Below the pieces are notes generated by a model. That model was not told the origin of the DNA, made no database searches, and worked only from the letters and a program-made list of their open reading frames with translations. Source: Pecten maximus (Eukaryota). Taken from it: 64,000 bases of DNA. This document shows positions 1 through 64,000 of the stretch, piece after piece. The stretch spans positions 25,916,001 through 25,980,000 of the forward strand of contig NC_047018.1 of NCBI RefSeq assembly GCF_902652985.1. Direction: 5' to 3'. The position numbers were made by a program, and so were the translations under genes. Numbering within the stretch: the stretch's first letter is position 1; the number at the start of each line of letters is the position of its first letter.

Positions 1-3000
1 TTACTGCACAGGGAACTTACTTCCTCATTAGGGATCAACTGCCCAGACTCCAATGATAGGATCAATGTTCCCGTATCCGCCAATGGCTGTCAAGAGTGTT
101 ACGTGTATTATCATCTACACTTCACTGTAATAGGAATAATTCGGTGGTAAAGTTTGGTATTATAACTAAGTATACGCCAAGATTTAACTGTGTACTAAAT
201 GATATTCACAGAAAGGAGGAATCTGATTGGATATCAATACCTGAAAATACGTTGCTCATTTCCGGTTCCGGTTGTGTCAGACTCAAAGGGAAAACGCTCA
301 TTAAGTGCTCAATGTGGCTTTAGAAACCATATAGTTCTTCACCCTTCACAATGATTCCAGGACTTATCCTTTTGGTACCATATGTAATTTTTTACTTCAA
401 AAAATGGTGTCGACAACAACTTTTTTGTGCGTTCGGTTGTTGTTAACTGCAGAGAATTTGGGAACGCATTGACCGATTATCTTGGAGATAGACTTTTTTT
501 GGAGACATTGTAATGCAAGACTTTTTTTTATTTTTGGAGACAATGTGATGCACATATGGCTAGAACTTATTATTAGTGTTGACTGCATAGTGCCAGTGAT
601 GCACCCAGTAAGTTGGCTCAGCCCCTGACAGATTTTTTATCAAACAAATTACAAATCTGATTTCCCTACAGTTTACGCGTTCTCAGTTCAGAAGTCAATG
701 TCCTTTTAATTTTTGAAACCCTGAGCCAAGAAGTGTGCTTCTTAATTCACTCCCTCCCCACATTACTTGGTGTGTCAACAGTAACCATTTCTCTTCCAAA
801 AGGAATTGGAAATAATGGTTTATGACCTGTAGAGCAGGTAGTTGTTGTGGAAAATATCGATCAAGGAAGCATTGATTTTTGTGAGATGTATAAATAATGA
901 CCGTGGTCTACCTCAGCCAGGCATACACGGACCACGTTAAGACCTAGCGTTCTGGGCATTCACTGTGATACTGTTAAAGTTTACAAAGTTTATTTGGAGC
1001 CTGTTGTATATGAACATCAGTTGAGTAAAGATACTTTCAAATCAGCGGTTTCCGTGATTCATATTGTCCTGTACAGGCTAGAACACAAAGGAGTATGAAA
1101 TTTATTATATTTTTCTTATTTTTTTAAACTTAACTGTAATGTAGCAGCAGTAATAGAACTGGAGCTTGTCTCAGCATAATATATCTTAATTAATTTGAGA
1201 GCTTATAAGTAGTTCTGTTTCGTGTTGAAGTCTTTATAACATTCACCTCTAACGCATGTCTTCATCATTTTTATCTTCCGCTCTACTACAGCATATATTT
1301 ATTCGTTAAATCATTTTTAGTGTTTATAATATGATTGCAGATTAATTCCGCGTTTATTTTCCTTAAGTATATCTTACATTGTGGTTCTATCTTTTTCGTG
1401 ATGGATTTGGAAGTTTGATTATTGTCTGAAACGAGACTCATAAGAACACGTAACCCACGTTATCCAGAGCTAATCAGGACAACTAATTAATGACGTCGAA
1501 ACCCGTCACATACTGATCATACTCTCTCATTATGCGATTGTTGGATTTTCTCGAAATAGTGATTTTTGATGTATTTCTGTACGAATTGTTGTATTATTTA
1601 TTCATTACTTTACATGAAATACAATGGTTTATGGGTATATTGTCACCCTCTTAGGTAATAACTTGATGTAAGTAAAGGGTCTCTCGTGCCATGGGGTACT
1701 TTTCTATCGGTCTACCTCCATTCAGGTAATATACATTGGAATGAGGTACTTTCACGATCTTCTGAAATAAGGTCAATTTCTTTATGTTAAGTAGTAAAGG
1801 TACAAAAATAAACGAAGAGATCATTTTCCCAACGGATACTAAATCTTTCCTGTACTGGGTATTATAGAAGTAGGCCATACCTGTATATATACAGGGAAGG
1901 GTATTATACCTGTAAACCATTGTAATGTTCTTGTGTAAGGTAATCCCCCTTAAAACAGTATTACGGTATGGTCCATAATGGACTCCATTGTTCGTTGATC
2001 TACACATATTTCGTTAAACCCAAATGAAATAAAAAATCAAATTGATTTGGTTTCAGTCTTCTTATTTGTATATTGTGTTCTGGATTAGAGACCTAAGCCA
2101 GGGTAATCCAATACCTGGTAAAGGACACAGATTTACCTGTGTTACCTGTACAATTTGTCATGTAAGTAGAATTAGTGAATTGTTTTACCTGTTCAAATAT
2201 AAACCATATTAAACCAGGTTTCTGGTTCATCAATCCTTTGACTGTAATCACTAAATGAGTATTTAAATCAAGTGATTTTTAATTGGAAGTTCAAAGTTGC
2301 TGGGATTGTATAATGTAAAAGCACCTGTGCTATGTCCCTCGGTAAACCCGTCCGTGTTGTGTCAATTTTAAAAAAAGAGGATTAAGTTTTCTTCCTAACG
2401 GGTTCACAATACAGGTAACGGATTCAGGAGTTTAACATTCCAGAAACGTCCAACTCAAAGAATATCAAGTCGGGGCATGATGGCGTGTTCGTGGATATCG
2501 ACCACCACCTGTAGATCGATAACCTATAAGTAGGTTACCTACTTCAAGAAAAGTACGCGATGATAAAAACCTTTACAACCCTAAACTCTATAAGTTCAGT
2601 TGACAGAAGGGTGAATTACATCAATAGTATGTCTCTGATCCAATACCAATGTTAAATGTCAATACGAGAGCCTAACATTTACTTTTTGATTCAGTAAAAT
2701 TTTAATATCAATATCACCATAATTGATCAGTCTATGATAATTGCTAACCCATTACAAAGAACTTAAAACTGTCCCCATTCCCTTTACAATTAAAACTAAA
2801 TTTCGCCGGGCAAGAGATACAAGGTGACGGATTGACTTACATAATTGGATCAAATGTTCCGCGCCTTAGATTTTCGTTAAAACTCCTACACACGACCCAA
2901 CGGTAAATTATAAAGCTGTTTTATATAAGTGCTTATATGCAGTAACTCCAGGCCACCTTACCCTGAATAAGACATTCACAGTGACATACGCTCGGCTGAT

Positions 3001-3611
3001 TTCCATTACAATACACTAATAGCTTCACGAGTACTTTGTACACTTTTAACGGCAGATTTTTCCATTTAAATTTACTGTGTACTTTAATTTAAAAGCCGCA
3101 TTTATCAATCGCCGGTAAGTTTTGTTCGCCCAAAGATATTTTTAAAACCTGTAATATGATTAGAATCATGAGTAATACCTAGCCACTTTGATCTGTTTGA
3201 GACTTAGTGTTTATTGAAGCTCAACAAAAATAACATTGTCAATGAATCTGGTTATTCTAGATTCAAGATCTTTATTTCACTCTGACACACTACAAGAGGT
3301 CAAACAATACATAACTTCATCAAGTATATTACTCGTGGTATATATTGGCGGGTTTGGTGGGCGCGGCACATATTTACTTTTAGGGTAAAACTGTATTTCT
3401 ATTTACTAACTTTATTCCACACCTCTAGTGCAAGTTATACATTACCATCACAACTTTCGATATGAATGTTGTGAGTAGGGTGCTAGGGAAAGAGGGGTAT
3501 ACATCTAAAGGCGATCTCTGATTCGTAAATCAGATTGCTACATCAGCATATCCCCTAGAGAGTACGACATCCACACATCTCTAGAGAGTACTACTCCCAC
3601 ACATCCCTAGA

Positions 3612-4050
3612 GGGAACAACCAACCAATTGAAAAAAAATAATTTTTTAAAGTCGAGCCAGGGATAAAATGTCTGGCAGCCACTGATTGGCCAGTATGTTA
3701 TGAAGTGAGAAAATTGATATGTAGCCTGATAGGTAACTATCAATAAGAAAGGTTGATATAAATTTCGTAAGTCCGATTGATTTTTTCCCAAATGTTCAGG
3801 TAATAATAACAAACAGGTAAACATTTAAGATTTTTGGGAATTTTTACTGCGAAATTCACCTATTTTCAAAATGGCTACCCTGGAGAAAATTTGAGCTCAA
3901 GGACCCAACTTTTTTTTTGATTAGGTGTTATATCAGACCCTAAACTTTTGTTATAAAGCATAATTGTCATATTGAATTCAAGAATTTGAATGAAATACTC
4001 CAAAACGTTAACACTAAAGTCTATGGGAAAACAATTGGTTGGTTGGTCCC
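3612..4050. mobile_element. MITE inserted into the 26-bp minisatellite
   Basis: TIRs GGGAACAACCAACCAATTG / CAATTGGTTGGTTGGTCCC (1 mismatch); flanks TAGA/TATA; minisatellite units on both sides. Confidence 0.75.
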
Positions 4051-5062
4051 TATAGAGTACTACACCACACATCTCTAGATAGTACGAAATCCACACATCT
4101 CTATAGAGTACTAAATCCACACACCTCTATAGAGTACTAAATCCACACATCTCTATAGAGTACTAAATCCACACATCTCTATAGAGTACTAAATCCACAC
4201 ATCTCTATAGAGTACTAAATCCACACATCCCTATAGAGTACTACACCACACATCTCTAGATAGTACTAAATCCACACATCCCTATAGAGTACTACACCAC
4301 ACATCTCTAGATAGTACTAAATCCACACATCTCTAGATAGTACTAAATCCACACATCCCTATAGAGTACTACACCACACATCTCTAGAGAGTACTAAATC
4401 CACACATCCCTATAGAGTACTAAATCCACACATCTCTATAGAGTACTAAATCCACACATCTCTATAGAGTACTAAATCCACACATCTCTATAGAGTACTA
4501 AATCCACACATCTCTAGAGAGTACTAAATCCACACATCCCTATAGAGTACTACACCACACATCTCTAGAGAGTACTAAATCCACACATCCCTATAGAGTA
4601 CTAAATCCACACATCTCTATAGAGTACTACATCCACACATCTCTATAGAGTACTAAATCCACACATCTATAGAGAGTACTAAATCCACACATCTCTATAG
4701 AGTACTAAATCCACACATCTCTATAGAGTACTAAATCCACACATCTCTATAGAGTACTAAATCCACACATCTCTATAGAGTACTAAATCCACACATCCCT
4801 ATAGAGTACTAAATCCACACATCTCTATAGAGTACTAATCCACACATCTCTAGAGTACTAAATCCACACATCTCTATAGAGTACTAAATCCACACATCTC
4901 TATAGAGTACTAAATCCACACATCTCTGTAGAGTACTAAATCCACACATCTCTACAGAGTACTAAATCCACACATCTCTATAGAGTACTAAATCCACACA
5001 TCTATAGAGAGTACTAAATCCACACATCTCTATAGAGTACTAAATCCACACATGTATAGAGA
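4051..5062. repeat. 26-bp minisatellite (TATAGAGTACTAAATCCACACATCTC), about 38 units; 2-3 more units at 3550-3611
   Basis: Period read directly. Confidence 0.97.
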
Positions 5063-8000
5063 GTTATTCGTCCACATGTACGTCTATAGCGAGTAATATA
5101 CATCAATCCTTCTGTCTTATGTCTACAATATATGTTGCCTACTATACCGATTTCTTTTGTATATTTGCTTCATATGCCTTTTTACTCTTTATTTTTGGAG
5201 GCAATGCAATGAATGATAATGATAAAGAACATTGCATCCAGACATCTTTTTAGAGCAAATCATGTCGTTTTTTTCGTTACACCAATCATCGAGAATGAAG
5301 GAGAGTGGTTGTGTGTGTGTTAATTGACGATCTGTCTAGAGCTGTTAAAACATAACCTTACAAACACTTTCATTGAATCTTTGTTATCTGAGTATGTCTA
5401 TATATAACACACTATAAAATTTCATAGATACCAGTGTCAACACATAAGTGTCCATTTATTGTCTTTAGTGACATAAGTGGATGGTATATCTGATAGTATA
5501 AGTGTAATCTGCTGTCGTTATCAGTGGCCGTCGATAAAACCAATAAGATGGATAGAGTTTAACACTATGTAGTTGCTGATATTCTATTTCTTTTCTTTGC
5601 CGCGATAAAACTACCAATACGTCAAGCGATCAAAAGAAATAATGAAAAAGAGAAAGAAGAAGAAAAAGCAAGAATCTAACGAAAATACAAAAAGCAGTGA
5701 AGGAAATATCGCCAAAACGATGCAAAATTAGACCTTTCTATTGTGTTCTGTGGCGTCCTTCTTACTTCGGTTTGGTTTCCTTTCGCTCTTTCGCTATGGT
5801 CTATTTTGCTTTAGCAAGTTATTGTTGCTCGACATTCTTTGCGGGCAACGAAACTATAATACGGAGTGTCGTTTTCAGCCACCATGGCGTCGTGTATTTC
5901 CTAAAAGTTCATTGGGGGAAAACTTAAGTGAAAAAGTTTCAAGAAGGGACGTCTGAAATTAAACTTGGAAATGTGACGCACTTGATCTGTTTTGTCCTTT
6001 ATTCTTTGCCTCACAAACGAAACCCCAATCACAGGAATTCGGCGTCCAGTATCTCTCCGGACTCGTCGACGACTTCTTCATATCTTTCCCACCTTATGGC
6101 TAACATTTTGATCTTTCATACAAACGCAATGATAAATTGAACATTTGAACCAACAGCGCAATTATTTTACACACTGGACTGCTGTTGTTTACTTTTGTGC
6201 TCAATGAATGTTCTTTTTATCTCCTTGAAACAAATTTGAGGAAATGTTAATATATATTCTTACTTCCTAACTTCATAAATAAAAAGGCTTTTTTCTTCAT
6301 TTGGGAATGTCAGTAAAGAAATTGTTTTCTTAGACATTTTTCATCAAAAAGTCGTGTTTTTGAAGATCTTCACAGCATTATAGTTATATCTCGGGTACAA
6401 CTACGTTGTACATTTTATCTCCACATACATGTTCGGGTCAATCAGTGAGCGCCACTGTTTGGCCTATGTCGTTGTTTAACTATCAATAAACAGTTAAGGT
6501 GTGCAGTGTGTTTTTACCTGTATACGCCATTGTGTGACCGAGTGTTCACCTGAGGTTAACACCACACTTATAGGTACCACTGTACACATCACCATGGCTC
6601 CGACCTCCGTGTACCTACCTAAATATAGAATGATATTGATTACATGTAGGTATAGCTGTAGACTAGAGCACCACCCCGCAATACAAACAATTATATTTAC
6701 TTTTCTAAAACTTACTTAATGGAACTTTGATACTTTCTAATCATTTATTTTTATAAACATTGTCCAGTCTATATTTTAAACAAAGTATGAATGAACTGAA
6801 TCAGTGAACTTGATAACGGTACACTATTATATAAATAACGGCAGCTGTTCGCTCCAACACACGCACTTCCTTACAATGATTGATTTTTTTTTTCGGTGCG
6901 TACATGTTTTTTTTTCTTCCAGTGTAAATTCCAATTCTCGTGAATGTGACGTTGTTAGTAAAGGGACATATATAGGAACAGATCATAGGAGGTACCCATC
7001 TGGATTTGTATACATTGTAATTACCAATACATTGTGTATATGTTTTTTTTCTTAAAAATATCAAATAAACCTGACATGGAGTAACTTAACTGCCCTAATC
7101 ACTATGTTGTCTTCTACATGGGCACTGGCGGATTTAAAATTGTTTGAATATATCGTGAAATACACTAGAATGCAGGATGATCGAAAATTCTGTATCCGAC
7201 ACTGATGGGCTTTTTCATGAAAAGGCCAATCGCACTGAGGATGGCTGACTTGCAGAATGCATACACCAATATACTAGTGTATATACAATGTTTTGTTATA
7301 CTATTCTTTGTTCTCGTTCCTTTGTTTGAATGAAAGTATGCATTAGTTTATTGATTGATTTATATATTTTCATATTTCAACAGGGCTAAATTGTCACCAT
7401 AACGACTTAAGTTCTAATCAAAAAAGTACCCTAGCAATACATGATTCTGGTACAACGTCAAATCAGGATATGTCTGAACATAGAACCATTACGTCACTGG
7501 AACATACAATATATTCCTTTCCGAACTTTCCTTTCCCTGTTGAAGAACATCTGTTGGAAATATTAATTGCCAACGACATCTGAAAAGGTTCACAAACGAT
7601 AGTTTCATTTCTTATTCATCAAAACGACATACATATTTTATATGACCTATATAAAACCTTTTATTCCTGTTCATGATGTGTATAGACAAATCACATGGAT
7701 AAGCATACGGTTATAAGGTTAATAAACATTGGATACTATTATTTCGTTCAAAAAGATAACTTACGAACAGTAACATTTTATAATCCTCTATACGATTCAT
7801 TAGACAGTAGTAACATTTGTAACACTCTTGGGAAGGATATGATCGGTTAAGGATAGTGTGTTGGTTCGTTTGCAGTAACGTGTTCCTCCGGGACGTTCAT
7901 ATGTCTACACATTAATGTATAAGTCTGTCTAAGAAACTACACATAAAGTAATTTACCACTTAAAGGTCGAAACACATATATGGACAGTATTTCTTTTTGG

Positions 8001-8600
8001 CTATGAACGACAGTAATTTTTGGAGCAATGCTGATGGACAATGCCGAGACCAGAGGTCAGCCGTCTGACTATAGAGATACACTATAAATGGTCCACGAGT
8101 GTCCATAATTAACAGTGGTAGAGTTTATCTATAACCCAAAACATCTTAGTGTGTTGAGATGTGGTACCTACACGAGAGGTTCTATAAGGATAACTGATCC
8201 CAATATTGTATATTAATGGCTCTATACAATATTTTCCTGTATTTTTATCGTCATGCCTCTTAATTATCTATTCTACAGACATGCTCGCTTGACAGAAAAT
8301 TACTTTCAATTGTATCTTCTGACGAACGAAAGTTTGAGAAAGATACATGAACTCCAGTCGTGTGTGATTTCAGTTTCCTAGAGAAACACAAACCATCCCT
8401 ACAATACAAGGGTGGTTTGTGTTTCTCATGGAAGCCGAGATCACGACCCTTTTGTGCCAACTGGATTACATGCATCAGTCTCCTGTATGTTGTTCAGTGG
8501 AGTAACCACAAGCTACTACAGAGGCTACAGACACTCTGTCTCAAAATGACCTGTCTGTTCACAAGGCGATAAATACTAAATCAAACATGAAATACTAACC

Positions 8601-8866
8601 AAGAAATAGCATCACAAACTTCAACTGTCAAAATCAAAGATGGTCGGAATTTTATGTCCCCTTAAACAGCATGGAGGCACAACTTAGGGCTTGAGGAAAG
8701 CTACTGGAGTTTGAGAAAGGACAACACAAACTTATACTGTCAAAACTATAATGGCATCCTGTTGGCCATGTTCTTGAAAATCTGATCAGCCTCCAATCTC
8801 AACATGTACTACTAGGGACTAATGGGAACCTATATCAGCCATTTGAGAAATATCATTCTAGTTCTT
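8601..8866 (-). repeat. Degenerate, interrupted fragment of the 155-bp satellite monomer
   Basis: aagaaatagcatcacaaacttcaactgtcaaaatcaaagatgg matches the reverse complement of the monomer at 50.5-55 kb; a similar fragment lies at about 26630-26750. Confidence 0.6.
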
Positions 8867-8879
8867 AATAGTGCCGTGC

Positions 8880-9260
8880 AGGTTAAGCATAATTATTGTA
8901 CATGCCTGCTATTGCACTATTCGTAAGAGGCGGCTAAATTTGGGATCTTTCTCACTTCTTTCTTCTTCCTAATGTCTCCCTCCATACTGACTCACTTTTG
9001 GCCCTTAATTGAGCATTTGACACTGGGAAATGGTAGTTGCTGAGCGTTAAGTTTAGCATTTTGGGAGTGGGAAGACTGGTTCATCTGTTGTCAATAAAAT
9101 GTGATCGGGTGGGGCTTCCTGCTAGGTGTCTTTGGCAATATGCTTCAGTGAGGTAACACTATAAAGTCAGCATTCACAGCTTCCCAAAACTCATTCAGCA
9201 TCTTGCACACAGGAGGCTGTCCTTCAAATGGCCAGAGCTATTGATAAATTACTCTAAGCA
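8880..9260 (+). mobile_element. Degenerate SINE remnants (Meta/Nin-Deu type core motifs)
   Basis: tcgtaagaggcggctaaa and ttcagtgaggtaacactataaa motifs; the latter recurs at about 24200. Family assignment is from memory. Confidence 0.4.
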
Positions 9261-10306
9261 ATACAAAACCAAAGTCTGAAGAAATAGGGGTAACATAACT
9301 TCCCAGTACACCACTAGCCCTATGTCAATAGAAATTGTTTCAATATTTTAGCAGGTCGATGTTACGGACCAAAAAGCAAAACTCTACAGTCTTGGTTATT
9401 AAGAGGAACATTCATGTAGCCTTTTTATGATTTAACACACTTAGCCTAATCTAACCATGGAGATGAAGGTCATTAGAAATAAAAATTCAACCCCCCCCCC
9501 CCTCCAATCCCCCTTCCTCTCACCAACATCCTAGAGGCAGAACAGCATGACATTTCATCTTGCACTTCGATTTCAAAAGAAGTTAGGAACATTTCTCTCC
9601 AACAAATTTGATAGCCCTTTAAACAAATATACTACTGGCCAGGCCCCGACTCTGGGCCCTCTTGGTAGTTAACAAAACCAGTTGACATAAAGAGACAGAT
9701 GACGGATGTAGAACCACAGTAAAAGCTCACCTGTATTACGTTTAGGCAGGTGAGCTAAAAACAGCAAGTCAATATTTTTCATCATTAATATGTTATTTTA
9801 TTGTTTTGTAAATCTGTTCAGAACTTACATATGCATGTTTATTTCCAGATGAAGTTGGAAGCTGTACCAAAGTAACACATTTCTCTACAGAGAAATCAGC
9901 TAAGAAAGTTCTATAGTATTTTATTACTGTGGGTAGTGTTGATAAGAAGTACGACAATATTGATAAATAAGAAATGTACCTATTTCACAAGGTGGACACA
10001 GATTTGACAGTCATGTTGTTAGATAAGACAGGTGGTTCAGTTGACACAAGTTCTGTTGAATATGGTTTGTATCACTGCAATAGGCCAGTATACACTACAG
10101 GGTGTGTGGGACAAACACATCAATACACAGATTTAAACAATGGGATGGTTTACATCTACATATATACATGGGATACAAAACAATGGAATTGTGTATTACA
10201 TACAATGAAATATATATTACCTTACATTAATTACATTGCATTTCCATGGTAACATATACTTTGTAGCAACTGTACAACTACATACAATCTATGTACAATA
10301 TCAATG

Positions 10307-10432
10307 CTAACACAGAACATCTAACACAGAACACAGAACATCTAACACAGAACATTAACACAGAACATTAACACAGAACATCTAACACAGAACATTAACA
10401 CAGAACATCTAACACAGAACATCTAACACAAA
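10307..10432. repeat. 13-14-bp minisatellite (TAACACAGAACATC)
   Basis: Direct reading. Confidence 0.9.
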
Positions 10433-12215
10433 GAAGTACCTAGCACTCGAGCCATCATTTTAACCCCTCACTGCCGGGGCCAGCCTAACATACCCACACA
10501 TTCATATCCCCTTCAGTTATAGCTACTTACACTAAAGCCCGAACTGCACACAGCTTACACAAATCACAGGAGCTCTATACAGATAACACTCCAACAATAC
10601 ACAATGTATGTAAATGTATATAATTCTCTGTTGAAGTATAGTACAGGTCATACTTTAAATTTGCTTCAGTTAAGATGGATATATATATGGATCCACAGAT
10701 TTCAGAGGTTTTATTACATATGACAGCTGAACTAATTGCAGGTTGCTTTAAACAGGTTACACTGACTATTGCAAGCATATATAGAAACTGCAAATTCTAT
10801 TTAACATATAACATTAGATATTGTTTATAATAAAATTCAGATTAACCTTAAATCTTTCTCAGGTAAATTCTTTCACATTCAAACCTGTTTATTTTGGCAA
10901 CAAATCACATAATATTTGTTTAATTTATCTGAACAGTTCATCATAATGTCATATAACATTTGTCTCATCTATCTGAAAACATCATCACCACCTCAAACAT
11001 TGTTACTTCCTGATTCTTGGTTTCTGTTTACAGTTTGGAGTAAATCCAGGTAGAAAAAGGGAAGTTTTTTACCTGGGTTAAAAAGTCAATAATTGATAAT
11101 CTCACATCTTATATACATTTTGATATATTTATACAATAATTAAACATTTATATAAAATGCAAATTTAATCACAATTTTATTCCACATCATAATTTACATA
11201 AATAAGGATATTATGTTCAATTTGCAGAGCAGTATATACTTTTAATAAAACAAGACTTACCTCCCATATCTTATACAGTAATATATATCTATATATACAC
11301 ATATACATAATATAAGGATTTTCCCATCCTGTATTCCTTTTTTTCTCGATACTTTTTCATTGCACTGTTGATTATACAAAAGATTTCACAAATTTTAAGT
11401 CTTAAAATGACACTTTTAGTTTTGCAAGTTTTAATTTTATGATTCAGGTTTACATAGCCATTTAAAATGTTAATCAACTATCTAGAAAAAAGACCTTGTA
11501 TATAGCTATAATTGCAGTGTGGAGAACTAGTACACACCATTCATCATACTATCTACTTCCATTTCCTCTATCCCATCCAAACCAATGTTTATGAAAACTT
11601 TCATTTCATCATATCAATTTAGACACATTTCTCTAAAGGTTAGGAACATACCACCTGCTGTCAAAGTGCTATCGAGTATATACTAACTTTAATTCCAATA
11701 CGAATTCTAGAAATTTACCATGTCACTGTAAACTAATATATTTGCCTTGTAGTTAAAGGTCTCAATCAGGTCATTGAATGAAAACACATCTGACTGATAC
11801 AAAAATCTATGTTCAAGACGAACGACCAGCTTGGTTATCTTTAACAATGTAATCTCCTACAAAGACAGGCTCAGCATCGCTTCAGATTAACTGACATTAA
11901 AATGATCTATAACCTGAAATCCTTTAATGACAACTTACATATGATTTAATTGTGGTATTGGAAAACTTCCATAAAAGGAAAAAAACTTTTTAATGAGAAT
12001 TTTACTATTAAGCATACAAGATATCGCACATTGTGTTATATCTCCAGATTAAACTTGATATCTTGAAACATACATGGTAAGTTATTATATGCACCAAACT
12101 TGGTCCCTAATCTCATTGTCAAATAGTTATCAGAAAAATACAGACACCCACCAAGTACAACATCTGCACCAGAATGTTTTCACAAGAGTATGAGCAATGT
12201 CTATACTTAAAAGAG

Positions 12216-12946
12216 CACAGGGGTATCTACACAGACCTCCCCCACAGGAGTATCTACACAGACGTCCCCCACAGGGGCATCTACACAGACGTCCCCCACA
12301 GGGGCATCTACACAGACGTCCCCCACAGGGGTATCTACACAGACGTCCCCCACAGGAGTATCTACACAGACGTCCCCACAGGGGTATCTACACAGACGTC
12401 CCCCACAGGGGTATCTACACAGACGTCCCCCACAGGAGTATCTACACAGACGTCCCCCACAGGGGTATCTACACAGACGTCCCCACAGGGGCATCTACAC
12501 AGACATCCCCCACAGGGATATCTACACAGACCTCCCCCACAGGAGTATCTACACAGACGTCCCCACAGGGGCATCTACATGGACGTCCCCCACAGGGGCA
12601 TCTACACAGACCTCCCCCACAGGAGTATCTACACAGACGTCCCCACAGGGGCATCTACACAGACGTCCCCCACAGGAGTATCTACACAGACGTCCCCCAC
12701 AGGAGCATGTACACAGACGTCCCCCACAGGAGTATCTACACAGACCTCCCCCACAGGAGCATGTACACAGACGTCCCCCACAGGAGTATCTACACAGACC
12801 TCCCCCACAGGAGTATCTACACAGACATCCCCCACAGGGGTATCTACACAGACGTCCTCCACAGGAGCATCTACACAGACGTCCCCCACAGGAGAATCTA
12901 CACAGACGTCCCCCACAGGAGAATCTACACCCCACAGGACATCTAC
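12216..12946. repeat. 27-bp GC-rich minisatellite (CACAGGGGTATCTACACAGACGTCCCC), about 27 units, some 26 bp
   Basis: Direct reading; source of spurious ORFs on both strands. Confidence 0.97.
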
Positions 12947-13099
12947 TCCACTACACTCTCTTCATTTACTATATATGTAAATGGTATTAAATAACAATAC
13001 ATCACAATCATGTCACACTTCATCAGCACTTTGTGATAGCCCTAGCTCATCACTAAACAATAGAATTCTACAAGAGTAAGTATATGTCTACCAAGATTT

Positions 13100-13600
13100 C
13101 TCGATGGCTGTCACATGACACCACACTTCTCATTTGCTGTCACATGACAACAGACATCTCAATGGCTGTCACGTGATCAAGATCACAGACTTTTCAATAG
13201 CTGTCACATGACGAAATACTTCTCAATGGCTGTCACATGACAACAGACTTCTCAATGCTGTGCTGTCACATGACAACAGACTTCTCAATGGCTGTCACAT
13301 GACAACATACTTCTCAATGGCTGTCACATGACAACATACTTCTCAATGCTGTGCTGTCACATGACAACAGACTTCTCAATGCTGTGCTGTCACATGACAA
13401 AATACTTCTCAATGGCTGTCACATGACAACATACTTCTCAATGCTGTGCTGTCACATGACCACAGGCTTCTCAATGGCTGTAACATGACAAAAGAATTCT
13501 CAATGACTGTCATTCGACAGACTTCTCATTGGCCATCACTTGATCACCACAAACATTTCAGTGTCTGTCACATGACAACAGACTTTTCAGTGTGTCACAT
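13100..13600. repeat. 29/33-bp minisatellite with GTCACATGAC core
   Basis: Unit GCTGTCACATGACAACAGACTTCTCAATG. Confidence 0.92.
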
Positions 13601-15257
13601 TCATGGGAATGAATTTTTAGCAATGCTCCATAGTAAAAACCTGGCTCAGATGTGTCAGTTTATCAGATATTTAGGTACTGATAACATGTATATCTATCAT
13701 AGTAAGATGCAAGTAAAAGAAAACAGAATTGGAAGCGAATGTGATAGACATTGGTCATTGACCGTGGGTTGATTAGCTGTGTACATAAGGAGCTATGTTG
13801 AAACAAGCTAGAGATGAGTGTTATGTACCAAGATCTACATTAACTTTGAAAGGACAATTTTGTACGCTTAAAGTGATTTTGGGTGGATTTTACAATTTTG
13901 ACATTACTCAAATACAGCCTAAGAGAGATCAACCTCGGTGTCCAATACAGCCTTATCAGGTGAGGAATTTTGCGAAAATTACTCAGTATCTAAAATTATC
14001 ATTACGTATTGTGCAACATTTTAACCATTTTTAAAAATTAGACCCAGAAAAAGTTTAAGTGGTAGTGGTTTTATCTATAATTTCATTAAAACAAGTTATT
14101 TAACTTAAATTTTAAACAAGCTGCTTAATTTACTTGGTACCCAGTTGCTTTATACATTCGATGTATGAAGCTCTAATGCTATTACATGTACTTTTAAATA
14201 TATGATAGAATAATTAATGTTCAAATCCCATTGTGAAGTTTTTCATATATTTGCAAAACAATTAAAACCAGCAAAAAGCCCATGTCAGACAATAAGACCA
14301 TATTTATCCAACAAAAAGCCCAGGTCAGACAATAAGACAATGTCTGGCTATTAGACCACGTCAGACAATAAGCTCACTCGTGTATTTCGCTGCTTCATAG
14401 AAATGCCAATACATGCCACCCATCCCTTGAATCTGATACTACGGATTGACTTCCTGCAAGTATTGCTGGAAAACTATAATACGGCTATCTGTAGGAGCCA
14501 ATACTGAATTATTTCATTAATGCAAGCAGTTCAAGTAAGTCTGCATTGTTATGGATTATGCTATGTATAAATTCAATGATAAATACAACCCAGTCAGGTA
14601 ATCAAGAGGTCATCAAATGAAACACAGACATTTATAACACCTTTGATTTTAAGATTCAGTATACCAAACATTTACTTTATACACAATGTACTTATACAAA
14701 CCTGTCACAGCCTTTTCTATATACATGTAGTATGTAACTTACCTAACAGTTGGCATACAGTCCAACAGCTCTGTGACCATGATCAACTTAGCGGTAAGAA
14801 TATTTCGCTAATTTTGTTGGTATAGTATATATTCAGAAAATCTGTTCCCTTCTGGTAACAAAACGTTCTATATACTTTTTTACATTGTAGTAAAGTTACA
14901 AAATTCAACACACAACATGAGCAAAGAGGTCTGGAAATGTTGTAGTATAGTTACACAACACAACACACATGAGAAAAGGAAGTCTTGAAATGTTGCGACA
15001 CATTTATAAGTACTTTGTGTATATATAGAGCAAATATTTGATACAGCTATTATAACATACAAATGTCCGTGAGATCATGTATCTTCTGTATTACTAGTTC
15101 AGAAACTTAAACAGTTGTCATTTCAATTTTTAAACTTAAACCATAAGAAAGTGGTTCTTCCTCAATCAATAGGTTTTCTGTACTGGCTGTGTTCTATCCC
15201 GATCAGTCCGTCAAACTGTCAACACTGCTGAAGAGTCTGCGTGGCACACAAATATCA

Positions 15258-15356
15258 TCAGTTGGATTTCGTCGCTGCCCAGATGATCAAGCTCAGGAAT
15301 ATCACAACCACAAGTACAATGATAAAGATAATACACTTTTTTCGACGGGATTTATG
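15258..15356 (-). CDS. STX7: STX7/12 alternative transmembrane exon B (terminal): HKSRRKKCIIFIIVLVVVIFLSLIIWAATKSN*
   Basis: Strong polypyrimidine acceptor tctctttctttcag, phase 0; TGA TGA stops. Confidence 0.88.
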   Translation of the reverse strand, partial: HKSRRKKCIIFIIVLVVVIFLSLIIWAATKSN

Positions 15357-18300
15357 CTGAAAGAAAGAGAAAGAGCCACATCAGTTATATTGAAGTGCTA
15401 CATTTTTTTCTCATGTTCGATTCCTAAACAATTTCAAATGTATGTACATATCAAACATATTTACATGTTCATCTACGTATTTTATAAAAAGGATTACCAT
15501 GGTTGAGGGGCTCCAGGTTCAACCCCTCTGAGCAGTAAATGTCCTCAACATACTCCACTCATCTTTCATTAAGGTTTTATACAAATGTACAATCTTAATA
15601 ATTTTCATATCTATGGTACAATATTATCATTATTTTATTTTTTATCATCACCAGGGGTATATGTTTATAAAGATAGAAAACTCTAATGGGTAATAACTTG
15701 CGGCTCTATATAGTGTCTGAAGTCGCTATTTCATTGATCCTGGCGTGTATTAGTTTGACTCGACTTTCAGACTTAAAGTCCTAACTAGTGATATAAGTAA
15801 TATTAAAGTGTTTTAAATAATTAAAACATAATTAAGTTTTGATTATGTACAGTGTAATATGTAAAGACATTAGTTCTTCGATATCTTAAGGAACAGTTTA
15901 AGATATTATGCACCGGTCTTCATAGTCCGAATGATTCCGACTATCTATCTGCTAGCCTTCGATATACTGCTAGGGGCAGAAGATTTGCCCCATGCAGTAT
16001 AGACTACAGTAGACAGATAGTTAGAATCATTAGGACTACTATCCTCATAGTAAACATATTGTTTTCATTCTGCTTTTGTCTGCTTAATCATGAACAGGTG
16101 ATTTAGACCAGATGTTGAAGTGCTGCATTGGAAATTATATATAATATAATTTAAATTTATTATAATGATTGCAAATTACTGTAATACCTTATTATAAAAC
16201 GTAACTACTTCATCCACTGTAATTCACACAGGTGATACTAATAGCACATGTTGTAGGATATTGTGTATAGTACAAAGATGATGCACTATTAGAATTATAG
16301 CCTGTTCTGTCAGTACAATGAGTTTGAAACTCACTTCAGTTATCACTAAAAGTTTTCTCTAAAAAACTATCAAATACGTGAGCACCTTATATAAATGTTG
16401 TGGAATAAACATCAATGTTAAGTAAATTGCTACATAATGAAAAATACATACCTCATTAATTTTTCTGTGAAAAATATATAGCAATTATAATGGCTATAAC
16501 AGCGATAACAACTAGTAGAATTACTATACATATGCACTTTTTTCTTCTTGCTTTTGACTGAAAATGAATAAGTGAAAAATGAAAAAGTAGGGAAAATAAA
16601 AACACAGCAATGAAAAATAATTTCAGTTTACAACATCAAGAATCAATGCTAAAATCATGCATTTTTTTTTTCAAAAATAAAATAATAAAAGCAAACATCA
16701 AGTGAAGCTCATTTACCACATAGCTAACCTATGTAATGTTGTCATGTCTGGAATATTGTATGACATATGTACTATCACTATCATAAGATGGTATCGTATT
16801 GAAAAATGTTTTATCCAAAGAAATTCTGCCTTTCTTATAAGGAAATTAATTCAAATTCACATTTGTTTCCTCAGAAACACAATTTATTCGATAAACAGAA
16901 TCTGTTACGAGTTAAATGTCTTTGTACCATGAATTTTCTACAAGTAAACTTGAATTTGAGTATTCACTTGCCTACAGGCTCATGATATTGCATAGTAACA
17001 GGTACTTAACTTGTTCAATAAATAGTTATAAAATTCCATATTACACCGACATTCATGTATACATGAAGCAAGTTGTGTACATTGAGTCAGACCTCGAGCT
17101 CTTAGTCACAAGTATTTGTATTATCATAAATAATTTGAAGAGGTGAGGCATTTTTACTTTTCACAAATCAAATAAAACCGTCAGATTAATTACTAGCTGA
17201 CAGACAATTATAAGAACAATCATCAACATCCTAGTTTTATCTTTGTACCTAACATTCCAGTACTGACTGGACCTGCTAATAAATCACATTACATGGACAG
17301 GTTATCAATCACTTGATGTTTCGGCGATATAGGGGAAGGAGAATGAGGGATGGCGTTCACTACAACATAACAACATCAAAAGAAATCACTCAAACTTAAA
17401 AAGCACAACAAAAGAGACAACCTGAACAAGTAAGAAAGCCTACCTGGTAGTCTCTAGCTTTTGACAACTGTTGTGTTCCTTCCTCCACCCTGATCTGGGC
17501 ACTCTCCACATTGGCCTCTATACTGTCTGTAAATGACATGTACATAGATTATCGGTGTAGGAATTCCTACAATGTCAATGTACTAAAATAGTCCTCATAC
17601 AGTGGACCCTCGATAATCCGAACACCTTCGTTTCCAGTCCAAACCGTCCGGATTACGAGTTTTCGGGACTGCAGAATTTCGTGTACCAGGTCAAAAAAAT
17701 TGTCATGTAAGAGTTATCTCCCTTGATTATATACAATCCGGGACGTTTCATAAACACGTCAGACTTGTCGGACTTTTAAACAATAAATATACTTATGTTT
17801 CTGATATGATTCTTGTTTTGTTTTGTAGAAAGTAAAAAAATAAACTATGTTTTTTAAAAGAACATGTAAAGTGAAAATCGTTTTATTTATAGCGGGCATA
17901 TGTGACCTACAAACAACACACATGTGTCACGTCCCGGAGGTTCACAATCAAGTAGAAATTACAAACGTTAAATACCTTAAATAAAATACCCAGATTTTAC
18001 AACTTACCGTCAGTCCATGTTTTTTTTATGATTATTACGTACCAGAAACCCCAAGCTATGTATTTAAAAGTACGCGACACCAGCGAGAACTACCCAAGAT
18101 GTCCGATAATTATTAAACCCGTATTCACTTAACAATGTGACGCTCAGTTAAGTATCAGACGACTTTTGACTAATTTGTGTGTAATCAACCCAGTTCTTGT
18201 GATCACTGCTTAATACGTAAATGTGTATGTAATTAATAACATGCATCTTTCAATGAGTCGTCGTTTCACGTAACGGTGTTACAAAGCCGAAATCTGTGTT

Positions 18301-21300
18301 TACCCAATAAAAGTGTTAATGATGTTAATTACCGATCATAAATTTATCGTATCACGTACTGTATGTTTGTGCATAAATTCTGTAACATTTAGGTCGTAGA
18401 AAAAACAATGTACCGTTATAAAAACAAAAGCTACACATTGTAACACAGGTAAACACCCGGGGCTATGACCTGGCAGCGGTCTCTATGACTACGCACAGTG
18501 TCAAGCGATAGTCTGTACAGCTGTCGACACGGGTGACTTGCCCCGACATTTTTTTCTCCTCGTGGTGAAAACATCGTCCGGATTATTGAGGGAAATTTAC
18601 TAATGAAAAGTACGTTCCGTTCCCAAAATGGGCTTCCGGAATCGGAATCCGAATTTCCGGACTGGTGAGTACAAATAACGTTACGGAAATCCGTTCCCGT
18701 GCATTTCCGTCCGGACTGTGAGTTTTCCGGACTATCGGCGTCCGGATTATCGCGGGTCCACTGTATACAAATGAATTATGTCAATTTCAATTTGACTTTA
18801 TTATATTGGAAACAAATCTATTCAAATAGCAATATTTTGTCTTCCTCCTAGATTTTAAAATGATGTATACTGGTAGCAGATAGAAATCTTAACAGGTTCA
18901 GAACCATTTTCTGGTCAAGATCAATTCTAAGGAAGTTTAAAAGAAACAATACAATTGATCATTCACACTACAATCAACAATGGAACACTTTTTCATTATT
19001 TTGGTCATGTTAAAAAGAGTGAATGGAATTTGATCAAAGGGGCATAATTCCCATCAAAATATTTTACCGAGAGATTGTAGCAATCACATCTCTGTTTAAA
19101 TGAAAACAATTAACTGTCAATTACTGATATTGGGAGACTAGTAACACCTGTGGGTAATTTTTGATATTGGTAGACTATATTATTATTTGATATTCTCTCA
19201 AATTCTTACCTAACATTTCTCCCTGTTCATGCACCAGCATGCCGAGATCTTTGAAGATCTGGTTTACATCTACAATATCTCTCTGAAAGTTGAATATTCA
19301 AATGTATCCTAAAACTTCAACTTTTAACATATAAATACAACTGGTTTCTCCAAATAAACAAGTAGCAATATGAATACAGTTTTACATGATAGTTTGATGA
19401 CAGTATACTGACTCCATTCAGCAGTTTGACTTAACATTACATGTATGAATATATACGCTAAGATTTCTGTTTTCAGAAATGATATTTTAAAACTCATATC
19501 AGAACATACCTCTAGTTTTTTAATGGAATCTTCACGTTCCTGTAACATCTCCAGATCAACATCTTCTTCCATTTGTAAAATTTGACGTGTTTGGGAAAAT
19601 CTGTTAACATAGTGAATTAGCAATGTGATTGTTGTTTCAATTTAAAATGATCTCCCAATTATTTTATATACTGTGATATATATTTTGAAAAGATTGTCCT
19701 GTTGGAAATAGGATATCATGTCAAAATTGATAATTTGCAACAAATGATTTGAGCATTTTTGACAATGATTAGCCAATTAATCCAAATTATAGAGTTTTTG
19801 TACAGCAAATATTTATCACATCTGACACTGTTTTTTCTCTATTCGATTTGAACTCCATGTTTATGCATTAACCGATGAGATTCTTTTATCCACAGTGTTT
19901 GTATCAGTAGGCATTAGTTCAATCTACATACCCAGGAGCTGTCTGTTGTTCTTCTGGTCTGAAGTCACTGAATTCACTTAAACCCTGCAAAAATAACAAT
20001 AAATTAAAGACAAACAAAACAATAAGAAGATAAATAACAAATAATAATGGAGTTAAACTGTAATAATTAAAAGTGTTTTAACTTCGACTGTCCAACCATT
20101 TGTCCTTCATTCCTTACTTAAAAATTAGGTAACATTCAATTCCTATCCACAGGAACGGTTGAACCTTACTAAAAACTAACTAACATTTCCTACTCAAACG
20201 TACAATAGACTTTACTAAAAACTAACTAACATTTCCTACTCAAACGTACAATAGACTTTACTAAAAACTAACTAACATTTCCTACTCAAACGTACAATAG
20301 ACTTTACTAAAAACTAACTAACATTTCCTACTCAAACGTACAATAGACTTTACTAAAAACTAACTAACATTACCTACATACATGTACAATAGACTTTACT
20401 AAAAACTAGCTAACATTTCCTACTTACATGTACAATAGACTTTACTAAAAACTAACTAACATTTCCTACATACACGTACAATAGACTTTACTAAAAACTA
20501 GCTAACATTTCCTACTTACACGTACAATAGACTTTACTAAAAACTAGCTAACATTTCCTACATACAGGTACAATAGACTTTACTAAAAGCTAGCTAACAT
20601 TTCCTACTAACACGTACAATAGACTTTACTAAAAGCTAGCTAACATTTCCTACATACAGGTACAATAGACTTTACTAAAAACTAGTTAACATTCTCTACT
20701 TACGCGTACAATAGACTTTCCTATAAGCTAGTTAACATTCTCTACTTACACGTACAATAGACTTTACTAAAAGCTTGTTAACATTCTCTACTTACACGTA
20801 CAATAGACTTTACTAAAAACTAGCTAACATTTCCTACTAACACGTACAATAGACTTTACTAAAAGCTAGCTAACATTTCCTACATACAGGTACAATAGAC
20901 TTTACTAAAAACTAGTTAACATTCTCTACTTACGCGTACAATAGACTTTCCTATAAGCTAGTTAACATTCTCTACTTACGCGTACAATAGACTTTCCTAT
21001 AAGCTAGTTAACATTCTCTACTTACACGTACAATAGACTTTCCTATAAGCTAGTTAACATTCTCTACTTACAGGTGTGGTGGAACTGGAATGGGCCCTAG
21101 CTCTTGCTACACTAGCCTTCTCCTTCTCTGCAGCAGATCGTTGCACTGTTTGAAAGTTCTTCAAAGCATTACTGAATTCATCGGTAAGTCTGTCTCTCTG
21201 CACTTTCCATTTACTCTATAAAATAAAGTCACAAAGTTCCCAGCATACTTTATGTAATGACAAGGTATTTGAATCAAATTAAAACATCCAACTTCCTGTT

Positions 21301-23924
21301 ATATTTATATGAAATGTGTTCTGTACAGTGTATATCTGTTTCCTGCTATAAAGATCATCATACCTATACCTAACATGAAATGCATGTGGGCATTTGCTTT
21401 TGTGAATTGAGATTTAACATAAAATACACCAACTTTTATGGTTTGTCTCTTATTAACAGAAGCTAACTGTTATGGATCATTATTGGCTATTTATAGTATA
21501 CTCAAAATCAAGATTATCATGTGGCTATACAACCATATCAGATGCTGAAATGTATAAAATTTAAAATCATAATGCATTCTACTGCTGGATTATTTTAGAG
21601 CACATGAAATTAACAAAGTACCATATCATATACTTGTGGTTTAACTGAAAAGGCTGACACAGCCAAAATGTTATGAACATTGCATAACTTGCCTCTAATG
21701 AGTGGATTAGAACATGTACATGTTTCTTCAAACTTCATCTATCTGTTCACTAATACAGGTATGTAAGAGAAAACTAAAAACCTTAGTATGGTAAGTAAAA
21801 ACCGCACCTGTTCTGATGCTGGCATGGGAAGATGGGCCAGTTCCTTGAGGTCATGATTTGTATCCTTAGCCAGCTGATTGGTGTATGTCTGTGCCTGGTG
21901 CCTAGAACAAATATCAAAATCAATGGTCTGATTTACAAGTAGATACACATGTTTCTCCATTAGACATGAATGCTGTTATTACCACAGGATTATAGCACTG
22001 CAGAGCATACATATTAACCAAATTATCAATTATGTACTCTTGGCAGAATTTTTTTTTAAATTTTGGTGGAATATTGAAATTTGATTCTTGGTATAAAACA
22101 GATGAGGTACCTGGCATGTATGAAACCATAACTATGATGGGTATAAAATGACAGTTTCATATTTGTAGTAACAGTGGTATGAATTCAGCAAGAAACAAAA
22201 TTTATGTAATGGTTATAATAATCAGTATAACAATTTTTTCTACATCAATTTTTGTTTAATCCGTTATTTACATTTGCTCTCGAAGACGGTCACTATCCTG
22301 ACTGGATCCAATTTGATTGACAGCCTTTTGCATTTGTGCAACTGTTAAAACAAAATACAAAAAACATAACGTTTATTTACAATTCTTGACTCCTTTCTAT
22401 ACATTATCAACCGTGACACATATAACGGCTATACATGTATTACTAAAGATAAAAATAAACATTGTTTTCTGTTCGATAACAAATATTTTTTTATTACTCC
22501 ATTTCATGTACAAAATTGATAATGTTACTGCAACAAACAAGTTTGCGAGTTACCAATTGTTATTATCATATTGTTAATTTCTGATGAAAATGTAACAATG
22601 ATAATCAAAAGGTTTCTATCATTGGTGTACATGTCTTCTCTTCAAAAGGAAAAATCTCTACATATAAATGTCAGAAATACTGGTGCAAAGAATCATTTTG
22701 GTAAGGACATGCCAGGTTATCATAATAATTACTATAATGAATATGTTTCATCAGATTTTAACTTTTAAATATAACAAAAAGCATGATGACTCCAGCATGG
22801 CATGTCTTAATGACTTATATGACTTATAATATCTTTTTTATCATATGCATACAGTGATTGACAGCCAGTAGCGAAAATGTTTCTATTATTGAATGATTGA
22901 CAGAAAATATAGCTGTCATTATTTTTTGTTAAAAAACATTGCATTCAAAACCTGAATGAAATTTTTCTATTACATTTTGATAAAAATAATCAATTAAATG
23001 TTTCAGTTGGAATAAATTAACATAGAAGTAAATTTGAATGCCAGTAGAAATACCAAATTCTTTGAAATGTACAAGTTAAAGTTAACGGTTTCAGCTGACT
23101 TGTGTATTGACTGTAAATATCAAATAAAGCAATAACCGGATCTATGTAACCAGCAGATCACATTGTATATTAATATGAATATTTATAATTACCATATTGA
23201 GAGATTTTTTGTATATTTCCACTGATACTGTTAACTAATCTGTTGAACTCGCTGCTACCACCTGCGGCTAAAACGAAATTGGAAAATTCATATCAAATTT
23301 GCATGTATAAAATCACATACTGTTATGCATTTATTTCTGAAACTATTCTTCAGCATGATCATAATTTTTATAATTCAAAACATTTTATCCTATATCAATC
23401 CCTATGAGCCAACAGTAATTGAATTTCACAAAATTTGCAGTAGTTTCAAAAGCAGTCATTGTGAGGGACAGGGGTCATGGGCCAAATAAAATGTACAATA
23501 AATTTCAGTGACTCATAGAAACAATTCTAATTATAATCTTATTAAAAGATAAAAACAAAACAACAAGGACTGTAACTGTAGGTATTTTTAAAACAGCAGT
23601 GAAATGACCCATTGGTGATACATAGACTTATCTTTCCAGATTCTTGTAAAGCCAAATTAGTCAAATAATTCATAATTCAACCAAATTCAGAGTACATGTA
23701 CATGCTACCAAAAAAAGTGGGCTTTTTCTTAATGAATTAAAAGTTAATTTTCATTTCTAATATATTTTCTATCAATTTTGTTTTTCATTACATGTATCTA
23801 CCAGAGATCTAGATATGCTACAACAAGTGACAGTGAATTAAATTAAGATTTACTTACATGGTCTACTTCCTGACTGATACGACGAAAAACCACCATCAAA
23901 CTCCCCTCTTCCATACGATGCCAT
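15258..23924 (-). CDS. STX7: Syntaxin-7/12-like endosomal Qa-SNARE, spliced gene (about 282-283 aa)
   Basis: Exons 23858-23924, 23193-23267, 22272-22341, 21808-21901, 21072-21215, 19932-19984, 19510-19600, 19210-19282, 17444-17526, then 16456-16557 or 15258-15356. All GT-AG and frame-consistent. Translation gives an Habc region (NSISGNIQKISQY...YTNQLAKDT...QRDRLTDEFSNALKNFQTVQRSAAEKEK), a SNARE motif with the 0-layer Q ([33 protein letters not shown]) and a basic stretch plus TM anchor. STX7 versus STX12 cannot be resolved by eye. Confidence 0.93.
15923..16038. mobile_element. Short fold-back (palindromic) MITE-like element
   Basis: Arms tagtccgaatgattccgactatctatctgct / agtagacagatagttagaatcattaggacta, plus inner stem atactgc-taggggca / tgcccc-atgcagtat. 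Confidence 0.7.
16456..16557 (-). CDS. STX7: STX7/12 alternative transmembrane exon A: SKARRKKCICIVILLVVIAVIAIIIAIYFSQKN*
   Basis: Acceptor ttttcag in phase 0; basic juxtamembrane stretch plus hydrophobic run; TAA, then TGAG|gtatgt donor at 16451. Confidence 0.85.
   Translation of the reverse strand, partial: SKARRKKCICIVILLVVIAVIAIIIAIYFSQKN
17444..17526 (-). CDS. STX7: STX7/12 SNARE-motif exon [28 protein letters not shown]
   Basis: ttacag/gtaggc boundaries, 83 nt. Confidence 0.95.
17600..18763 (+). mobile_element. Non-autonomous Tc1/mariner-pogo type DNA transposon, copy 1
   Basis: TA|CAGTGGACCCTCGATAATCCG ... CGGATTATCGCGGGTCCACTG|TA; subterminal TCCGGA repeats; no transposase ORF; second copy at 58832. 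Confidence 0.9.
19210..19282 (-). CDS. STX7: STX7/12 SNARE-motif exon [24 protein letters not shown]
   Basis: tttcag/gtaaga boundaries, 73 nt. Confidence 0.95.
19510..19600 (-). CDS. STX7: STX7/12 exon FSQTRQILQMEEDVDLEMLQEREDSIKKLE
   Basis: taacag/gtatgt boundaries, 91 nt. Confidence 0.92.
19932..19984 (-). CDS. STX7: STX7/12 linker exon GLSEFSDFRPEEQQTAP
   Basis: ttgcag/gtatgt boundaries, 53 nt, needed to restore frame with the next exon. Confidence 0.85.
20166..21071. repeat. 46-bp minisatellite, about 20 units, abutting the STX donor at 21071
   Basis: Unit TTACTAAAAACTAGCTAACATTTCCTACTTACACGTACAATAGACT. Confidence 0.96.
21072..21215 (-). CDS. STX7: STX7/12 exon SKWKVQRDRLTDEFSNALKNFQTVQRSAAEKEKASVARARAHSSSTTP
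   Basis: ttatag/gtaagt boundaries, 144 nt. Confidence 0.93.
21808..21901 (-). CDS. STX7: STX7/12 exon HQAQTYTNQLAKDTNHDLKELAHLPMPASEQ
   Basis: ttctag/gtgcgg boundaries, 94 nt. Confidence 0.92.
22272..22341 (-). CDS. STX7: STX7/12 exon VAQMQKAVNQIGSSQDSDRLREQ
   Basis: taacag/gtaaat boundaries, 70 nt. Confidence 0.9.
23193..23267 (-). CDS. STX7: STX7/12 exon (S)AGGSSEFNRLVNSISGNIQKISQY
   Basis: ttttag/gtaatt boundaries, 75 nt, phase 1-1. Confidence 0.9.
23858..23924 (-). CDS. STX7: STX7/12 first coding exon MASYGRGEFDGGFSSYQSGSRP
   Basis: ATG at 23924, donor GTAAGT at 23857; acceptor ttgcag at 24061, so the exon also carries 5' UTR. Confidence 0.8.
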
Positions 23925-24919
23925 AGTTGAAGACAATCAGTTGTATTATAAGAAAGTTTTTATTGTCTTTTTATAACATATAATTCATATAATGTAGTGT
24001 ATGATGTCACCAATATTTAGGTTCCCTTGTTGGAAAGTTGTTTTAGACTTCTTTCATACCCTGCAAATTTGAAAAAGAAACCAGTTATTATTTGTGTGTT
24101 TGACCATAATTATTATTTACAGATAATCCCCAGTCTAATCAATTACACATCTTCCTTGTGACCAGGTGTGGTGTCCTACTGGTGGCCTTTGTATATATTT
24201 CAGTGAGGTAACACTATATATAAATACATCCATATGATCAGTTCTACACTATCACAATGACACAAACACATACAGTTGTATATATATTCAGCATGCGCAG
24301 CCTTCGATCCATACACAAAACCACTCGCTACAAACCGGCAGCTCACACACAAGGGAGTTAGATATAGGCTAATAGCCTATCTTAAAATGACCAAAGATGT
24401 TGATGTGAGGTTTAACAATATAAAACCGGAACTAATGGTCAGCCTTAGCTAAAATTATAATGTACTAAACAAATTATAATTCAGTACAATTATGGCTGTC
24501 GATAAGTGGTAGAACACAACTAAGAATAACACGTCTACTCTTCTTCGATTTTATTTTAAACTCTGAGCCCGTCTACAATCGTATGACGTCATAAATATTA
24601 CAACGTCATCATAACATTAGAAACGGCGCCATATTCACAACAATGACAGATCTTTTTAAATAATGAAATTTAGGATAAACATACGATATGTACGATGATC
24701 ACTTGGGTAAACTATCTGGATACCTTAAGTCCAATACATTGTGCTTCTGACATATTAAGCTAAATATTATATAAATCATCTTTAAATAACATTTGATGAA
24801 TAGATAGATTACTTTGAGTTTAATTTCTGACATGCAGATCTTATATCTATACTGTATATAATCAATAAATATTTACATAAGATTTACATCAGAAATAAAT
24901 CAGAAACCACATCCCTTAC

Positions 24920-25445
24920 CAGTTCCTGTATCATAATAGTACCGGAATCACTAAATGACATGAGTTGTTAAAAGCTGATCAGAGTCAGGTGATCTACAAT
25001 TTTATGTAAACATCACTATTTTTGGAACTGTCATTGAATTAATGTCACGTGTGTTTGGTCGTTCCACTTCGATTTCATCCACACGAACATTGTAACATAT
25101 ACTATATGTACAAAAAGAGCAAATACGTTAAAATAAACTTAAGCATGCATCGTTTTCCGTATGATTGGTCAAATCGATTCCTTTAGATATCACATATAAG
25201 ATAGTAGACATGGAGTATTTCGTCCGTTGATTTACATTTTCTTCTGTTACGGTCCGACAACACATTGTGCCGTAAAGTATGAACGAGAATTTGAAGTATT
25301 CCAAACGACTAATGATGTGTCCTTAAAGCTTACATATTAAACAAACATCACAAAACAATTAAAATTACGTGAAATAGAGCATCAGCCTGTTTTTTTCACT
25401 TCCGTACACACCTACTTCATCTTGCTTCTTGAGTGACGTAAATCC
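24920..25445 (-). promoter_or_regulatory. Putative non-coding first exon and promoter of STX7/12
   Basis: Donor CTG|GTAAGG at 24919; E-box GTCACGTG at 25044-25051; ETS-like CACTTCCG and CRE-like GTGACGTAA near 25400-25440. TSS is not determinable. Confidence 0.45.
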
Positions 25446-27117
25446 AAGGGAAGCTACTCTAGATATGAGGAGATAAAGGCGCGTTCGATTTAAAAGTATT
25501 TGGCGACATGAAGCGTAATATTGGAATCACATGGAAAAATCTTTTTCTTTATTACGAAAATATTCTCTCTCTCTGTCTCTTTGTCTCTCTTTTATTCTTT
25601 TAACTAATCATTGGAAAACGAGGAACGTGAACAATTGTGCACCTACCTAAAGCAGAGACATAGAAAGTTGGCATTGAAAAGCCTTCGTCATTATGCATTG
25701 TGAAATTAAAAGAAATAACATTCCGATACAAAATGAAAATGAATGAGTATTGGTACTATATAGAAATTTCACCGAAAGGACCATTATATGCAAAACTTGT
25801 TTACGTCTACTACATGTAATGATCAACTTTATTCCCTCAATATAGATATGGGTGTTTTGCCTGCGTATCAAATCAAATCTTATATATCTTATAAATTGAC
25901 AATAGAAGATTGTTGCTGTTATATCTCATTTTTATTATCCATTCATTAAGGGTTTCCCTGATCACGTTAAAATAAAGCTAAGATGACACGTATGCCATGG
26001 GTAGTAAGGTAAACGTATATAACTAATGCAAAAGGTTTCGACATGACTTTTTCCATCTTAACCGTATTCTCTGGCCTTCCAAAATCGTGTCTAGTCCTTA
26101 TGGTTTGCAAACATTGAATTTGCTCTGTTTATTTTTTATGTAAACTTAGTTCCTTATCTACACTTAATCCAGACATATATCCTCTGATACCGTTTCTATC
26201 TATATGGCTCCCAGTTTCAATGTTCCCACTAGTGATGTTTCACACTTCTGGTTGTGGGTGAAATGTTAATAGGCAGTCAGGCATGTCCTAAAAAGGAACA
26301 ATTTATTGGAGGATTTATAAATCAGTTGGCTAGGTGCAAGGGGGCGTTTTTGCCACAGCCTCGCAATAAGCGCAAATAATGTAAGTGAGTTGGCGCATCT
26401 ATTTCCAATAGGTGCAATAGACGCAAACTTTCGACGGATGCGGAAATAGTCTGAAATATAAGGAGAAGGATGAACCATTAAGAACCTTCTAACAAAATAC
26501 TGAACATACACTTAACCAGTACTTCTTGAAAAATAGCTATAGCACTTAAGCTGTCAAGATCGATGGTCGTCTGTCGGTTATTTGTTTTTTTTTCTGATGT
26601 ATCTAAATTGAGTTAGGAAAACTTCATTTGTTGGGACCAGGATTAACCTATACGACACATCAGAAATGAGATTTTCTGTCTTGTATTTTATGAGAAATAG
26701 CGATAACAAACTTTAACTGTCAAAATCCAAGATGGCCCCGTGTCAGCCATTTACTTCAGACTCGTAATGATACACGTTGATTTCTACGTGTGGATTTAGA
26801 GAATACCCAGGGTAGTGTGTCTAGTATTGTCTGAGAAACATCGATAACCCCGCAAAGCCAAGAACTTCGCTACTTTTATTTGTCCACTTAGTTTCAAATC
26901 TTAACACGCATAACTAGGGTGGCTAAGCGGAAGCTAAGCTATGAATATGATAAAGACCTCCTTGGTACTTCTTGAAAAAATGGTAATAATAACATAAAAG
27001 ATAGCCATACATTTTAGATCTTGTTCTTCTATTTAATCGCAAAATTAATCATGCACAACTAATATTAGAGCTTTGGATCTTCAAATGAAAGCTGGGAAAG
27101 TTTTGTTAAGTACATCT

Positions 27118-27191
27118 ACTCAATCTAATTAAAATTAGACTTGTAATGCCCACTCCTCTACGATACGAGTCTAATTTGAATTAGCTTGAGT
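27118..27191. repeat. Inverted repeat, 28-bp arms
   Basis: actcaatctaattaaaattagacttgta / tacgagtctaatttgaattagcttgagt (3 mismatches). Confidence 0.75.
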
Positions 27192-27909
27192 CCATATTAA
27201 CTTAAGATCTTCAAATGTCCATATATAATACGCCGCTAATTATCTTAACTTATCAGAGTTAAACTGGTAATTTTTCTTAGAGGTGACCAATCTCAAGATA
27301 TATTTCACATAAATATGAAATTTGATATTGATGTATCCTGAAAATTAACTTATCTATATTTGAGCTATTAGCATGTGTACACATTATTTGAAATGCTACG
27401 TTGTATCATACCCGTTTTATTTACTCGTTTTTTTATTTTACGCATATATTTCAACGTGGCGGAATATAGTTATTAATTTAAAGGGAGCTTTGAAATTAAT
27501 TGTATTTAGACTAAGCCCAGACAACTATGTAGGTATCTGCTGTGCTTTAATCTTATCTTGGTTTATTCCTATCTAAAACTTTCTGTATTCTTTATGTCAA
27601 CTCGATTTCTGTGTAGATATACAAATGTTACACTGCAGGAAAAGGGCTTCAAATTAGTTGTAAAAAGGCAATGAAATATGTTTAAAACAACCAATCTGAT
27701 CTTATAATCGGTATGATGTGTTTATTTGCTTTTGTACAGTATATTCTAGTCAGTTTGATAGTTGCTTATAAAAATAATGGTCATTGTGCAAGATTTATAG
27801 GTTATATTTTAAGAATGATTTTCGGTGACACAAAATAATATAATGGTTGCTGTTGTAAAACGTTCCGTTAGTTATATTCGGATTTCGTTTCCGTGCTCTG
27901 GTGTGGATT

Positions 27910-28342
27910 TTATAATGACGTATCGTACATGTGCGCACGCGTACTGGAGCATTCCATCTGCACTTCCTGTTCAAGTTTGATCTCGTCAACGATAGAAAAT
28001 ATTACTGATTATTTCATTAATGTGATGTGTTTTGGATTATTCGGTGTAATAAGAAGAGAAAATATATACTATTTGTGAGGATGTCCACCACAGATTGATA
28101 CCAGGTTTAACAGGAGTCTGACAAAAACTCTGTTATCTTGTTGCTATAAACGCTTTCCAGACATCACCAACATTATCAAGTTCAGGATGTTTTGGTATTC
28201 AACTGGCAGAAGCTATGGCCGTTTTATTTTCGGACCGCGAAAATAGAACGTTACATCAATTTGTTAACTTTTCGTTTTGTATCGCGTGCTGGGTTCACAT
28301 TATTTAGGGATATAAATTTAAATAACTTGGCGTCACAAACAG
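27910..28342 (+). promoter_or_regulatory. Putative promoter and non-coding first exon of CSPP1-like gene
   Basis: TGACGTA (27916), NRF1-like TGCGCACGCG (about 27932), ETS-like CACTTCCTGT (27961), CpG-rich patch, donor CAG|GTAAAT at 28343. Confidence 0.45.
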
Positions 28343-29364
28343 GTAAATATTGAAAGCGGGTGATGTACACTAATGATTCAGCACAGTACTAAAATGTATT
28401 GACTATTATCTGATCCTATAATTAATATCAATGCAAGAATATATATGCACCGTGTATTTGTGAAATAGTTTAGTATGAGCGTGTCTCATAGAAAGCTACA
28501 TGTTTATCATATACAGTATGTAGAATTATGTAGAAAAATGCATTAAACTATTAAAGCTGATCAGGGAACTTGTGTAAATTAAAACCACGATTGATACCAT
28601 ATCTACATAGTAATAGTGATTAGATTAGTGTTTGCTTAAAACCTTTTAATATGTACTTTTTTTATAGAGTAAGAGACTGTGAGTTTGTTTATAATTAAGT
28701 AAAACATTACTATATGCACTAATCTCCGATTCTGAATTTACCTGATTATCCATTTAACATTTATGTTGTTTATAAATACTTACTGAAAGCAGCATATAAT
28801 TTATCAAAAGAATTTGGTTGATATAGAAGTAAAAATGAGCAGCAGTACATACATTTTAAAATTGGAATTGGCAGTTTTTTTTCTCACTATTTCTTCATAA
28901 TATTATGTGTGACCTGTCTGTCTCGTGTTCATATATTATCACCATTTTAATTGTGCGCTTTGAAGTGTCAATAAATGTGTACAATCATTGAAATGTTTTA
29001 ACTGGGAAATTAGAATGTCCCCATATAATATATAGTCTATGGAAGAATTTAACTGGGAAATCAGAATGTCCCTATAGTCCATGGAAGGAAGTATATATAG
29101 ATATACGTACATGTACAATGACAAGACTAAAACATGAAAAAGAGTCATATACAATGTATATATATAACCACCCAAGACCAAAGGCCACTTATTTACGGTG
29201 ACTTCGGATCATTCTACTGAGAAGGGCCAATAGCTTTTATAATTAGATTCTACAGACATTTTTGGCCAGCTGATGTTATTTTTTATTTCAATCCTTACAT
29301 AATTTACATAGATTATTGCTTATAATTTTGTTTTCATTTAATTTCTATCAGACAAAATTCCAAT

Positions 29365-29460
29365 ATGGCTGCAGCTGTTCAACAACGCCAAGGTGATGAC
29401 ATTGACAGGTTCATCAAAGATCAGCGACAAAAGCTCCAGCAGGAGAGACATACAGTCAAT
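29365..29460 (+). CDS. CSPP1: CSPP1-like first coding exon MAAAVQQRQGDDIDRFIKDQRQKLQQERHTVN
   Basis: Acceptor at 29350-51, aatATGG start, donor gtaagt. Confidence 0.88.
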
Positions 29461-32400
29461 GTAAGTATTATAACACAGTCTGTGCTTACATAGTTATAAT
29501 AATATCATGTGTAGTGTAAACTTTATCTTAGAAATGTGTAAATAAAGTTTGGTTTAAGACACCTGTATCATCTGTTGAATGAGAGAAAATAATAGATGTG
29601 TTTCACTTTTCAAATTTTTAATTTTGTGTTTGCACCATGCATGTTGATGTAAAATATGTACGTATAATTATCTCGGAGATGATTTTCAGGAGTAGGAAAA
29701 TGGTTTAATAATTCAGATAGATTTAAAAATCAAATTATGTTTTGTCATATTAACAGTGATAAGTCTAGCAATACTTGATCAATAGCAGGTAAATTTAAAG
29801 TTCTAAGTAAATGTGTTGTCAGTCAAAAGTTTGATATTGTTTCTGATTATTTTCTTTGTGTGTTCTGTATATTTTTTATCAAAAACAAGTCTGATTTGTA
29901 GCTATAGCTGTTTGATATGTTTGATCCCATCCCTACCAGTCCATCCACATTAAGACTTTTTTTCTAGCTCCTGATAGTAAATAGTTATTGTATTCCTACA
30001 TGTATACCTAACATTATTCTCGAATATATATAAAAAATCTTGGAATTAACAGAGATGTCCAGATGTTTCTGTATTCTTTTTAAACAAATAGGAATTTTTA
30101 GGTAAATCAAGATGTAAGGGGCAAATTTGATAATTCAACCAGAAAATAGCTTGTACATATTCTAGCTACATTTTCTTGGTAAATATTATTTCTTTTGAAC
30201 CACAGTAAGTATACATGTATCATGCATTTGAAACAAGCATTAGCTGTAGTAGATCTCCTGCTGATGCTACTGTGAAGTGTTTCATTGATCATGATCTACC
30301 TTGTACCTAAGCTTGACTTCAAATTCATTAAACATGGACATTTTTATTTTTCTTGCTCATGCTGTGTTGACATATTTTGTACTAGTTCTAGCTGTGTAAT
30401 ATTATTAATCCAAACTTAAACTTAACTACTGTTAAAATTAATCTTGAATCAACCAATATTATATAGTACAATTTATATGTTTTACTTGAAATCTATGTAC
30501 TCATATATATAGTGAGAAATTAAAAAAAAAAAATTGTATACATGTATGCATACCTGACTATATTTTGTATCATCTTGTCTTTCCTGGAATCATTCATTGG
30601 ATATTTGATTCAATGAAGTAAACTGGTACAACCCACTTTATAATTATAGTTACTAATGTTTATGATTATAGATACTAATGTTAGGTATTTAGAAGGCATA
30701 CTCAGCTGCTTTTACCAGATTCTTCAGACTGTGATCGATTCAGACATGTACAGCTTATACTGAGTTTGATTCTTCACTATAGACAATTTGTAGAGATGTA
30801 ACAGATTATACATTGCTTGTTAGGATGAATACGGTGAAACAGAAAGAGGTAGGAGGCGACAGTGGGACAGATCGGGCAATAATCAGTATGCTGAACAGGT
30901 ACTACTGTCACACTGTGTAATATCCAACACTACTGCACTCGTTCATTTCTCTTAATAATATTTAGTTCAGTTTCAACAAATACTTCTCATATTTATTCTG
31001 AGTCATTAACAGTTACAGTTTTCTGACTATCTTTATAAACAATCCTGAATTATTATCTTCCCTGCTTTATGTTCCTCAAACTCTATATATTAAATCTCTA
31101 GCCACAATAAACAATTTACAATGTAAAACAACATAACATCATCATGAATTGATCAACCGTATAAAATATTTATCAAATGTTTGAGTTTTTAAAATTTTAT
31201 TTTAAACTTTAAGTGATTTTTAAAAATGTGTATTTGTTAAATGTATCAGATAGACAATAAAGAAGATGAGAATGAAAATGCGTTTTCAAAACGTTATCCT
31301 ACACCAGAGTTGAGCTTAAGGTTAGGACAGTATGAGAAAGTACGATTGCGACTAAACGCTGAACGCCAAAGAGAATATAATGAACTACTCCAGGTATCTT
31401 GTTATGTTAGGGGCTGTTTACAATTACTGTTTGTTTTGTTGAGATAGCCAAATGATTTTTGCATGGAGGTTCCTACATTTGTATTAAAATTCTCAAGCAA
31501 TGTTTGCTTTGAATCCTTCTCTTTCCAGATGTTTTCCAAGTGTTGTGCTGCATGTCTTTGTGATTGTTGTATTAGTTTCAGATCCATCATTATTACACAT
31601 TTTAAAAAAATATTTGTAGTGTGGCTGTTACACTGTTTCAACTGGCTTTATACATTTATTGCTTATCCAGCTAGCACTGGTCACAGTCACTTACACAACA
31701 CTGTTACTAAAACAATGCTATAAATGATCAAACTTTCAGATATATTTGACAAAAACTTACTTTTTTCTTCAGAAAAAGGGAACAAATGTTGGAAAAAAGG
31801 TACAGCATTATAATATGCATGTCCAAGTTTTGTCTATGAATGGATCTGTCATGTGTGTCTCTAATACAGGGTTCCTGGTTTATATAGGCTGTCATTGGTG
31901 GTTGTGTGTGGTCATTATTGAGTTGGCATGGGGCCGGGTATCAACATCAGTATGATGGGAATCATTTTAGTCGTAAGTTTGGGGGTATAACTTCATTTAT
32001 ATTGTTAAAATTAAATAAATGATTCCTTGGAATGTGTGTTAATACAGGGCATCCAGTTGACTCTCAAATTTTGGCAATTTCAGAAGTCAAATCACTATTC
32101 TCAGAAATGTGAAGGGTCAAAACATATGAAAAATAGACATGCCCCCTCAATCAGATCTAATTTTGGGGAGTCAAAAATATACTCTTAAGGGTCTACTTGA
32201 TGCCCTGTAATATGCATGTTGTAACATCATCATGGTGGTTTGTACCTAACACTGCATGGGTCAGTGTGTTTGGACATTTATACCTGTATAGCTTATAAAC
32301 CAGTTGTCTGTGCATCCTGTCAGATGTTTTACTGCTCGCTAGCTTACCAGGTATGATGTTGGCTGGTGTCTGGATTCATTATATAGTTGTGTGTCATTTC

Positions 32401-35400
32401 AGTTGTCAACATACTTGATTAATTATACTGCATTGTCAGTAAAAATACTTCCTATCATTACCAAGCTTGTATTATTGATTACAGTATATGCCATTTTGTC
32501 CCACCATGGGTTCCTACATTAATTATTGAATGCTTGTTATTGACAACATTATGTTAGTAGTCCAGTATAACATTGTTGTTAGTTATGTATACGTATATAT
32601 GGACATTAAGTATGGTAACCAACAATAAAATATGTCTTTTAAATTTATATTTTAAGCAACAACACAGATAGATACCGTACAATGTGTCAAGATTAGCATA
32701 TATACTTGTATTATAACAGTCTCTTTTGTTAAATTTTTTTTTTTTTTTTTTTAAATGAGTCGGAAATATCACTTTAAAAAATATATCAATATTAATCATT
32801 TTCTTGACAAGTCCCATAGGAATAAGTATATGTCTACAATATGTAATTTAATTTAATTTAAAATGTATATATGTAGATCTTATTCTGTAAAGCAATAACA
32901 CCTTCATTATCTCGGTGAGTTAAGGGGAGACAACTGAACCTGGCCATGGTGTACTTACAGTGTTACTCTTTATCAATGACATGTACATGCTAACACGATA
33001 ATTTGATTTTTTTTACCAGACACTGATCATTCATGTTCACTCATTTATTTGAGATATAGAAGATTTTTTATGGAAACAATGTATGTTTAAAATATGCATT
33101 TGCTCGGAAGCTCCTGCAGCATCCTATACCTGACTAGCATATCACATATGAATTTAATTGTATTGCAGTTGTCACGACTGTGCACACATCATACTCACTA
33201 TTAACCCTGTAGTTGATATATATATATAAATGTATTATTTGATATATACTATTTGCCAGTATTGTTCTGAGTCTATACTCTGATATTACTGTATTTTATA
33301 TTGCTGTGTTAAACTTCTGCCTCTAAATAACATATTCTTTTTCAGATACAAATTTTATTGTACATTTACAATATCACTTTTGTGTCCTTCAGTACTCCTG
33401 GTATATAATCATCTATACAATGTATAGAATAAAAAGATATTTGAACATTCATGAGTCCAAATTCATGTTCTTTAATTCAAACCCATTCCTGGTGTGATAA
33501 TATGGGATTTTGGTTGACTATGACATGAAGTAGATAAAGATGTGACTATTGATATTTTATATTGATGATAATTGTTTTCCAGTTAATATGTTATAATAGG
33601 ATTAAATGTTATATGTATAGAACTTTATTTTTATGATAACAATACAAATAAGATATACTTCAGACAAAGGTCACAGCTGAGTTGTATATTGAAGACAGTA
33701 AAATATCTATAAAGGACAGATACTCTAGTGTAACAGCCTGATCTCATTATCATCCTCTCTTATGTATATTAATTCATTTGATTCTGACCAAAAATTGCTT
33801 GGAGATTATATGTCTAACTGACATGCATTAATGGCCTCCCGAGCCCAGCTCTGTCTTATTTTCGCAAAGTGGTCTTTAGACTTTTGTAATGAAGTTTAAA
33901 ATTTAAGATTCAGCATACAAATATGTACATGGATTTATGATTTCTCTGAGACTGGTGTCCTCAGAGTATGGTGACATACCAGGGTGTATTTTCCAATTTC
34001 AGTATGATGGAAATATCTCTTTATGTGAAATTTCCTTTAACTTATAGATCTGTCCTTTATAGACAATTTCACTGGTTGCCAGGTCTGTGTTGAAGTGTAT
34101 TTGAGTGTGTTTACATTTAATTATTAGACATTATAGTCTGTGTTGCTTTGCTAGAACTTACAACAGTCTCCCCGTGATTTGTACGACTATGATGTTGTTA
34201 AGAGGGAAATGATGGAGACCAAGCGACAGGAATATCTGGACTACCTACAAAAGGTACACGACAATACCCATTGTTAATGGAAAAGATGACACTTCAATAT
34301 TATAATTTCCTTTCTTATCTACTGATGTGGTCATGGAACATTCTACTGGGAATATATCTGCATTATTCTGTAACACTAGTTAGAGAAAGAAAGGAGACAG
34401 AAAAAAACACCTTATTAATAAGTACAACTTTGAACTTACAGTGAAGAACAGGGGAAACTATTTGTTTGTCTAGACAGTTTAATTTTGTAAAATTTTGGAA
34501 TAAAAATTATGCCTGTTAGGTCATCTGGGTTTCAGAACAAATATGGTATAATTGGGAGACGATGTGTTCAATATATTGGGTTACTCTGTGCAGTATAACG
34601 GGGTGCCCTGTCCAGTATAATGGGGTGCCCTGTCCAATATAATGGGGTACGTACACCCTGTCCAATATAATGGGGTACCCTGTCCAATATAACGGGGTAC
34701 TCTTGCCAGTATAATGGGGTACCCTGTCCGATAGAATGGGGTACCCTGTCCAATATAATGGGGTACCATGTCCAATATAATGGGGTACCCTGTCCAATAT
34801 AATGGGGTACCCTGTCCAATATAATGGGGTACGTATACCCTGTCCAATATAATGGGGTACCCTGTCCAATATAACGGGGTACTCTTTCCAGTATAATGGG
34901 GTACCATGGTCAATATAATGGGGTTGCCAGGTACTGACCGTAGGCTGGTGGTTTTTCTCCGGGTACTCCAGCTTTCCTCCACCTCCAAAACCTGACACGT
35001 CCTTAAATGACCCTGGCTGTTAACAGGACGTTAAACAAAACAAACCAAACCAAATATAATGGGGTACCCTGTTCAGTGTAATGGGGTACCCTCTTCAATA
35101 TTATACAAATATATCATGGGTATCTGTGCAATTATAAGTCCAGAATATTTGACACGAGGTACTGGTAATCAGCCGATGTTCTATATATTGCACAAGGCCA
35201 ATACATTGAGGTCGCCATGTCTAATATAATGGGGTACCCTACTACTGACAGTATTTCGTAGCTATAGCAATCGATTGATGAGGATTTTTGCTAGTGTTGA
35301 TGTTTGTGTTATATAACCACTAACCTAACCGTACATGTAGTACTGTGGTTGGCCAGTGTTGTGGTCTCTACACGTCTGTATCCAGTCCTATCCAGTATTG

Positions 35401-38400
35401 TAAGCTTTATACCATTGGTGGATCAAGAGATCAGGCCGACTAATTTCCAGGTGTCCCAAGGATGGTTCTGTTTCTTGAAGCCCAAAAAGCCTCCAGATCC
35501 TCCACTGTATATATGACATTTTGGATGATTTACATCTTTGATATGGATGTTCTTTTCAGATCATTTAGGGACAAGATAAAGTCAAGATTCATAAAAAAAC
35601 CCACAGTTATTTTCAAGCAATCTGTAAAGTTCAAATTGCTTATGATTTTAGTCATCATCGCTTTCCGATGTGTAAAGTGCATCGATCCATAATCATTGTA
35701 AAATAGCGTGTTAAAACAGCAATACCCAAAAATGGCTAATATTACCAGGTACTTCTTGAGCTACTAATTTGTACTATTTACAACCGTATCTTTCATTGTA
35801 AGTGCATCTCAAATCATTATGCTCTGTTAGAAATCCAGTATTTCACTTGTGAGTCAATTAAACAAGTATATGTAAAACAGACCATCAGATGGATCATATT
35901 GTTAGAGATATGGTATTGTGGTACATAGTTAGACAGAGCATCTAACCATTATAGAGAGTGATTGTTTTGTTTGGCTTTGTGTTGTATACTGTGTCCTATT
36001 GTCATTTAAGAATGGACTTGTGTTTTGCCAGTTGACATAGACAAAGATCACAATTATAAGGTGGTGATTTTGTTTTACTAGTTGACATAGAATTGTACAA
36101 AACTTACCATTATAGGAAGTGATTGTACTTTGCCAGTTGATATAGATAAGAAACAGCTAACCATTATTTGGTGATAGTGTTTGCCAGTGTGTGCTTCAAT
36201 CACTAACACTAGTCACACTCAGCTGTTGACAGTTGTCTGCCATTCAGCGGTCAGACCAATCTATTTGGACCACTAGTCAGTCCTCTCTAATTTTCTGCTC
36301 CCTTGCCACTAAAGGGCCAGCCTGGTGCACCCAGTAGTAGATTAACCTGGGACCAGACAGGACAGACCCAGCTACCAGCTCAGCAGCGCAACAAGGGCAA
36401 GAAACACACTGTCAACTTTGGAGAGTGGGAAAAGGGGTTTCAGGATGATAAACGCAAAGATTACAATAATTACCTCAAAACCAAACAGGTAAAGCTTGTG
36501 GTGACATTTAAACTTTCTTAATTTATTACAAAGAAAACAAGATCCAGTGTCCAGTATAGGTAGTTTTGTACATACTGTTGACTCCCTAGGATGGATTCTA
36601 ATTATAAATAGAATACACAAGTCTGGTTCATAAAATGTATAAACAAAACATACAGATGACCAGACAACATCCGTAGGGAGATCTTAAACAGGTTTCACGG
36701 TTTACATTTTCCAGCATACTAGGTATGCTGTCCTAGATATGCTGTCCACATAACCCTTTATGTATGTACATTTCTGTACCTATAGTCATCACATACTACT
36801 ATTTGGATGAGGTGGCGGGTGTCAGACATTTGAAAAACAAAGGAAATAAAACCAGCTATAATAGAGACTGTCTTAATTGCTACTGAAATTCCAGGAATAT
36901 ATATGCCAAGCAAATGTCTGACAAAGCTCCTGACAAAAGTTTTTGTCTTAATTCCTACTGATATTCCACATGGGAATATATGTGCCAAGCAAATGTCTGA
37001 CAAAGCTCCTGACAAAAGTTTTTGTCTTAATTCCTACTGATATTCCACATGGGAATATATGTGCCAAGCAAATGTCTGACAAAGCTCCTGACAAAAGTTT
37101 TTGTCTTAATTCCTACTGATATTCCACATGTAGGAATATATATGCCAAGCAAATATCTGACAAAGCTCCTCAGACAAAAGTTTTTGTCTTAATTCCTACT
37201 GATATTCCACATGGGAATATATGTGCCAAGCAAATGTCTGACAAAGCTCCTGACAAAAGTTTTTGTCTTAATTCCTACTGATATTCCACATGTAGAAATA
37301 TATGTGCCAAGCAAATTTCTGACAAAGCTCCTGACAAAAGATTTTAATTTTGATTTAAGATGTCCATATTTGGTTCATTATTAAACTATTACAGTGCTTC
37401 CTCATAGTCACCACTGGTTTGTACGAACTGTTTAGACAGGAAACTCATGCACCATCCTAAAATTTCAATTATACTGAACAGTCTTTATTTTTCATTTAGT
37501 ATTGAGTTTTACAAACAATCTGAATAATCATACATTGACTCATGAATTCAGTCACCTTAGGATCAATTTTGTCATTTGGGGAAAAATGTATGAAGGTGAA
37601 AATCAGTATCTATATTATAAGAACGGATATAAATTAATAGGTAAGGGAAATGAAAAAAAAATCCTGCCATTTATTTTGAACTGAATGAATTCGAAGATTT
37701 TCGATAGCAATTGAACTTCAAACAATTTGAATATTTGCATTAAGAAAATTGAATGACTATTCTGTGGTTCTGTAGAGTATATAAGTGTTATAAATCAGAT
37801 GATGGACAGACTTACACCTATGGTCATTCACAGCCCATGTCATGTACTGGTTAATGTGTCATGGTTCCTATGGTAGAGGATAGAGGTGGGAAGTGTGGGT
37901 TACAGGGCTACACAATACTCCTTATATTATTTGCTGTTTCTATATCATAAAAGCTTGGGTGAAAAACATTATCTGTTTGAGTACATGGGTAGGTATCAAA
38001 CATTCTTTGAATGTTATCCTTGTTTTAGGTTTCTGGGAGGGGAATGGATTCCTTGAGTGTTATCCTGGTTTGAGGTTTCAGGGTGTGTATGGATTCCTTG
38101 AGTGTTATCCTGGTTTGAGGTTTCTAGGTGGGTATGGATTCCTTGAGTGTTATCCTGGTTTGAGGTTTTAGGGTGTGTATGGATTCCTTGAGTGTTATCC
38201 TTGTTTAAGGTTTCTGGGTGGGTATGGATTCCTTGAGTGTTATCCTTGTTTGAGGTTTCTGGGTGGGTATGGATTCCTTAAGTGTTATCCTGGTTTGAGG
38301 TTTCTAGGTGGGTATGGATTCCTTGAGTGTTATCCTGGTTTGAGGTTTCTGGGTGGGTATGGATTCCTTGAGTGTTATCCTGGTTTGAGGTTTCTGGGTG

Positions 38401-41400
38401 GGTAAAGATTCCTTGAGTGTTATCCTGGTTTGAGGTTTCTGGGTGGGTATGGATTCCTTGAGTGTTATCCTGGTTTGAGGTTTCTGGGTGGGTATGGATT
38501 CCTTAAGTGTTATCCTGGTTTGAGGTTTCTATGTGGGTATGGATTCCTTGAGTGTTATCCTGGTTTGAGGTTTCTGGGTGGGTATGGATTCCTTGAGTGT
38601 TATCCTTGTTTGAGGTTTCTGGGTGGGTATGGATTCCTTGTCTGTTATCCTTGTTTGAGGTTTCTGGGTGGGTATGGTTTCCTTGAGTGTTATCCTTGTT
38701 TGAGGTTTCTGGGTGGGTATGGTTTCCTTGAGTGTTATCCTTGTTTGAGGTTTCTGGGTGGGTATGGATTCCTTGAGTGTTATCCTGGTTTGAGGTTTCT
38801 GGGTGGGTAAAGATTCCTTGAGTGTTATCCTTGTTTGAGGTTTCTGGGTGGGTATGGATTCCTTGAGTGTTATCCTTGTTTGAGGTTTCTGGGTGGGTAT
38901 GGATTCCTTGAGTGTTATCCTGGTTTGAGGTTTCAGGGTGGGTATGTATTCCTTGACTGTTATCCTTGTTTGAGGTTTCTGGGTGGGTATGGATTCCTTG
39001 AGTGTTATCCTGGTTTGAGGTTTCTGGGTGGGTATGGATTCCTTGACTGTTATCCTTGTTTGAGGTTTCTGGGTGGGTATGGTTTCCTTGAGTGTTATCC
39101 TTGTTTGAGGTTTCTGGGTGGGTATGGATTCCTTGAGTGTTATCCTGGTTTGAGGTTTCTGGGTGGGTATGGATTCCTTGAGTGTTATCCTGGTTTGAGG
39201 TTTCTGGGTGGGTATGGATTCCTTGAGTGTTATCCTGGTTTGAGGTTTCTGGGTGGGTATGGATTCCTTGAGTGTTATCCTGGTTTGGGGTTTCTGGGTG
39301 GGTAAAGATTCCTTGAGTGTTATCCTTGTTTGAGGTTTCTGGGTGGGTATGGTTTCCTTGAGTGTTATTCTGGTTTAAGGTTTCTGGGTGGGTATGGATT
39401 CCTTGACTGTTATCCTGGTTTGAGGATTCTGGGTGGGTATGGATTCCTTGAGTGTTATCCTTGTTTAAGGTTTCTGGGTGGGTATGGATTCCTTGACTGT
39501 TATCCTGGTTTGAGGTTTCTGGGTGGGTATGGATTCCTTGAGTGTTATCCTGGTTTGAGGTTTCTGGGTGGGTATGGATTCCTTGAGTGTTATCCTGGTT
39601 TGAGGTTTCTGGGTGGGTATGGATTCCTTGACTGTTATCCTTGTTTGAGGTTTCTGGGTGGGTATGGATTCCTTGACTGTTATCCTGGTTTGATGTTTCT
39701 GGGTGGGTATGGATTCCTTGAGTGTTATCCTTGTTTGAGGTTTCTGGGTGGGTATGGATTCCTTGAGTGTTATCCTGGTTTGAGGTTTCAGGGTGGGTAT
39801 GTATTCCTTGACTGTTATCCTTGTTTGAGGTTTCTGGGTGGGTATGGATTCCTTGAGTGTTATCCTGGTTTGAGGTTTCTGGGTGGGTATGGATTCCTTG
39901 ACTGTTATCCTTGTTTGAGGTTTCTGGGTGGGTATGGTTTCCTTGAGTGTTATCCTTGTTTGAGGTTTCTGGGTGGGTATGGATTCCTTGAGTGTTATCC
40001 TGGTTTGAGGTTTCTGGGTGGGTATGGATTCCTTGAGTGTTATCCTGGTTTGAGGTTTCTGGGTGGGTATGGATTCCTTGAGTGTTATCCTGGTTTGAGG
40101 TTTCTGGGTGGGTATGGATTCCTTGAGTGTTATCCTGGTTTGGGGTTTCTGGGTGGGTAAAGATTCCTTGAGTGTTATCCTTGTTTGAGGTTTCTGGGTG
40201 GGTATGGTTTCCTTGAGTGTTATTCTGGTTTAAGGTTTCTGGGTGGGTATGGATTCCTTGACTGTTATCCTGGTTTGAGGATTCTGGGTGGGTATGGATT
40301 CCTTGAGTGTTATCCTTGTTTAAGGTTTCTGGGTGGGTATGGATTCCTTGACTGTTATCCTGGTTTGAGGTTTCTGGGTGGGTATGGATTCCTTGAGTGT
40401 TATCCTGGTTTGAGGTTTCTGGGTGGGTATGGATTCCTTGAGTGTTATCCTGGTTTGAGGTTTCTGGGTGGGTATGGATTCCTTGACTGTTATCCTTGTT
40501 TGAGGTTTCTGGGTGGGTATGGATTCCTTGACTGTTATCCTGGTTTGATGTTTCTGGGTGGGTATGGATTCCTTGAATGTTATCCTTTGTTTGAGGTTTC
40601 TGGGTGGGTATGGATTCCTTGTCTGTTATCCTTGTTTGAGGTTTCTGGGTGGGTATGGTTTCCTTGAGTGTTATCCTTGTTTGAGGTTTCTGGGTGGGTA
40701 TGGTTTCCTTGAGTGTTATCCTTGTTTGAGGTTTCTGGGTGGGTAAAGATTCCTTGTTTGATGTTTCTGGGTGGATATGGATTCCATGCATGCTATCCTT
40801 GTTTGAGGTTTCTGGGTGGGTATGGATTCCTTGAGTGTTATCCTGGTTTGAGGTTTCTGGGTGGGTATGGATTCCTTGACTGTTATCCTTGTTTGAGGTT
40901 TCTGGGTGGGTATGGTTTCCTTGAGTGTTTTCCTTGTTTGAGGTTTCTGGGTGGGTATGGATTCCTTGAGTGTTATCCTGGTTTGAGGTTTCTAGGTGGG
41001 TATGGATTCCTTGAGTGTTATCCTGGTTTGAGGTTTCTGGGTGGGTATGGATTCTTTGAGTGTTATCCTGGTTTGAGGTTTCTGGGTGGGTATGGATTCC
41101 TTGAGTGTTATCCTGGTTTGAGGTTTCTGGGTGGGTATGGATTCCTTGAGTGTTATCCTTGTTTGAGGTTTCTGGGTGGGTATGGTTTCCTTGAGTGTTA
41201 TTCTGGTTTATGGTTTCTGGGTGGGTATGGATTCCTTGACTGTTATCCTGGTTTGAGGATTCTGGGTGGGTATGGATTCCTTGAGTGTTATCCTTGTTTA
41301 AGGTTTCTGGGTGGGTATGGATTCCTTGACTGTTATCCTGGTTTGAGGTTTCTGGGTGGGTATGGATTCCTTGAGTGTTATCCTGGTTTGAGGTTTCTGG

Positions 41401-44400
41401 GTGGGTATGGATTCCTTGAGTGTTATCCTGGTTTGAGGTTTCTGGGTGGGTATGGATTCCTTGACTGTTATCCTTGTTTGATGTTTCTGGGTGGGTATGG
41501 ATTCCTTGACTGTTATCCTTGTTTGATGTTTCTGGGTGGGTATGGATTCCTTGACTGTTATCCTGGTTTGATGTTTCTGGGTGGGTATGGTTTCCTTGAG
41601 TGTTATCCTTGTTTGAGGTTTCTGGGTGGGTAAAGATTCCTTGTTTGAGGTTTCTGGGTGGATATGGATTCCTTGCATGCTATCCTTGTTTGAGGTTTCT
41701 GGGTGGGTATGGATTCCTTGAGTGTTATCCCTGTTTGAGGTTTCTGGGTGGGAATAAGAGATTCCTTGAATGCTATCCTAGTTTGAGGTTTCTGGGTGGG
41801 TATGGATTCCTTGAATGCTACAATTACTGTTCTGAGTGGCTCATTCAATATTGAATTGATCAGAGTAATGAATTTAAAAAATGAGAGAAAACTGAAGATT
41901 ATAAGTTGACATGGTTAAAAAAGTAAAACTGAAGCACATGAACACATACTCCATTATATATGATTATCCTCCAATGAATTGTGAAATCTTCTGTAGAACC
42001 AGGGGCGTGTTCTGAAGAAGGAGCCAACACCCCCTTTGGAGGGGATGAAGTTTGGGGAATATGAGGAGTACAAGAGAGAACAGGAGCCTGACCGCAAGAG
42101 ACAGTACAAGGAGGACTTAGAGAAGGTACAACATGTCATGGTTGTTTAGAAGGTACAATATGTCATGGTTGTTTAGAGGGTACAACATGTCATGGTTGTT
42201 TAGAAGGTACAATATGTCATGGTTGTTTAGAAGGTACAATATGTCATGGTTGTTTAGAAGGTACAATATGTCATGGTTGTTTAGAAGGTACAATATGTCA
42301 TGGTAGTTTAGAAGGTACAATATGTCGTGGTTGTTTAGAAGGTACAATATGTCGTGGTTGTTTAGAAGGTACAATATGTCGTGGTTGTTTAGAAGGTACA
42401 ATATGTCATGGTTGTTTAGAAGGTACAATATGTCATGGTTGTTTAGAAGGTACAATATGTCATGGTTGTTTAGAAGGTACAATATGTCATGGTTGTTTAG
42501 AAGGTACAATATGTCATGGTTGTTTAGAAGGTACAATATGTCATGGTTGTTTAGAAGGTACAATATGTCATGTTTGTTTAGAAGGTACAATATGTCATGG
42601 TTGTTTAGACGGTACAATATGTCATGGTTGTTTAGAAGGTACAATATGTCATGGTTGTTTAGAAGGTACAATATGTCATGGTTGTTTAGAAGGTACAATA
42701 TGTCATGGTTGTTTAGAAGGTACAATATGTCATGGTTGTTTAGAAGGTACAATATGTCATGGTTGGTTAGAAGGTACAATATGTCATGGTTGTTTAGAAG
42801 GTACAATATGTCATGGTTGTTTAGAAGGTACAATATGTCATGGTTGTTTAGAAGGTACAATATGTCATGGTTGTTTAGAAGGTACAATATGTCATGGTTG
42901 TTTAGAAGGTACAATATGTCATGGTTGTTTAGAAGGTACAATATGTCATGGTTGTTTAGAAGGTACAATATGTCATGGTTGTTTAGAAGGTACAATATGT
43001 CGTGGTTGTTTAGAAGGTACAATATGTCGTGGTTGTTTAGAAGGGTACAATATGTCATGGTTGTTTAGAAGGTACAATATGTCATGGTTGTTTAGAAGGT
43101 ACAATATGTCATGGTTGTTTAGAAGGTACATAGGCATTGTGGTTAAAGGTACATAAGTCATGGTTGTTTAGAAGGTACAATATGTCATGGTTGGTTAGAA
43201 GGTACAATATGTCATGGTTGTTTAGAAGGTACAATATGTCATGGTTGTTTAGAAGGTACAATATGTCATGGTTGTTTAGAAGGTACAATATGTCATGGTT
43301 GTTTAGAAGGTACAATATGTCATGGTTGTTTAGAAGGTACAATATGTCATGGTTGTTTAGAAGGTACAATATGTCATGGTTGTTTAGAAGGTACAATATG
43401 TCATGGTTGTTTAGAAGGTACAATATGTCATGGTTGTTTAGAAGGTACAATATGTCATGGTTGTTTAGAAGGTACAATATGTCATGGTTGTTTAGAAGGT
43501 ACAATATGTCATGGTTGTTTAGGAAGGTACAATATGTCATGGTTGTTTAGAAGGTACAATATGTCATGGTTGTTTTAGAAGGTACAATATGTCATGGTTG
43601 TTTAGAAGGTACAATATGTCATGGTTGTTTTAGAAGGTACAATATGTCATGGTTGTTTAGAAGGTACAATATGTCATGGTTGTTTAGAAGGTACAATATG
43701 TCGTGGTTGTTTAGAAGGTACAATATGTCGTGGTTGTTTAGAAGGTACAATATGTCATGGTTGTTTAGAAGGTACAATATGTCGTGGTTGTTTAGAAGGT
43801 ACAATATGTCATGGTTGTTTAGAAGGTACAATATGTCATGGTTGTTTAGAAGGTACAATATGTCATGGTTGTTTAGAAGGTACAATATGTCATGGTTGGT
43901 TAGAAGGTACAATATGTCATGGTTGTTTAGAAGGTACAATATGTCATGGTTGTTTAGAAGGTACAATATGTCATGGTTGTTTAGAAGGTACAATATGTCA
44001 TGGTTGTTTAGAAGGTACAATATGTCATGGTTGTTTAGAAGGTACAATATGTCATGGTTGTTTAGAAGGTACAATATGTCATGGTTGTTTAGAAGGTACA
44101 ATATGTCATGGTTGTTTAGAAGGTACAATATGTCATGGTTGTTTCTCTATCACTCTTTACAGACCAAGGGGGTCCATTTGATACAATTGATATTGAAATA
44201 CATTGACGTCAATTACAGGTATGGTGAAAATATACGGTTCACAAACATGGTATATATGACATAAAATTAGGCTAATATATAGTTCACTAGTTTGAAGGTT
44301 CATTTTAGACAGGTGTGATTAGTGGTAATATTGTGTTGTTTGTCAGTGGGTCAACAATCATTGTAACTGGAAGTTCACCTGTTAACGTAGCATTTACTGG

Positions 44401-47400
44401 ACATTTTTACAGCAAAAGCGTGAACAAGCTTTGATAAAGTTGAGGAGAGACTTCCCTAACAAACAGCCACTGGTCACCACCACTCCACGACAAGGGGAGG
44501 TAACAGATCGCAAGGGATACCGCAATCAGATTGAGGAGAAAAAACAGAAGCAGTTTAGTAAGATGTTGGCCCAACAACCAACTGTCAGAGATGTCCGCCC
44601 TCAGAACACACAGGTATCTATTCAAACTGAATATTTTTCCAAGGTGACATGAACAAAGTTTCCATGCATTTATAACTCAAAAACCTTTAGTTTTAACTAT
44701 GAATATTGGTCCATTACAGATGCCTTCAAACATGAAAAATCAACCAGTTTGTCTGATTAACTCCTGAAGCTTTGTGTTGTCACAATGTTCAATGATTGAT
44801 ATACCCTCTCCCAATGTCTGTTCATATCCCTTCAGCAAACTGCCACTTACTAATACATGTTATGACAACTAATATATTGTGCCACCCACCACACTCTCCA
44901 CTCTGTTCCAGCCCCGTCGTAGGTCACCCTCCCCAGAATTCAGCGACCCTGGGATGCAGCTTCAGGCTGATCGTATACGGGCACGCATCAGAGATCTTCC
45001 TACGCGTCCTGAGGAAGTTGAGGAGCTACAGGTATAAGTCAAGTTGGTTCAAATGTGTCAAGGTCATTTGACTGGGTCAAGGTCAATAAAATCAAGAGAC
45101 TCCTCTGACTCAATGGAAGTTGATTGTACTGTATATTGCTGTTATGTATTGTTTTGTAGGTCTTTGGGACACCATTACCATTGACTATCTGTTTTTCAGG
45201 CAATTCTGAAAATATAATCTAATGACTTGTTTCATTACTACAGATAAAGCAGGTGATTTGTGTTGTTTGCATTTCAGATACCTGTATTATAAAGGTGTTT
45301 GTTTGGCTGGTTACTGACCACTGGTTTTCAGTTGGCTGGTTACTGACCATTGGTTCTCAGTTGGCTGGTTACTGACCATTAGTTCTCAGTTGGCTGGTTA
45401 TATTTACTGACCATTAGTTCTCATTTGGCTAGTTACTGGTCATTGGTTCTCAGTTGGCTGGTTACTGACCACTGGTTTTCAGTTGGCTGGTTACTGACGA
45501 TTGGTTCTCAGTTGGCTGGTTACTGACCATTGGTTCTCAATCGGCTGGTTACTGACCATTGGTTCTCAGTTGGCTGGTTACTGACCATTGGTTCTCAGTT
45601 GGCTGGTTACTGACCATTGGTTCTCAATTGGCTGGTTACTGACCATTGGTTCTCAGTTGGCTGGTTACTGACCATGGGTTCTCAATTTGCTGGTTACTGA
45701 CCAGTGGTTCTCAATTGGCTGGTACCTGACCATTGGTTCCCACCTACTTGATATTTGTGGTTTATTGGAATGATGGTGTTTGGCAGTGTCATTGGTAGAC
45801 AATATAAAGAGGACCTTCAATTCATGTCTGAGTTATTACTGATAGTGTATGAGAAACTTTTTTCTTGGAAAGCTGTTTCTATGGCACCTGTGTGAAAACG
45901 TGACATAGTTGTATAATTAGAATGTAAAGAAAGGTTTGCACCCACAAAACCGCAATATGATTAGAATGTAAAGAAAGGTCTGCACCCACAAAATCACAAT
46001 ATGCACACAAATTTTTTTTGCATGTTCCATCTACATAGCACTTGGTACATTTGTACTTCAGTTTCAGATGAACACATGTATAAGGCACAGTCATGTTGAT
46101 GTTTTGTTCAATTTCATTTTCTTCTATTTGTTAATTAACACTAATGTTAATGTTGACCAAAACTTACCATTTCACAGCTAAATTATCTTTATTCTGCGAA
46201 TGTTAACAAAATCTATGCAAATATGAAAACATTTATTTTAAGGAGCTTTCTTGATTTTAAGTTGATTTAAAACATCAAGAAGGTTCTTTAAGGTTGGCAG
46301 TTTTAACTTTAAGATAAAAAATGAGGAAAAAAATATGATTTTTTGGGAAATGTTAGGGACTAGAAAATATTGACTTGTATCCACATTACAGTATGAGTAA
46401 CTACTTAAGAAAGTACCATCAATATATATGATTATATCGTCCCTGTGTGATTTGATCAGGTCATGAAAAGAAAACATTGCTTTGAAATAATAAAAACATT
46501 TTAGATTAGAATTGGGAACTGCCCAGCCTCTGTCTCCTGGAGCTTTGACTATCAAATGAAGCAACACAGCTGTATCTGGATGCCTTTCTTCTTATTCTAC
46601 TCTCTTGTTAACAACAGTATAGCATTACTACAATGTAGATAGTTAATTAGGTCTTTACATAACTGTTGATATGATTCACAAATCTCAAGTAATTTTATTC
46701 AAATAAAACTTTAATGAATAAAATATCCATGTCATTACTCATCAGCTGAAAAGTTATTTTCCAAGTTTGTTAATATTTGTAAGGAAAAGGTAACAATATA
46801 ATTGCTGGTAAAGTAGATAGTAGTTGTGTTGATAAAGTAGACATGGAGTTGGTTGTTTTATATAGATTAAAGCATGGATTCCAGCTAACACACGTCTTTT
46901 AATTTTCCTTAAATAGCGGCGACAACAACAACAGGATGCGCTTCAGAGAGATTTGGAGGATATTTCACCCCGAAATTCCTACGAAGAGCGTCGACCACCT
47001 GTTGACCTCAGTCCTAGACTGGACGACTACGGCCCGGGTCTATCCGACAGATATCCCCCGCCCCAGGAGGACTACAGACAACCACCACAGGTGAGACTAG
47101 CCTTTAAGATTTTATATTGAAAAAAATCTTTCAACAGGTGCAGAACACAGAGATGGAGACTTTAGTAGTTTGTTGGTACAACAACCCTAACAAAGAATTA
47201 CAGGGACATGCATGCTATTGTTACTTTGTTTACTTTTGAAATTGTTAAATCCACAGGTATGTTTGTTTACTTTTGAAACTGTTAAATCCACAGGTATGTT
47301 TTGTACTGGGATACTATATACGATGGATTATAGAGCACCTGTAGGGTCCCATGTAACCGACTGAGGTCAGCGCGTAACATCAAGGAAAGCAGTAGTAACA

Positions 47401-50400
47401 ATTATCTGTGTCAGATTACAACACTTCACACAAAATAGATCTGCGATCATTCTATACAATAACATCACTAGTGTCATCATGTTCATTTGTCATATGAATC
47501 CTTGTTAATTAATAAGGAATCATTCTGTTACATTACTAATTTCAAGGATGGAGGTTTTCTTCTGTTAAATCAATCTGAACTCTTTCTAAATAAAATATGA
47601 ATATATGAGGCTTTATGCCTTTTGAGGTATAGTTTGAATTTAGAGGATGAATTCACTGAGCATGGTACTAATTTTTATGCATACCTTTTCAAAATTTAGT
47701 TCTTTCATTGTGTAACGAAGTCAAAAAGTGACAAGCTTTCCAATTTAGCATGCCAACCAGCCAGGCTCATATCAGGGATCAAGGCCACAGGCTGAAAACA
47801 AAATACAGGAAAGAGTTGAACATCAGCTGTATGATGAGAGTGTGAGGAAACATGTTGAGGTACAGCGCCGCATGGATGAGGAGGCAAAGAAGAGGAGACA
47901 AGCAGAACATCAAAATGATGAAAATATCAGGAAACAGCTAGAGATTGTGAAACGACGTCAGGAGCTGGAAGAAAAGAGGAAGGTGAAACAAAGGCTTGAG
48001 GAAAATAATAGGAGGCAGTTTGAGGAGGAAAGACGAAGACAGGCAGAGAGGCGGATGCAGGAACAAGCTGAGAAGGAATACCAAGAAGAAATGCGGAGAC
48101 AAATAGCAGACAAACGACAACGGGATGAAGAAGAAAAAAGGCTACTTCAGGTGAAACACCAAGAGAGTGTCATGAAACAGATTGTTGATAAAAACAGGCA
48201 AGAGGCAGAGGAGAAGAAGAGATTGAGGAAAGAACAGGGAAAGGATGAAGGAATATTAAAACAGCTGGAGAAAGGGAGAGAGAGGGAGGCTGACGAGAAA
48301 CGGAGGAAGCGAGAGTTTGAGGAAGAACAGAACAGACAGTTGGAAGAGTCTAGAAGATCGTTAGAAGAAGGCAGACCATCAACTGTCCATGTCAGATTTA
48401 GTGACTACGAGGAGGAGGAGGCAGTTCCGAGGAGGCGACGTCCAAACTCCGAGTACATTCCAGGGTATGGTGTTGAGCAGCGAGTGGAACAGAGAACTAA
48501 GGTACACAGGACTGCCACTAACATGGGTGAAAAGTGTGATATTGAGGTCGTAGGATAGGACTGCCACTAACATGGGTGAAAAGTGTGATATTGAGGTCGT
48601 AGGATAGGACTGCCACTAACATGGGTGAAAAGTGTGATATTGTGGTTGTCAGATAGTTGTGTGTTTTAATATGGTAAGACATTAACAGACATGTAGGTCA
48701 GTTTGATCAGAGTTTAAGACTTTGAAGGTGCTATGAAGATTTCTGCTCTTTTTCTACCTAGCTTACATAAGGAAAAGTATACAAGATATTGCATGTACAA
48801 TATACATATATCACCTGTCAACTTAAACCAACTGTCAGCTGTCCTTGTGTCAGATCTACATCATGTATGTACATAACATTATGTGCAGTGGCTTCTCTAA
48901 CTCTGTTGATGTGTACACTAACACTGTGATGACAGGTTTGGTTCTGAGTCAGGACTATTATGTGTACACTAACACTGTGATGACAGGTTTGGTTCTGAGT
49001 CAGGACTATTATGTGTACACTAACACTGTGATGACAGGTTTGGTTCTGAGTCAGGACTATTATGTGTACACTAACACTGTGATGACAGGTTTGGTTCTGA
49101 GTCAGGACTATTATGTGTACACTAACACTGTGATGACAGGTTTGGTTCTGAGTCAGGACTATTATGTGTACACTAACACTGTGATGACAGGTTTGGTTCT
49201 GAGTCAGGACTATTATGTGTACACTAACACTGTGATGACAGGTTTGGTTCTGAGTCAGGACTATTATGTGTACACTAACATTGTAGACAGGTTTGGTTCT
49301 GAGTCAGGACTATTATGTGTACACTAACACTGTGATGACAGGTTTGGTTCTGAGTCAGGACTATTATGTGTACACTAACACTGTGATGACAGGTTTGGTT
49401 CTGAGTCAGGACTATTATGTGTACACTAACACTGTGATGACAGGTTTGGTTCTGAGTCAGGACTATTATGTGTACACTAACACTGTGATGACAGGTTTGG
49501 TTCTGAGTCAGGACTATTATGTGTACACTAACACTGTGATGACAGGTTTGGTTCTGAGTCAGGACTCTTATCTGTGTGATGTATGACTGTCGAGGTCTGA
49601 ATGGTAAAATGTCACTCTTTATTACTGTCGTTAATCATGCATTATCGTTGAAGATCATATAACGGTAAAGTCTTAGATGTGATCTTCAAATTGATTACAT
49701 GGCCTTTACATGTATTGTGTTCACATTCTTTTGCAAAAAAAACTTGATGGATTTTTTATTGCTTTTTTGTGTAAATATATCATCAGAGTATTTAGTAAAT
49801 ACCTATTGACCTACTGCAGTAATGAGGCTTTTTGTGTGATTATTTTACTCCCTCTTCAGACTTGGTGTACACTGTATTTTTATTACGAAGATGTAATGTT
49901 CTTTGGTCCATCATATAGTGATAATTAATACAGCTGTGAGGTTTATAGTAGATACTCTAAAGACAAAGTATTGATCTTCCTGTATCACTTGATCTACCTT
50001 AGTATATCATTTCTAGATGTATGCTGCCATATAAGTTAAAAAATATGTATATAATGCTGTACAATTTTATTCATGTTATGTTCTTGCTACCGAGTGTGGT
50101 AGAGTTGTCTCCCTTAAAATGTCCTCATCTTTGTGACATACCGGGTAATATAAGGTACGTGTATATATACATTTTCAAGGATTTTTTTGGAGAAATTCTT
50201 TTAGAACAAAAGAAACATGGAGTATGATATAGTACACATCCTTCAATGTGTCACTCTGAGTATACTGTTATGAAATCTCCTATTAGTCCACTTTTTTTGT
50301 TTACATGTTAGAGAGATTTAAAGTTGGGGTGGATAAGACCTCTATAAGATGAAAAATCATACTTGCTTTTTATCTTAAAGATTATTTTTGTGTTTTTTAG

Positions 50401-53400
50401 CCCACCATCATCAGATGGTGGGCTATTCAAATCGCCCTGCGTCCGTGGTCCGTCGTCCGTCCGTCCGTCCGTCCGTCCCTCCGTCCGTCCGTCCCTCCGT
50501 CCGTCCGTCCCTCCGTCCGTCCGTAAACAATTCTTGTTATCGCTAATCCTCAGAAAGTACTGAAGGGATCTTTCTCAAATTTCATATGTGGGTTCCCCTT
50601 GGTGCCTAGTTATGCATATTGCATTTTCAGACCAATCGTAAAACAACATGGCCGACAGGCAGCCATCTTGGATTTTGACAATTGAAGTTTGTTATCGCTA
50701 TTTCTGAGAAAGTACTCAAGGGATCTTTCTCAAATTTCATCTGTAGATTCCCCTTGGTGCCTAGTTATGCATATTGCATTTTGAGACCAATCGGAAAACA
50801 ACATGGCCGACAGGCAGCCATCTTAGATTTTGACAATTGAAGTTTGTTATCGCTATTTCTAAGAAAGTACTCAAGGGATCTTTCTGAAATTTCATATGTA
50901 GGTTACCCTTGGTGCCTAGTTATGCATATTGCATTTTGAGGCCAATCGGAAAACAACATGGCCGACAGGCAGCCATCTTGGATTTTGGCAATTGAAGTTT
51001 GTTATCGCTATTTCTGAGAAAGTACTGAAGGGATCTTTCTCAAATTTCATATGTAGATTCCCCTTGGTGCCTAGTTATGCATATTGCATTTTGAGACCAA
51101 TCGGAAAACAACATGGCCGACAGGTAGCCATCTTGGATTTTGTCAATTGAAGTTTGTTATCGCTATTTCTGAGAAAGAACTGAAGGGATCTTTCTCAAAT
51201 TTCATATGTAGGTTTCCCTTGGTGCCTAGTTATGCATATTGCATTTTGAGACCAATCAGAAAACAACATGGCCGACAGGCAGCCATCTTGGATTTTGACA
51301 ATTGAAGTTTGTTATCGCTATTTCTGAGAAAGTACTGAAGGGATCTTTCTCAAATTTCATATGTAGGTTTCCCTTGGTGCCTAGTTATGCATATTGCATT
51401 TTGAGACCTATCAGAAAACAACATGGCCGACAGGCAGCCATCTTGGATTTTGACAATTGAAGTTTGTTATCGCTATTTCTCAGAAAGTGCTGAAGGGATC
51501 TTTCTCAAATTTCATATATAGGTTCCCCTTGGTGCCTAGTTATGCATATTGCATTTTGAGACCTATCAGAAAACAACATGGCCGACAGGCAGCCATCTTG
51601 GATTTTGACAATTGAAGTTTGTTATCGCTATTTCTCAGAAAGTGCTGAAGGGATCTTTCTCAAATTTCATATATAGGTTCCCCTTGGTGCCTAATTATGC
51701 ATATTACATTTTAAGACCTATCAGAAAACAACATGGCCGACAGGCAGCCATCTTAGATTTTGACAATTGAAGTTTGTTATCGCTATTTCTCAGAAAGTAA
51801 TGAAGGGATCTTTCTCAAATTTCATATTTAGGTTCCCCTCGGTGCCTAGTTATGCATATTGCATTTTGAGACTAATCGTAAAACAACATGGCCGACAGGC
51901 AGCCATCTTAGATTTTGACAATTGAAACTTATTATCGCTATTTTTCAGAAAGTACTGAAGGGATCTTTCTCAAATTTCATATGTAGGTTCCCCTTGGTCC
52001 CTGGTGTTGCATTTTGGGACCAATCCAAAAACAACAGACAGCCACTATTGCTAAATCTTTATATATAGGTTCCCCTTGTTTGAAAAGTACTAGAGGGCTG
52101 TTTCTGAATTTACACAGATTAGTAAGACTTAGAGGAAGGGAAAAGTAGAGAAAAGATCAATCTGACATGGAACCTATAAAGATCATTCAATGGTGGGCGC
52201 CAAGATCCCTCTGGGATCTCTTGTCATGTTTTTGTTGTTTGAGATTCTGTGCTCGAATCATTTTTTTTACAAGTGGGAGAGAGTACACTATATTTGTGTT
52301 GTAAGAGATGTTAAGTGACGGTACATGTACGTCAACTGTCCGATACATAAAACATGTATTTACTTACTTGCTCTAGATATTGTACATGTTTTGTTTTTAT
52401 TTTTTCTGTAGTATTTGTTGTAAATGATTCCTACTGTTGAATTGTTTATACTATTATCTGCAGAGGTTATCTCATGCTTGACATGTACAGATTGTACTGG
52501 GAAGGTTTTCACTCTCTCATCAAGATATGTTTTAATTGATGAGGAGAGTTTATACAAATATCACACCACATAATCTAGTCAGACCTATTTCATTTATACA
52601 AAAGGGATGGATATCTTGTAATATTTTTTTTTTCCATTTTGAAATATAACTTGTTTTTGTCAAATTGTTTTCTTTAAAAAGACAACAGTGGAACCTCCAG
52701 GTGATAAGGTTGTTGGAGAAGGTGTTAGCCTACCAATATCTAGTCATAAGCAACGCCAGAAAAAGTTGATGGAGGAAAGAAATCAAGAATATAATGCTAT
52801 TCTAGCACAGGTATACCTGCACAGATTATGGATTTTTTTTGTCTTTGTGAGTAGAACATTTGTAATACCAAAGTGTGTTTTTGTCAGTAAGAATATATGT
52901 TCTTTTGGCTAGTAGAGATATATTTTCTTTTCAAATTCAAAGATAGAAGTTGCTTAGTAATCCACAAAACAACTACAACAGTATTAGCATTCATGTTTTT
53001 AATATCCTTCAATGCTTAAATTGAAATAAATTGAAATAAATTTTTGCTCCGTCTGATATTTTTAGCCCACCATCATCAGATGGTGAGCTATTCAAATCGC
53101 CCTGCGTCCGTGGTCCGTCGTCCGTCCGTCCGTCCCTCCGTCCGTCCGTCCCTCCGTCCGTCCGTCCGTCCGTAAACAATTCTTGTTATCGCTAATCCTC
53201 AGAGAGTACTGAAGGGATCTTTCCCAAATTTCATATGTGGGTTCCCCTTGGTGCCTAGTTATGCATATTGCATTTTGAGACCAATCGGAAAACAACATGG
53301 CCGACAGGCAGCCATCTTGGATTTTGACAATTGAAGTTTGTTATCGCTATTTCTGAGAAAGTACTGAAGGGATCTTTCTCAAATTTCATATGTCGGCTTC

Positions 53401-56400
53401 CCTTGGTGCCTAGTTATGCATATTGCATTTTGAGACCAATCGGAAAACAACATGGCCGACAGGCAGCCATCTTGGATTTTGATAATTGAAGTTTGTTATC
53501 GCTATTTCTGAGAAAGTACTGAAGGGATCTTTCTCAAATTTCATATGTAGGCTTCCCTTGGTGCCTAGTTATGCATATTGCATTTTGAGACCAATCGGAA
53601 AACAACATGGCCGACAGGCAGCCATCTTGGATTTTGATAATTGAAGTTTGTTATCGCTATTTCTGAGAAAGAACTGAAGGGATCTTTCTCAAATTTCATA
53701 TGTAGGTTCCCCTTGGTGCCTAGTTATGCATATTGCATTTTGAGACCAATCGCAAAACAACATGGCCGACAGGCAGCCATCTTGGATTTTGACAATTGAA
53801 GTTTGTTATCGCTATTTCTGATAAAGTACTGAAGGGATCTTTCTCAAATTTCATATGTAGGTTCCTCTTGGTGCCTAGTTATGCATATTGCATTTTGAGA
53901 CCAATCGAAAAACAACATGGCCGACAGGCAGCCATCTTGGATTTTGACAATTGAAGTTTGTTATCGCTATTTCTGAGAAAGTACTGAAGGGATCTTTCTC
54001 AAATTTCATATGTAGATTCCCCTTGGTGCCTAGTTATGCATATTGCATTTTGAGACCAATCGGAAAACAACATGGCCGACAGGCAGCCATCTTGGATTTT
54101 GACAATTGAAGTTTGTTATCGCTATTTCTCAGAAACTTATGAAGGGATCTTTCTGAAATTTCATATAAAGGTTCCTCTTGGTGCCTAGTTATGCATATTG
54201 CGTTTTGAGACCAATTGGAAAACAACATGGCCGACAGGCAGCCATCTTGGATTTTGACAATTGAAGTTTGTTATCGCTATTTCTCAGATACTTATGAAGG
54301 GATCTTTCTGAAATTTCATATGTAGGTTTCCCTCGGTGCCTAGTTATGCATATTGCATTTTGAGACTAATCTGAAAACAACATGGCCGACAGGCAGCCAT
54401 CTTGGATTTTGACAATTGAAGTTTGTTATCGCTATTTCTCAGAAAGTACTGAAGGGATCTTTCTGAAATTTCATATGTAGGTTCCCCTCTGTGCCTAGTT
54501 ATGCATATTGCATTTTGAGACTATTCGGAAAACAACATGGCCGACAGGCAGTCATCTTGGATTTTGACAATTGAAGTTTGTTATCGCTATTTCTCAGAAA
54601 GTACTGAAGGGATCTTTCTCAAATTTCATATGTAGGTTCCTCTTGGTGCCTAGTTATGCATATTGCATTTTGAGACCAATCGAAAAACAACATGGCCGAC
54701 AGGCAGCCATCTTGGATTTTGACAATTGAAGATTGTTATCGCTATTTATCAGAAATTGCTGAAAGGATCTTTCTGAATTTCATTTGTAGGTTGCCCTCTG
54801 TGTCTAGTTATACATATTGGATTTTGAGACCAGTCAGAAAACAACCTGGCTGACAGGCAGCCATCTTGTATTTTGAAAATTGAAGTTTGTTATCGCTATT
54901 GTACAGAAGGTACTGAAGGGATCTTTCTCAAATTTCATATGTAGGTTCCCCTTGGTCCCTGGTATTGCATTTTGGGACCAATCGGAAAACAACATGGCCG
55001 ACAGACAGCCATTATGGCTAAATCTTAAATTTTATATATAGGTTCCCCTTGTTTGAAAAGTACTAGATCTAGAGGGCTGTTTCTGAATTTACACAGATTA
55101 GTAAGACTTAGAAGAAGGGAAAAGTAGAGAAAAGATCAATCTGACATGGAACCTATAAAGATCATTCAATGGTGGGCGCCAAGATCCCTCTGGGATCTCT
55201 TGTTAAGGATGACATGGCCTTGACAGACAATTGTTTTACTATCACATTTATATACAAAAGGGCATGTCTAGCATTAAGACCACCACATCTAAATTCCTTT
55301 TTTATTCTCCTGCAATGAGACATGCTACTGAGTTTTGGTCAGAAATTATATATTAGCCACATTCAGCATGAAACGACAATGTAGAGAATATCAGATAATA
55401 GATGTTCTATACCAGGGTCATATATATTCCAGTTTTTCCAAATTAAAAATCAATTTTGCTTTATCAAAGATATAAATTTGATTTTTTTTTTATTTAATAC
55501 ATATATTACCAATATTTACTGAGTAATTTACAATTTTCATTATTCATTAAAATCTATTTCTAAATGATAACATCAGGACAATAAAAAGAGCAGAACCAAC
55601 CCACAATATTCAGGGGAGGGGTTCAGTCTGAGGATCTCAAGTCACAAACAACGGAAAAAACAGCTGCAGGAGGAGAGAAATATAGAGTATAATGAAATGA
55701 TTACACAGGTATCTTTGCACTTTTATTGTGAAATTCTTTTCGTTCATATTTTCAAGGCAGCATTAATAAGCTGTATTCCAACTTTGAGTAATATTACTAC
55801 TAGGAAACTATCATGATTGATAAGAATGGAGCATTTTAAGGAAACTATGCCAGAAAGAATCTGACATGACAGGGATGAGACTAAATAACTCAGACTAAAG
55901 TCATAAACAGAAGAGAAGACAAATGATGAAGGACAGAAAGATAGCAAAATTATTGTTTGAAATGTGCTTTAGACAATCATACCGATTTAAAAGAATGTTT
56001 ATGATCATTATCATTGAATTTGTATGTGGTAGGAGGTTTATATCATAAAGCTTAAATCAGTGCTAATGTCTGTGTGTATTTGATAGTTTGATCTAAATAT
56101 CATACACACATATAGGATACCAAATCATAAATATCATACACACATATAGGATACCAAATCACAGGCTGGTAGGAAAATTGCCATGTCTGGGGAGGGGTTG
56201 AGTCTTCATATCTCAGACTCTGGTCATAAACAACGGAAAAAACAAATAGAAGAGGAGAGGAAAAAAGAATATAATGAAATGGTCGCCAAGGTACAAATGC
56301 ACTTTTTGTTTTGTTTATTTAGATTTTGTTTCTCTATATACAAATTTTAATCTAAGTATCCAGGGATAAAGAAAAAATTCTTAAATTTAAATATTTCATG

Positions 56401-59400
56401 ATAATAGTTGTAACGTACATTCTCGAAATATTGTTGAAACATGATTTTACATGTACTTTCAATATAATTCTGTAAAAATGGGAAATTCAGAATTTTTAAA
56501 CATGGTTACACGCTTCTATGAATAGGACACAAGGCAGGCCAGTAAGAAAGCCATGATTGTATCTGGGGAGGGGGCGAGTCTACGTATCTCAGACTCTGGT
56601 CACAAACTTAGAAAAAAACAACTGGAGGAGGAAAGGAAAAAAGAGTATAATGAAATGGTTGCCCAGCAGGTACAAATGCACAAATTTAAGATTTTGTAAG
56701 ATTTTTTTTCTAGGACAAATTTTTGTACATACATATTAATATACAAGTGTACTTAGTACGAATGTGATAAAAATACATGTTGTTGTGATATGTGTCGAGG
56801 TATGAATCATAAATGTTTTATGCTAATGACGATACAATTTACATCTCCAAATTTTGTTGAAACATATTACTTTAAAATTCATACATAATTCCACAAATAT
56901 TGTAAGTTTAGAAATTAAGGAGATGGTTACACACTTCTAAAAATAGGACACAAGGCAAACCAGTAAGGAAGCCATGATTGTATCTGGGGAGGGGGCGAGT
57001 CTACGTATCTCAGACTCGGGTCACAAACTGCGGAAAAAACAAATGGAGGAGGAGAGGAAAAAAGAGTATAATGAAATGGTCGCCAAGGTACAAATGCACA
57101 AATTTGTTGTTGTGTTGTTTTTTTTTAAACTTTTGTGTAATTTTTGATATATTTTTGTCATAGTTTAAGGTGTGTAATTACTGAGTCTTTTAATTATCTT
57201 TCATTTAAAATCACTTCAGATCTACAAAGTGTATGATTAAGCTGTAAATACTGAATCAACTTGAGTTATTTTTGAATTTCTTCGAAATTCAATATTCTAG
57301 CTTAATGTTCAGTCCAAAAAGAAAGATGGAGATGATTTGGTGGGGAATGCTATAAGTTTACAACTGTCTGGCCATGAAGGTCAACGCCAGCAACTAAAGG
57401 AAGCTGTGAAGAAAGAGTACAATGATATGCTGGTTCAGGTACTTATAGTCTTAGCTTTTCTGTTGAGATCAGCAATTTAACCAATTTTAAACATTCCTTT
57501 CCTATTTTATAATACCCACCAAATGTTCCCAGCAAGCAAAAACTAATATTTTTATATGAAAAGTAACATTTTTATCAACCATTTGTGAAAGTTTTCTTCC
57601 AGAAAATGACATTTTGATTAGCTTTTAGTAGTAAAATATATATTATGTGAATAGAAACACTTTTTTATATTGAAATTCAATTAGCTGAAAATTCCTTCAT
57701 GATCTCAAAGGTTATGAATTGAAGTAGAGTGCAATGGTGTATATTGTTGGGAGTGTAAATAGGTGTACTCAAACATTTACTGAAGTTTAATTGTTTAAAA
57801 ATTCTATAAATTACCAACAGTATAGTCACAAACCTTTGTAGTTTTAGTAGGTTTTGACCCTGTATCACAGATTTTCTGTACTAGACATGAAAAAACATTC
57901 AATTATCCATCAACATAACCAAGTAGTTAGTATTTCTAAATCTTCGATTTTTTTGGTAGTTTATAACAGTATATTTAGATTATATTACTTGGTATATTGG
58001 TTTTGTCGTATATTTATTATTTGAAGTGATTGTGATATTCTCCTACATGACCATGGTTTGTACAAGTAGACTACGTACCTCTAGAGTAGCCATGTAAGGT
58101 CAGTATAGAACTAAAAGTACTCTGGCAAGTAGACATGTTGTCTTTATTTTAGCAAGGAATCAAGGTATTAGACAAGGACAACAAGAGTGCTCTTCAAGGG
58201 GAGGCAATCAGTCTGCCTCTGTCAGCCCACGAGGAGAAGCGTCATCAGATGATAAAAGACAGACAAAAGGAGTACAACAATATGTTAGCCAAGGTACTAT
58301 AGTACAGTCATACAGTACAGTCATTATGTCTGTGGTGATCCAAAGGTACTACAGTACCGTCATTATGTCTGTGGTGATCCAAAGGTACTACAGTACTGTC
58401 ATTATGTTGGTGGTGATCCAAAGGTACTACAGTACTGTCATTATGTCGGTGGTGATCCAAAGGTACTACAGTACTGTCATTATGTCGGTGGTGATCCAAA
58501 GGTACTACAGTACTGTCATCATGTTGGTGGTGATCCAAAGGTACTACAGTACCGTCATTATGTCGGTGGTGATCCAAAGGTACTATAGTACTGTCATTAT
58601 GTCGGTGGTGATCCAAAGGTACTACAGTACCGTCATTATGTCGGTGGTGATCCAAAGGTACTATAGTACTGTCATTATGTCGGTGGTGATCCAAAGGTAC
58701 TACAGTACTGTCATTATGTCGGTGGTGATCCAAAGGTACTACAGTACTGTCATTATGTCTGTGGTGATCCAGTACCAGTATAAAATGTAGTTTAATCTCC
58801 CTCAACCTTAGTTTGATATTATAATTCTGTACAGTGGACCCGCGATAATCCGGACGCCGATAGTCCGGAAAACTCGCAGTCCGGACGGAATAGCACGGGA
58901 ACGGATTTCCGTAACGTTATTTGTACTCACCAGTCCGGAAATTCGGTTTCCGATTCCGGAAGCCCATTTTGGGAACGGAAAGTACTTTTCATTAGTAAAT
59001 TTCCCCCGATAATCCGGACGATTTTTTCACCACGAGGAGAGAAAAATGTCGGGCAAGTCACCCGTGTCGACAGCTGTACAGACTATCGCTTGACACTGTG
59101 CGTAGTCATAGCGACCGCTGCCAGGTCATAGCCCCGGGTGTTTACCTGTGTTACAATGTAGCTCTGTTTTTATAACGGTACATTGCTTTTCTTTACGATC
59201 GACCTAAATGCTTCAGTATTAAAGGGTTTTATAGTGTAGACTGGTCTTGCTTTTATCAACTTGACGTACAATATCTATTATAGTTATTTTACATAGTGCT
59301 ATTTCGTAGTTAGCAATAATTAATTCACTAACATACAGTATGTGATACGATACTTAATCAATCACAAATGCATGTAATAAATTTATTATCGGTAATTAAC

Positions 59401-62400
59401 ATCACTAACAATTGTATTGGGTAAACAAGGATATCGGCTTGTAACACCGTTACGTGTAATGACGACTCATTGAAAGATGCATGTTATTAATTACACACAT
59501 GGTACATTTACCGGGTCTTTCATTTCAGGTTCATAATTTACGTAAAAAAACGTACATTGTACATAGTGGGTCTTTCATTTCAGGTATTTAACGTATGTAA
59601 TTTCTACTCGTTTGTGAACCTCTGGGACGTAACCCATGTGTGTTGTTTGTAGGTTACATATGTCCACTATAAATAAAACAACTTTCACTTCACATGTTCT
59701 TTTAAAAACATTGTTTATTTTTTAGTTTCTACAAAATAAAAGAAAACAAGAATCATATCAAGAACATAAGTATATTTATTTTTTAAAAAGACTGACAATT
59801 AGACGTGTTTATGAAACGTCATTAAAACGTCCCGTATTGTATAGAGTCAAGGGAGATAACTCTTACACAACAATTTTTTTTGACCTGGTAGACGGAATTC
59901 GGTAGTCCGGAAAACTCGTAATCCGGACGGTTTGGGCTGGGAACGAAGGTGTTCGGATTATCGAGGGTCCACTGTATATGTACAGTTATAATATGAAAAT
60001 ATATTTGAAAACCTCATCTGTTACTTTCTATGTGACCATGGTAGAAATGGATCTCTGAGGTTTTTATGTAGTGTTTGATACATCTCTGTTGTGTGTAGAT
60101 GAATGTACATATCCATCAGGTGATACTGTTTTCCCCTCTAAACCACACATTCTTTTCTCTTACTCCTGTAAATACCTGTATATATAACTGTGAACATGCA
60201 AGGTCATCTACTTTCACCAATTGCAACCTATAAATCTATTTATTAAGAACTACTGTTTATTTATACAAGATAAGGAGGCTTGTATGCATGTTTGTCTAAA
60301 CAACTAGATTTACCATTTTTATTTGTCATCTTTCTTAAAATCCTAGAAAGAGTCACAAAGTCAACCAAAACAGAGATCCATTGTTGATGGGGAAGACAAA
60401 AGTCTGCCATTGTCTTATAACCAACATAAACAATTACCACAGGCGAGAAAACCTGAAAACATAGACACCAAGGTACAACACAGTATACTCTGTAGTTATA
60501 GACACGCATACAGATTTTTTTATCTCATTTTCTCCATTTCAATTATTCAATTCTTAAATATTTTTTTTCATATTAACATCAGTTTGGTACTTTGAGTAGT
60601 TATTGTATTTTCAGATTTGAGTTTTCCTGAATTTTACAATTTATTAAAACATTTATTTCATATCATATACGATAATTTCTGAGCCATTGTTGTTTTAATT
60701 TTTTTATCTGCAAAGCAATTTTCAGGTTTTAATTAACTATTCATGGATCATGGCCATACTTGCATAATTTATTATTTTTATTTAAAAACCTTGAAGAAAG
60801 CGTCTGACAAATCTGGCCGTAATCCTCTTGAAGGAGAGGCCATAAGTCTCCCGATATCTGGCCACGAGAAGGAGCGGCGACGGTTGATGGAGGAGAGGCG
60901 ACGTGAATACAATGAAATGATCGGCCAGGTATCTGGCATTTTATGTTGATGTATATTTAATGTTTTTGTTAAAGTTTGGTTGATAAGCAAAAACCATGCA
61001 GACAATAAGTACTAGGTACTGTTCCTAAAAGCATTAAGTACGGTAATTGTTGCGTGAGTCAGTGAGATTTTCTTTTTTTTCTCATCAATGCAGATATTGT
61101 GTTTCTTTTACATCGTATTTACTTACTATGTAAAAACTAAGTCCTGTTTGGAATATGCATTTCTATGGGCTAAATTCTTTATGTTAACACCTTATAAGAA
61201 ATTGTCATTGTTTGTTACCAGTATTATTATAATACATTGATTGCCTAGTGAAGCTTTAGGTCTTAATTCTCATATGAAATTCATACTTTAACCCATTTTG
61301 TAGCATAAGTCGAAAAAACCAAACCAAAAAGGAACAAAATCAACTTGGGTCCCAGAAGAGCGTGAGTCACATGACCCAAGTAATAATGACATTAGGTCTG
61401 ACCTGAAGCACCAAGACTTTACTCAGGTACTGAGACTTGTCATTATGGTCTCAAATATCAATTCCTCTTGTCATTACGGTCTCAAATATCAATTCCTCTT
61501 GTCATTATGGTCTCAAATATCAATTCCTCTTGTCATTACAGTCTCATCATATATCAATTCTGCTGTTTAAATGTACATATCAAATATTCTAATTCACAAA
61601 TTTTATGGTTCAAAATTTTAATTCTATAACATATTGACAACCCTGTTATTTGATAATTGGGTATTCTTGTGCTAGCCTGCTATTTTACTGACAGGGTAAA
61701 AACATTTCTTATTTCTCATGTTGATCTGGTTTCTATTTCTGTAGCAATATGATAGCGATCTTGAAGGAAGGGAGACAACTGATTTTGAAAGAAAGCAACA
61801 AGAGCTAAATAGATTACTTAAGGTATACATATACCTGCACATATACCTAAATTAAATCTATAATCATACGCATTTTTTAGATTTTTTAAAACTTTTTCTT
61901 CATATTTCTTTTTTGTAGTCAGTGTATATTATTATTATTATTATGAAAAAATAGTATATTATACATTTTATGCAACATACATGTAAGTTGTATAGTGATC
62001 AGCATTGTGAATTAACACAGTACTAAGTACATAGTAATGTAGCCTAGAAGTTTTATGTATACAATGTATATTTATTGTTTTGCTATTTACATTTGTTATT
62101 TTGCTATTTACATTTGTTATTAGGTAATAATTAAGTAATGTTAGAATGTTTAAATTAATAGCTAAAACTAATTACACATTGCATTACAGCTATTGTTACA
62201 AGATACACAGCACATTATATAACTGCACATTTTTTTTTTTAATTAAGGAATCGTGGCGAGTCTGACCAGTGTCCGAGTTGGTTGTGGCGTCAATACTTGT
62301 ATAATATGTGATTTTATCATAAGACGCCAATCACTCTCTACAAAGGTCTCAAAATGATTCCACAACCCTAGATCCTTACAATCTGTACATGTAATACAAT

Positions 62401-64000
62401 GTATATACCGTATTTGACCTAATAAGTGTGCCTGCCCTAATAAGGGCGCCCCTACCTTTTTTCAAGGAAATAAATCTTTGACTGAGTGTCAAAATGGTGT
62501 TCAAAAGTAATAATTCATTTGAAATGTTTTGCTACTTTATGTGTTCAATTTTCTTCAGCAAATTCAGTAACTGGAACACAAGTTTTCGCCACATTTTGTC
62601 TATTCCTACAGATGGCATGTCAGTGCAAAGAGCACCCGAAACTAAACACACATACAAATTATAACTTACCATCTTTATTTGAAGATAAAGTAAAAGACTT
62701 CATTCTTGTTGATAAATAACTTTTGTTCAGAATAGAAAGCTAGTAAAATACATTGTAAATCAATTATTAGGTCAAAGAAAATGATGTCTGATATGATTTG
62801 GGAAATCACCTGTGTCTATAAATAGAACACAAAAGAGTTCCATTTGAACATAAATGGTGGAACACACGTTCTCTGGTCTAAAGAGGCATGGTTTACAAGT
62901 TTACAGGAATATTCAAGTGATGTTCAAGCTTAATATATGATAATGAATTGATATCTTCATGTGGAATATTTTTATTTTATTTTACCGTTTCCACAGCCTT
63001 GGGTATTCTGCTACAAGGTATAGTCTGTTTCATAAAACTTCAGAATAACTAATCTTAATAAGGGCACCCCCACTGTCAATTACCTGCACCCTTATTAGGT
63101 CAAATACGGTATTACTTGAATGCTGTCCCACTGAAGCAGACCTGTTTAGTCCTAATAAATAGTGTTAAGACTGTAAATATAGATTTAATTGTATGTTGTG
63201 AAGACTTCATTTTGGATTTAGTTATCACAGATGTCTGAACATGTTCTGACTTATTCTTAATATGTAATTAACAAAGTATTTATACAGAGTGTTGTAATGA
63301 TATTATGCCTTTATCAATGTGTTGTTTTGTGTGTGTTTTAATGATAACATGTTTCCCTATCCAGTACTACTGAATTTCACTTACCTGAACATATTTACAG
63401 ATGTCCTCATATCAGTTGTAATCATGATCATTATACAATTCATTTCATCCGTAATCTACCTTAACAAAATGAACATGTCTAAACTGCTCACTAGGTACTC
63501 GATACAGAGTAACTTTATCTCAAGGATATACATGTACAGCACAGTGGAACTGTTTTTGCCATAGTTGTACCTTTTGGATTCAGATGATTTTTTACAACTG
63601 TATATATATTCTGTGAATAAATTTTCTGTCTAAATCTATGAACAACTCTTCTTAATTGCATGTTCTTTGATCTCACACCTGAACTATAAGTAAAAAGAAA
63701 GATGTATTTTTTCAATCTGAATTGATCATGATGTTATTCAGTGTTAAAGTCATGTATTATATTTCAAAGAAAAATTGAAATCATGGGTTAGTAAGCATTT
63801 TACAGAAAAGGCAGAAAAGAAGACTTACACTTGAAATTGATTTCTTTAGAAAAAAAGAAATTATAGTGTAGTTCTAATTATAGCATTTAAGGAATTGTAT
63901 ACCTGGAAAGTAAGATTATAGTGAGTACTAATTTGTTTGGCTACAGCCTGACCCCTACCCCCGGGAACAGGCCCGCCCAGAGCTGCTTTCCTCCCTACCC
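29365..64000 (+). CDS. CSPP1: Centrosome and spindle pole-associated protein 1-like, spliced, 3' end beyond window (about 1150 codons if all exons are used)
   Basis: N-terminus MAAAVQQRQGDDIDRFIKDQRQKL resembles, from memory, vertebrate CSPP-L DNLDEFIEEQKARL. Repeated GxSLPI...EERxxEYN modules resemble CSPP1 GVSLPIGERLSAKERLKLERNKEYNQFL. 23 GT-AG exons, all phase 0, with no in-frame stops. Confidence 0.8.
30824..30898 (+). CDS. CSPP1: CSPP1-like exon DEYGETERGRRRQWDRSGNNQYAEQ
   Basis: tgttag/gtacta, 75 nt. Confidence 0.8.
31250..31393 (+). CDS. CSPP1: CSPP1-like module exon IDNKEDENENAFSKRYPTPELSLRLGQYEKVRLRLNAERQREYNELLQ
   Basis: tatcag/gtatct, 144 nt. Confidence 0.87.
31773..31799 (+). 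CDS. CSPP1: CSPP1-like 27-nt microexon KKGTNVGKK
   Basis: Strong acceptor cttacttttttcttcag, donor AAG|gtacag. Confidence 0.65.
32045..32207. mobile_element. Small MITE (163 bp)
   Basis: TIRs CAGGGCATCCAGTTGAC / GTCTACTTGATGCCCTG (15/17), flanked by TAATA on both sides. Confidence 0.6.
34155..34253 (+). CDS. CSPP1: CSPP1-like exon NLQQSPRDLYDYDVVKREMMETKRQEYLDYLQK
   Basis: tgctag/gtacac, 99 nt. Confidence 0.82.
34590..35100. repeat. 22-bp minisatellite (GTCCAATATAATGGGGTACCCT) interrupted by a SINE
   Basis: Direct reading. Confidence 0.93.
34921..35054 (+). mobile_element. 5'-truncated V-domain-type SINE
   Basis: Core ttttctccgggtactccagctttcctccacc, tail ctggctgttaacaggacgttaaac followed by (CAAAC)n. 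Confidence 0.7.
36315..36488 (+). CDS. CSPP1: CSPP1-like exon GQPGAPSSRL...VNFGEWEKGFQDDKRKDYNNYLKTKQ
   Basis: ctaaag/gtaaag, 174 nt. Confidence 0.8.
36868..37342. repeat. 79-bp tandem repeat, about 6 units
   Basis: gtcttaattcc recurs at 36945, 37024, 37103, 37186, 37265. Confidence 0.95.
38000..41820. repeat. 45-bp minisatellite (GGATTCCTTGAGTGTTATCCTGGTTTGAGGTTTCTGGGTGGGTAT), about 85 units
   Basis: Direct reading; contains an 855-bp higher-order duplication. Confidence 0.98.
41997..42125 (+). CDS. CSPP1: CSPP1-like exon NQGRVLKKEPTPPLEGMKFGEYEEYKREQEPDRKRQYKEDLEK
   Basis: ctgtag/gtacaa, 129 nt, wedged between two large minisatellites. Confidence 0.85.
42122..44144. repeat. 27-bp minisatellite (GAAGGTACAATATGTCATGGTTGTTTA), about 75 units, starting at a splice donor
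   Basis: Direct reading. Confidence 0.98.
44413..44613 (+). CDS. CSPP1: CSPP1-like exon QKREQALIKLRRDFPNK...RDVRPQNTQ
   Basis: ttacag/gtatct, 201 nt. Confidence 0.82.
44912..45031 (+). CDS. CSPP1: CSPP1-like exon PRRRSPSPEFSDPGMQLQADRIRARIRDLPTRPEEVEELQ
   Basis: ttccag/gtataa, 120 nt. Confidence 0.82.
45302..45740. repeat. 29-bp minisatellite (GTTGGCTGGTTACTGACCATTGGTTCTCA), about 15 units
   Basis: Direct reading. Confidence 0.95.
46917..47090 (+). CDS. CSPP1: CSPP1-like exon RRQQQQDALQRDLEDISPRNSYEERRPP...DYRQPPQ
   Basis: aaatag/gtgaga, 174 nt. Confidence 0.85.
47749..48501 (+). CDS. CSPP1: CSPP1-like large E/R/K/Q-rich helical exon (251 codons)
   Basis: atttag/gtacac, 753 nt; corresponds to ORF 47842-48558. 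Confidence 0.87.
48508..48641. repeat. 49-bp tandem repeat, nearly 3 units, 6 nt after a donor
   Basis: aggactgccactaac at 48508, 48557, 48606. Confidence 0.93.
48909..49566. repeat. 51-bp minisatellite, about 13 near-identical units
   Basis: ATGTGTACACTAACACTGTGATGACAGGTTTGGTTCTGAGTCAGGACTATT. Confidence 0.97.
50393..52224 (+). mobile_element. Helentron/HINE (pearl/DINE-1-like) non-autonomous element with 155-bp satellite array, copy 1 (9 full units plus a partial)
   Basis: T-run, 5' hairpin AGCCCACCATC-ATCA-GATGGTGGGCT, (CCGT)n microsatellite, 155-bp period (GGGATC at 50565, 50720, 50875...), 3' subTIR TGGTGGGC and hairpin AGATCCC-TCT-GGGATCT. Confidence 0.88.
52682..52810 (+). CDS. CSPP1: CSPP1-like module exon TTVEPPGDKVVGEGVSLPISSHKQRQKKLMEERNQEYNAILAQ
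   Basis: aaaaag/gtatac, 129 nt; the acceptor position is less certain. Confidence 0.82.
53059..55204 (+). mobile_element. Same Helentron/HINE family, copy 2 (11 full units plus a partial)
   Basis: Same termini and architecture, same orientation as copy 1. Confidence 0.88.
55577..55708 (+). CDS. CSPP1: CSPP1-like module exon DNKKSRTNPQYSGEGFSLRISSHKQRKKQLQEERNIEYNEMITQ
   Basis: catcag/gtatct, 132 nt. Confidence 0.8.
55841..55950 (+). pseudogene. Decayed copy of the module exon (MTGMRLNNSD*SHKQKRRQMMKDRKIAK)
   Basis: Aligns by eye to the neighbouring exon (TCAGAC...GTCATAAACA...CAAAT); in-frame TAA at 55896-98, frameshift relative to the acceptor, no donor. Confidence 0.6.
56150..56290 (+). 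CDS. CSPP1: CSPP1-like module exon DTKSQAGRKIAMSGEGLSLHISDSGHKQRKKQIEEERKKEYNEMVAK
   Basis: atatag/gtacaa, 141 nt. Confidence 0.8.
56526..56669 (+). CDS. CSPP1: CSPP1-like module exon DTRQASKKAMIVSGEGASLRISDSGHKLRKKQLEEERKKEYNEMVAQQ
   Basis: gaatag/gtacaa, 144 nt. Confidence 0.8.
56947..57087 (+). CDS. CSPP1: CSPP1-like module exon DTRQTSKEAMIVSGEGASLRISDSGHKLRKKQMEEERKKEYNEMVAK
   Basis: aaatag/gtacaa, 141 nt. Confidence 0.8.
57301..57438 (+). CDS. CSPP1: CSPP1-like module exon (LNVQ)SKKKDGDDLVGNAISLQLSGHEGQRQQLKEAVKKEYNDMLVQ
   Basis: Two in-frame acceptors (57300 or 57312), donor gtactt. Confidence 0.78.
58153..58293 (+). CDS. CSPP1: CSPP1-like module exon QGIKVLDKDNKSALQGEAISLPLSAHEEKRHQMIKDRQKEYNNMLAK
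   Basis: ttttag/gtacta, 141 nt. Confidence 0.83.
58290..58770. repeat. 39-bp minisatellite (AAAGGTACTACAGTACTGTCATTATGTCGGTGGTGATCC), about 12 units, starting at a splice donor
   Basis: Direct reading. Confidence 0.96.
58832..59974 (-). mobile_element. Non-autonomous Tc1/mariner-pogo type DNA transposon, copy 2 (inverted relative to 17600-18763)
   Basis: TA|CAGTGGACCCGCGATAATCCG ... CGGATTATCGAGGGTCCACTG|TA. Confidence 0.9.
60347..60472 (+). CDS. CSPP1: CSPP1-like degenerate module exon KESQSQPKQRSIVDGEDKSLPLSYNQHKQLPQARKPENIDTK
   Basis: tcctag/gtacaa, 126 nt, open frame. Confidence 0.72.
60797..60928 (+). CDS. CSPP1: CSPP1-like module exon KASDKSGRNPLEGEAISLPISGHEKERRRLMEERRREYNEMIGQ
   Basis: ttgaag/gtatct, 132 nt. 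Confidence 0.83.
61304..61426 (+). CDS. CSPP1: CSPP1-like exon HKSKKPNQKGTKSTWVPEERESHDPSNNDIRSDLKHQDFTQ
   Basis: ttgtag/gtactg, 123 nt. Confidence 0.78.
61436..61560. repeat. 31-bp tandem repeat, about 4 units, 9 nt after a donor
   Basis: CTTGTCATTATGGTCTCAAATATCAATTCCT. Confidence 0.9.
61745..61822 (+). CDS. CSPP1: CSPP1-like exon QYDSDLEGRETTDFERKQQELNRLLK
   Basis: ctgtag/gtatac, 78 nt. Confidence 0.78.
62408..63109. mobile_element. TA-flanked MITE (pogo/Tigger-like CCGTA termini)
   Basis: TA|CCGTATTTGACCTAATAAG ... CTTATTAGGTCAAATACGG|TA, perfect 19-bp TIR; internal TAATAAGGGC repeats. Confidence 0.85.
63947..64000 (+). CDS. CSPP1: CSPP1-like exon, truncated by window: PDPYPREQARPELLSSLP
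   Basis: ctacag acceptor, abrupt GC rise, ends in SLP (possibly another module). Confidence 0.7.

What the first reader, a model, noticed from the sequence alone, without database searches (positions are those of the whole stretch)
15258..16557. Syntaxin-7/12 with two duplicated alternative transmembrane exons
Seen: two paralogous phase-0 exons, xK[AS]RRKKCI followed by different hydrophobic anchors and tails (SKARRKKCICIVILLVVIAVIAIIIAIYFSQKN and HKSRRKKCIIFIIVLVVVIFLSLIIWAATKSN). Exon A has a GTATGT donor 4 nt after its stop, so it can be a cassette spliced onto exon B (which becomes UTR) while probably escaping the 50-nt NMD rule. A has two juxtamembrane Cys, B has one. Knowledge: alternative C-terminal anchors are known for plasma-membrane syntaxins 1-3, and vertebrate STX7 is palmitoylated at a juxtamembrane Cys. 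I do not know of such switching in STX7/12. Inference: anchor switching changes palmitoylation or compartment.
Basis: partly seen in the sequence, partly recalled or inferred. Interest (0 to 1): 0.7.

Follow-up and report, generated by a model that had tools for sequence, protein, structure and literature searches.

The report
Ancient swappable anchors on endosomal syntaxin
This scallop gene for an endosome-fusion protein (syntaxin-7/12) carries two related exons for its membrane anchor, usually uses the first and rarely appears to skip to the second, and the same pair occurs in other molluscs, ribbon worms, mites and crustaceans, so it is likely a very old splicing switch that would tune how the protein sits and moves in membranes.

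Summary
Real and expressed. The minus-strand gene translates letter for letter to Pecten maximus RefSeq syntaxin-7-like isoforms X1 (exon A) and X2 (exon B). RNA contigs join A to B in 8 of 8 runs laid and exon 9 to A in 7 of 8. The skip to B shows in 1 of 8, on one short contig. The pair is much wider than molluscs: 27 same-species A/B protein pairs (bivalves, gastropods, chiton, nemertean, mite, decapods, amphioxus), and 17 of 64 tail-bearing metagenome loci hold two tails in tandem. Downstream B keeps a Trp/Tyr at tail position 26, like fish STX12 and Hydra. Upstream A mostly lacks it and has an extra basic residue and more cysteines. A weak tree fits one protostome duplication and a separate amphioxus one. 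Function is untested; total anchor length hardly differs, and a plant analogue is largely redundant. The kind is known (unc-64a/b, STX3A/B, SYP132). Ten literature searches found no report for STX7/12. The scan noted similar twin anchors before on other genes (algal SYP1, octopus nicastrin), not this one.

The parts
23858..23924 (-). First coding exon (coding part, from ATG)
   Evidence: Model translates to P0032/P0031 exactly
23193..23267 (-). Coding exon 2 (Habc region)
   Evidence: Pfam Syntaxin_2 on residues 33-165
22272..22341 (-). Coding exon 3 (Habc region)
21808..21901 (-). Coding exon 4 (Habc region)
21072..21215 (-). Coding exon 5 (Habc region)
19932..19984 (-). Coding exon 6 (linker)
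19510..19600 (-). Coding exon 7 (start of SNARE helix)
   Evidence: RNA joint 19282-19510 in 3 of 4 runs
19210..19282 (-). Coding exon 8 (SNARE helix with zero-layer Gln218)
17444..17526 (-). Coding exon 9 (C-terminal half of SNARE helix); its donor is shared by both anchor exons
   Evidence: RNA joint 17526-19210 in 4 of 4 runs
16452..16557 (-). Exon A, 106 nt cassette: basic linker, two Cys, transmembrane helix without the position-26 aromatic, stop codon, 4 nt, then GT donor
   Evidence: joint from exon 9 in 7 of 8 runs and joint to B in 8 of 8 runs
15258..15356 (-). Exon B coding part: basic linker, one Cys, transmembrane helix with Trp26; coding when A is skipped, 3' UTR when A is included
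   Evidence: skip joint on one 58-nt contig in run X11; RefSeq isoform X2
13800..15257 (-). Shared 3' UTR in the last exon (runs on beyond 13800; its end was not mapped)
   Evidence: continuous contig cover in 4 of 4 runs

Best explanation
The gene is the scallop syntaxin-7/12 gene, whose membrane-anchor exon exists in two tandem copies that likely arose by one duplication in an early protostome, and skipping or including the first copy swaps the anchor on an otherwise identical SNARE, which likely tunes its lipid contacts, acylation and cycling between cell surface and endosomes. Shown: including A (which carries its own stop just before its donor) turns B into 3' UTR and is the main RNA form; skipping A puts B in frame. 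Shown by comparison: B keeps the older design (Trp/Tyr at tail position 26, usually four basic linker residues in arthropods and an uncharged position 7 in most taxa), while A has a K/R at position 7 (the scallop linker after Tyr-Gln equals that of syntaxin-1A), more juxtamembrane Cys, more Val and usually no position-26 aromatic. Inferred: the short stop-to-junction distance is kept to avoid NMD; the choice is cell-type or stage regulated; partner specificity is unchanged because the SNARE helix is shared; the effect is quantitative (residence time, lipid domain, recycling) rather than a new fusion route.
For: RNA joints A-B 8 of 8, exon 9-A 7 of 8, skip 1 of 8 runs from 6 studies; in X11 the depths of inclusion (8.3) and skip (3.5) contigs sum to about the shared exon-B contig (12.2). 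27 same-species A/B pairs in 22 genera with the preceding 100 residues identical. 17 of 64 tail-bearing metagenome loci (of 80 fetched) hold two tails in tandem, 0 hits on the reverse-strand control; labelled by order alone, Trp/Tyr26 is in 17 of 17 downstream and 3 of 17 upstream tails, K/R7 in 16 of 17 upstream and 5 of 17 downstream. Three fused gene models (Mytilus edulis, Mactra, Nucella) read A into B. In 9 of 12 intron-free contigs B starts 5-40 nt from the first base of A's stop; in 5 of 5 genomic loci a donor-like GT lies 7-52 nt from it. Tail tree needs 2 label changes against 24.9 for shuffles, 0 of 500 as low; five single-tail outgroups fall with B. The scallop paralogue on C10 has the same intron and a Tyr26 tail. 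The minor exon B is 79% identical between Pecten and Mytilus, A 69%. A has more Cys than B in 13 of 16 spiralian and 4 of 5 arthropod genera. [quoted passage not shown]
Against: No localisation, acylation, proteomic or tissue data were obtained. The skip joint in this species rests on one 58-letter contig with 30 and 28 letters a side, under the tool's own 31-letter bridging rule, and the tool's row carries a '106 letters between' label that fits the neighbouring 164-letter contig. GES hydrophobic length is nearly equal (22.9 vs 22.6 in 16 spiralian genera); the 3-residue longer aliphatic core of A (16 of 16) depends on counting the aromatic as the end, and does not hold in decapods. Simulations show little real length variation among SNARE anchors (PMC13748404 section 2.2) and vertebrate endosomal and plasma-membrane anchors are of similar length (PMC2928124). 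Cys difference is reversed in Biomphalaria and absent in Aplysia, Lineus and Oppia. The tree has 32 columns; the A/B branch has 84/78 support and only 17% of bootstrap trees give one change; by BLOSUM score Hydra and Glandiceps tails are as close or closer to spiralian A than B. 47 of 64 loci show one tail only, 39 with 150 or more bases left. The plant analogue SYP132 alpha/beta is largely redundant (PMC7145992).
Confidence: 0.55

Rival explanations
1. The two anchors are functionally interchangeable. The duplication is kept for a regulatory reason (mRNA level, stability or translation set by including A) or by subtle dosage effects, as appears largely true for SYP132 alpha/beta.
For: Equal GES length, both Ile-rich late-pathway type (criteria from PMC13748404 section 2.1). 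Both scallop forms keep Cys8. Many lineages show one tail only (spiders, Glandiceps, 47 of 64 loci). A plant line lacking SYP132 alpha forms normal arbuscules (PMC7145992).
Against: A- and B-specific residues have stayed distinct across phyla (Trp/Tyr26 in 37 of 37 B and 4 of 37 A; K/R7 in 35 of 37 A and 9 of 37 B), which redundancy alone would not predict. Same-species A/B identity (0.42) is lower than A/A (0.61) and B/B (0.50) between 10 distant spiralian genera.
Confidence: 0.25
2. The switch is qualitative: A and B send the same SNARE to different compartments (for example surface or early endosome versus late endosome), doing by splicing what gene duplication did in vertebrates.
For: A's linker equals that of plasma-membrane syntaxin-1A, A has more Val (25% vs 17%), and Val rises along the secretory pathway (PMC13748404). 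This lineage is the one that duplicated into STX7 and STX12 in vertebrates (bioRxiv 10.64898/2026.02.03.703479 passage).
Against: The fish STX12 tail is B-type, and STX7's is too as recalled, so the vertebrate split did not use an A-like anchor. Invertebrates have a second paralogue (C10 gene here; Drosophila Syx13 acts at late endosomes). Cytosolic signals also sort SNAREs.
Confidence: 0.15
3. The pairs arose several times independently (spiralians, mites, crustaceans, amphioxus) because this small terminal exon duplicates easily, and their likeness is convergent.
For: Amphioxus has two B-type tails that do not group with protostome A; L041's upstream tail also groups with B; Gigantopelta has a further A-like copy. 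Convergent tandem duplications are common, and C-terminal ones are enriched (PMC9741552 passages). Short hydrophobic sequences converge easily.
Against: Same order, same stop-then-donor layout and same diagnostic residues in mollusc-, annelid-, mite- and copepod-like loci; cross-phylum A/A and B/B scores exceed A/B scores in all three protostome comparisons.
Confidence: 0.2
4. Exon B is a dead relic inside the 3' UTR and the B isoform is annotation noise.
For: Skip joint absent from 7 of 8 runs, including the two deepest.
Against: B is open and conserved in all 17 two-tail loci and 27 pairs; it keeps its own acceptor in 5 of 5 genomic loci; B is spliced directly to the SNARE exon in three intron-free mite-like contigs (L005, L013, L016) and in a Penaeus protein seen on 16 assembled contigs against 134 for the commonest A form.
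Confidence: 0.03

Closest known systems
C. elegans unc-64 (syntaxin-1) exons 8a/8b, isoforms UNC-64A/B (PMC4946901, passages)
   Same: One syntaxin gene, two tandem last exons giving different C-terminal hydrophobic anchors on the same SNARE.
   Different: unc-64 is a plasma-membrane Qa; only the last 14 residues differ; tissue regulation by UNC-75 is shown there. Here the whole linker and anchor are swapped on an endosomal Qa, and regulation is unknown.
Vertebrate STX3A/STX3B (PMC11119284, passages)
   Same: Splicing gives syntaxin isoforms with different transmembrane domains.
   Different: STX3A/B also differ in the SNARE domain and are plasma-membrane syntaxins. In the scallop the SNARE helix is shared (oysters and a chiton add a second SNARE exon choice).
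Medicago SYP132 alpha/beta (PMC7145992, passages)
   Same: Alternative last exons of one Qa-SNARE gene, kept over long times.
   Different: Plant plasma-membrane class; shown to be largely redundant. Here A carries a donor and shares B's UTR instead of being a terminal exon.
Tandem duplicated exon substitution with C-terminal swap (236 human events, 77 C-terminal; PMC9741552, passages)
   Same: Homologous tandem exons used one at a time at protein level; often old and often on transmembrane helices.
   Different: STX or syntaxin does not occur in the paper's main text, and the one supplement held showed only STXBP1; that file is small and may not be the full event list.
KRAS exons 4A/4B (recalled; lead from earlier finding e1-8797371, not checked in a paper here)
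   Same: As recalled: a stop-containing upstream paralogous exon is spliced onto the downstream one, which then becomes UTR; the two ends differ in acylation and basic charge.
   Different: Lipid anchors of a small GTPase, not transmembrane helices; in KRAS the skip form is the common one as recalled.
Vertebrate STX7 and STX12/13 (PDB 1gl2, 2nps, 2dnx best hits)
   Same: Habc domain, Qa SNARE helix, basic linker, one anchor; B-type tail in fish STX12.
   Different: Two genes, each seen here with one tail type (only fish STX12 tails were in my data); no A-type exon seen.

Membership tests
Endosomal Qa-SNARE, STX7/STX12 lineage (Qa.III.b) | N-terminal Habc domain of the Syntaxin_2 type | tested here: met
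   PF14523 123 bits, cut-off 26.5; best PDB hit STX12 Habc, E 6.5e-31
Endosomal Qa-SNARE, STX7/STX12 lineage (Qa.III.b) | SNARE motif with zero-layer Gln, closer to STX7/13 than to STX1 | tested here: met
   PF05739 72-74 bits; Gln218 invariant in 34 of 34 aligned; STX7 and STX13 at 79 bits against 58 for STX1A
Endosomal Qa-SNARE, STX7/STX12 lineage (Qa.III.b) | Basic linker and one C-terminal transmembrane helix | tested here: met
   Both exons; 19-residue hydropathy peaks 3.8 (A) and 3.5 (B)
Endosomal Qa-SNARE, STX7/STX12 lineage (Qa.III.b) | Phylogenetic placement as pro-orthologue of STX7 and STX12, apart from the Syx20/TSNARE1 paralogue | tested here: inconclusive
   No tree of the cores was built; rests on best hits and source names. 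Three other loci in the genome are more distant
Endosomal Qa-SNARE, STX7/STX12 lineage (Qa.III.b) | Acts on endosomes | not testable with these tools
   Needs localisation
Tandem duplicated exon substitution (C-terminal swap) | Two homologous exons in tandem, same phase | tested here: met
   13 of 32 residues identical ungapped; tblastn E 2e-7 within the 12 kb region
Tandem duplicated exon substitution (C-terminal swap) | Each exon is used as coding in transcripts | tested here: met
   A in 7 of 8 runs; B in 1 of 8 runs on one short contig (weak in this species), plus RefSeq X2 and direct B splicing in relatives
Tandem duplicated exon substitution (C-terminal swap) | Tissue- or stage-specific use | not tested
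   Run tissues are not given; only contigs, no raw reads
Alternative-anchor syntaxins (unc-64a/b, STX3A/B, SYP132) | Plasma-membrane Qa class | tested here: not met
   Sequence is STX7/12-type; works like them, but is a separate case
Alternative-anchor syntaxins (unc-64a/b, STX3A/B, SYP132) | Isoforms differ in function or expression | not testable with these tools
   Needs bench work or tissue-resolved reads

The most novel reading that the evidence does not exclude
Since the protostome ancestor, the single syntaxin-7/12 gene has carried a regulated splice switch between the ancestral endosomal anchor (B) and a newer anchor with a syntaxin-1-like linker and extra acylation sites (A), and this switch moves the same SNARE between membranes. 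It would be a natural anchor-swap experiment kept for over half a billion years (age recalled), repeated independently in amphioxus, and missed because vertebrates seem to lack it.
Probability: 0.2. Interest if true: 0.75.

Novelty: new member of a known kind. Interest (0 to 1): 0.5.

Why it matters
Whether SNARE transmembrane anchors are passive or help decide where and how a SNARE works is still debated (PMC13748404). Here one gene gives two proteins that are identical except for linker and anchor, and each anchor has kept its own signature across phyla. That makes the question directly testable with a natural pair. It also corrects how these genes are read: the commonest invertebrate form (A) is likely the derived one, the exon that looks like 3' UTR is the ancestral anchor, and some automatic gene models fuse the two wrongly.

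Tried and rejected
Length sorting as the main mechanism: GES run length is 22.9 vs 22.6, so not adopted. Acylation on/off: both scallop forms keep Cys8. Exon A as a piece captured from syntaxin-1: the linker matches STX1A, but exon A alone found no syntaxin in the PDB at E up to 10 (3 chance hits), and the same linker type occurs in other syntaxins, so capture is not claimed. A second copy of exon 9 in this window, as in oysters and Liolophura: none found in 13000-25000 with 9 queries. A third anchor exon: only a weak 14-residue hit at 16670-16629 without an acceptor context, rejected. Absence of the skip joint in 7 runs is not taken as absence, since contigs drop rare forms. Taxon labels of unnamed loci come from best tblastn scores against 44 named proteins and are firm only for L003 (bivalve), L004 (gastropod), L006/L008/L041 (mite), L007/L080 (annelid); copepod-like and other labels are loose. 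He and Linder 2009 was not held. Insects, nematodes, flatworms, brachiopods, cephalopods and echinoderms did not appear among named hits and were not tested. No structure or complex prediction was run, as it would not bear on the question. L003 was left out of the distance count because its A frame runs on past the expected stop; L003, L030 and extra species per genus were left out of the tree.

Full report
Observation. On the minus strand, exon 9 (17526-17444) ends in phase 0 and is followed by two exons, A (16557-16452) and B (from 15356), each behind a pyrimidine tract and AG. A encodes 33 residues, then TAA, four bases and a GTATGT donor. B encodes 32 residues and continues as a long 3' UTR. 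They share 13 of 32 residues ungapped. Nine coding exons plus A or B, all GT-AG, translate exactly to Pecten maximus RefSeq syntaxin-7-like isoforms X1 and X2. Pfam gives Syntaxin_2 and SNARE above cut-off, and the best solved relatives are STX12, STX7 and STX13.

Expression. I laid 8 of the 24 listed runs, from 6 studies, all as assembled contigs. The A-B joint appears in 8 of 8 and the exon 9-A joint in 7 of 8. The skip joint 17444-15356 appears in 1 of 8 (X11): a 58-letter contig at depth 3.5 beside a 164-letter inclusion contig at 8.3, which sum to about the 12.2 of the shared exon-B contig. This is the pattern of a two-path bubble, but the contig has only 30 and 28 letters a side, below the tool's bridging rule, and the row's '106 letters between' label fits the longer contig. 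In the deep run X2, inclusion (304) plus unspliced (18) accounts for nearly all of exon B (329). So A is the main form and skipping is rare or restricted. Tissues are not known.

Conservation in proteins. Three homology searches (29, 120 of 286 and 120 of 411 hits listed) and 30 cluster look-ups gave 27 same-species pairs in 22 genera whose last 100 residues before the tail are identical and whose tails differ: 10 bivalve rows, 8 gastropod rows, the chiton Liolophura, the nemertean Lineus, the mite Oppia, 5 decapods and Branchiostoma. Most are automatic RefSeq models. Species with one tail type in these look-ups include Mizuhopecten, Saccostrea, three Haliotis, three Penaeus, Homarus, Panulirus, Dermatophagoides, four spiders, Glandiceps and Hydra. 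For named pairs other than the scallop I set the A/B label by likeness, not by gene order. Three fused models (Mytilus edulis, Mactra, Nucella) do show A before B.

Conservation in DNA. A scan of metagenome contigs kept 80 of 214 confirmed stretches. A profile of tails hit 64 loci, 17 of them twice and 47 once; the reverse strands gave 0 hits. Of the 17, 12 are intron-free over the coding region and 5 are genomic. In 9 of the 12, the second tail starts 5-40 nt from the first base of the first tail's stop; L007 (46 nt) and L008 (317 nt) end in an acceptor-like AG, and L003's frame runs on. In the 5 genomic loci each tail has its own acceptor, and a donor-like GT lies 7-52 nt from the stop (picked by pattern, no chance control). 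Best matches make these bivalve, gastropod, annelid, mite and, more loosely, copepod loci. Three mite-like contigs splice the SNARE exon straight to B. The stop-then-donor layout therefore recurs across protostomes. It fits the 50-55 nt NMD rule, which is recalled from mammals and may not apply strictly in invertebrates.

How the anchors differ. Labelled by order alone, the downstream tail has Trp/Tyr at position 26 in 17 of 17 loci and the upstream in 3 of 17; K/R at position 7 is in 16 of 17 upstream and 5 of 17 downstream. In spliced contigs the B register comes from the profile, so this is partly circular; it also holds in the 7 loci where an AG fixes the start. Over all 37 pairs in the tree set the counts are 37 and 4, and 35 and 9. 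Fish STX12, Hydra, Glandiceps and the scallop's own C10 paralogue have the position-26 aromatic, so B looks ancestral. In 16 spiralian genera A begins with a near-invariant linker that, in scallop, equals syntaxin-1A's. A has more Cys in 13 of 16 genera (equal in 2, fewer in 1) and more Val. A's aliphatic core runs about three residues further if the aromatic is taken as the end (16 of 16), but GES length is almost the same (22.9 vs 22.6).

Origin. A tree of 79 tails (32 columns) needs 2 changes of the A/B label against 24.9 for shuffles. 35 of 37 A tails lie on one side of a branch with 84/78 support; both amphioxus tails, one mite upstream tail and five single-tail outgroups lie with B. Cross-phylum A/A and B/B scores exceed A/B scores among protostomes, not with amphioxus. 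Against this, only 17% of bootstrap trees give one change, the columns are few and hydrophobic, and Hydra and Glandiceps score as close to A as to B. One protostome duplication plus a separate amphioxus one is the likeliest reading (about 0.7), not a proven one.

Mechanism. Shown: inclusion of A makes protein A and silences B as UTR; skipping makes protein B. Inferred: because the SNARE helix is shared, partners are unchanged, and the swap alters basic charge, acylation sites and the luminal end of the helix. STX7 cycling between surface and endosomes depends on its acylation site (passage in PMC4049605 citing He and Linder 2009; the original was not held). The likeliest effect is a quantitative change in cycling or lipid-domain residence in certain cell types. 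Rivals are redundancy, as for SYP132 (PMC7145992 passages), and a full compartment switch. Anchor-length arguments are weak: PMC2928124 passages and PMC13748404 abstract, sections 2.1, 2.4 and the first of two parts of 2.2.

Known relatives and novelty. Alternative anchors are described for unc-64 (PMC4946901 passages), STX3 (PMC11119284 passages) and SYP132; the general class is in PMC9741552 (passages and one small supplement). Ten full-text searches listed no paper describing it for STX7/12; I judged most from listings and abstract starts. A 2026 preprint on Drosophila Syx7 and the 2026 SNARE anchor survey have no hit for 'isoform' or 'splic'. Passages of PMC2639358, PMC8883487 and PMC4582192 added background only. 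Subscription papers, notably Kloepper et al. 2008, and preprint supplements could not be seen and may mention it. The scan's own notes hold nothing on this gene or place but similar cases on other genes. Verdict: a real, old and apparently undescribed member of a known kind, already present in databases as automatic isoforms, with function untested. Interest 0.5.

Noticed in passing
window 17597-18766: A 1.17 kb element with 30-nt terminal inverted repeats (90% complementary) in the intron before exon 9. It is high-copy in all four runs, and one contig of run X1 skips it (joint 17597-18764), so it looks like a polymorphic non-autonomous DNA transposon insertion.
   Followed up: partly
window 20166-21072: A 46-nt minisatellite of about 20 copies starts exactly at the donor of coding exon 5, and many units repeat a GTAAGT donor-like sequence.
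   Followed up: no
proteins P0008/P0036, P0009/P0039, P0056/P0153, P0021/P0043, P0055: Oysters and the chiton Liolophura also have two alternative versions of exon 9 (C-terminal half of the SNARE helix), which would multiply with the anchor choice; a Magallana model fuses both. No second exon 9 in this window.
   Followed up: partly
proteins P0062, P0160, P0159: Gigantopelta aegis has three tail versions, two of A type and one of B type.
   Followed up: no
proteins P0112, P0117, P0126: In the horseshoe crab Tachypleus two separate gene copies are annotated, one with a B-type and one with an A-like tail; possibly the splice options were split between duplicates.
   Followed up: no
L002 1483-2391 (G000 C4, about 9 Mb from the window): An intronless 302-codon syntaxin-like ORF, 33-34% identical to this protein, with an A-like tail carrying two Cys; possibly an old retrocopy.
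   Followed up: partly
L084 (G000 C10) and L083 (G000 C11): Two further Qa genes: the C10 gene has the same exon layout near the end and a B-type tail (likely the Syx20/TSNARE1 lineage, inferred); the C11 gene looks like syntaxin-16 (label recalled).
   Followed up: partly
proteins P0011, P0038, P0154: Oyster models without an anchor (read-through after the alternative exon 9, or a frameshifted end); may be soluble forms or annotation noise.
   Followed up: no
window 38002-44144 and 50534-55012: Long tandem arrays (45-nt, 27-nt and 155-nt units) explain the strong base skews there.
   Followed up: no

Follow-up and report, generated by a model that had tools for sequence, protein, structure and literature searches.

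CSPP1, a Joubert syndrome protein of the cilium and centrosome, stabilizes microtubules from within the lumen. Among cytoskeletal proteins, tau/MAP2/MAP4, nebulin, and titin contain repeats that have grown by tandem exon duplication. Vertebrate CSPP-L possesses the CSPP1_C domain and, near its N terminus, two copies of a short module, both within the part that the short isoform lacks (PMC9948759). The mammalian short isoform, which is without the N-terminal 294 residues, prevents depolymerization less efficiently, and the regions mapped for microtubule binding and pausing are located elsewhere in the protein than the modules (PMC9948759). In our literature search, no description of the CSPP1 repeat or of mollusc CSPP1 was found.

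The same gene with the same repeat module is present in Patella vulgata (XP_055956326.1), Littorina saxatilis, Haliotis, and oysters. Its Patella array exons adjoin, on the upstream side, a conserved module exon encoding P-P-K-P-x-T-P-G-G...L-G, and in the Littorina and Haliotis proteins, the module runs likewise precede this module. Here, we describe nine one-module exons within a 64,000-nt stretch of the scallop Pecten maximus genome (GCF_902652985.1 NC_047018.1:25916001-25980000; hereafter, the window) and compare them with these systems.

Results

The nine array exons are located on the plus strand, are 126 to 144 nt long with lengths divisible by 3, and all have an open frame between an AG and a GT and are of phase 0-0 (Table 1). 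Each was found exactly where the sequence-only reading of this DNA had placed it. An HMM built from the nine recovered every copy in the six-frame translation of the window, with E values from 5e-13 (exon 60347) to 9e-25, and nothing comparable was detected on the minus strand or elsewhere in the window except 31310-31390 (E 9e-6) and 14 codons of a decayed copy at 55899-55940 (E 1e-3). The window contains no ambiguous N bases, and an assembly artifact was rejected, as the copies differ in 8 to 60% of their nucleotides and their introns are unrelated. A 132-nt counterpart of array exon 9 is present in another species.

Table 1. Coding features of the P. maximus locus, in window coordinates
Feature	Position	Strand	Description
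CSPP1 exon 1, start codon	29365-29454	+	ATG, GT donor; aligns with oyster CSPP1 residues 1-24/29
Exon 2	30824-30898	+	75 nt, phase 0, AG/GT; R-R-Q-W-D-R...Y-A-E-Q matches Mytilus californianus CSPP1 residues 30-68
Canonical module exon	31250-31393	+	144 nt, AG/GT; S-L-R-L-G-Q-Y-E...E-Y-N-E-L-L; family HMM E 3.7e-10
Divergent module exon	34155-34253	+	99 nt, AG/GT; last residues K-R-Q-E-Y-L-D-Y-L; matches family HMM weakly (E 0.11)
Divergent module exon	36315-36488	+	174 nt, AG/GT; F-G-E-W-E...K-D-Y-N-N-Y-L; aligns with Pinctada CSPP1 residues 45-85 and Mytilus 155-183
Conserved G-M-K-F-G-E-Y-E module exon	41997-42125	+	60% identity to Pinctada residues 139-178; 49% to Mytilus 185-235
Exon	44413-44613	+	201 nt, phase 0, AG/GT; 74% identity to Ylistrum CSPP1-like X1 residues 15-82
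Exon	44912-45031	+	120 nt, phase 0, AG/GT; 100% identity to Ylistrum X1 residues 82-115
Exon	46917-47090	+	174 nt, phase 0; 90% identity to Ylistrum X1 residues 123-180
Large exon	47749-48501	+	251-residue Glu/Arg/Lys-rich segment; open frame, AG acceptor, AAG/GTAC donor, phase 0; exact boundaries inferred
Array module exon 1	52682-52810	+	129 nt; in unique gap between two 155-bp satellite blocks
Array module exon 2	55577-55708	+	132 nt
Decayed module copy (pseudo-exon relic)	55872-55940	+	R-L-N-N-S-D-stop-S-H-K-Q-K-R-R-Q-M-M-K-D-R-K; in-frame stop; lacks E-Y-N
Array module exon 3	56150-56290	+	141 nt; 78-79% nucleotide identity with the following two copies
Array module exon 4	56526-56669	+	144 nt; 92% nucleotide identity with exon 5, flanking intron 84%
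Array module exon 5	56947-57087	+	141 nt; with exon 4, youngest duplicate pair
Array module exon 6	57301-57438	+	138 nt
Array module exon 7	58153-58293	+	141 nt; internal Met at 58249 is the start of RefSeq XP_033737893.1
Array module exon 8, degenerate	60347-60472	+	126 nt; lacks E-Y-N, has prolines; spliced into XP_033737893.1
Array module exon 9	60797-60928	+	132 nt; spliced into XP_033737893.1; family HMM E 3e-12
Exon without module motif	61304-61426	+	123 nt, phase 0; XP_033737893.1 residues 102-142
Degenerate module exon, start	63947-64000	+	AG acceptor; runs to 64075, past window end; AAG/GTAC donor 64075/64076

The N-terminal exons and the order of the modules are colinear with CSPP1 of other molluscs, exon 1 aligning also with the Dreissena and Patella N termini, and an exon at 68749, beyond the window, matches the P-P-K-P...L-G module of mollusc CSPP1. 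The array is bridged by the CSPP1-like X1 model of the scallop Ylistrum, which carries CSPP1_C (PF24578), covers the exons at 44413, 44912, and 46917, and joins the equivalent of the last directly to that of the exon at 68749. By eye, the final residues of the 41997 exon match the first 15 of this model, and its C-terminal 1,055 residues show 82% identity to P. maximus CSPP1-like X2, which is encoded on the same record as the window (LR736841.1). CSPP1_C itself lies outside the window, the physical link of the window's exons to the P. maximus model that carries it resting on the Ylistrum bridge and the shared record; the gene would continue past the window to the part carrying this domain. The array exons are phase-continuous with CSPP1 exons on either side, and a family HMM of 27 positions, built iteratively with 516 segments found in 144 CSPP1 proteins, recognizes eight of the nine (E 1e-7 to 3e-12). 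The exception, exon 60347, is detected only by the array's own HMM and is indeed as degenerate as initially noticed. The module is the N-terminal repeat shared across the CSPP1 family.

A second bivalve family, including a Mytilus edulis "trichohyalin-like" protein (XP_071151322.1) and Pinctada KAK3089408.1, has 12 to 14 consecutive modules of this type, with about 30% identity to CSPP1 and no CSPP1_C match in the models examined, whereas window exons 1 and 2 and the exons flanking the array match CSPP1 proper; these exons rule out a paralog. The initial assignment of the gene to CSPP1 thus holds on the N-terminal exons, the colinearity, and the bridging scallop model. Taking anatomy and origin jointly, we consider it very probable that the nine exons are coding exons of the P. 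maximus CSPP1 ortholog, with its ATG at 29365. As to the older copies proposed upstream of the array, the exon at 31250 is a clear module, while those at 34155, 36315, and 41997 are weak against the family HMM (E 0.1 to 0.3); the latter two nonetheless align with recognized modules of Pinctada, oyster, and mussel CSPP1. A module does start at 63947, as suspected, though in degenerate form (S-L-P-Q-G-Q-Y-E...N-E-E-M-L), and the 47749-48501 segment is probably a coiled coil.

In RefSeq, the P. maximus CSPP1 gene is divided among at least four separate models. Of the nine array exons, six belong to no called gene, and 58293/60347, 60472/60797, and 60928/61304 are the only junctions represented in a model. 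After the 61304-61426 exon, XP_033737893.1 continues past the donor into minisatellite sequence, and a 481-aa model ends at a stop at 48558 in the frame of the 47749-48501 exon. A search for short relatives of XP_033737893.1 retrieved only the protein itself. Among 1.84 billion cluster representatives, array-type modules occurred only in a 189-aa fragment and in one exon-sized ORF from another species, which argues weakly against abundant full-array transcripts.

Each exon encodes one module, composed of an unstructured lead with G-E-G/A-x-S-L-x-I/L-S..H and a helix, predicted to span about 23 residues, that closes with E-Y-N-x-M/L. The motif as first written stands as a consensus but not as a rule, with deviations in exons 57301 (G-N-A and K-E-A-V), 58153 (I-K-D-R), 52682 (E-Y-N-A-I-L), and 60347 (E-Y-N missing). 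AlphaFold agreed with the proposed helical nature of the modules, placing a helix at residues 20 to 42 (pLDDT 84 to 91), with the helices separate from one another (pTM 0.22) and none in the 60347 module. The helices contain 4 to 8 Lys/Arg and 2 to 6 Asp/Glu per 24 residues with a small net charge, residue composition being counted over the pooled translations of the nine exons. In all searches and predictions, scallop exons were analyzed singly rather than joined into a spliced gene model. Pfam searches with single modules at E values up to 10 returned no family (SUZ, at 0.068, is a chance match), the modules matching none of the known microtubule-binding repeat families there; the other exons of the scallop gene gave no Pfam match, and the PDB contained no relative when searched with the module profile or the Haliotis protein. 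Each module thus combines a flexible lead, about 20 residues long and bearing a conserved S-L-x-I/L-S..H patch, with a predicted mixed-charge helix some 23 residues in length, and modules in series would form independent helices on flexible linkers rather than a folded domain.

Synonymous sites are saturated between most array copies (pS 0.5 to 1.0 versus pN 0.2 to 0.5), and the youngest pair, exons 4 and 5, shows a dS of 0.30 and a dN of 0.04. dN/dS is 0.12 to 0.45 in most estimable pairs and 0.72 to 0.73 in two (55577/58153 and 60347/60797). This saturation, combined with the low ratios in most estimable pairs, implies that the exons have been maintained; judged by these substitution patterns, they are under selection.

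CSPP1 proteins contain about two modules in vertebrates, in agreement with the number initially given (the mammalian comparator was a squirrel protein), one to five in cnidarian, echinoderm, priapulid, and annelid proteins, and 3 to 15 in annotated mollusc proteins. Compared with the two copies of vertebrate CSPP-L, the scallop gene has at least 12 strong modules. Its nine array copies compare with one to three in other bivalves, five in Patella, and at least seven in Littorina, and their signature, G-E-G/A-x-S-L-x-I/L-S..H, differs from the G-L-P-x-G-x-Y-E or W-R-E-P-S of other molluscs. In a tree of 34 columns, the nine scallop copies formed one clade with moderate support (SH-aLRT 84), and none of 500 label shuffles was equally clustered. 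The copies are adjacent, on the same strand, similar in length and phase, and mutually closest relatives, as in a tandem array, with intron similarity persisting only between exons 4 and 5. The Pinctada locus lacks the array and has three unrelated modules in this slot. In Patella, five array exons of 126 to 132 nt are each of phase 0 and encode one module, which suggests that this exon plan may be ancestral. The Patella exons form a separate array that immediately precedes the same conserved module exon, and Littorina has another separate array of at least seven modules.

The single clade and the absence from Pinctada support tandem duplication of a one-module exon, as first suggested, and together with the independent Patella and Littorina arrays they indicate an expansion that is lineage specific in origin but not unusual in size. 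The sequence-only reading had proposed a lineage-specific expansion of exceptional copy number; the former stands, the latter is not supported, given the 3 to 15 modules of annotated mollusc CSPP1 and the independent gastropod arrays. The copy count across molluscs and other metazoans, named beforehand as possible grounds for abandoning that proposal, thus went half against it. The scallop array is a further instance of a repeat that expanded independently in other molluscs and is not new in kind.

Discussion

We propose that a single phase-0, one-module exon was repeatedly duplicated in tandem in the scallop lineage once it had diverged from the pearl oysters and the true oysters. Most of these duplications would be old, the cluster 55577/56150/56526/56947 would be younger, and at least one copy would have decayed since. 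As in tau/MAP2/MAP4, nebulin, and titin, with which the scallop modules share no sequence relationship, symmetric-phase exons encoding one binding or structural unit each have been multiplied, and such exons are often alternatively spliced. As a whole, an explanation combining CSPP1 exons, duplication in the scallop lineage, and a valency set by cassette use appears to us reasonably probable, its parts differing in strength.

In this explanation, the modules might be additional contacts of low affinity through which a luminal microtubule stabilizer gains valency, a function that we put forward tentatively, with the lower efficiency of the mammalian short isoform as a lead. Just as tentatively, they might not contact microtubules at all but either set the reach of the N terminus as charged single-helix spacers or dock another protein at repeated sites. 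In favor of this second reading, the helices are rich in both Lys/Arg and Asp/Glu with little net charge, the invariant S-L..S..H and E-Y-N positions resemble a specific binding patch, and human CSPP1 1-294, which contains the two modules, was reported not to bind microtubules by itself (PMC11285173). However, the N terminus improves microtubule stabilization in the full-length mammalian protein (PMC9948759, PMC11285173).

Since all exons of the N-terminal half are of phase 0-0, any subset can be included with the frame intact, and the number of modules per molecule might be set by cassette splicing. Isoforms of Ostrea, Crassostrea angulata, and Mya differ by the in-frame loss of whole modules, and the Ylistrum X1 and X2 models include nothing of the interval 47090-68749. 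By analogy with these isoforms, cassette use of the Pecten exons is plausible, if far from assured. A mutually exclusive cluster of the Dscam type was rejected: eight inverted-repeat pairs were found within 55100-61500, without an arm common to several partners that could serve as a shared docking site, and no conserved sequence was detected upstream of the array exons. Alternatively, the array might be constitutive, with nine modules and the Glu/Arg/Lys-rich exon in the main transcript as a fixed long N-terminal extension, in which case the fragmented RefSeq and short Ylistrum models would be annotation failures caused by intronic minisatellites. The intact splice sites, the conservation of all copies but one, the read-through of RefSeq models at this locus from donors into minisatellites, and the annotated Patella isoforms, which do not vary in the array, are compatible with this. 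Yet many oyster and Mya isoforms are annotated as skipping module exons from the corresponding part of the protein, and both Ylistrum models bypass the array altogether, so that we regard this constitutive reading as rather unlikely.

It is less likely still that the array is mostly a graveyard of copies that were duplicated, seldom or never spliced, and are now decaying. Six exons outside any gene model, one dead and one degenerate copy, and the absence of a full-array protein from the large protein collection would fit such a history; however, eight copies have kept the motif, the frame, and both splice sites despite synonymous saturation, dN/dS is well under 1 in most estimable pairs, and the degenerate 60347 copy is itself part of a RefSeq model. 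That the array exons form a separate small gene outside CSPP1, as annotated in RefSeq (LOC117325627, 189 aa), is very improbable, as this model starts at an internal Met in exon 58153 and ends by donor read-through into a minisatellite, every exon keeps the phase of the CSPP1 exons before and after the array, and the region falls within the span of a scallop CSPP1 model.

Reading the array as part of CSPP1 corrects the P. maximus annotation: at least four models become one gene, six missed coding exons are added, and two models are recognized as padded with minisatellite read-through. More speculatively, the position just upstream of the P-P-K-P...L-G exon could be a hot spot of mollusc CSPP1 at which a one-helix exon was amplified independently (nine copies in the scallop, five in the limpet, at least seven in the periwinkle, three in the abalone). 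If true, this hot spot and cassette splicing of exons that are all of phase 0 would provide each lineage with an adjustable number of weakly binding helices on a luminal microtubule stabilizer, a natural valency dial for cilia-rich animals. The mollusc genes reveal that the N-terminal part of CSPP1 consists of a short repeat, readily multiplied in evolution and kept under selection, and their natural range of copy numbers, from 1 to 15, can be used for probing the role of this repeat.

Array exons and their gene

We show here that the nine plus-strand exons proposed by the sequence-only reading are present between 52682 and 60928, all with an open frame, a 5' AG, a 3' GT and a length that is a multiple of three. 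In an alignment of the nine copies, G, S, L, S, H and E occupy invariant positions, and the consensus reads G-E-G-x-S-L-x-I-S-G-H-K-x-R-x-K-Q-L-x-E-E-R-K-K-E-Y-N-E-M. The motif first written for them holds as such a consensus, and copy 60347 is degenerate as that reading said, but copies 57301, 58153 and 52682 deviate from it at a number of positions. With a nine-copy profile run against the six frames of the whole window, which contains no N bases, each copy was recovered at E 5e-13 to 9e-25; besides these, only 31310-31390 (E 9e-6) and a short relic at 55899-55940 were matched. The relic, which in frame contains a stop codon and lacks E-Y-N, is a dead module copy.

A profile search against 1.84 billion representative proteins gave 20 matches. 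The best, XP_033737893.1 ("uncharacterized protein LOC117325627", P. maximus), is encoded within the window and comprises part of exon 58153, exons 60347 and 60797, and 61304-61426, followed by donor read-through into a minisatellite. Other long matches were CSPP1 of Haliotis, Biomphalaria and Priapulus, with Pfam CSPP1_C present in the first two. The proposed assignment to CSPP1 is borne out by upstream exons matching mollusc CSPP1, including the four suspected older modules (31250, 34155, 36315 and 41997), and by CSPP1-like X1 of the scallop Ylistrum balloti, which carries CSPP1_C and spans both sides of the array. In X1, the equivalent of 46917-47090 is joined directly to that of 68749-68904, and over its C-terminal 1055 residues X1 shares 82% identity with P. 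maximus "CSPP1-like" X2, from the same record as the window. By this Ylistrum bridge, the array is probably continuous with the C-terminal CSPP1-like model of P. maximus. The P. maximus locus L001 matches window 48249-64000 base for base and runs 7.5 kb beyond it, which places the window on P. maximus record LR736841.1. All 22 mapped exons are phase 0-0 with AG/GT, save exon 1, which opens at the start codon.

Mapped features of the P. maximus CSPP1 locus (window positions unless prefixed L001)
Feature	Position	Strand	Basis or remark
Start codon exon	29365-29454	+	matches oyster CSPP1 residues 1-24/29
Exon 2	30824-30898	+	comparison with mollusc CSPP1 proteins
Module exons	31250, 34155, 36315	+	comparison with mollusc CSPP1 proteins
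Conserved G-M-K-F-G-E-Y-E module exon	41997	+	comparison with mollusc CSPP1 proteins
Three further exons	44413-44613, 44912-45031, 46917-47090	+	Ylistrum balloti CSPP1-like X1 model
Large phase-0 exon	47749-48501	+	open frame; 251-residue Glu/Arg/Lys-rich segment
Nine array exons	52682, 55577, 56150, 56526, 56947, 57301, 58153, 60347, 60797	+	129, 132, 141, 144, 141, 138, 141, 126, 132 nt
Conserved P-P-K-P...L-G module exon	68749-68904, just past window end	+	Ylistrum balloti X1 model
Donor-side minisatellites	42121-44144, 48508-48646, 58311-58771, 61436-61560, L001:20631-22968, L001:15887-18060		
Minisatellites upstream of CSPP1	4050-5064, 12216-12930, 13094-13600, 20166-21072		

Annotation and intronic repeats

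RefSeq divides the gene into at least four models: one of 481 aa ending at 48558, the 189-aa XP_033737893.1, one of 867 aa that is mostly minisatellite open frame, and P. maximus CSPP1-like. The annotation has no called gene over 48559-58248, which leaves six array exons, and exon 58153 in its first part, without annotation. Most of the 867-aa model is a 698-codon frame of T-N-G-S-T-D-T-V-P-N (L001:15101-20719, window 63349 onward); on the minus strand, a 762-codon open frame (38503-40791) lies in a 45-bp array (38002-41820). Made by intronic minisatellites, neither looks like real coding sequence. At the Pinctada imbricata CSPP1 locus L004, an unannotated module frame, G-L-K-V-G-A-Y-S...E-Y-N-D-Y-L (28721-28820, E 5e-10), lies inside an intron of the model, so the scallop annotation is not alone in missing module exons. 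The array yields a useful correction of the P. maximus annotation.

For 5 of the 22 CSPP1 exons, a minisatellite starts no more than 25 nt from the 5' splice site (0.5 expected at random, P ~1.5e-4), and a sixth starts 60 nt past a donor. Those at 42121 (27-bp unit) and L001:20631 (43-bp unit) extend over the final bases of the exon and its GT, so that the donor is copied ~75 and ~57 times. A perfect 34-bp tandem duplication (56094-56161) repeats the acceptor and first 12 bases of exon 56150; the upstream acceptor copy, if used, would lead to TAA after four codons. Exon 52682 occupies a 1.1-kb unique gap between 155-bp satellite blocks (50534-52036 and 53183-55012), with a (CGTC)n run ahead of each (50440-50524 and 53105-53173). 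In the intron between 58153 and 60347, a 29-nt inverted repeat (58830-58858/59948-59976, 90% complementary, arms 1089 nt apart) may represent the termini of a small transposon. Upstream of CSPP1, in 1-29300, no gene was recognised, and four open frames of 92-118 codons there had no Pfam match.

Age, structure and splicing of the modules

Nucleotide identity between exons is 40-62% in most array pairs, 70-79% within the cluster 55577/56150/56526/56947 and 92% in its youngest pair, 56526/56947, which alone keeps recognisable intron similarity (84%). By the Nei-Gojobori method, synonymous difference proportions are 0.5-1.0, saturated for most pairs, and non-synonymous proportions 0.2-0.5. The dN/dS comparison suggested by the sequence-only reading gave 0.12-0.45 in most estimable pairs and 0.72-0.73 in two (55577/58153 and 60347/60797); for the youngest pair, dS is 0.30 and dN 0.04. 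Given these identity levels, the saturated synonymous sites and low dN/dS, the array is mostly old and has been retained as coding sequence, with at least one member lost.

AlphaFold, run on the module with the nine copies as alignment, predicted residues 1-19 to be unstructured (pLDDT 53-61) and residues 20-42 to form a helix (pLDDT 84-91), in keeping with the helical module first envisaged, the degenerate copy excepted. The natural 189-aa protein was predicted as separate helices without packing (pTM 0.22), copy 60347 not being helical. The helices contain 4-8 Lys/Arg and 2-6 Asp/Glu per 24 residues, and the module has no relatives in Pfam or the PDB. Both mammalian modules fall inside the N-terminal 294 residues absent from the short isoform, which prevents depolymerisation less efficiently; the microtubule-binding and pausing regions have been mapped further along CSPP1 (PMC9948759). 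In another study, fragment 1-294 by itself did not bind microtubules, and full-length CSPP1 was more potent than its middle region on its own (PMC11285173). CEP104 binds the C-terminal part (PMC6702141). On the best reading, the modules would be weak auxiliary contacts, with valency set by how many there are; that they are spacers or partner-docking sites is nearly as likely.

In Ostrea edulis and Crassostrea angulata, whose isoform numbers reach X39 and X40, isoforms differ by the in-frame loss of blocks of 35, 42, 81 or 124 residues, equal to one to three modules; in Mya arenaria, single modules, of 31 and 49 residues, are missing from isoforms. Because relatives' isoforms drop whole modules, cassette use of the array exons is plausible, if unproven, in Pecten. 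The array is invariant in Patella isoforms, and in the Ylistrum models the Glu/Arg/Lys-rich exon is absent, as is all sequence up to 68749. A search for inverted repeats over 55100-61500 gave no indication of docking and selector sequences arranged for mutually exclusive choice.

Parallel expansions in molluscs

A family profile iterated on the CSPP1 proteins gathered found 516 segments in 144 proteins. Module counts across metazoans, a survey that the sequence-only reading had proposed, run from 1 in Nematostella through 2 in Acanthaster, 3 in Priapulus and 5 in Capitella to 3-15 in molluscs, with the highest in Littorina (15), Nucella (12) and Patella (11) and 5-9 in bivalve CSPP1 proper. 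Frog, bird and squirrel proteins score 1-2, in agreement with the roughly two N-terminal segments of human CSPP-L. The profile detects eight of the nine scallop array exons (E 1e-7 to 3e-12), and at least 12 modules of the scallop gene are strong: 31250, eight array copies, 68749 and a pair in the downstream model. With some six weaker ones, the total is roughly 18. Given the mollusc range and parallel arrays in Littorina and Patella, the idea of an exceptional copy number was overstated. A second bivalve family, "trichohyalin-like" (Mytilus edulis P0011, Pinctada imbricata P0004), carries 12-14 copies of the module; it is ~30% identical to CSPP1, and the models inspected lack a CSPP1_C match.

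Near-identical module runs occur in Littorina (residues 771-1088), Patella (509-724) and Haliotis (355-534), all three lying upstream of the common conserved P-P-K-P...L-G module. In a tree of 95 modules, the nine scallop copies form one clade (SH-aLRT 84), the Littorina run a separate one (93) and the Patella run a third (99); the 68749 module clusters with modules that hold the equivalent position in seven other species. At the Patella locus, five tandem phase-0 exons of 126-132 nt, each encoding a single module, immediately precede the conserved module exon; in the array slot of the Pinctada locus there are instead three unrelated modules, one unannotated, and no scallop-type copies. One scallop-type exon, 132 nt long like array exon 60797, was found on a short contig from another species. 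Considering the separate clades and the Patella and Pinctada loci, the expansion arose in the scallop lineage by tandem duplication, as first proposed, yet as one of several parallel expansions. The mollusc expansions thus form a comparative series for the study of the CSPP1 N-terminus.
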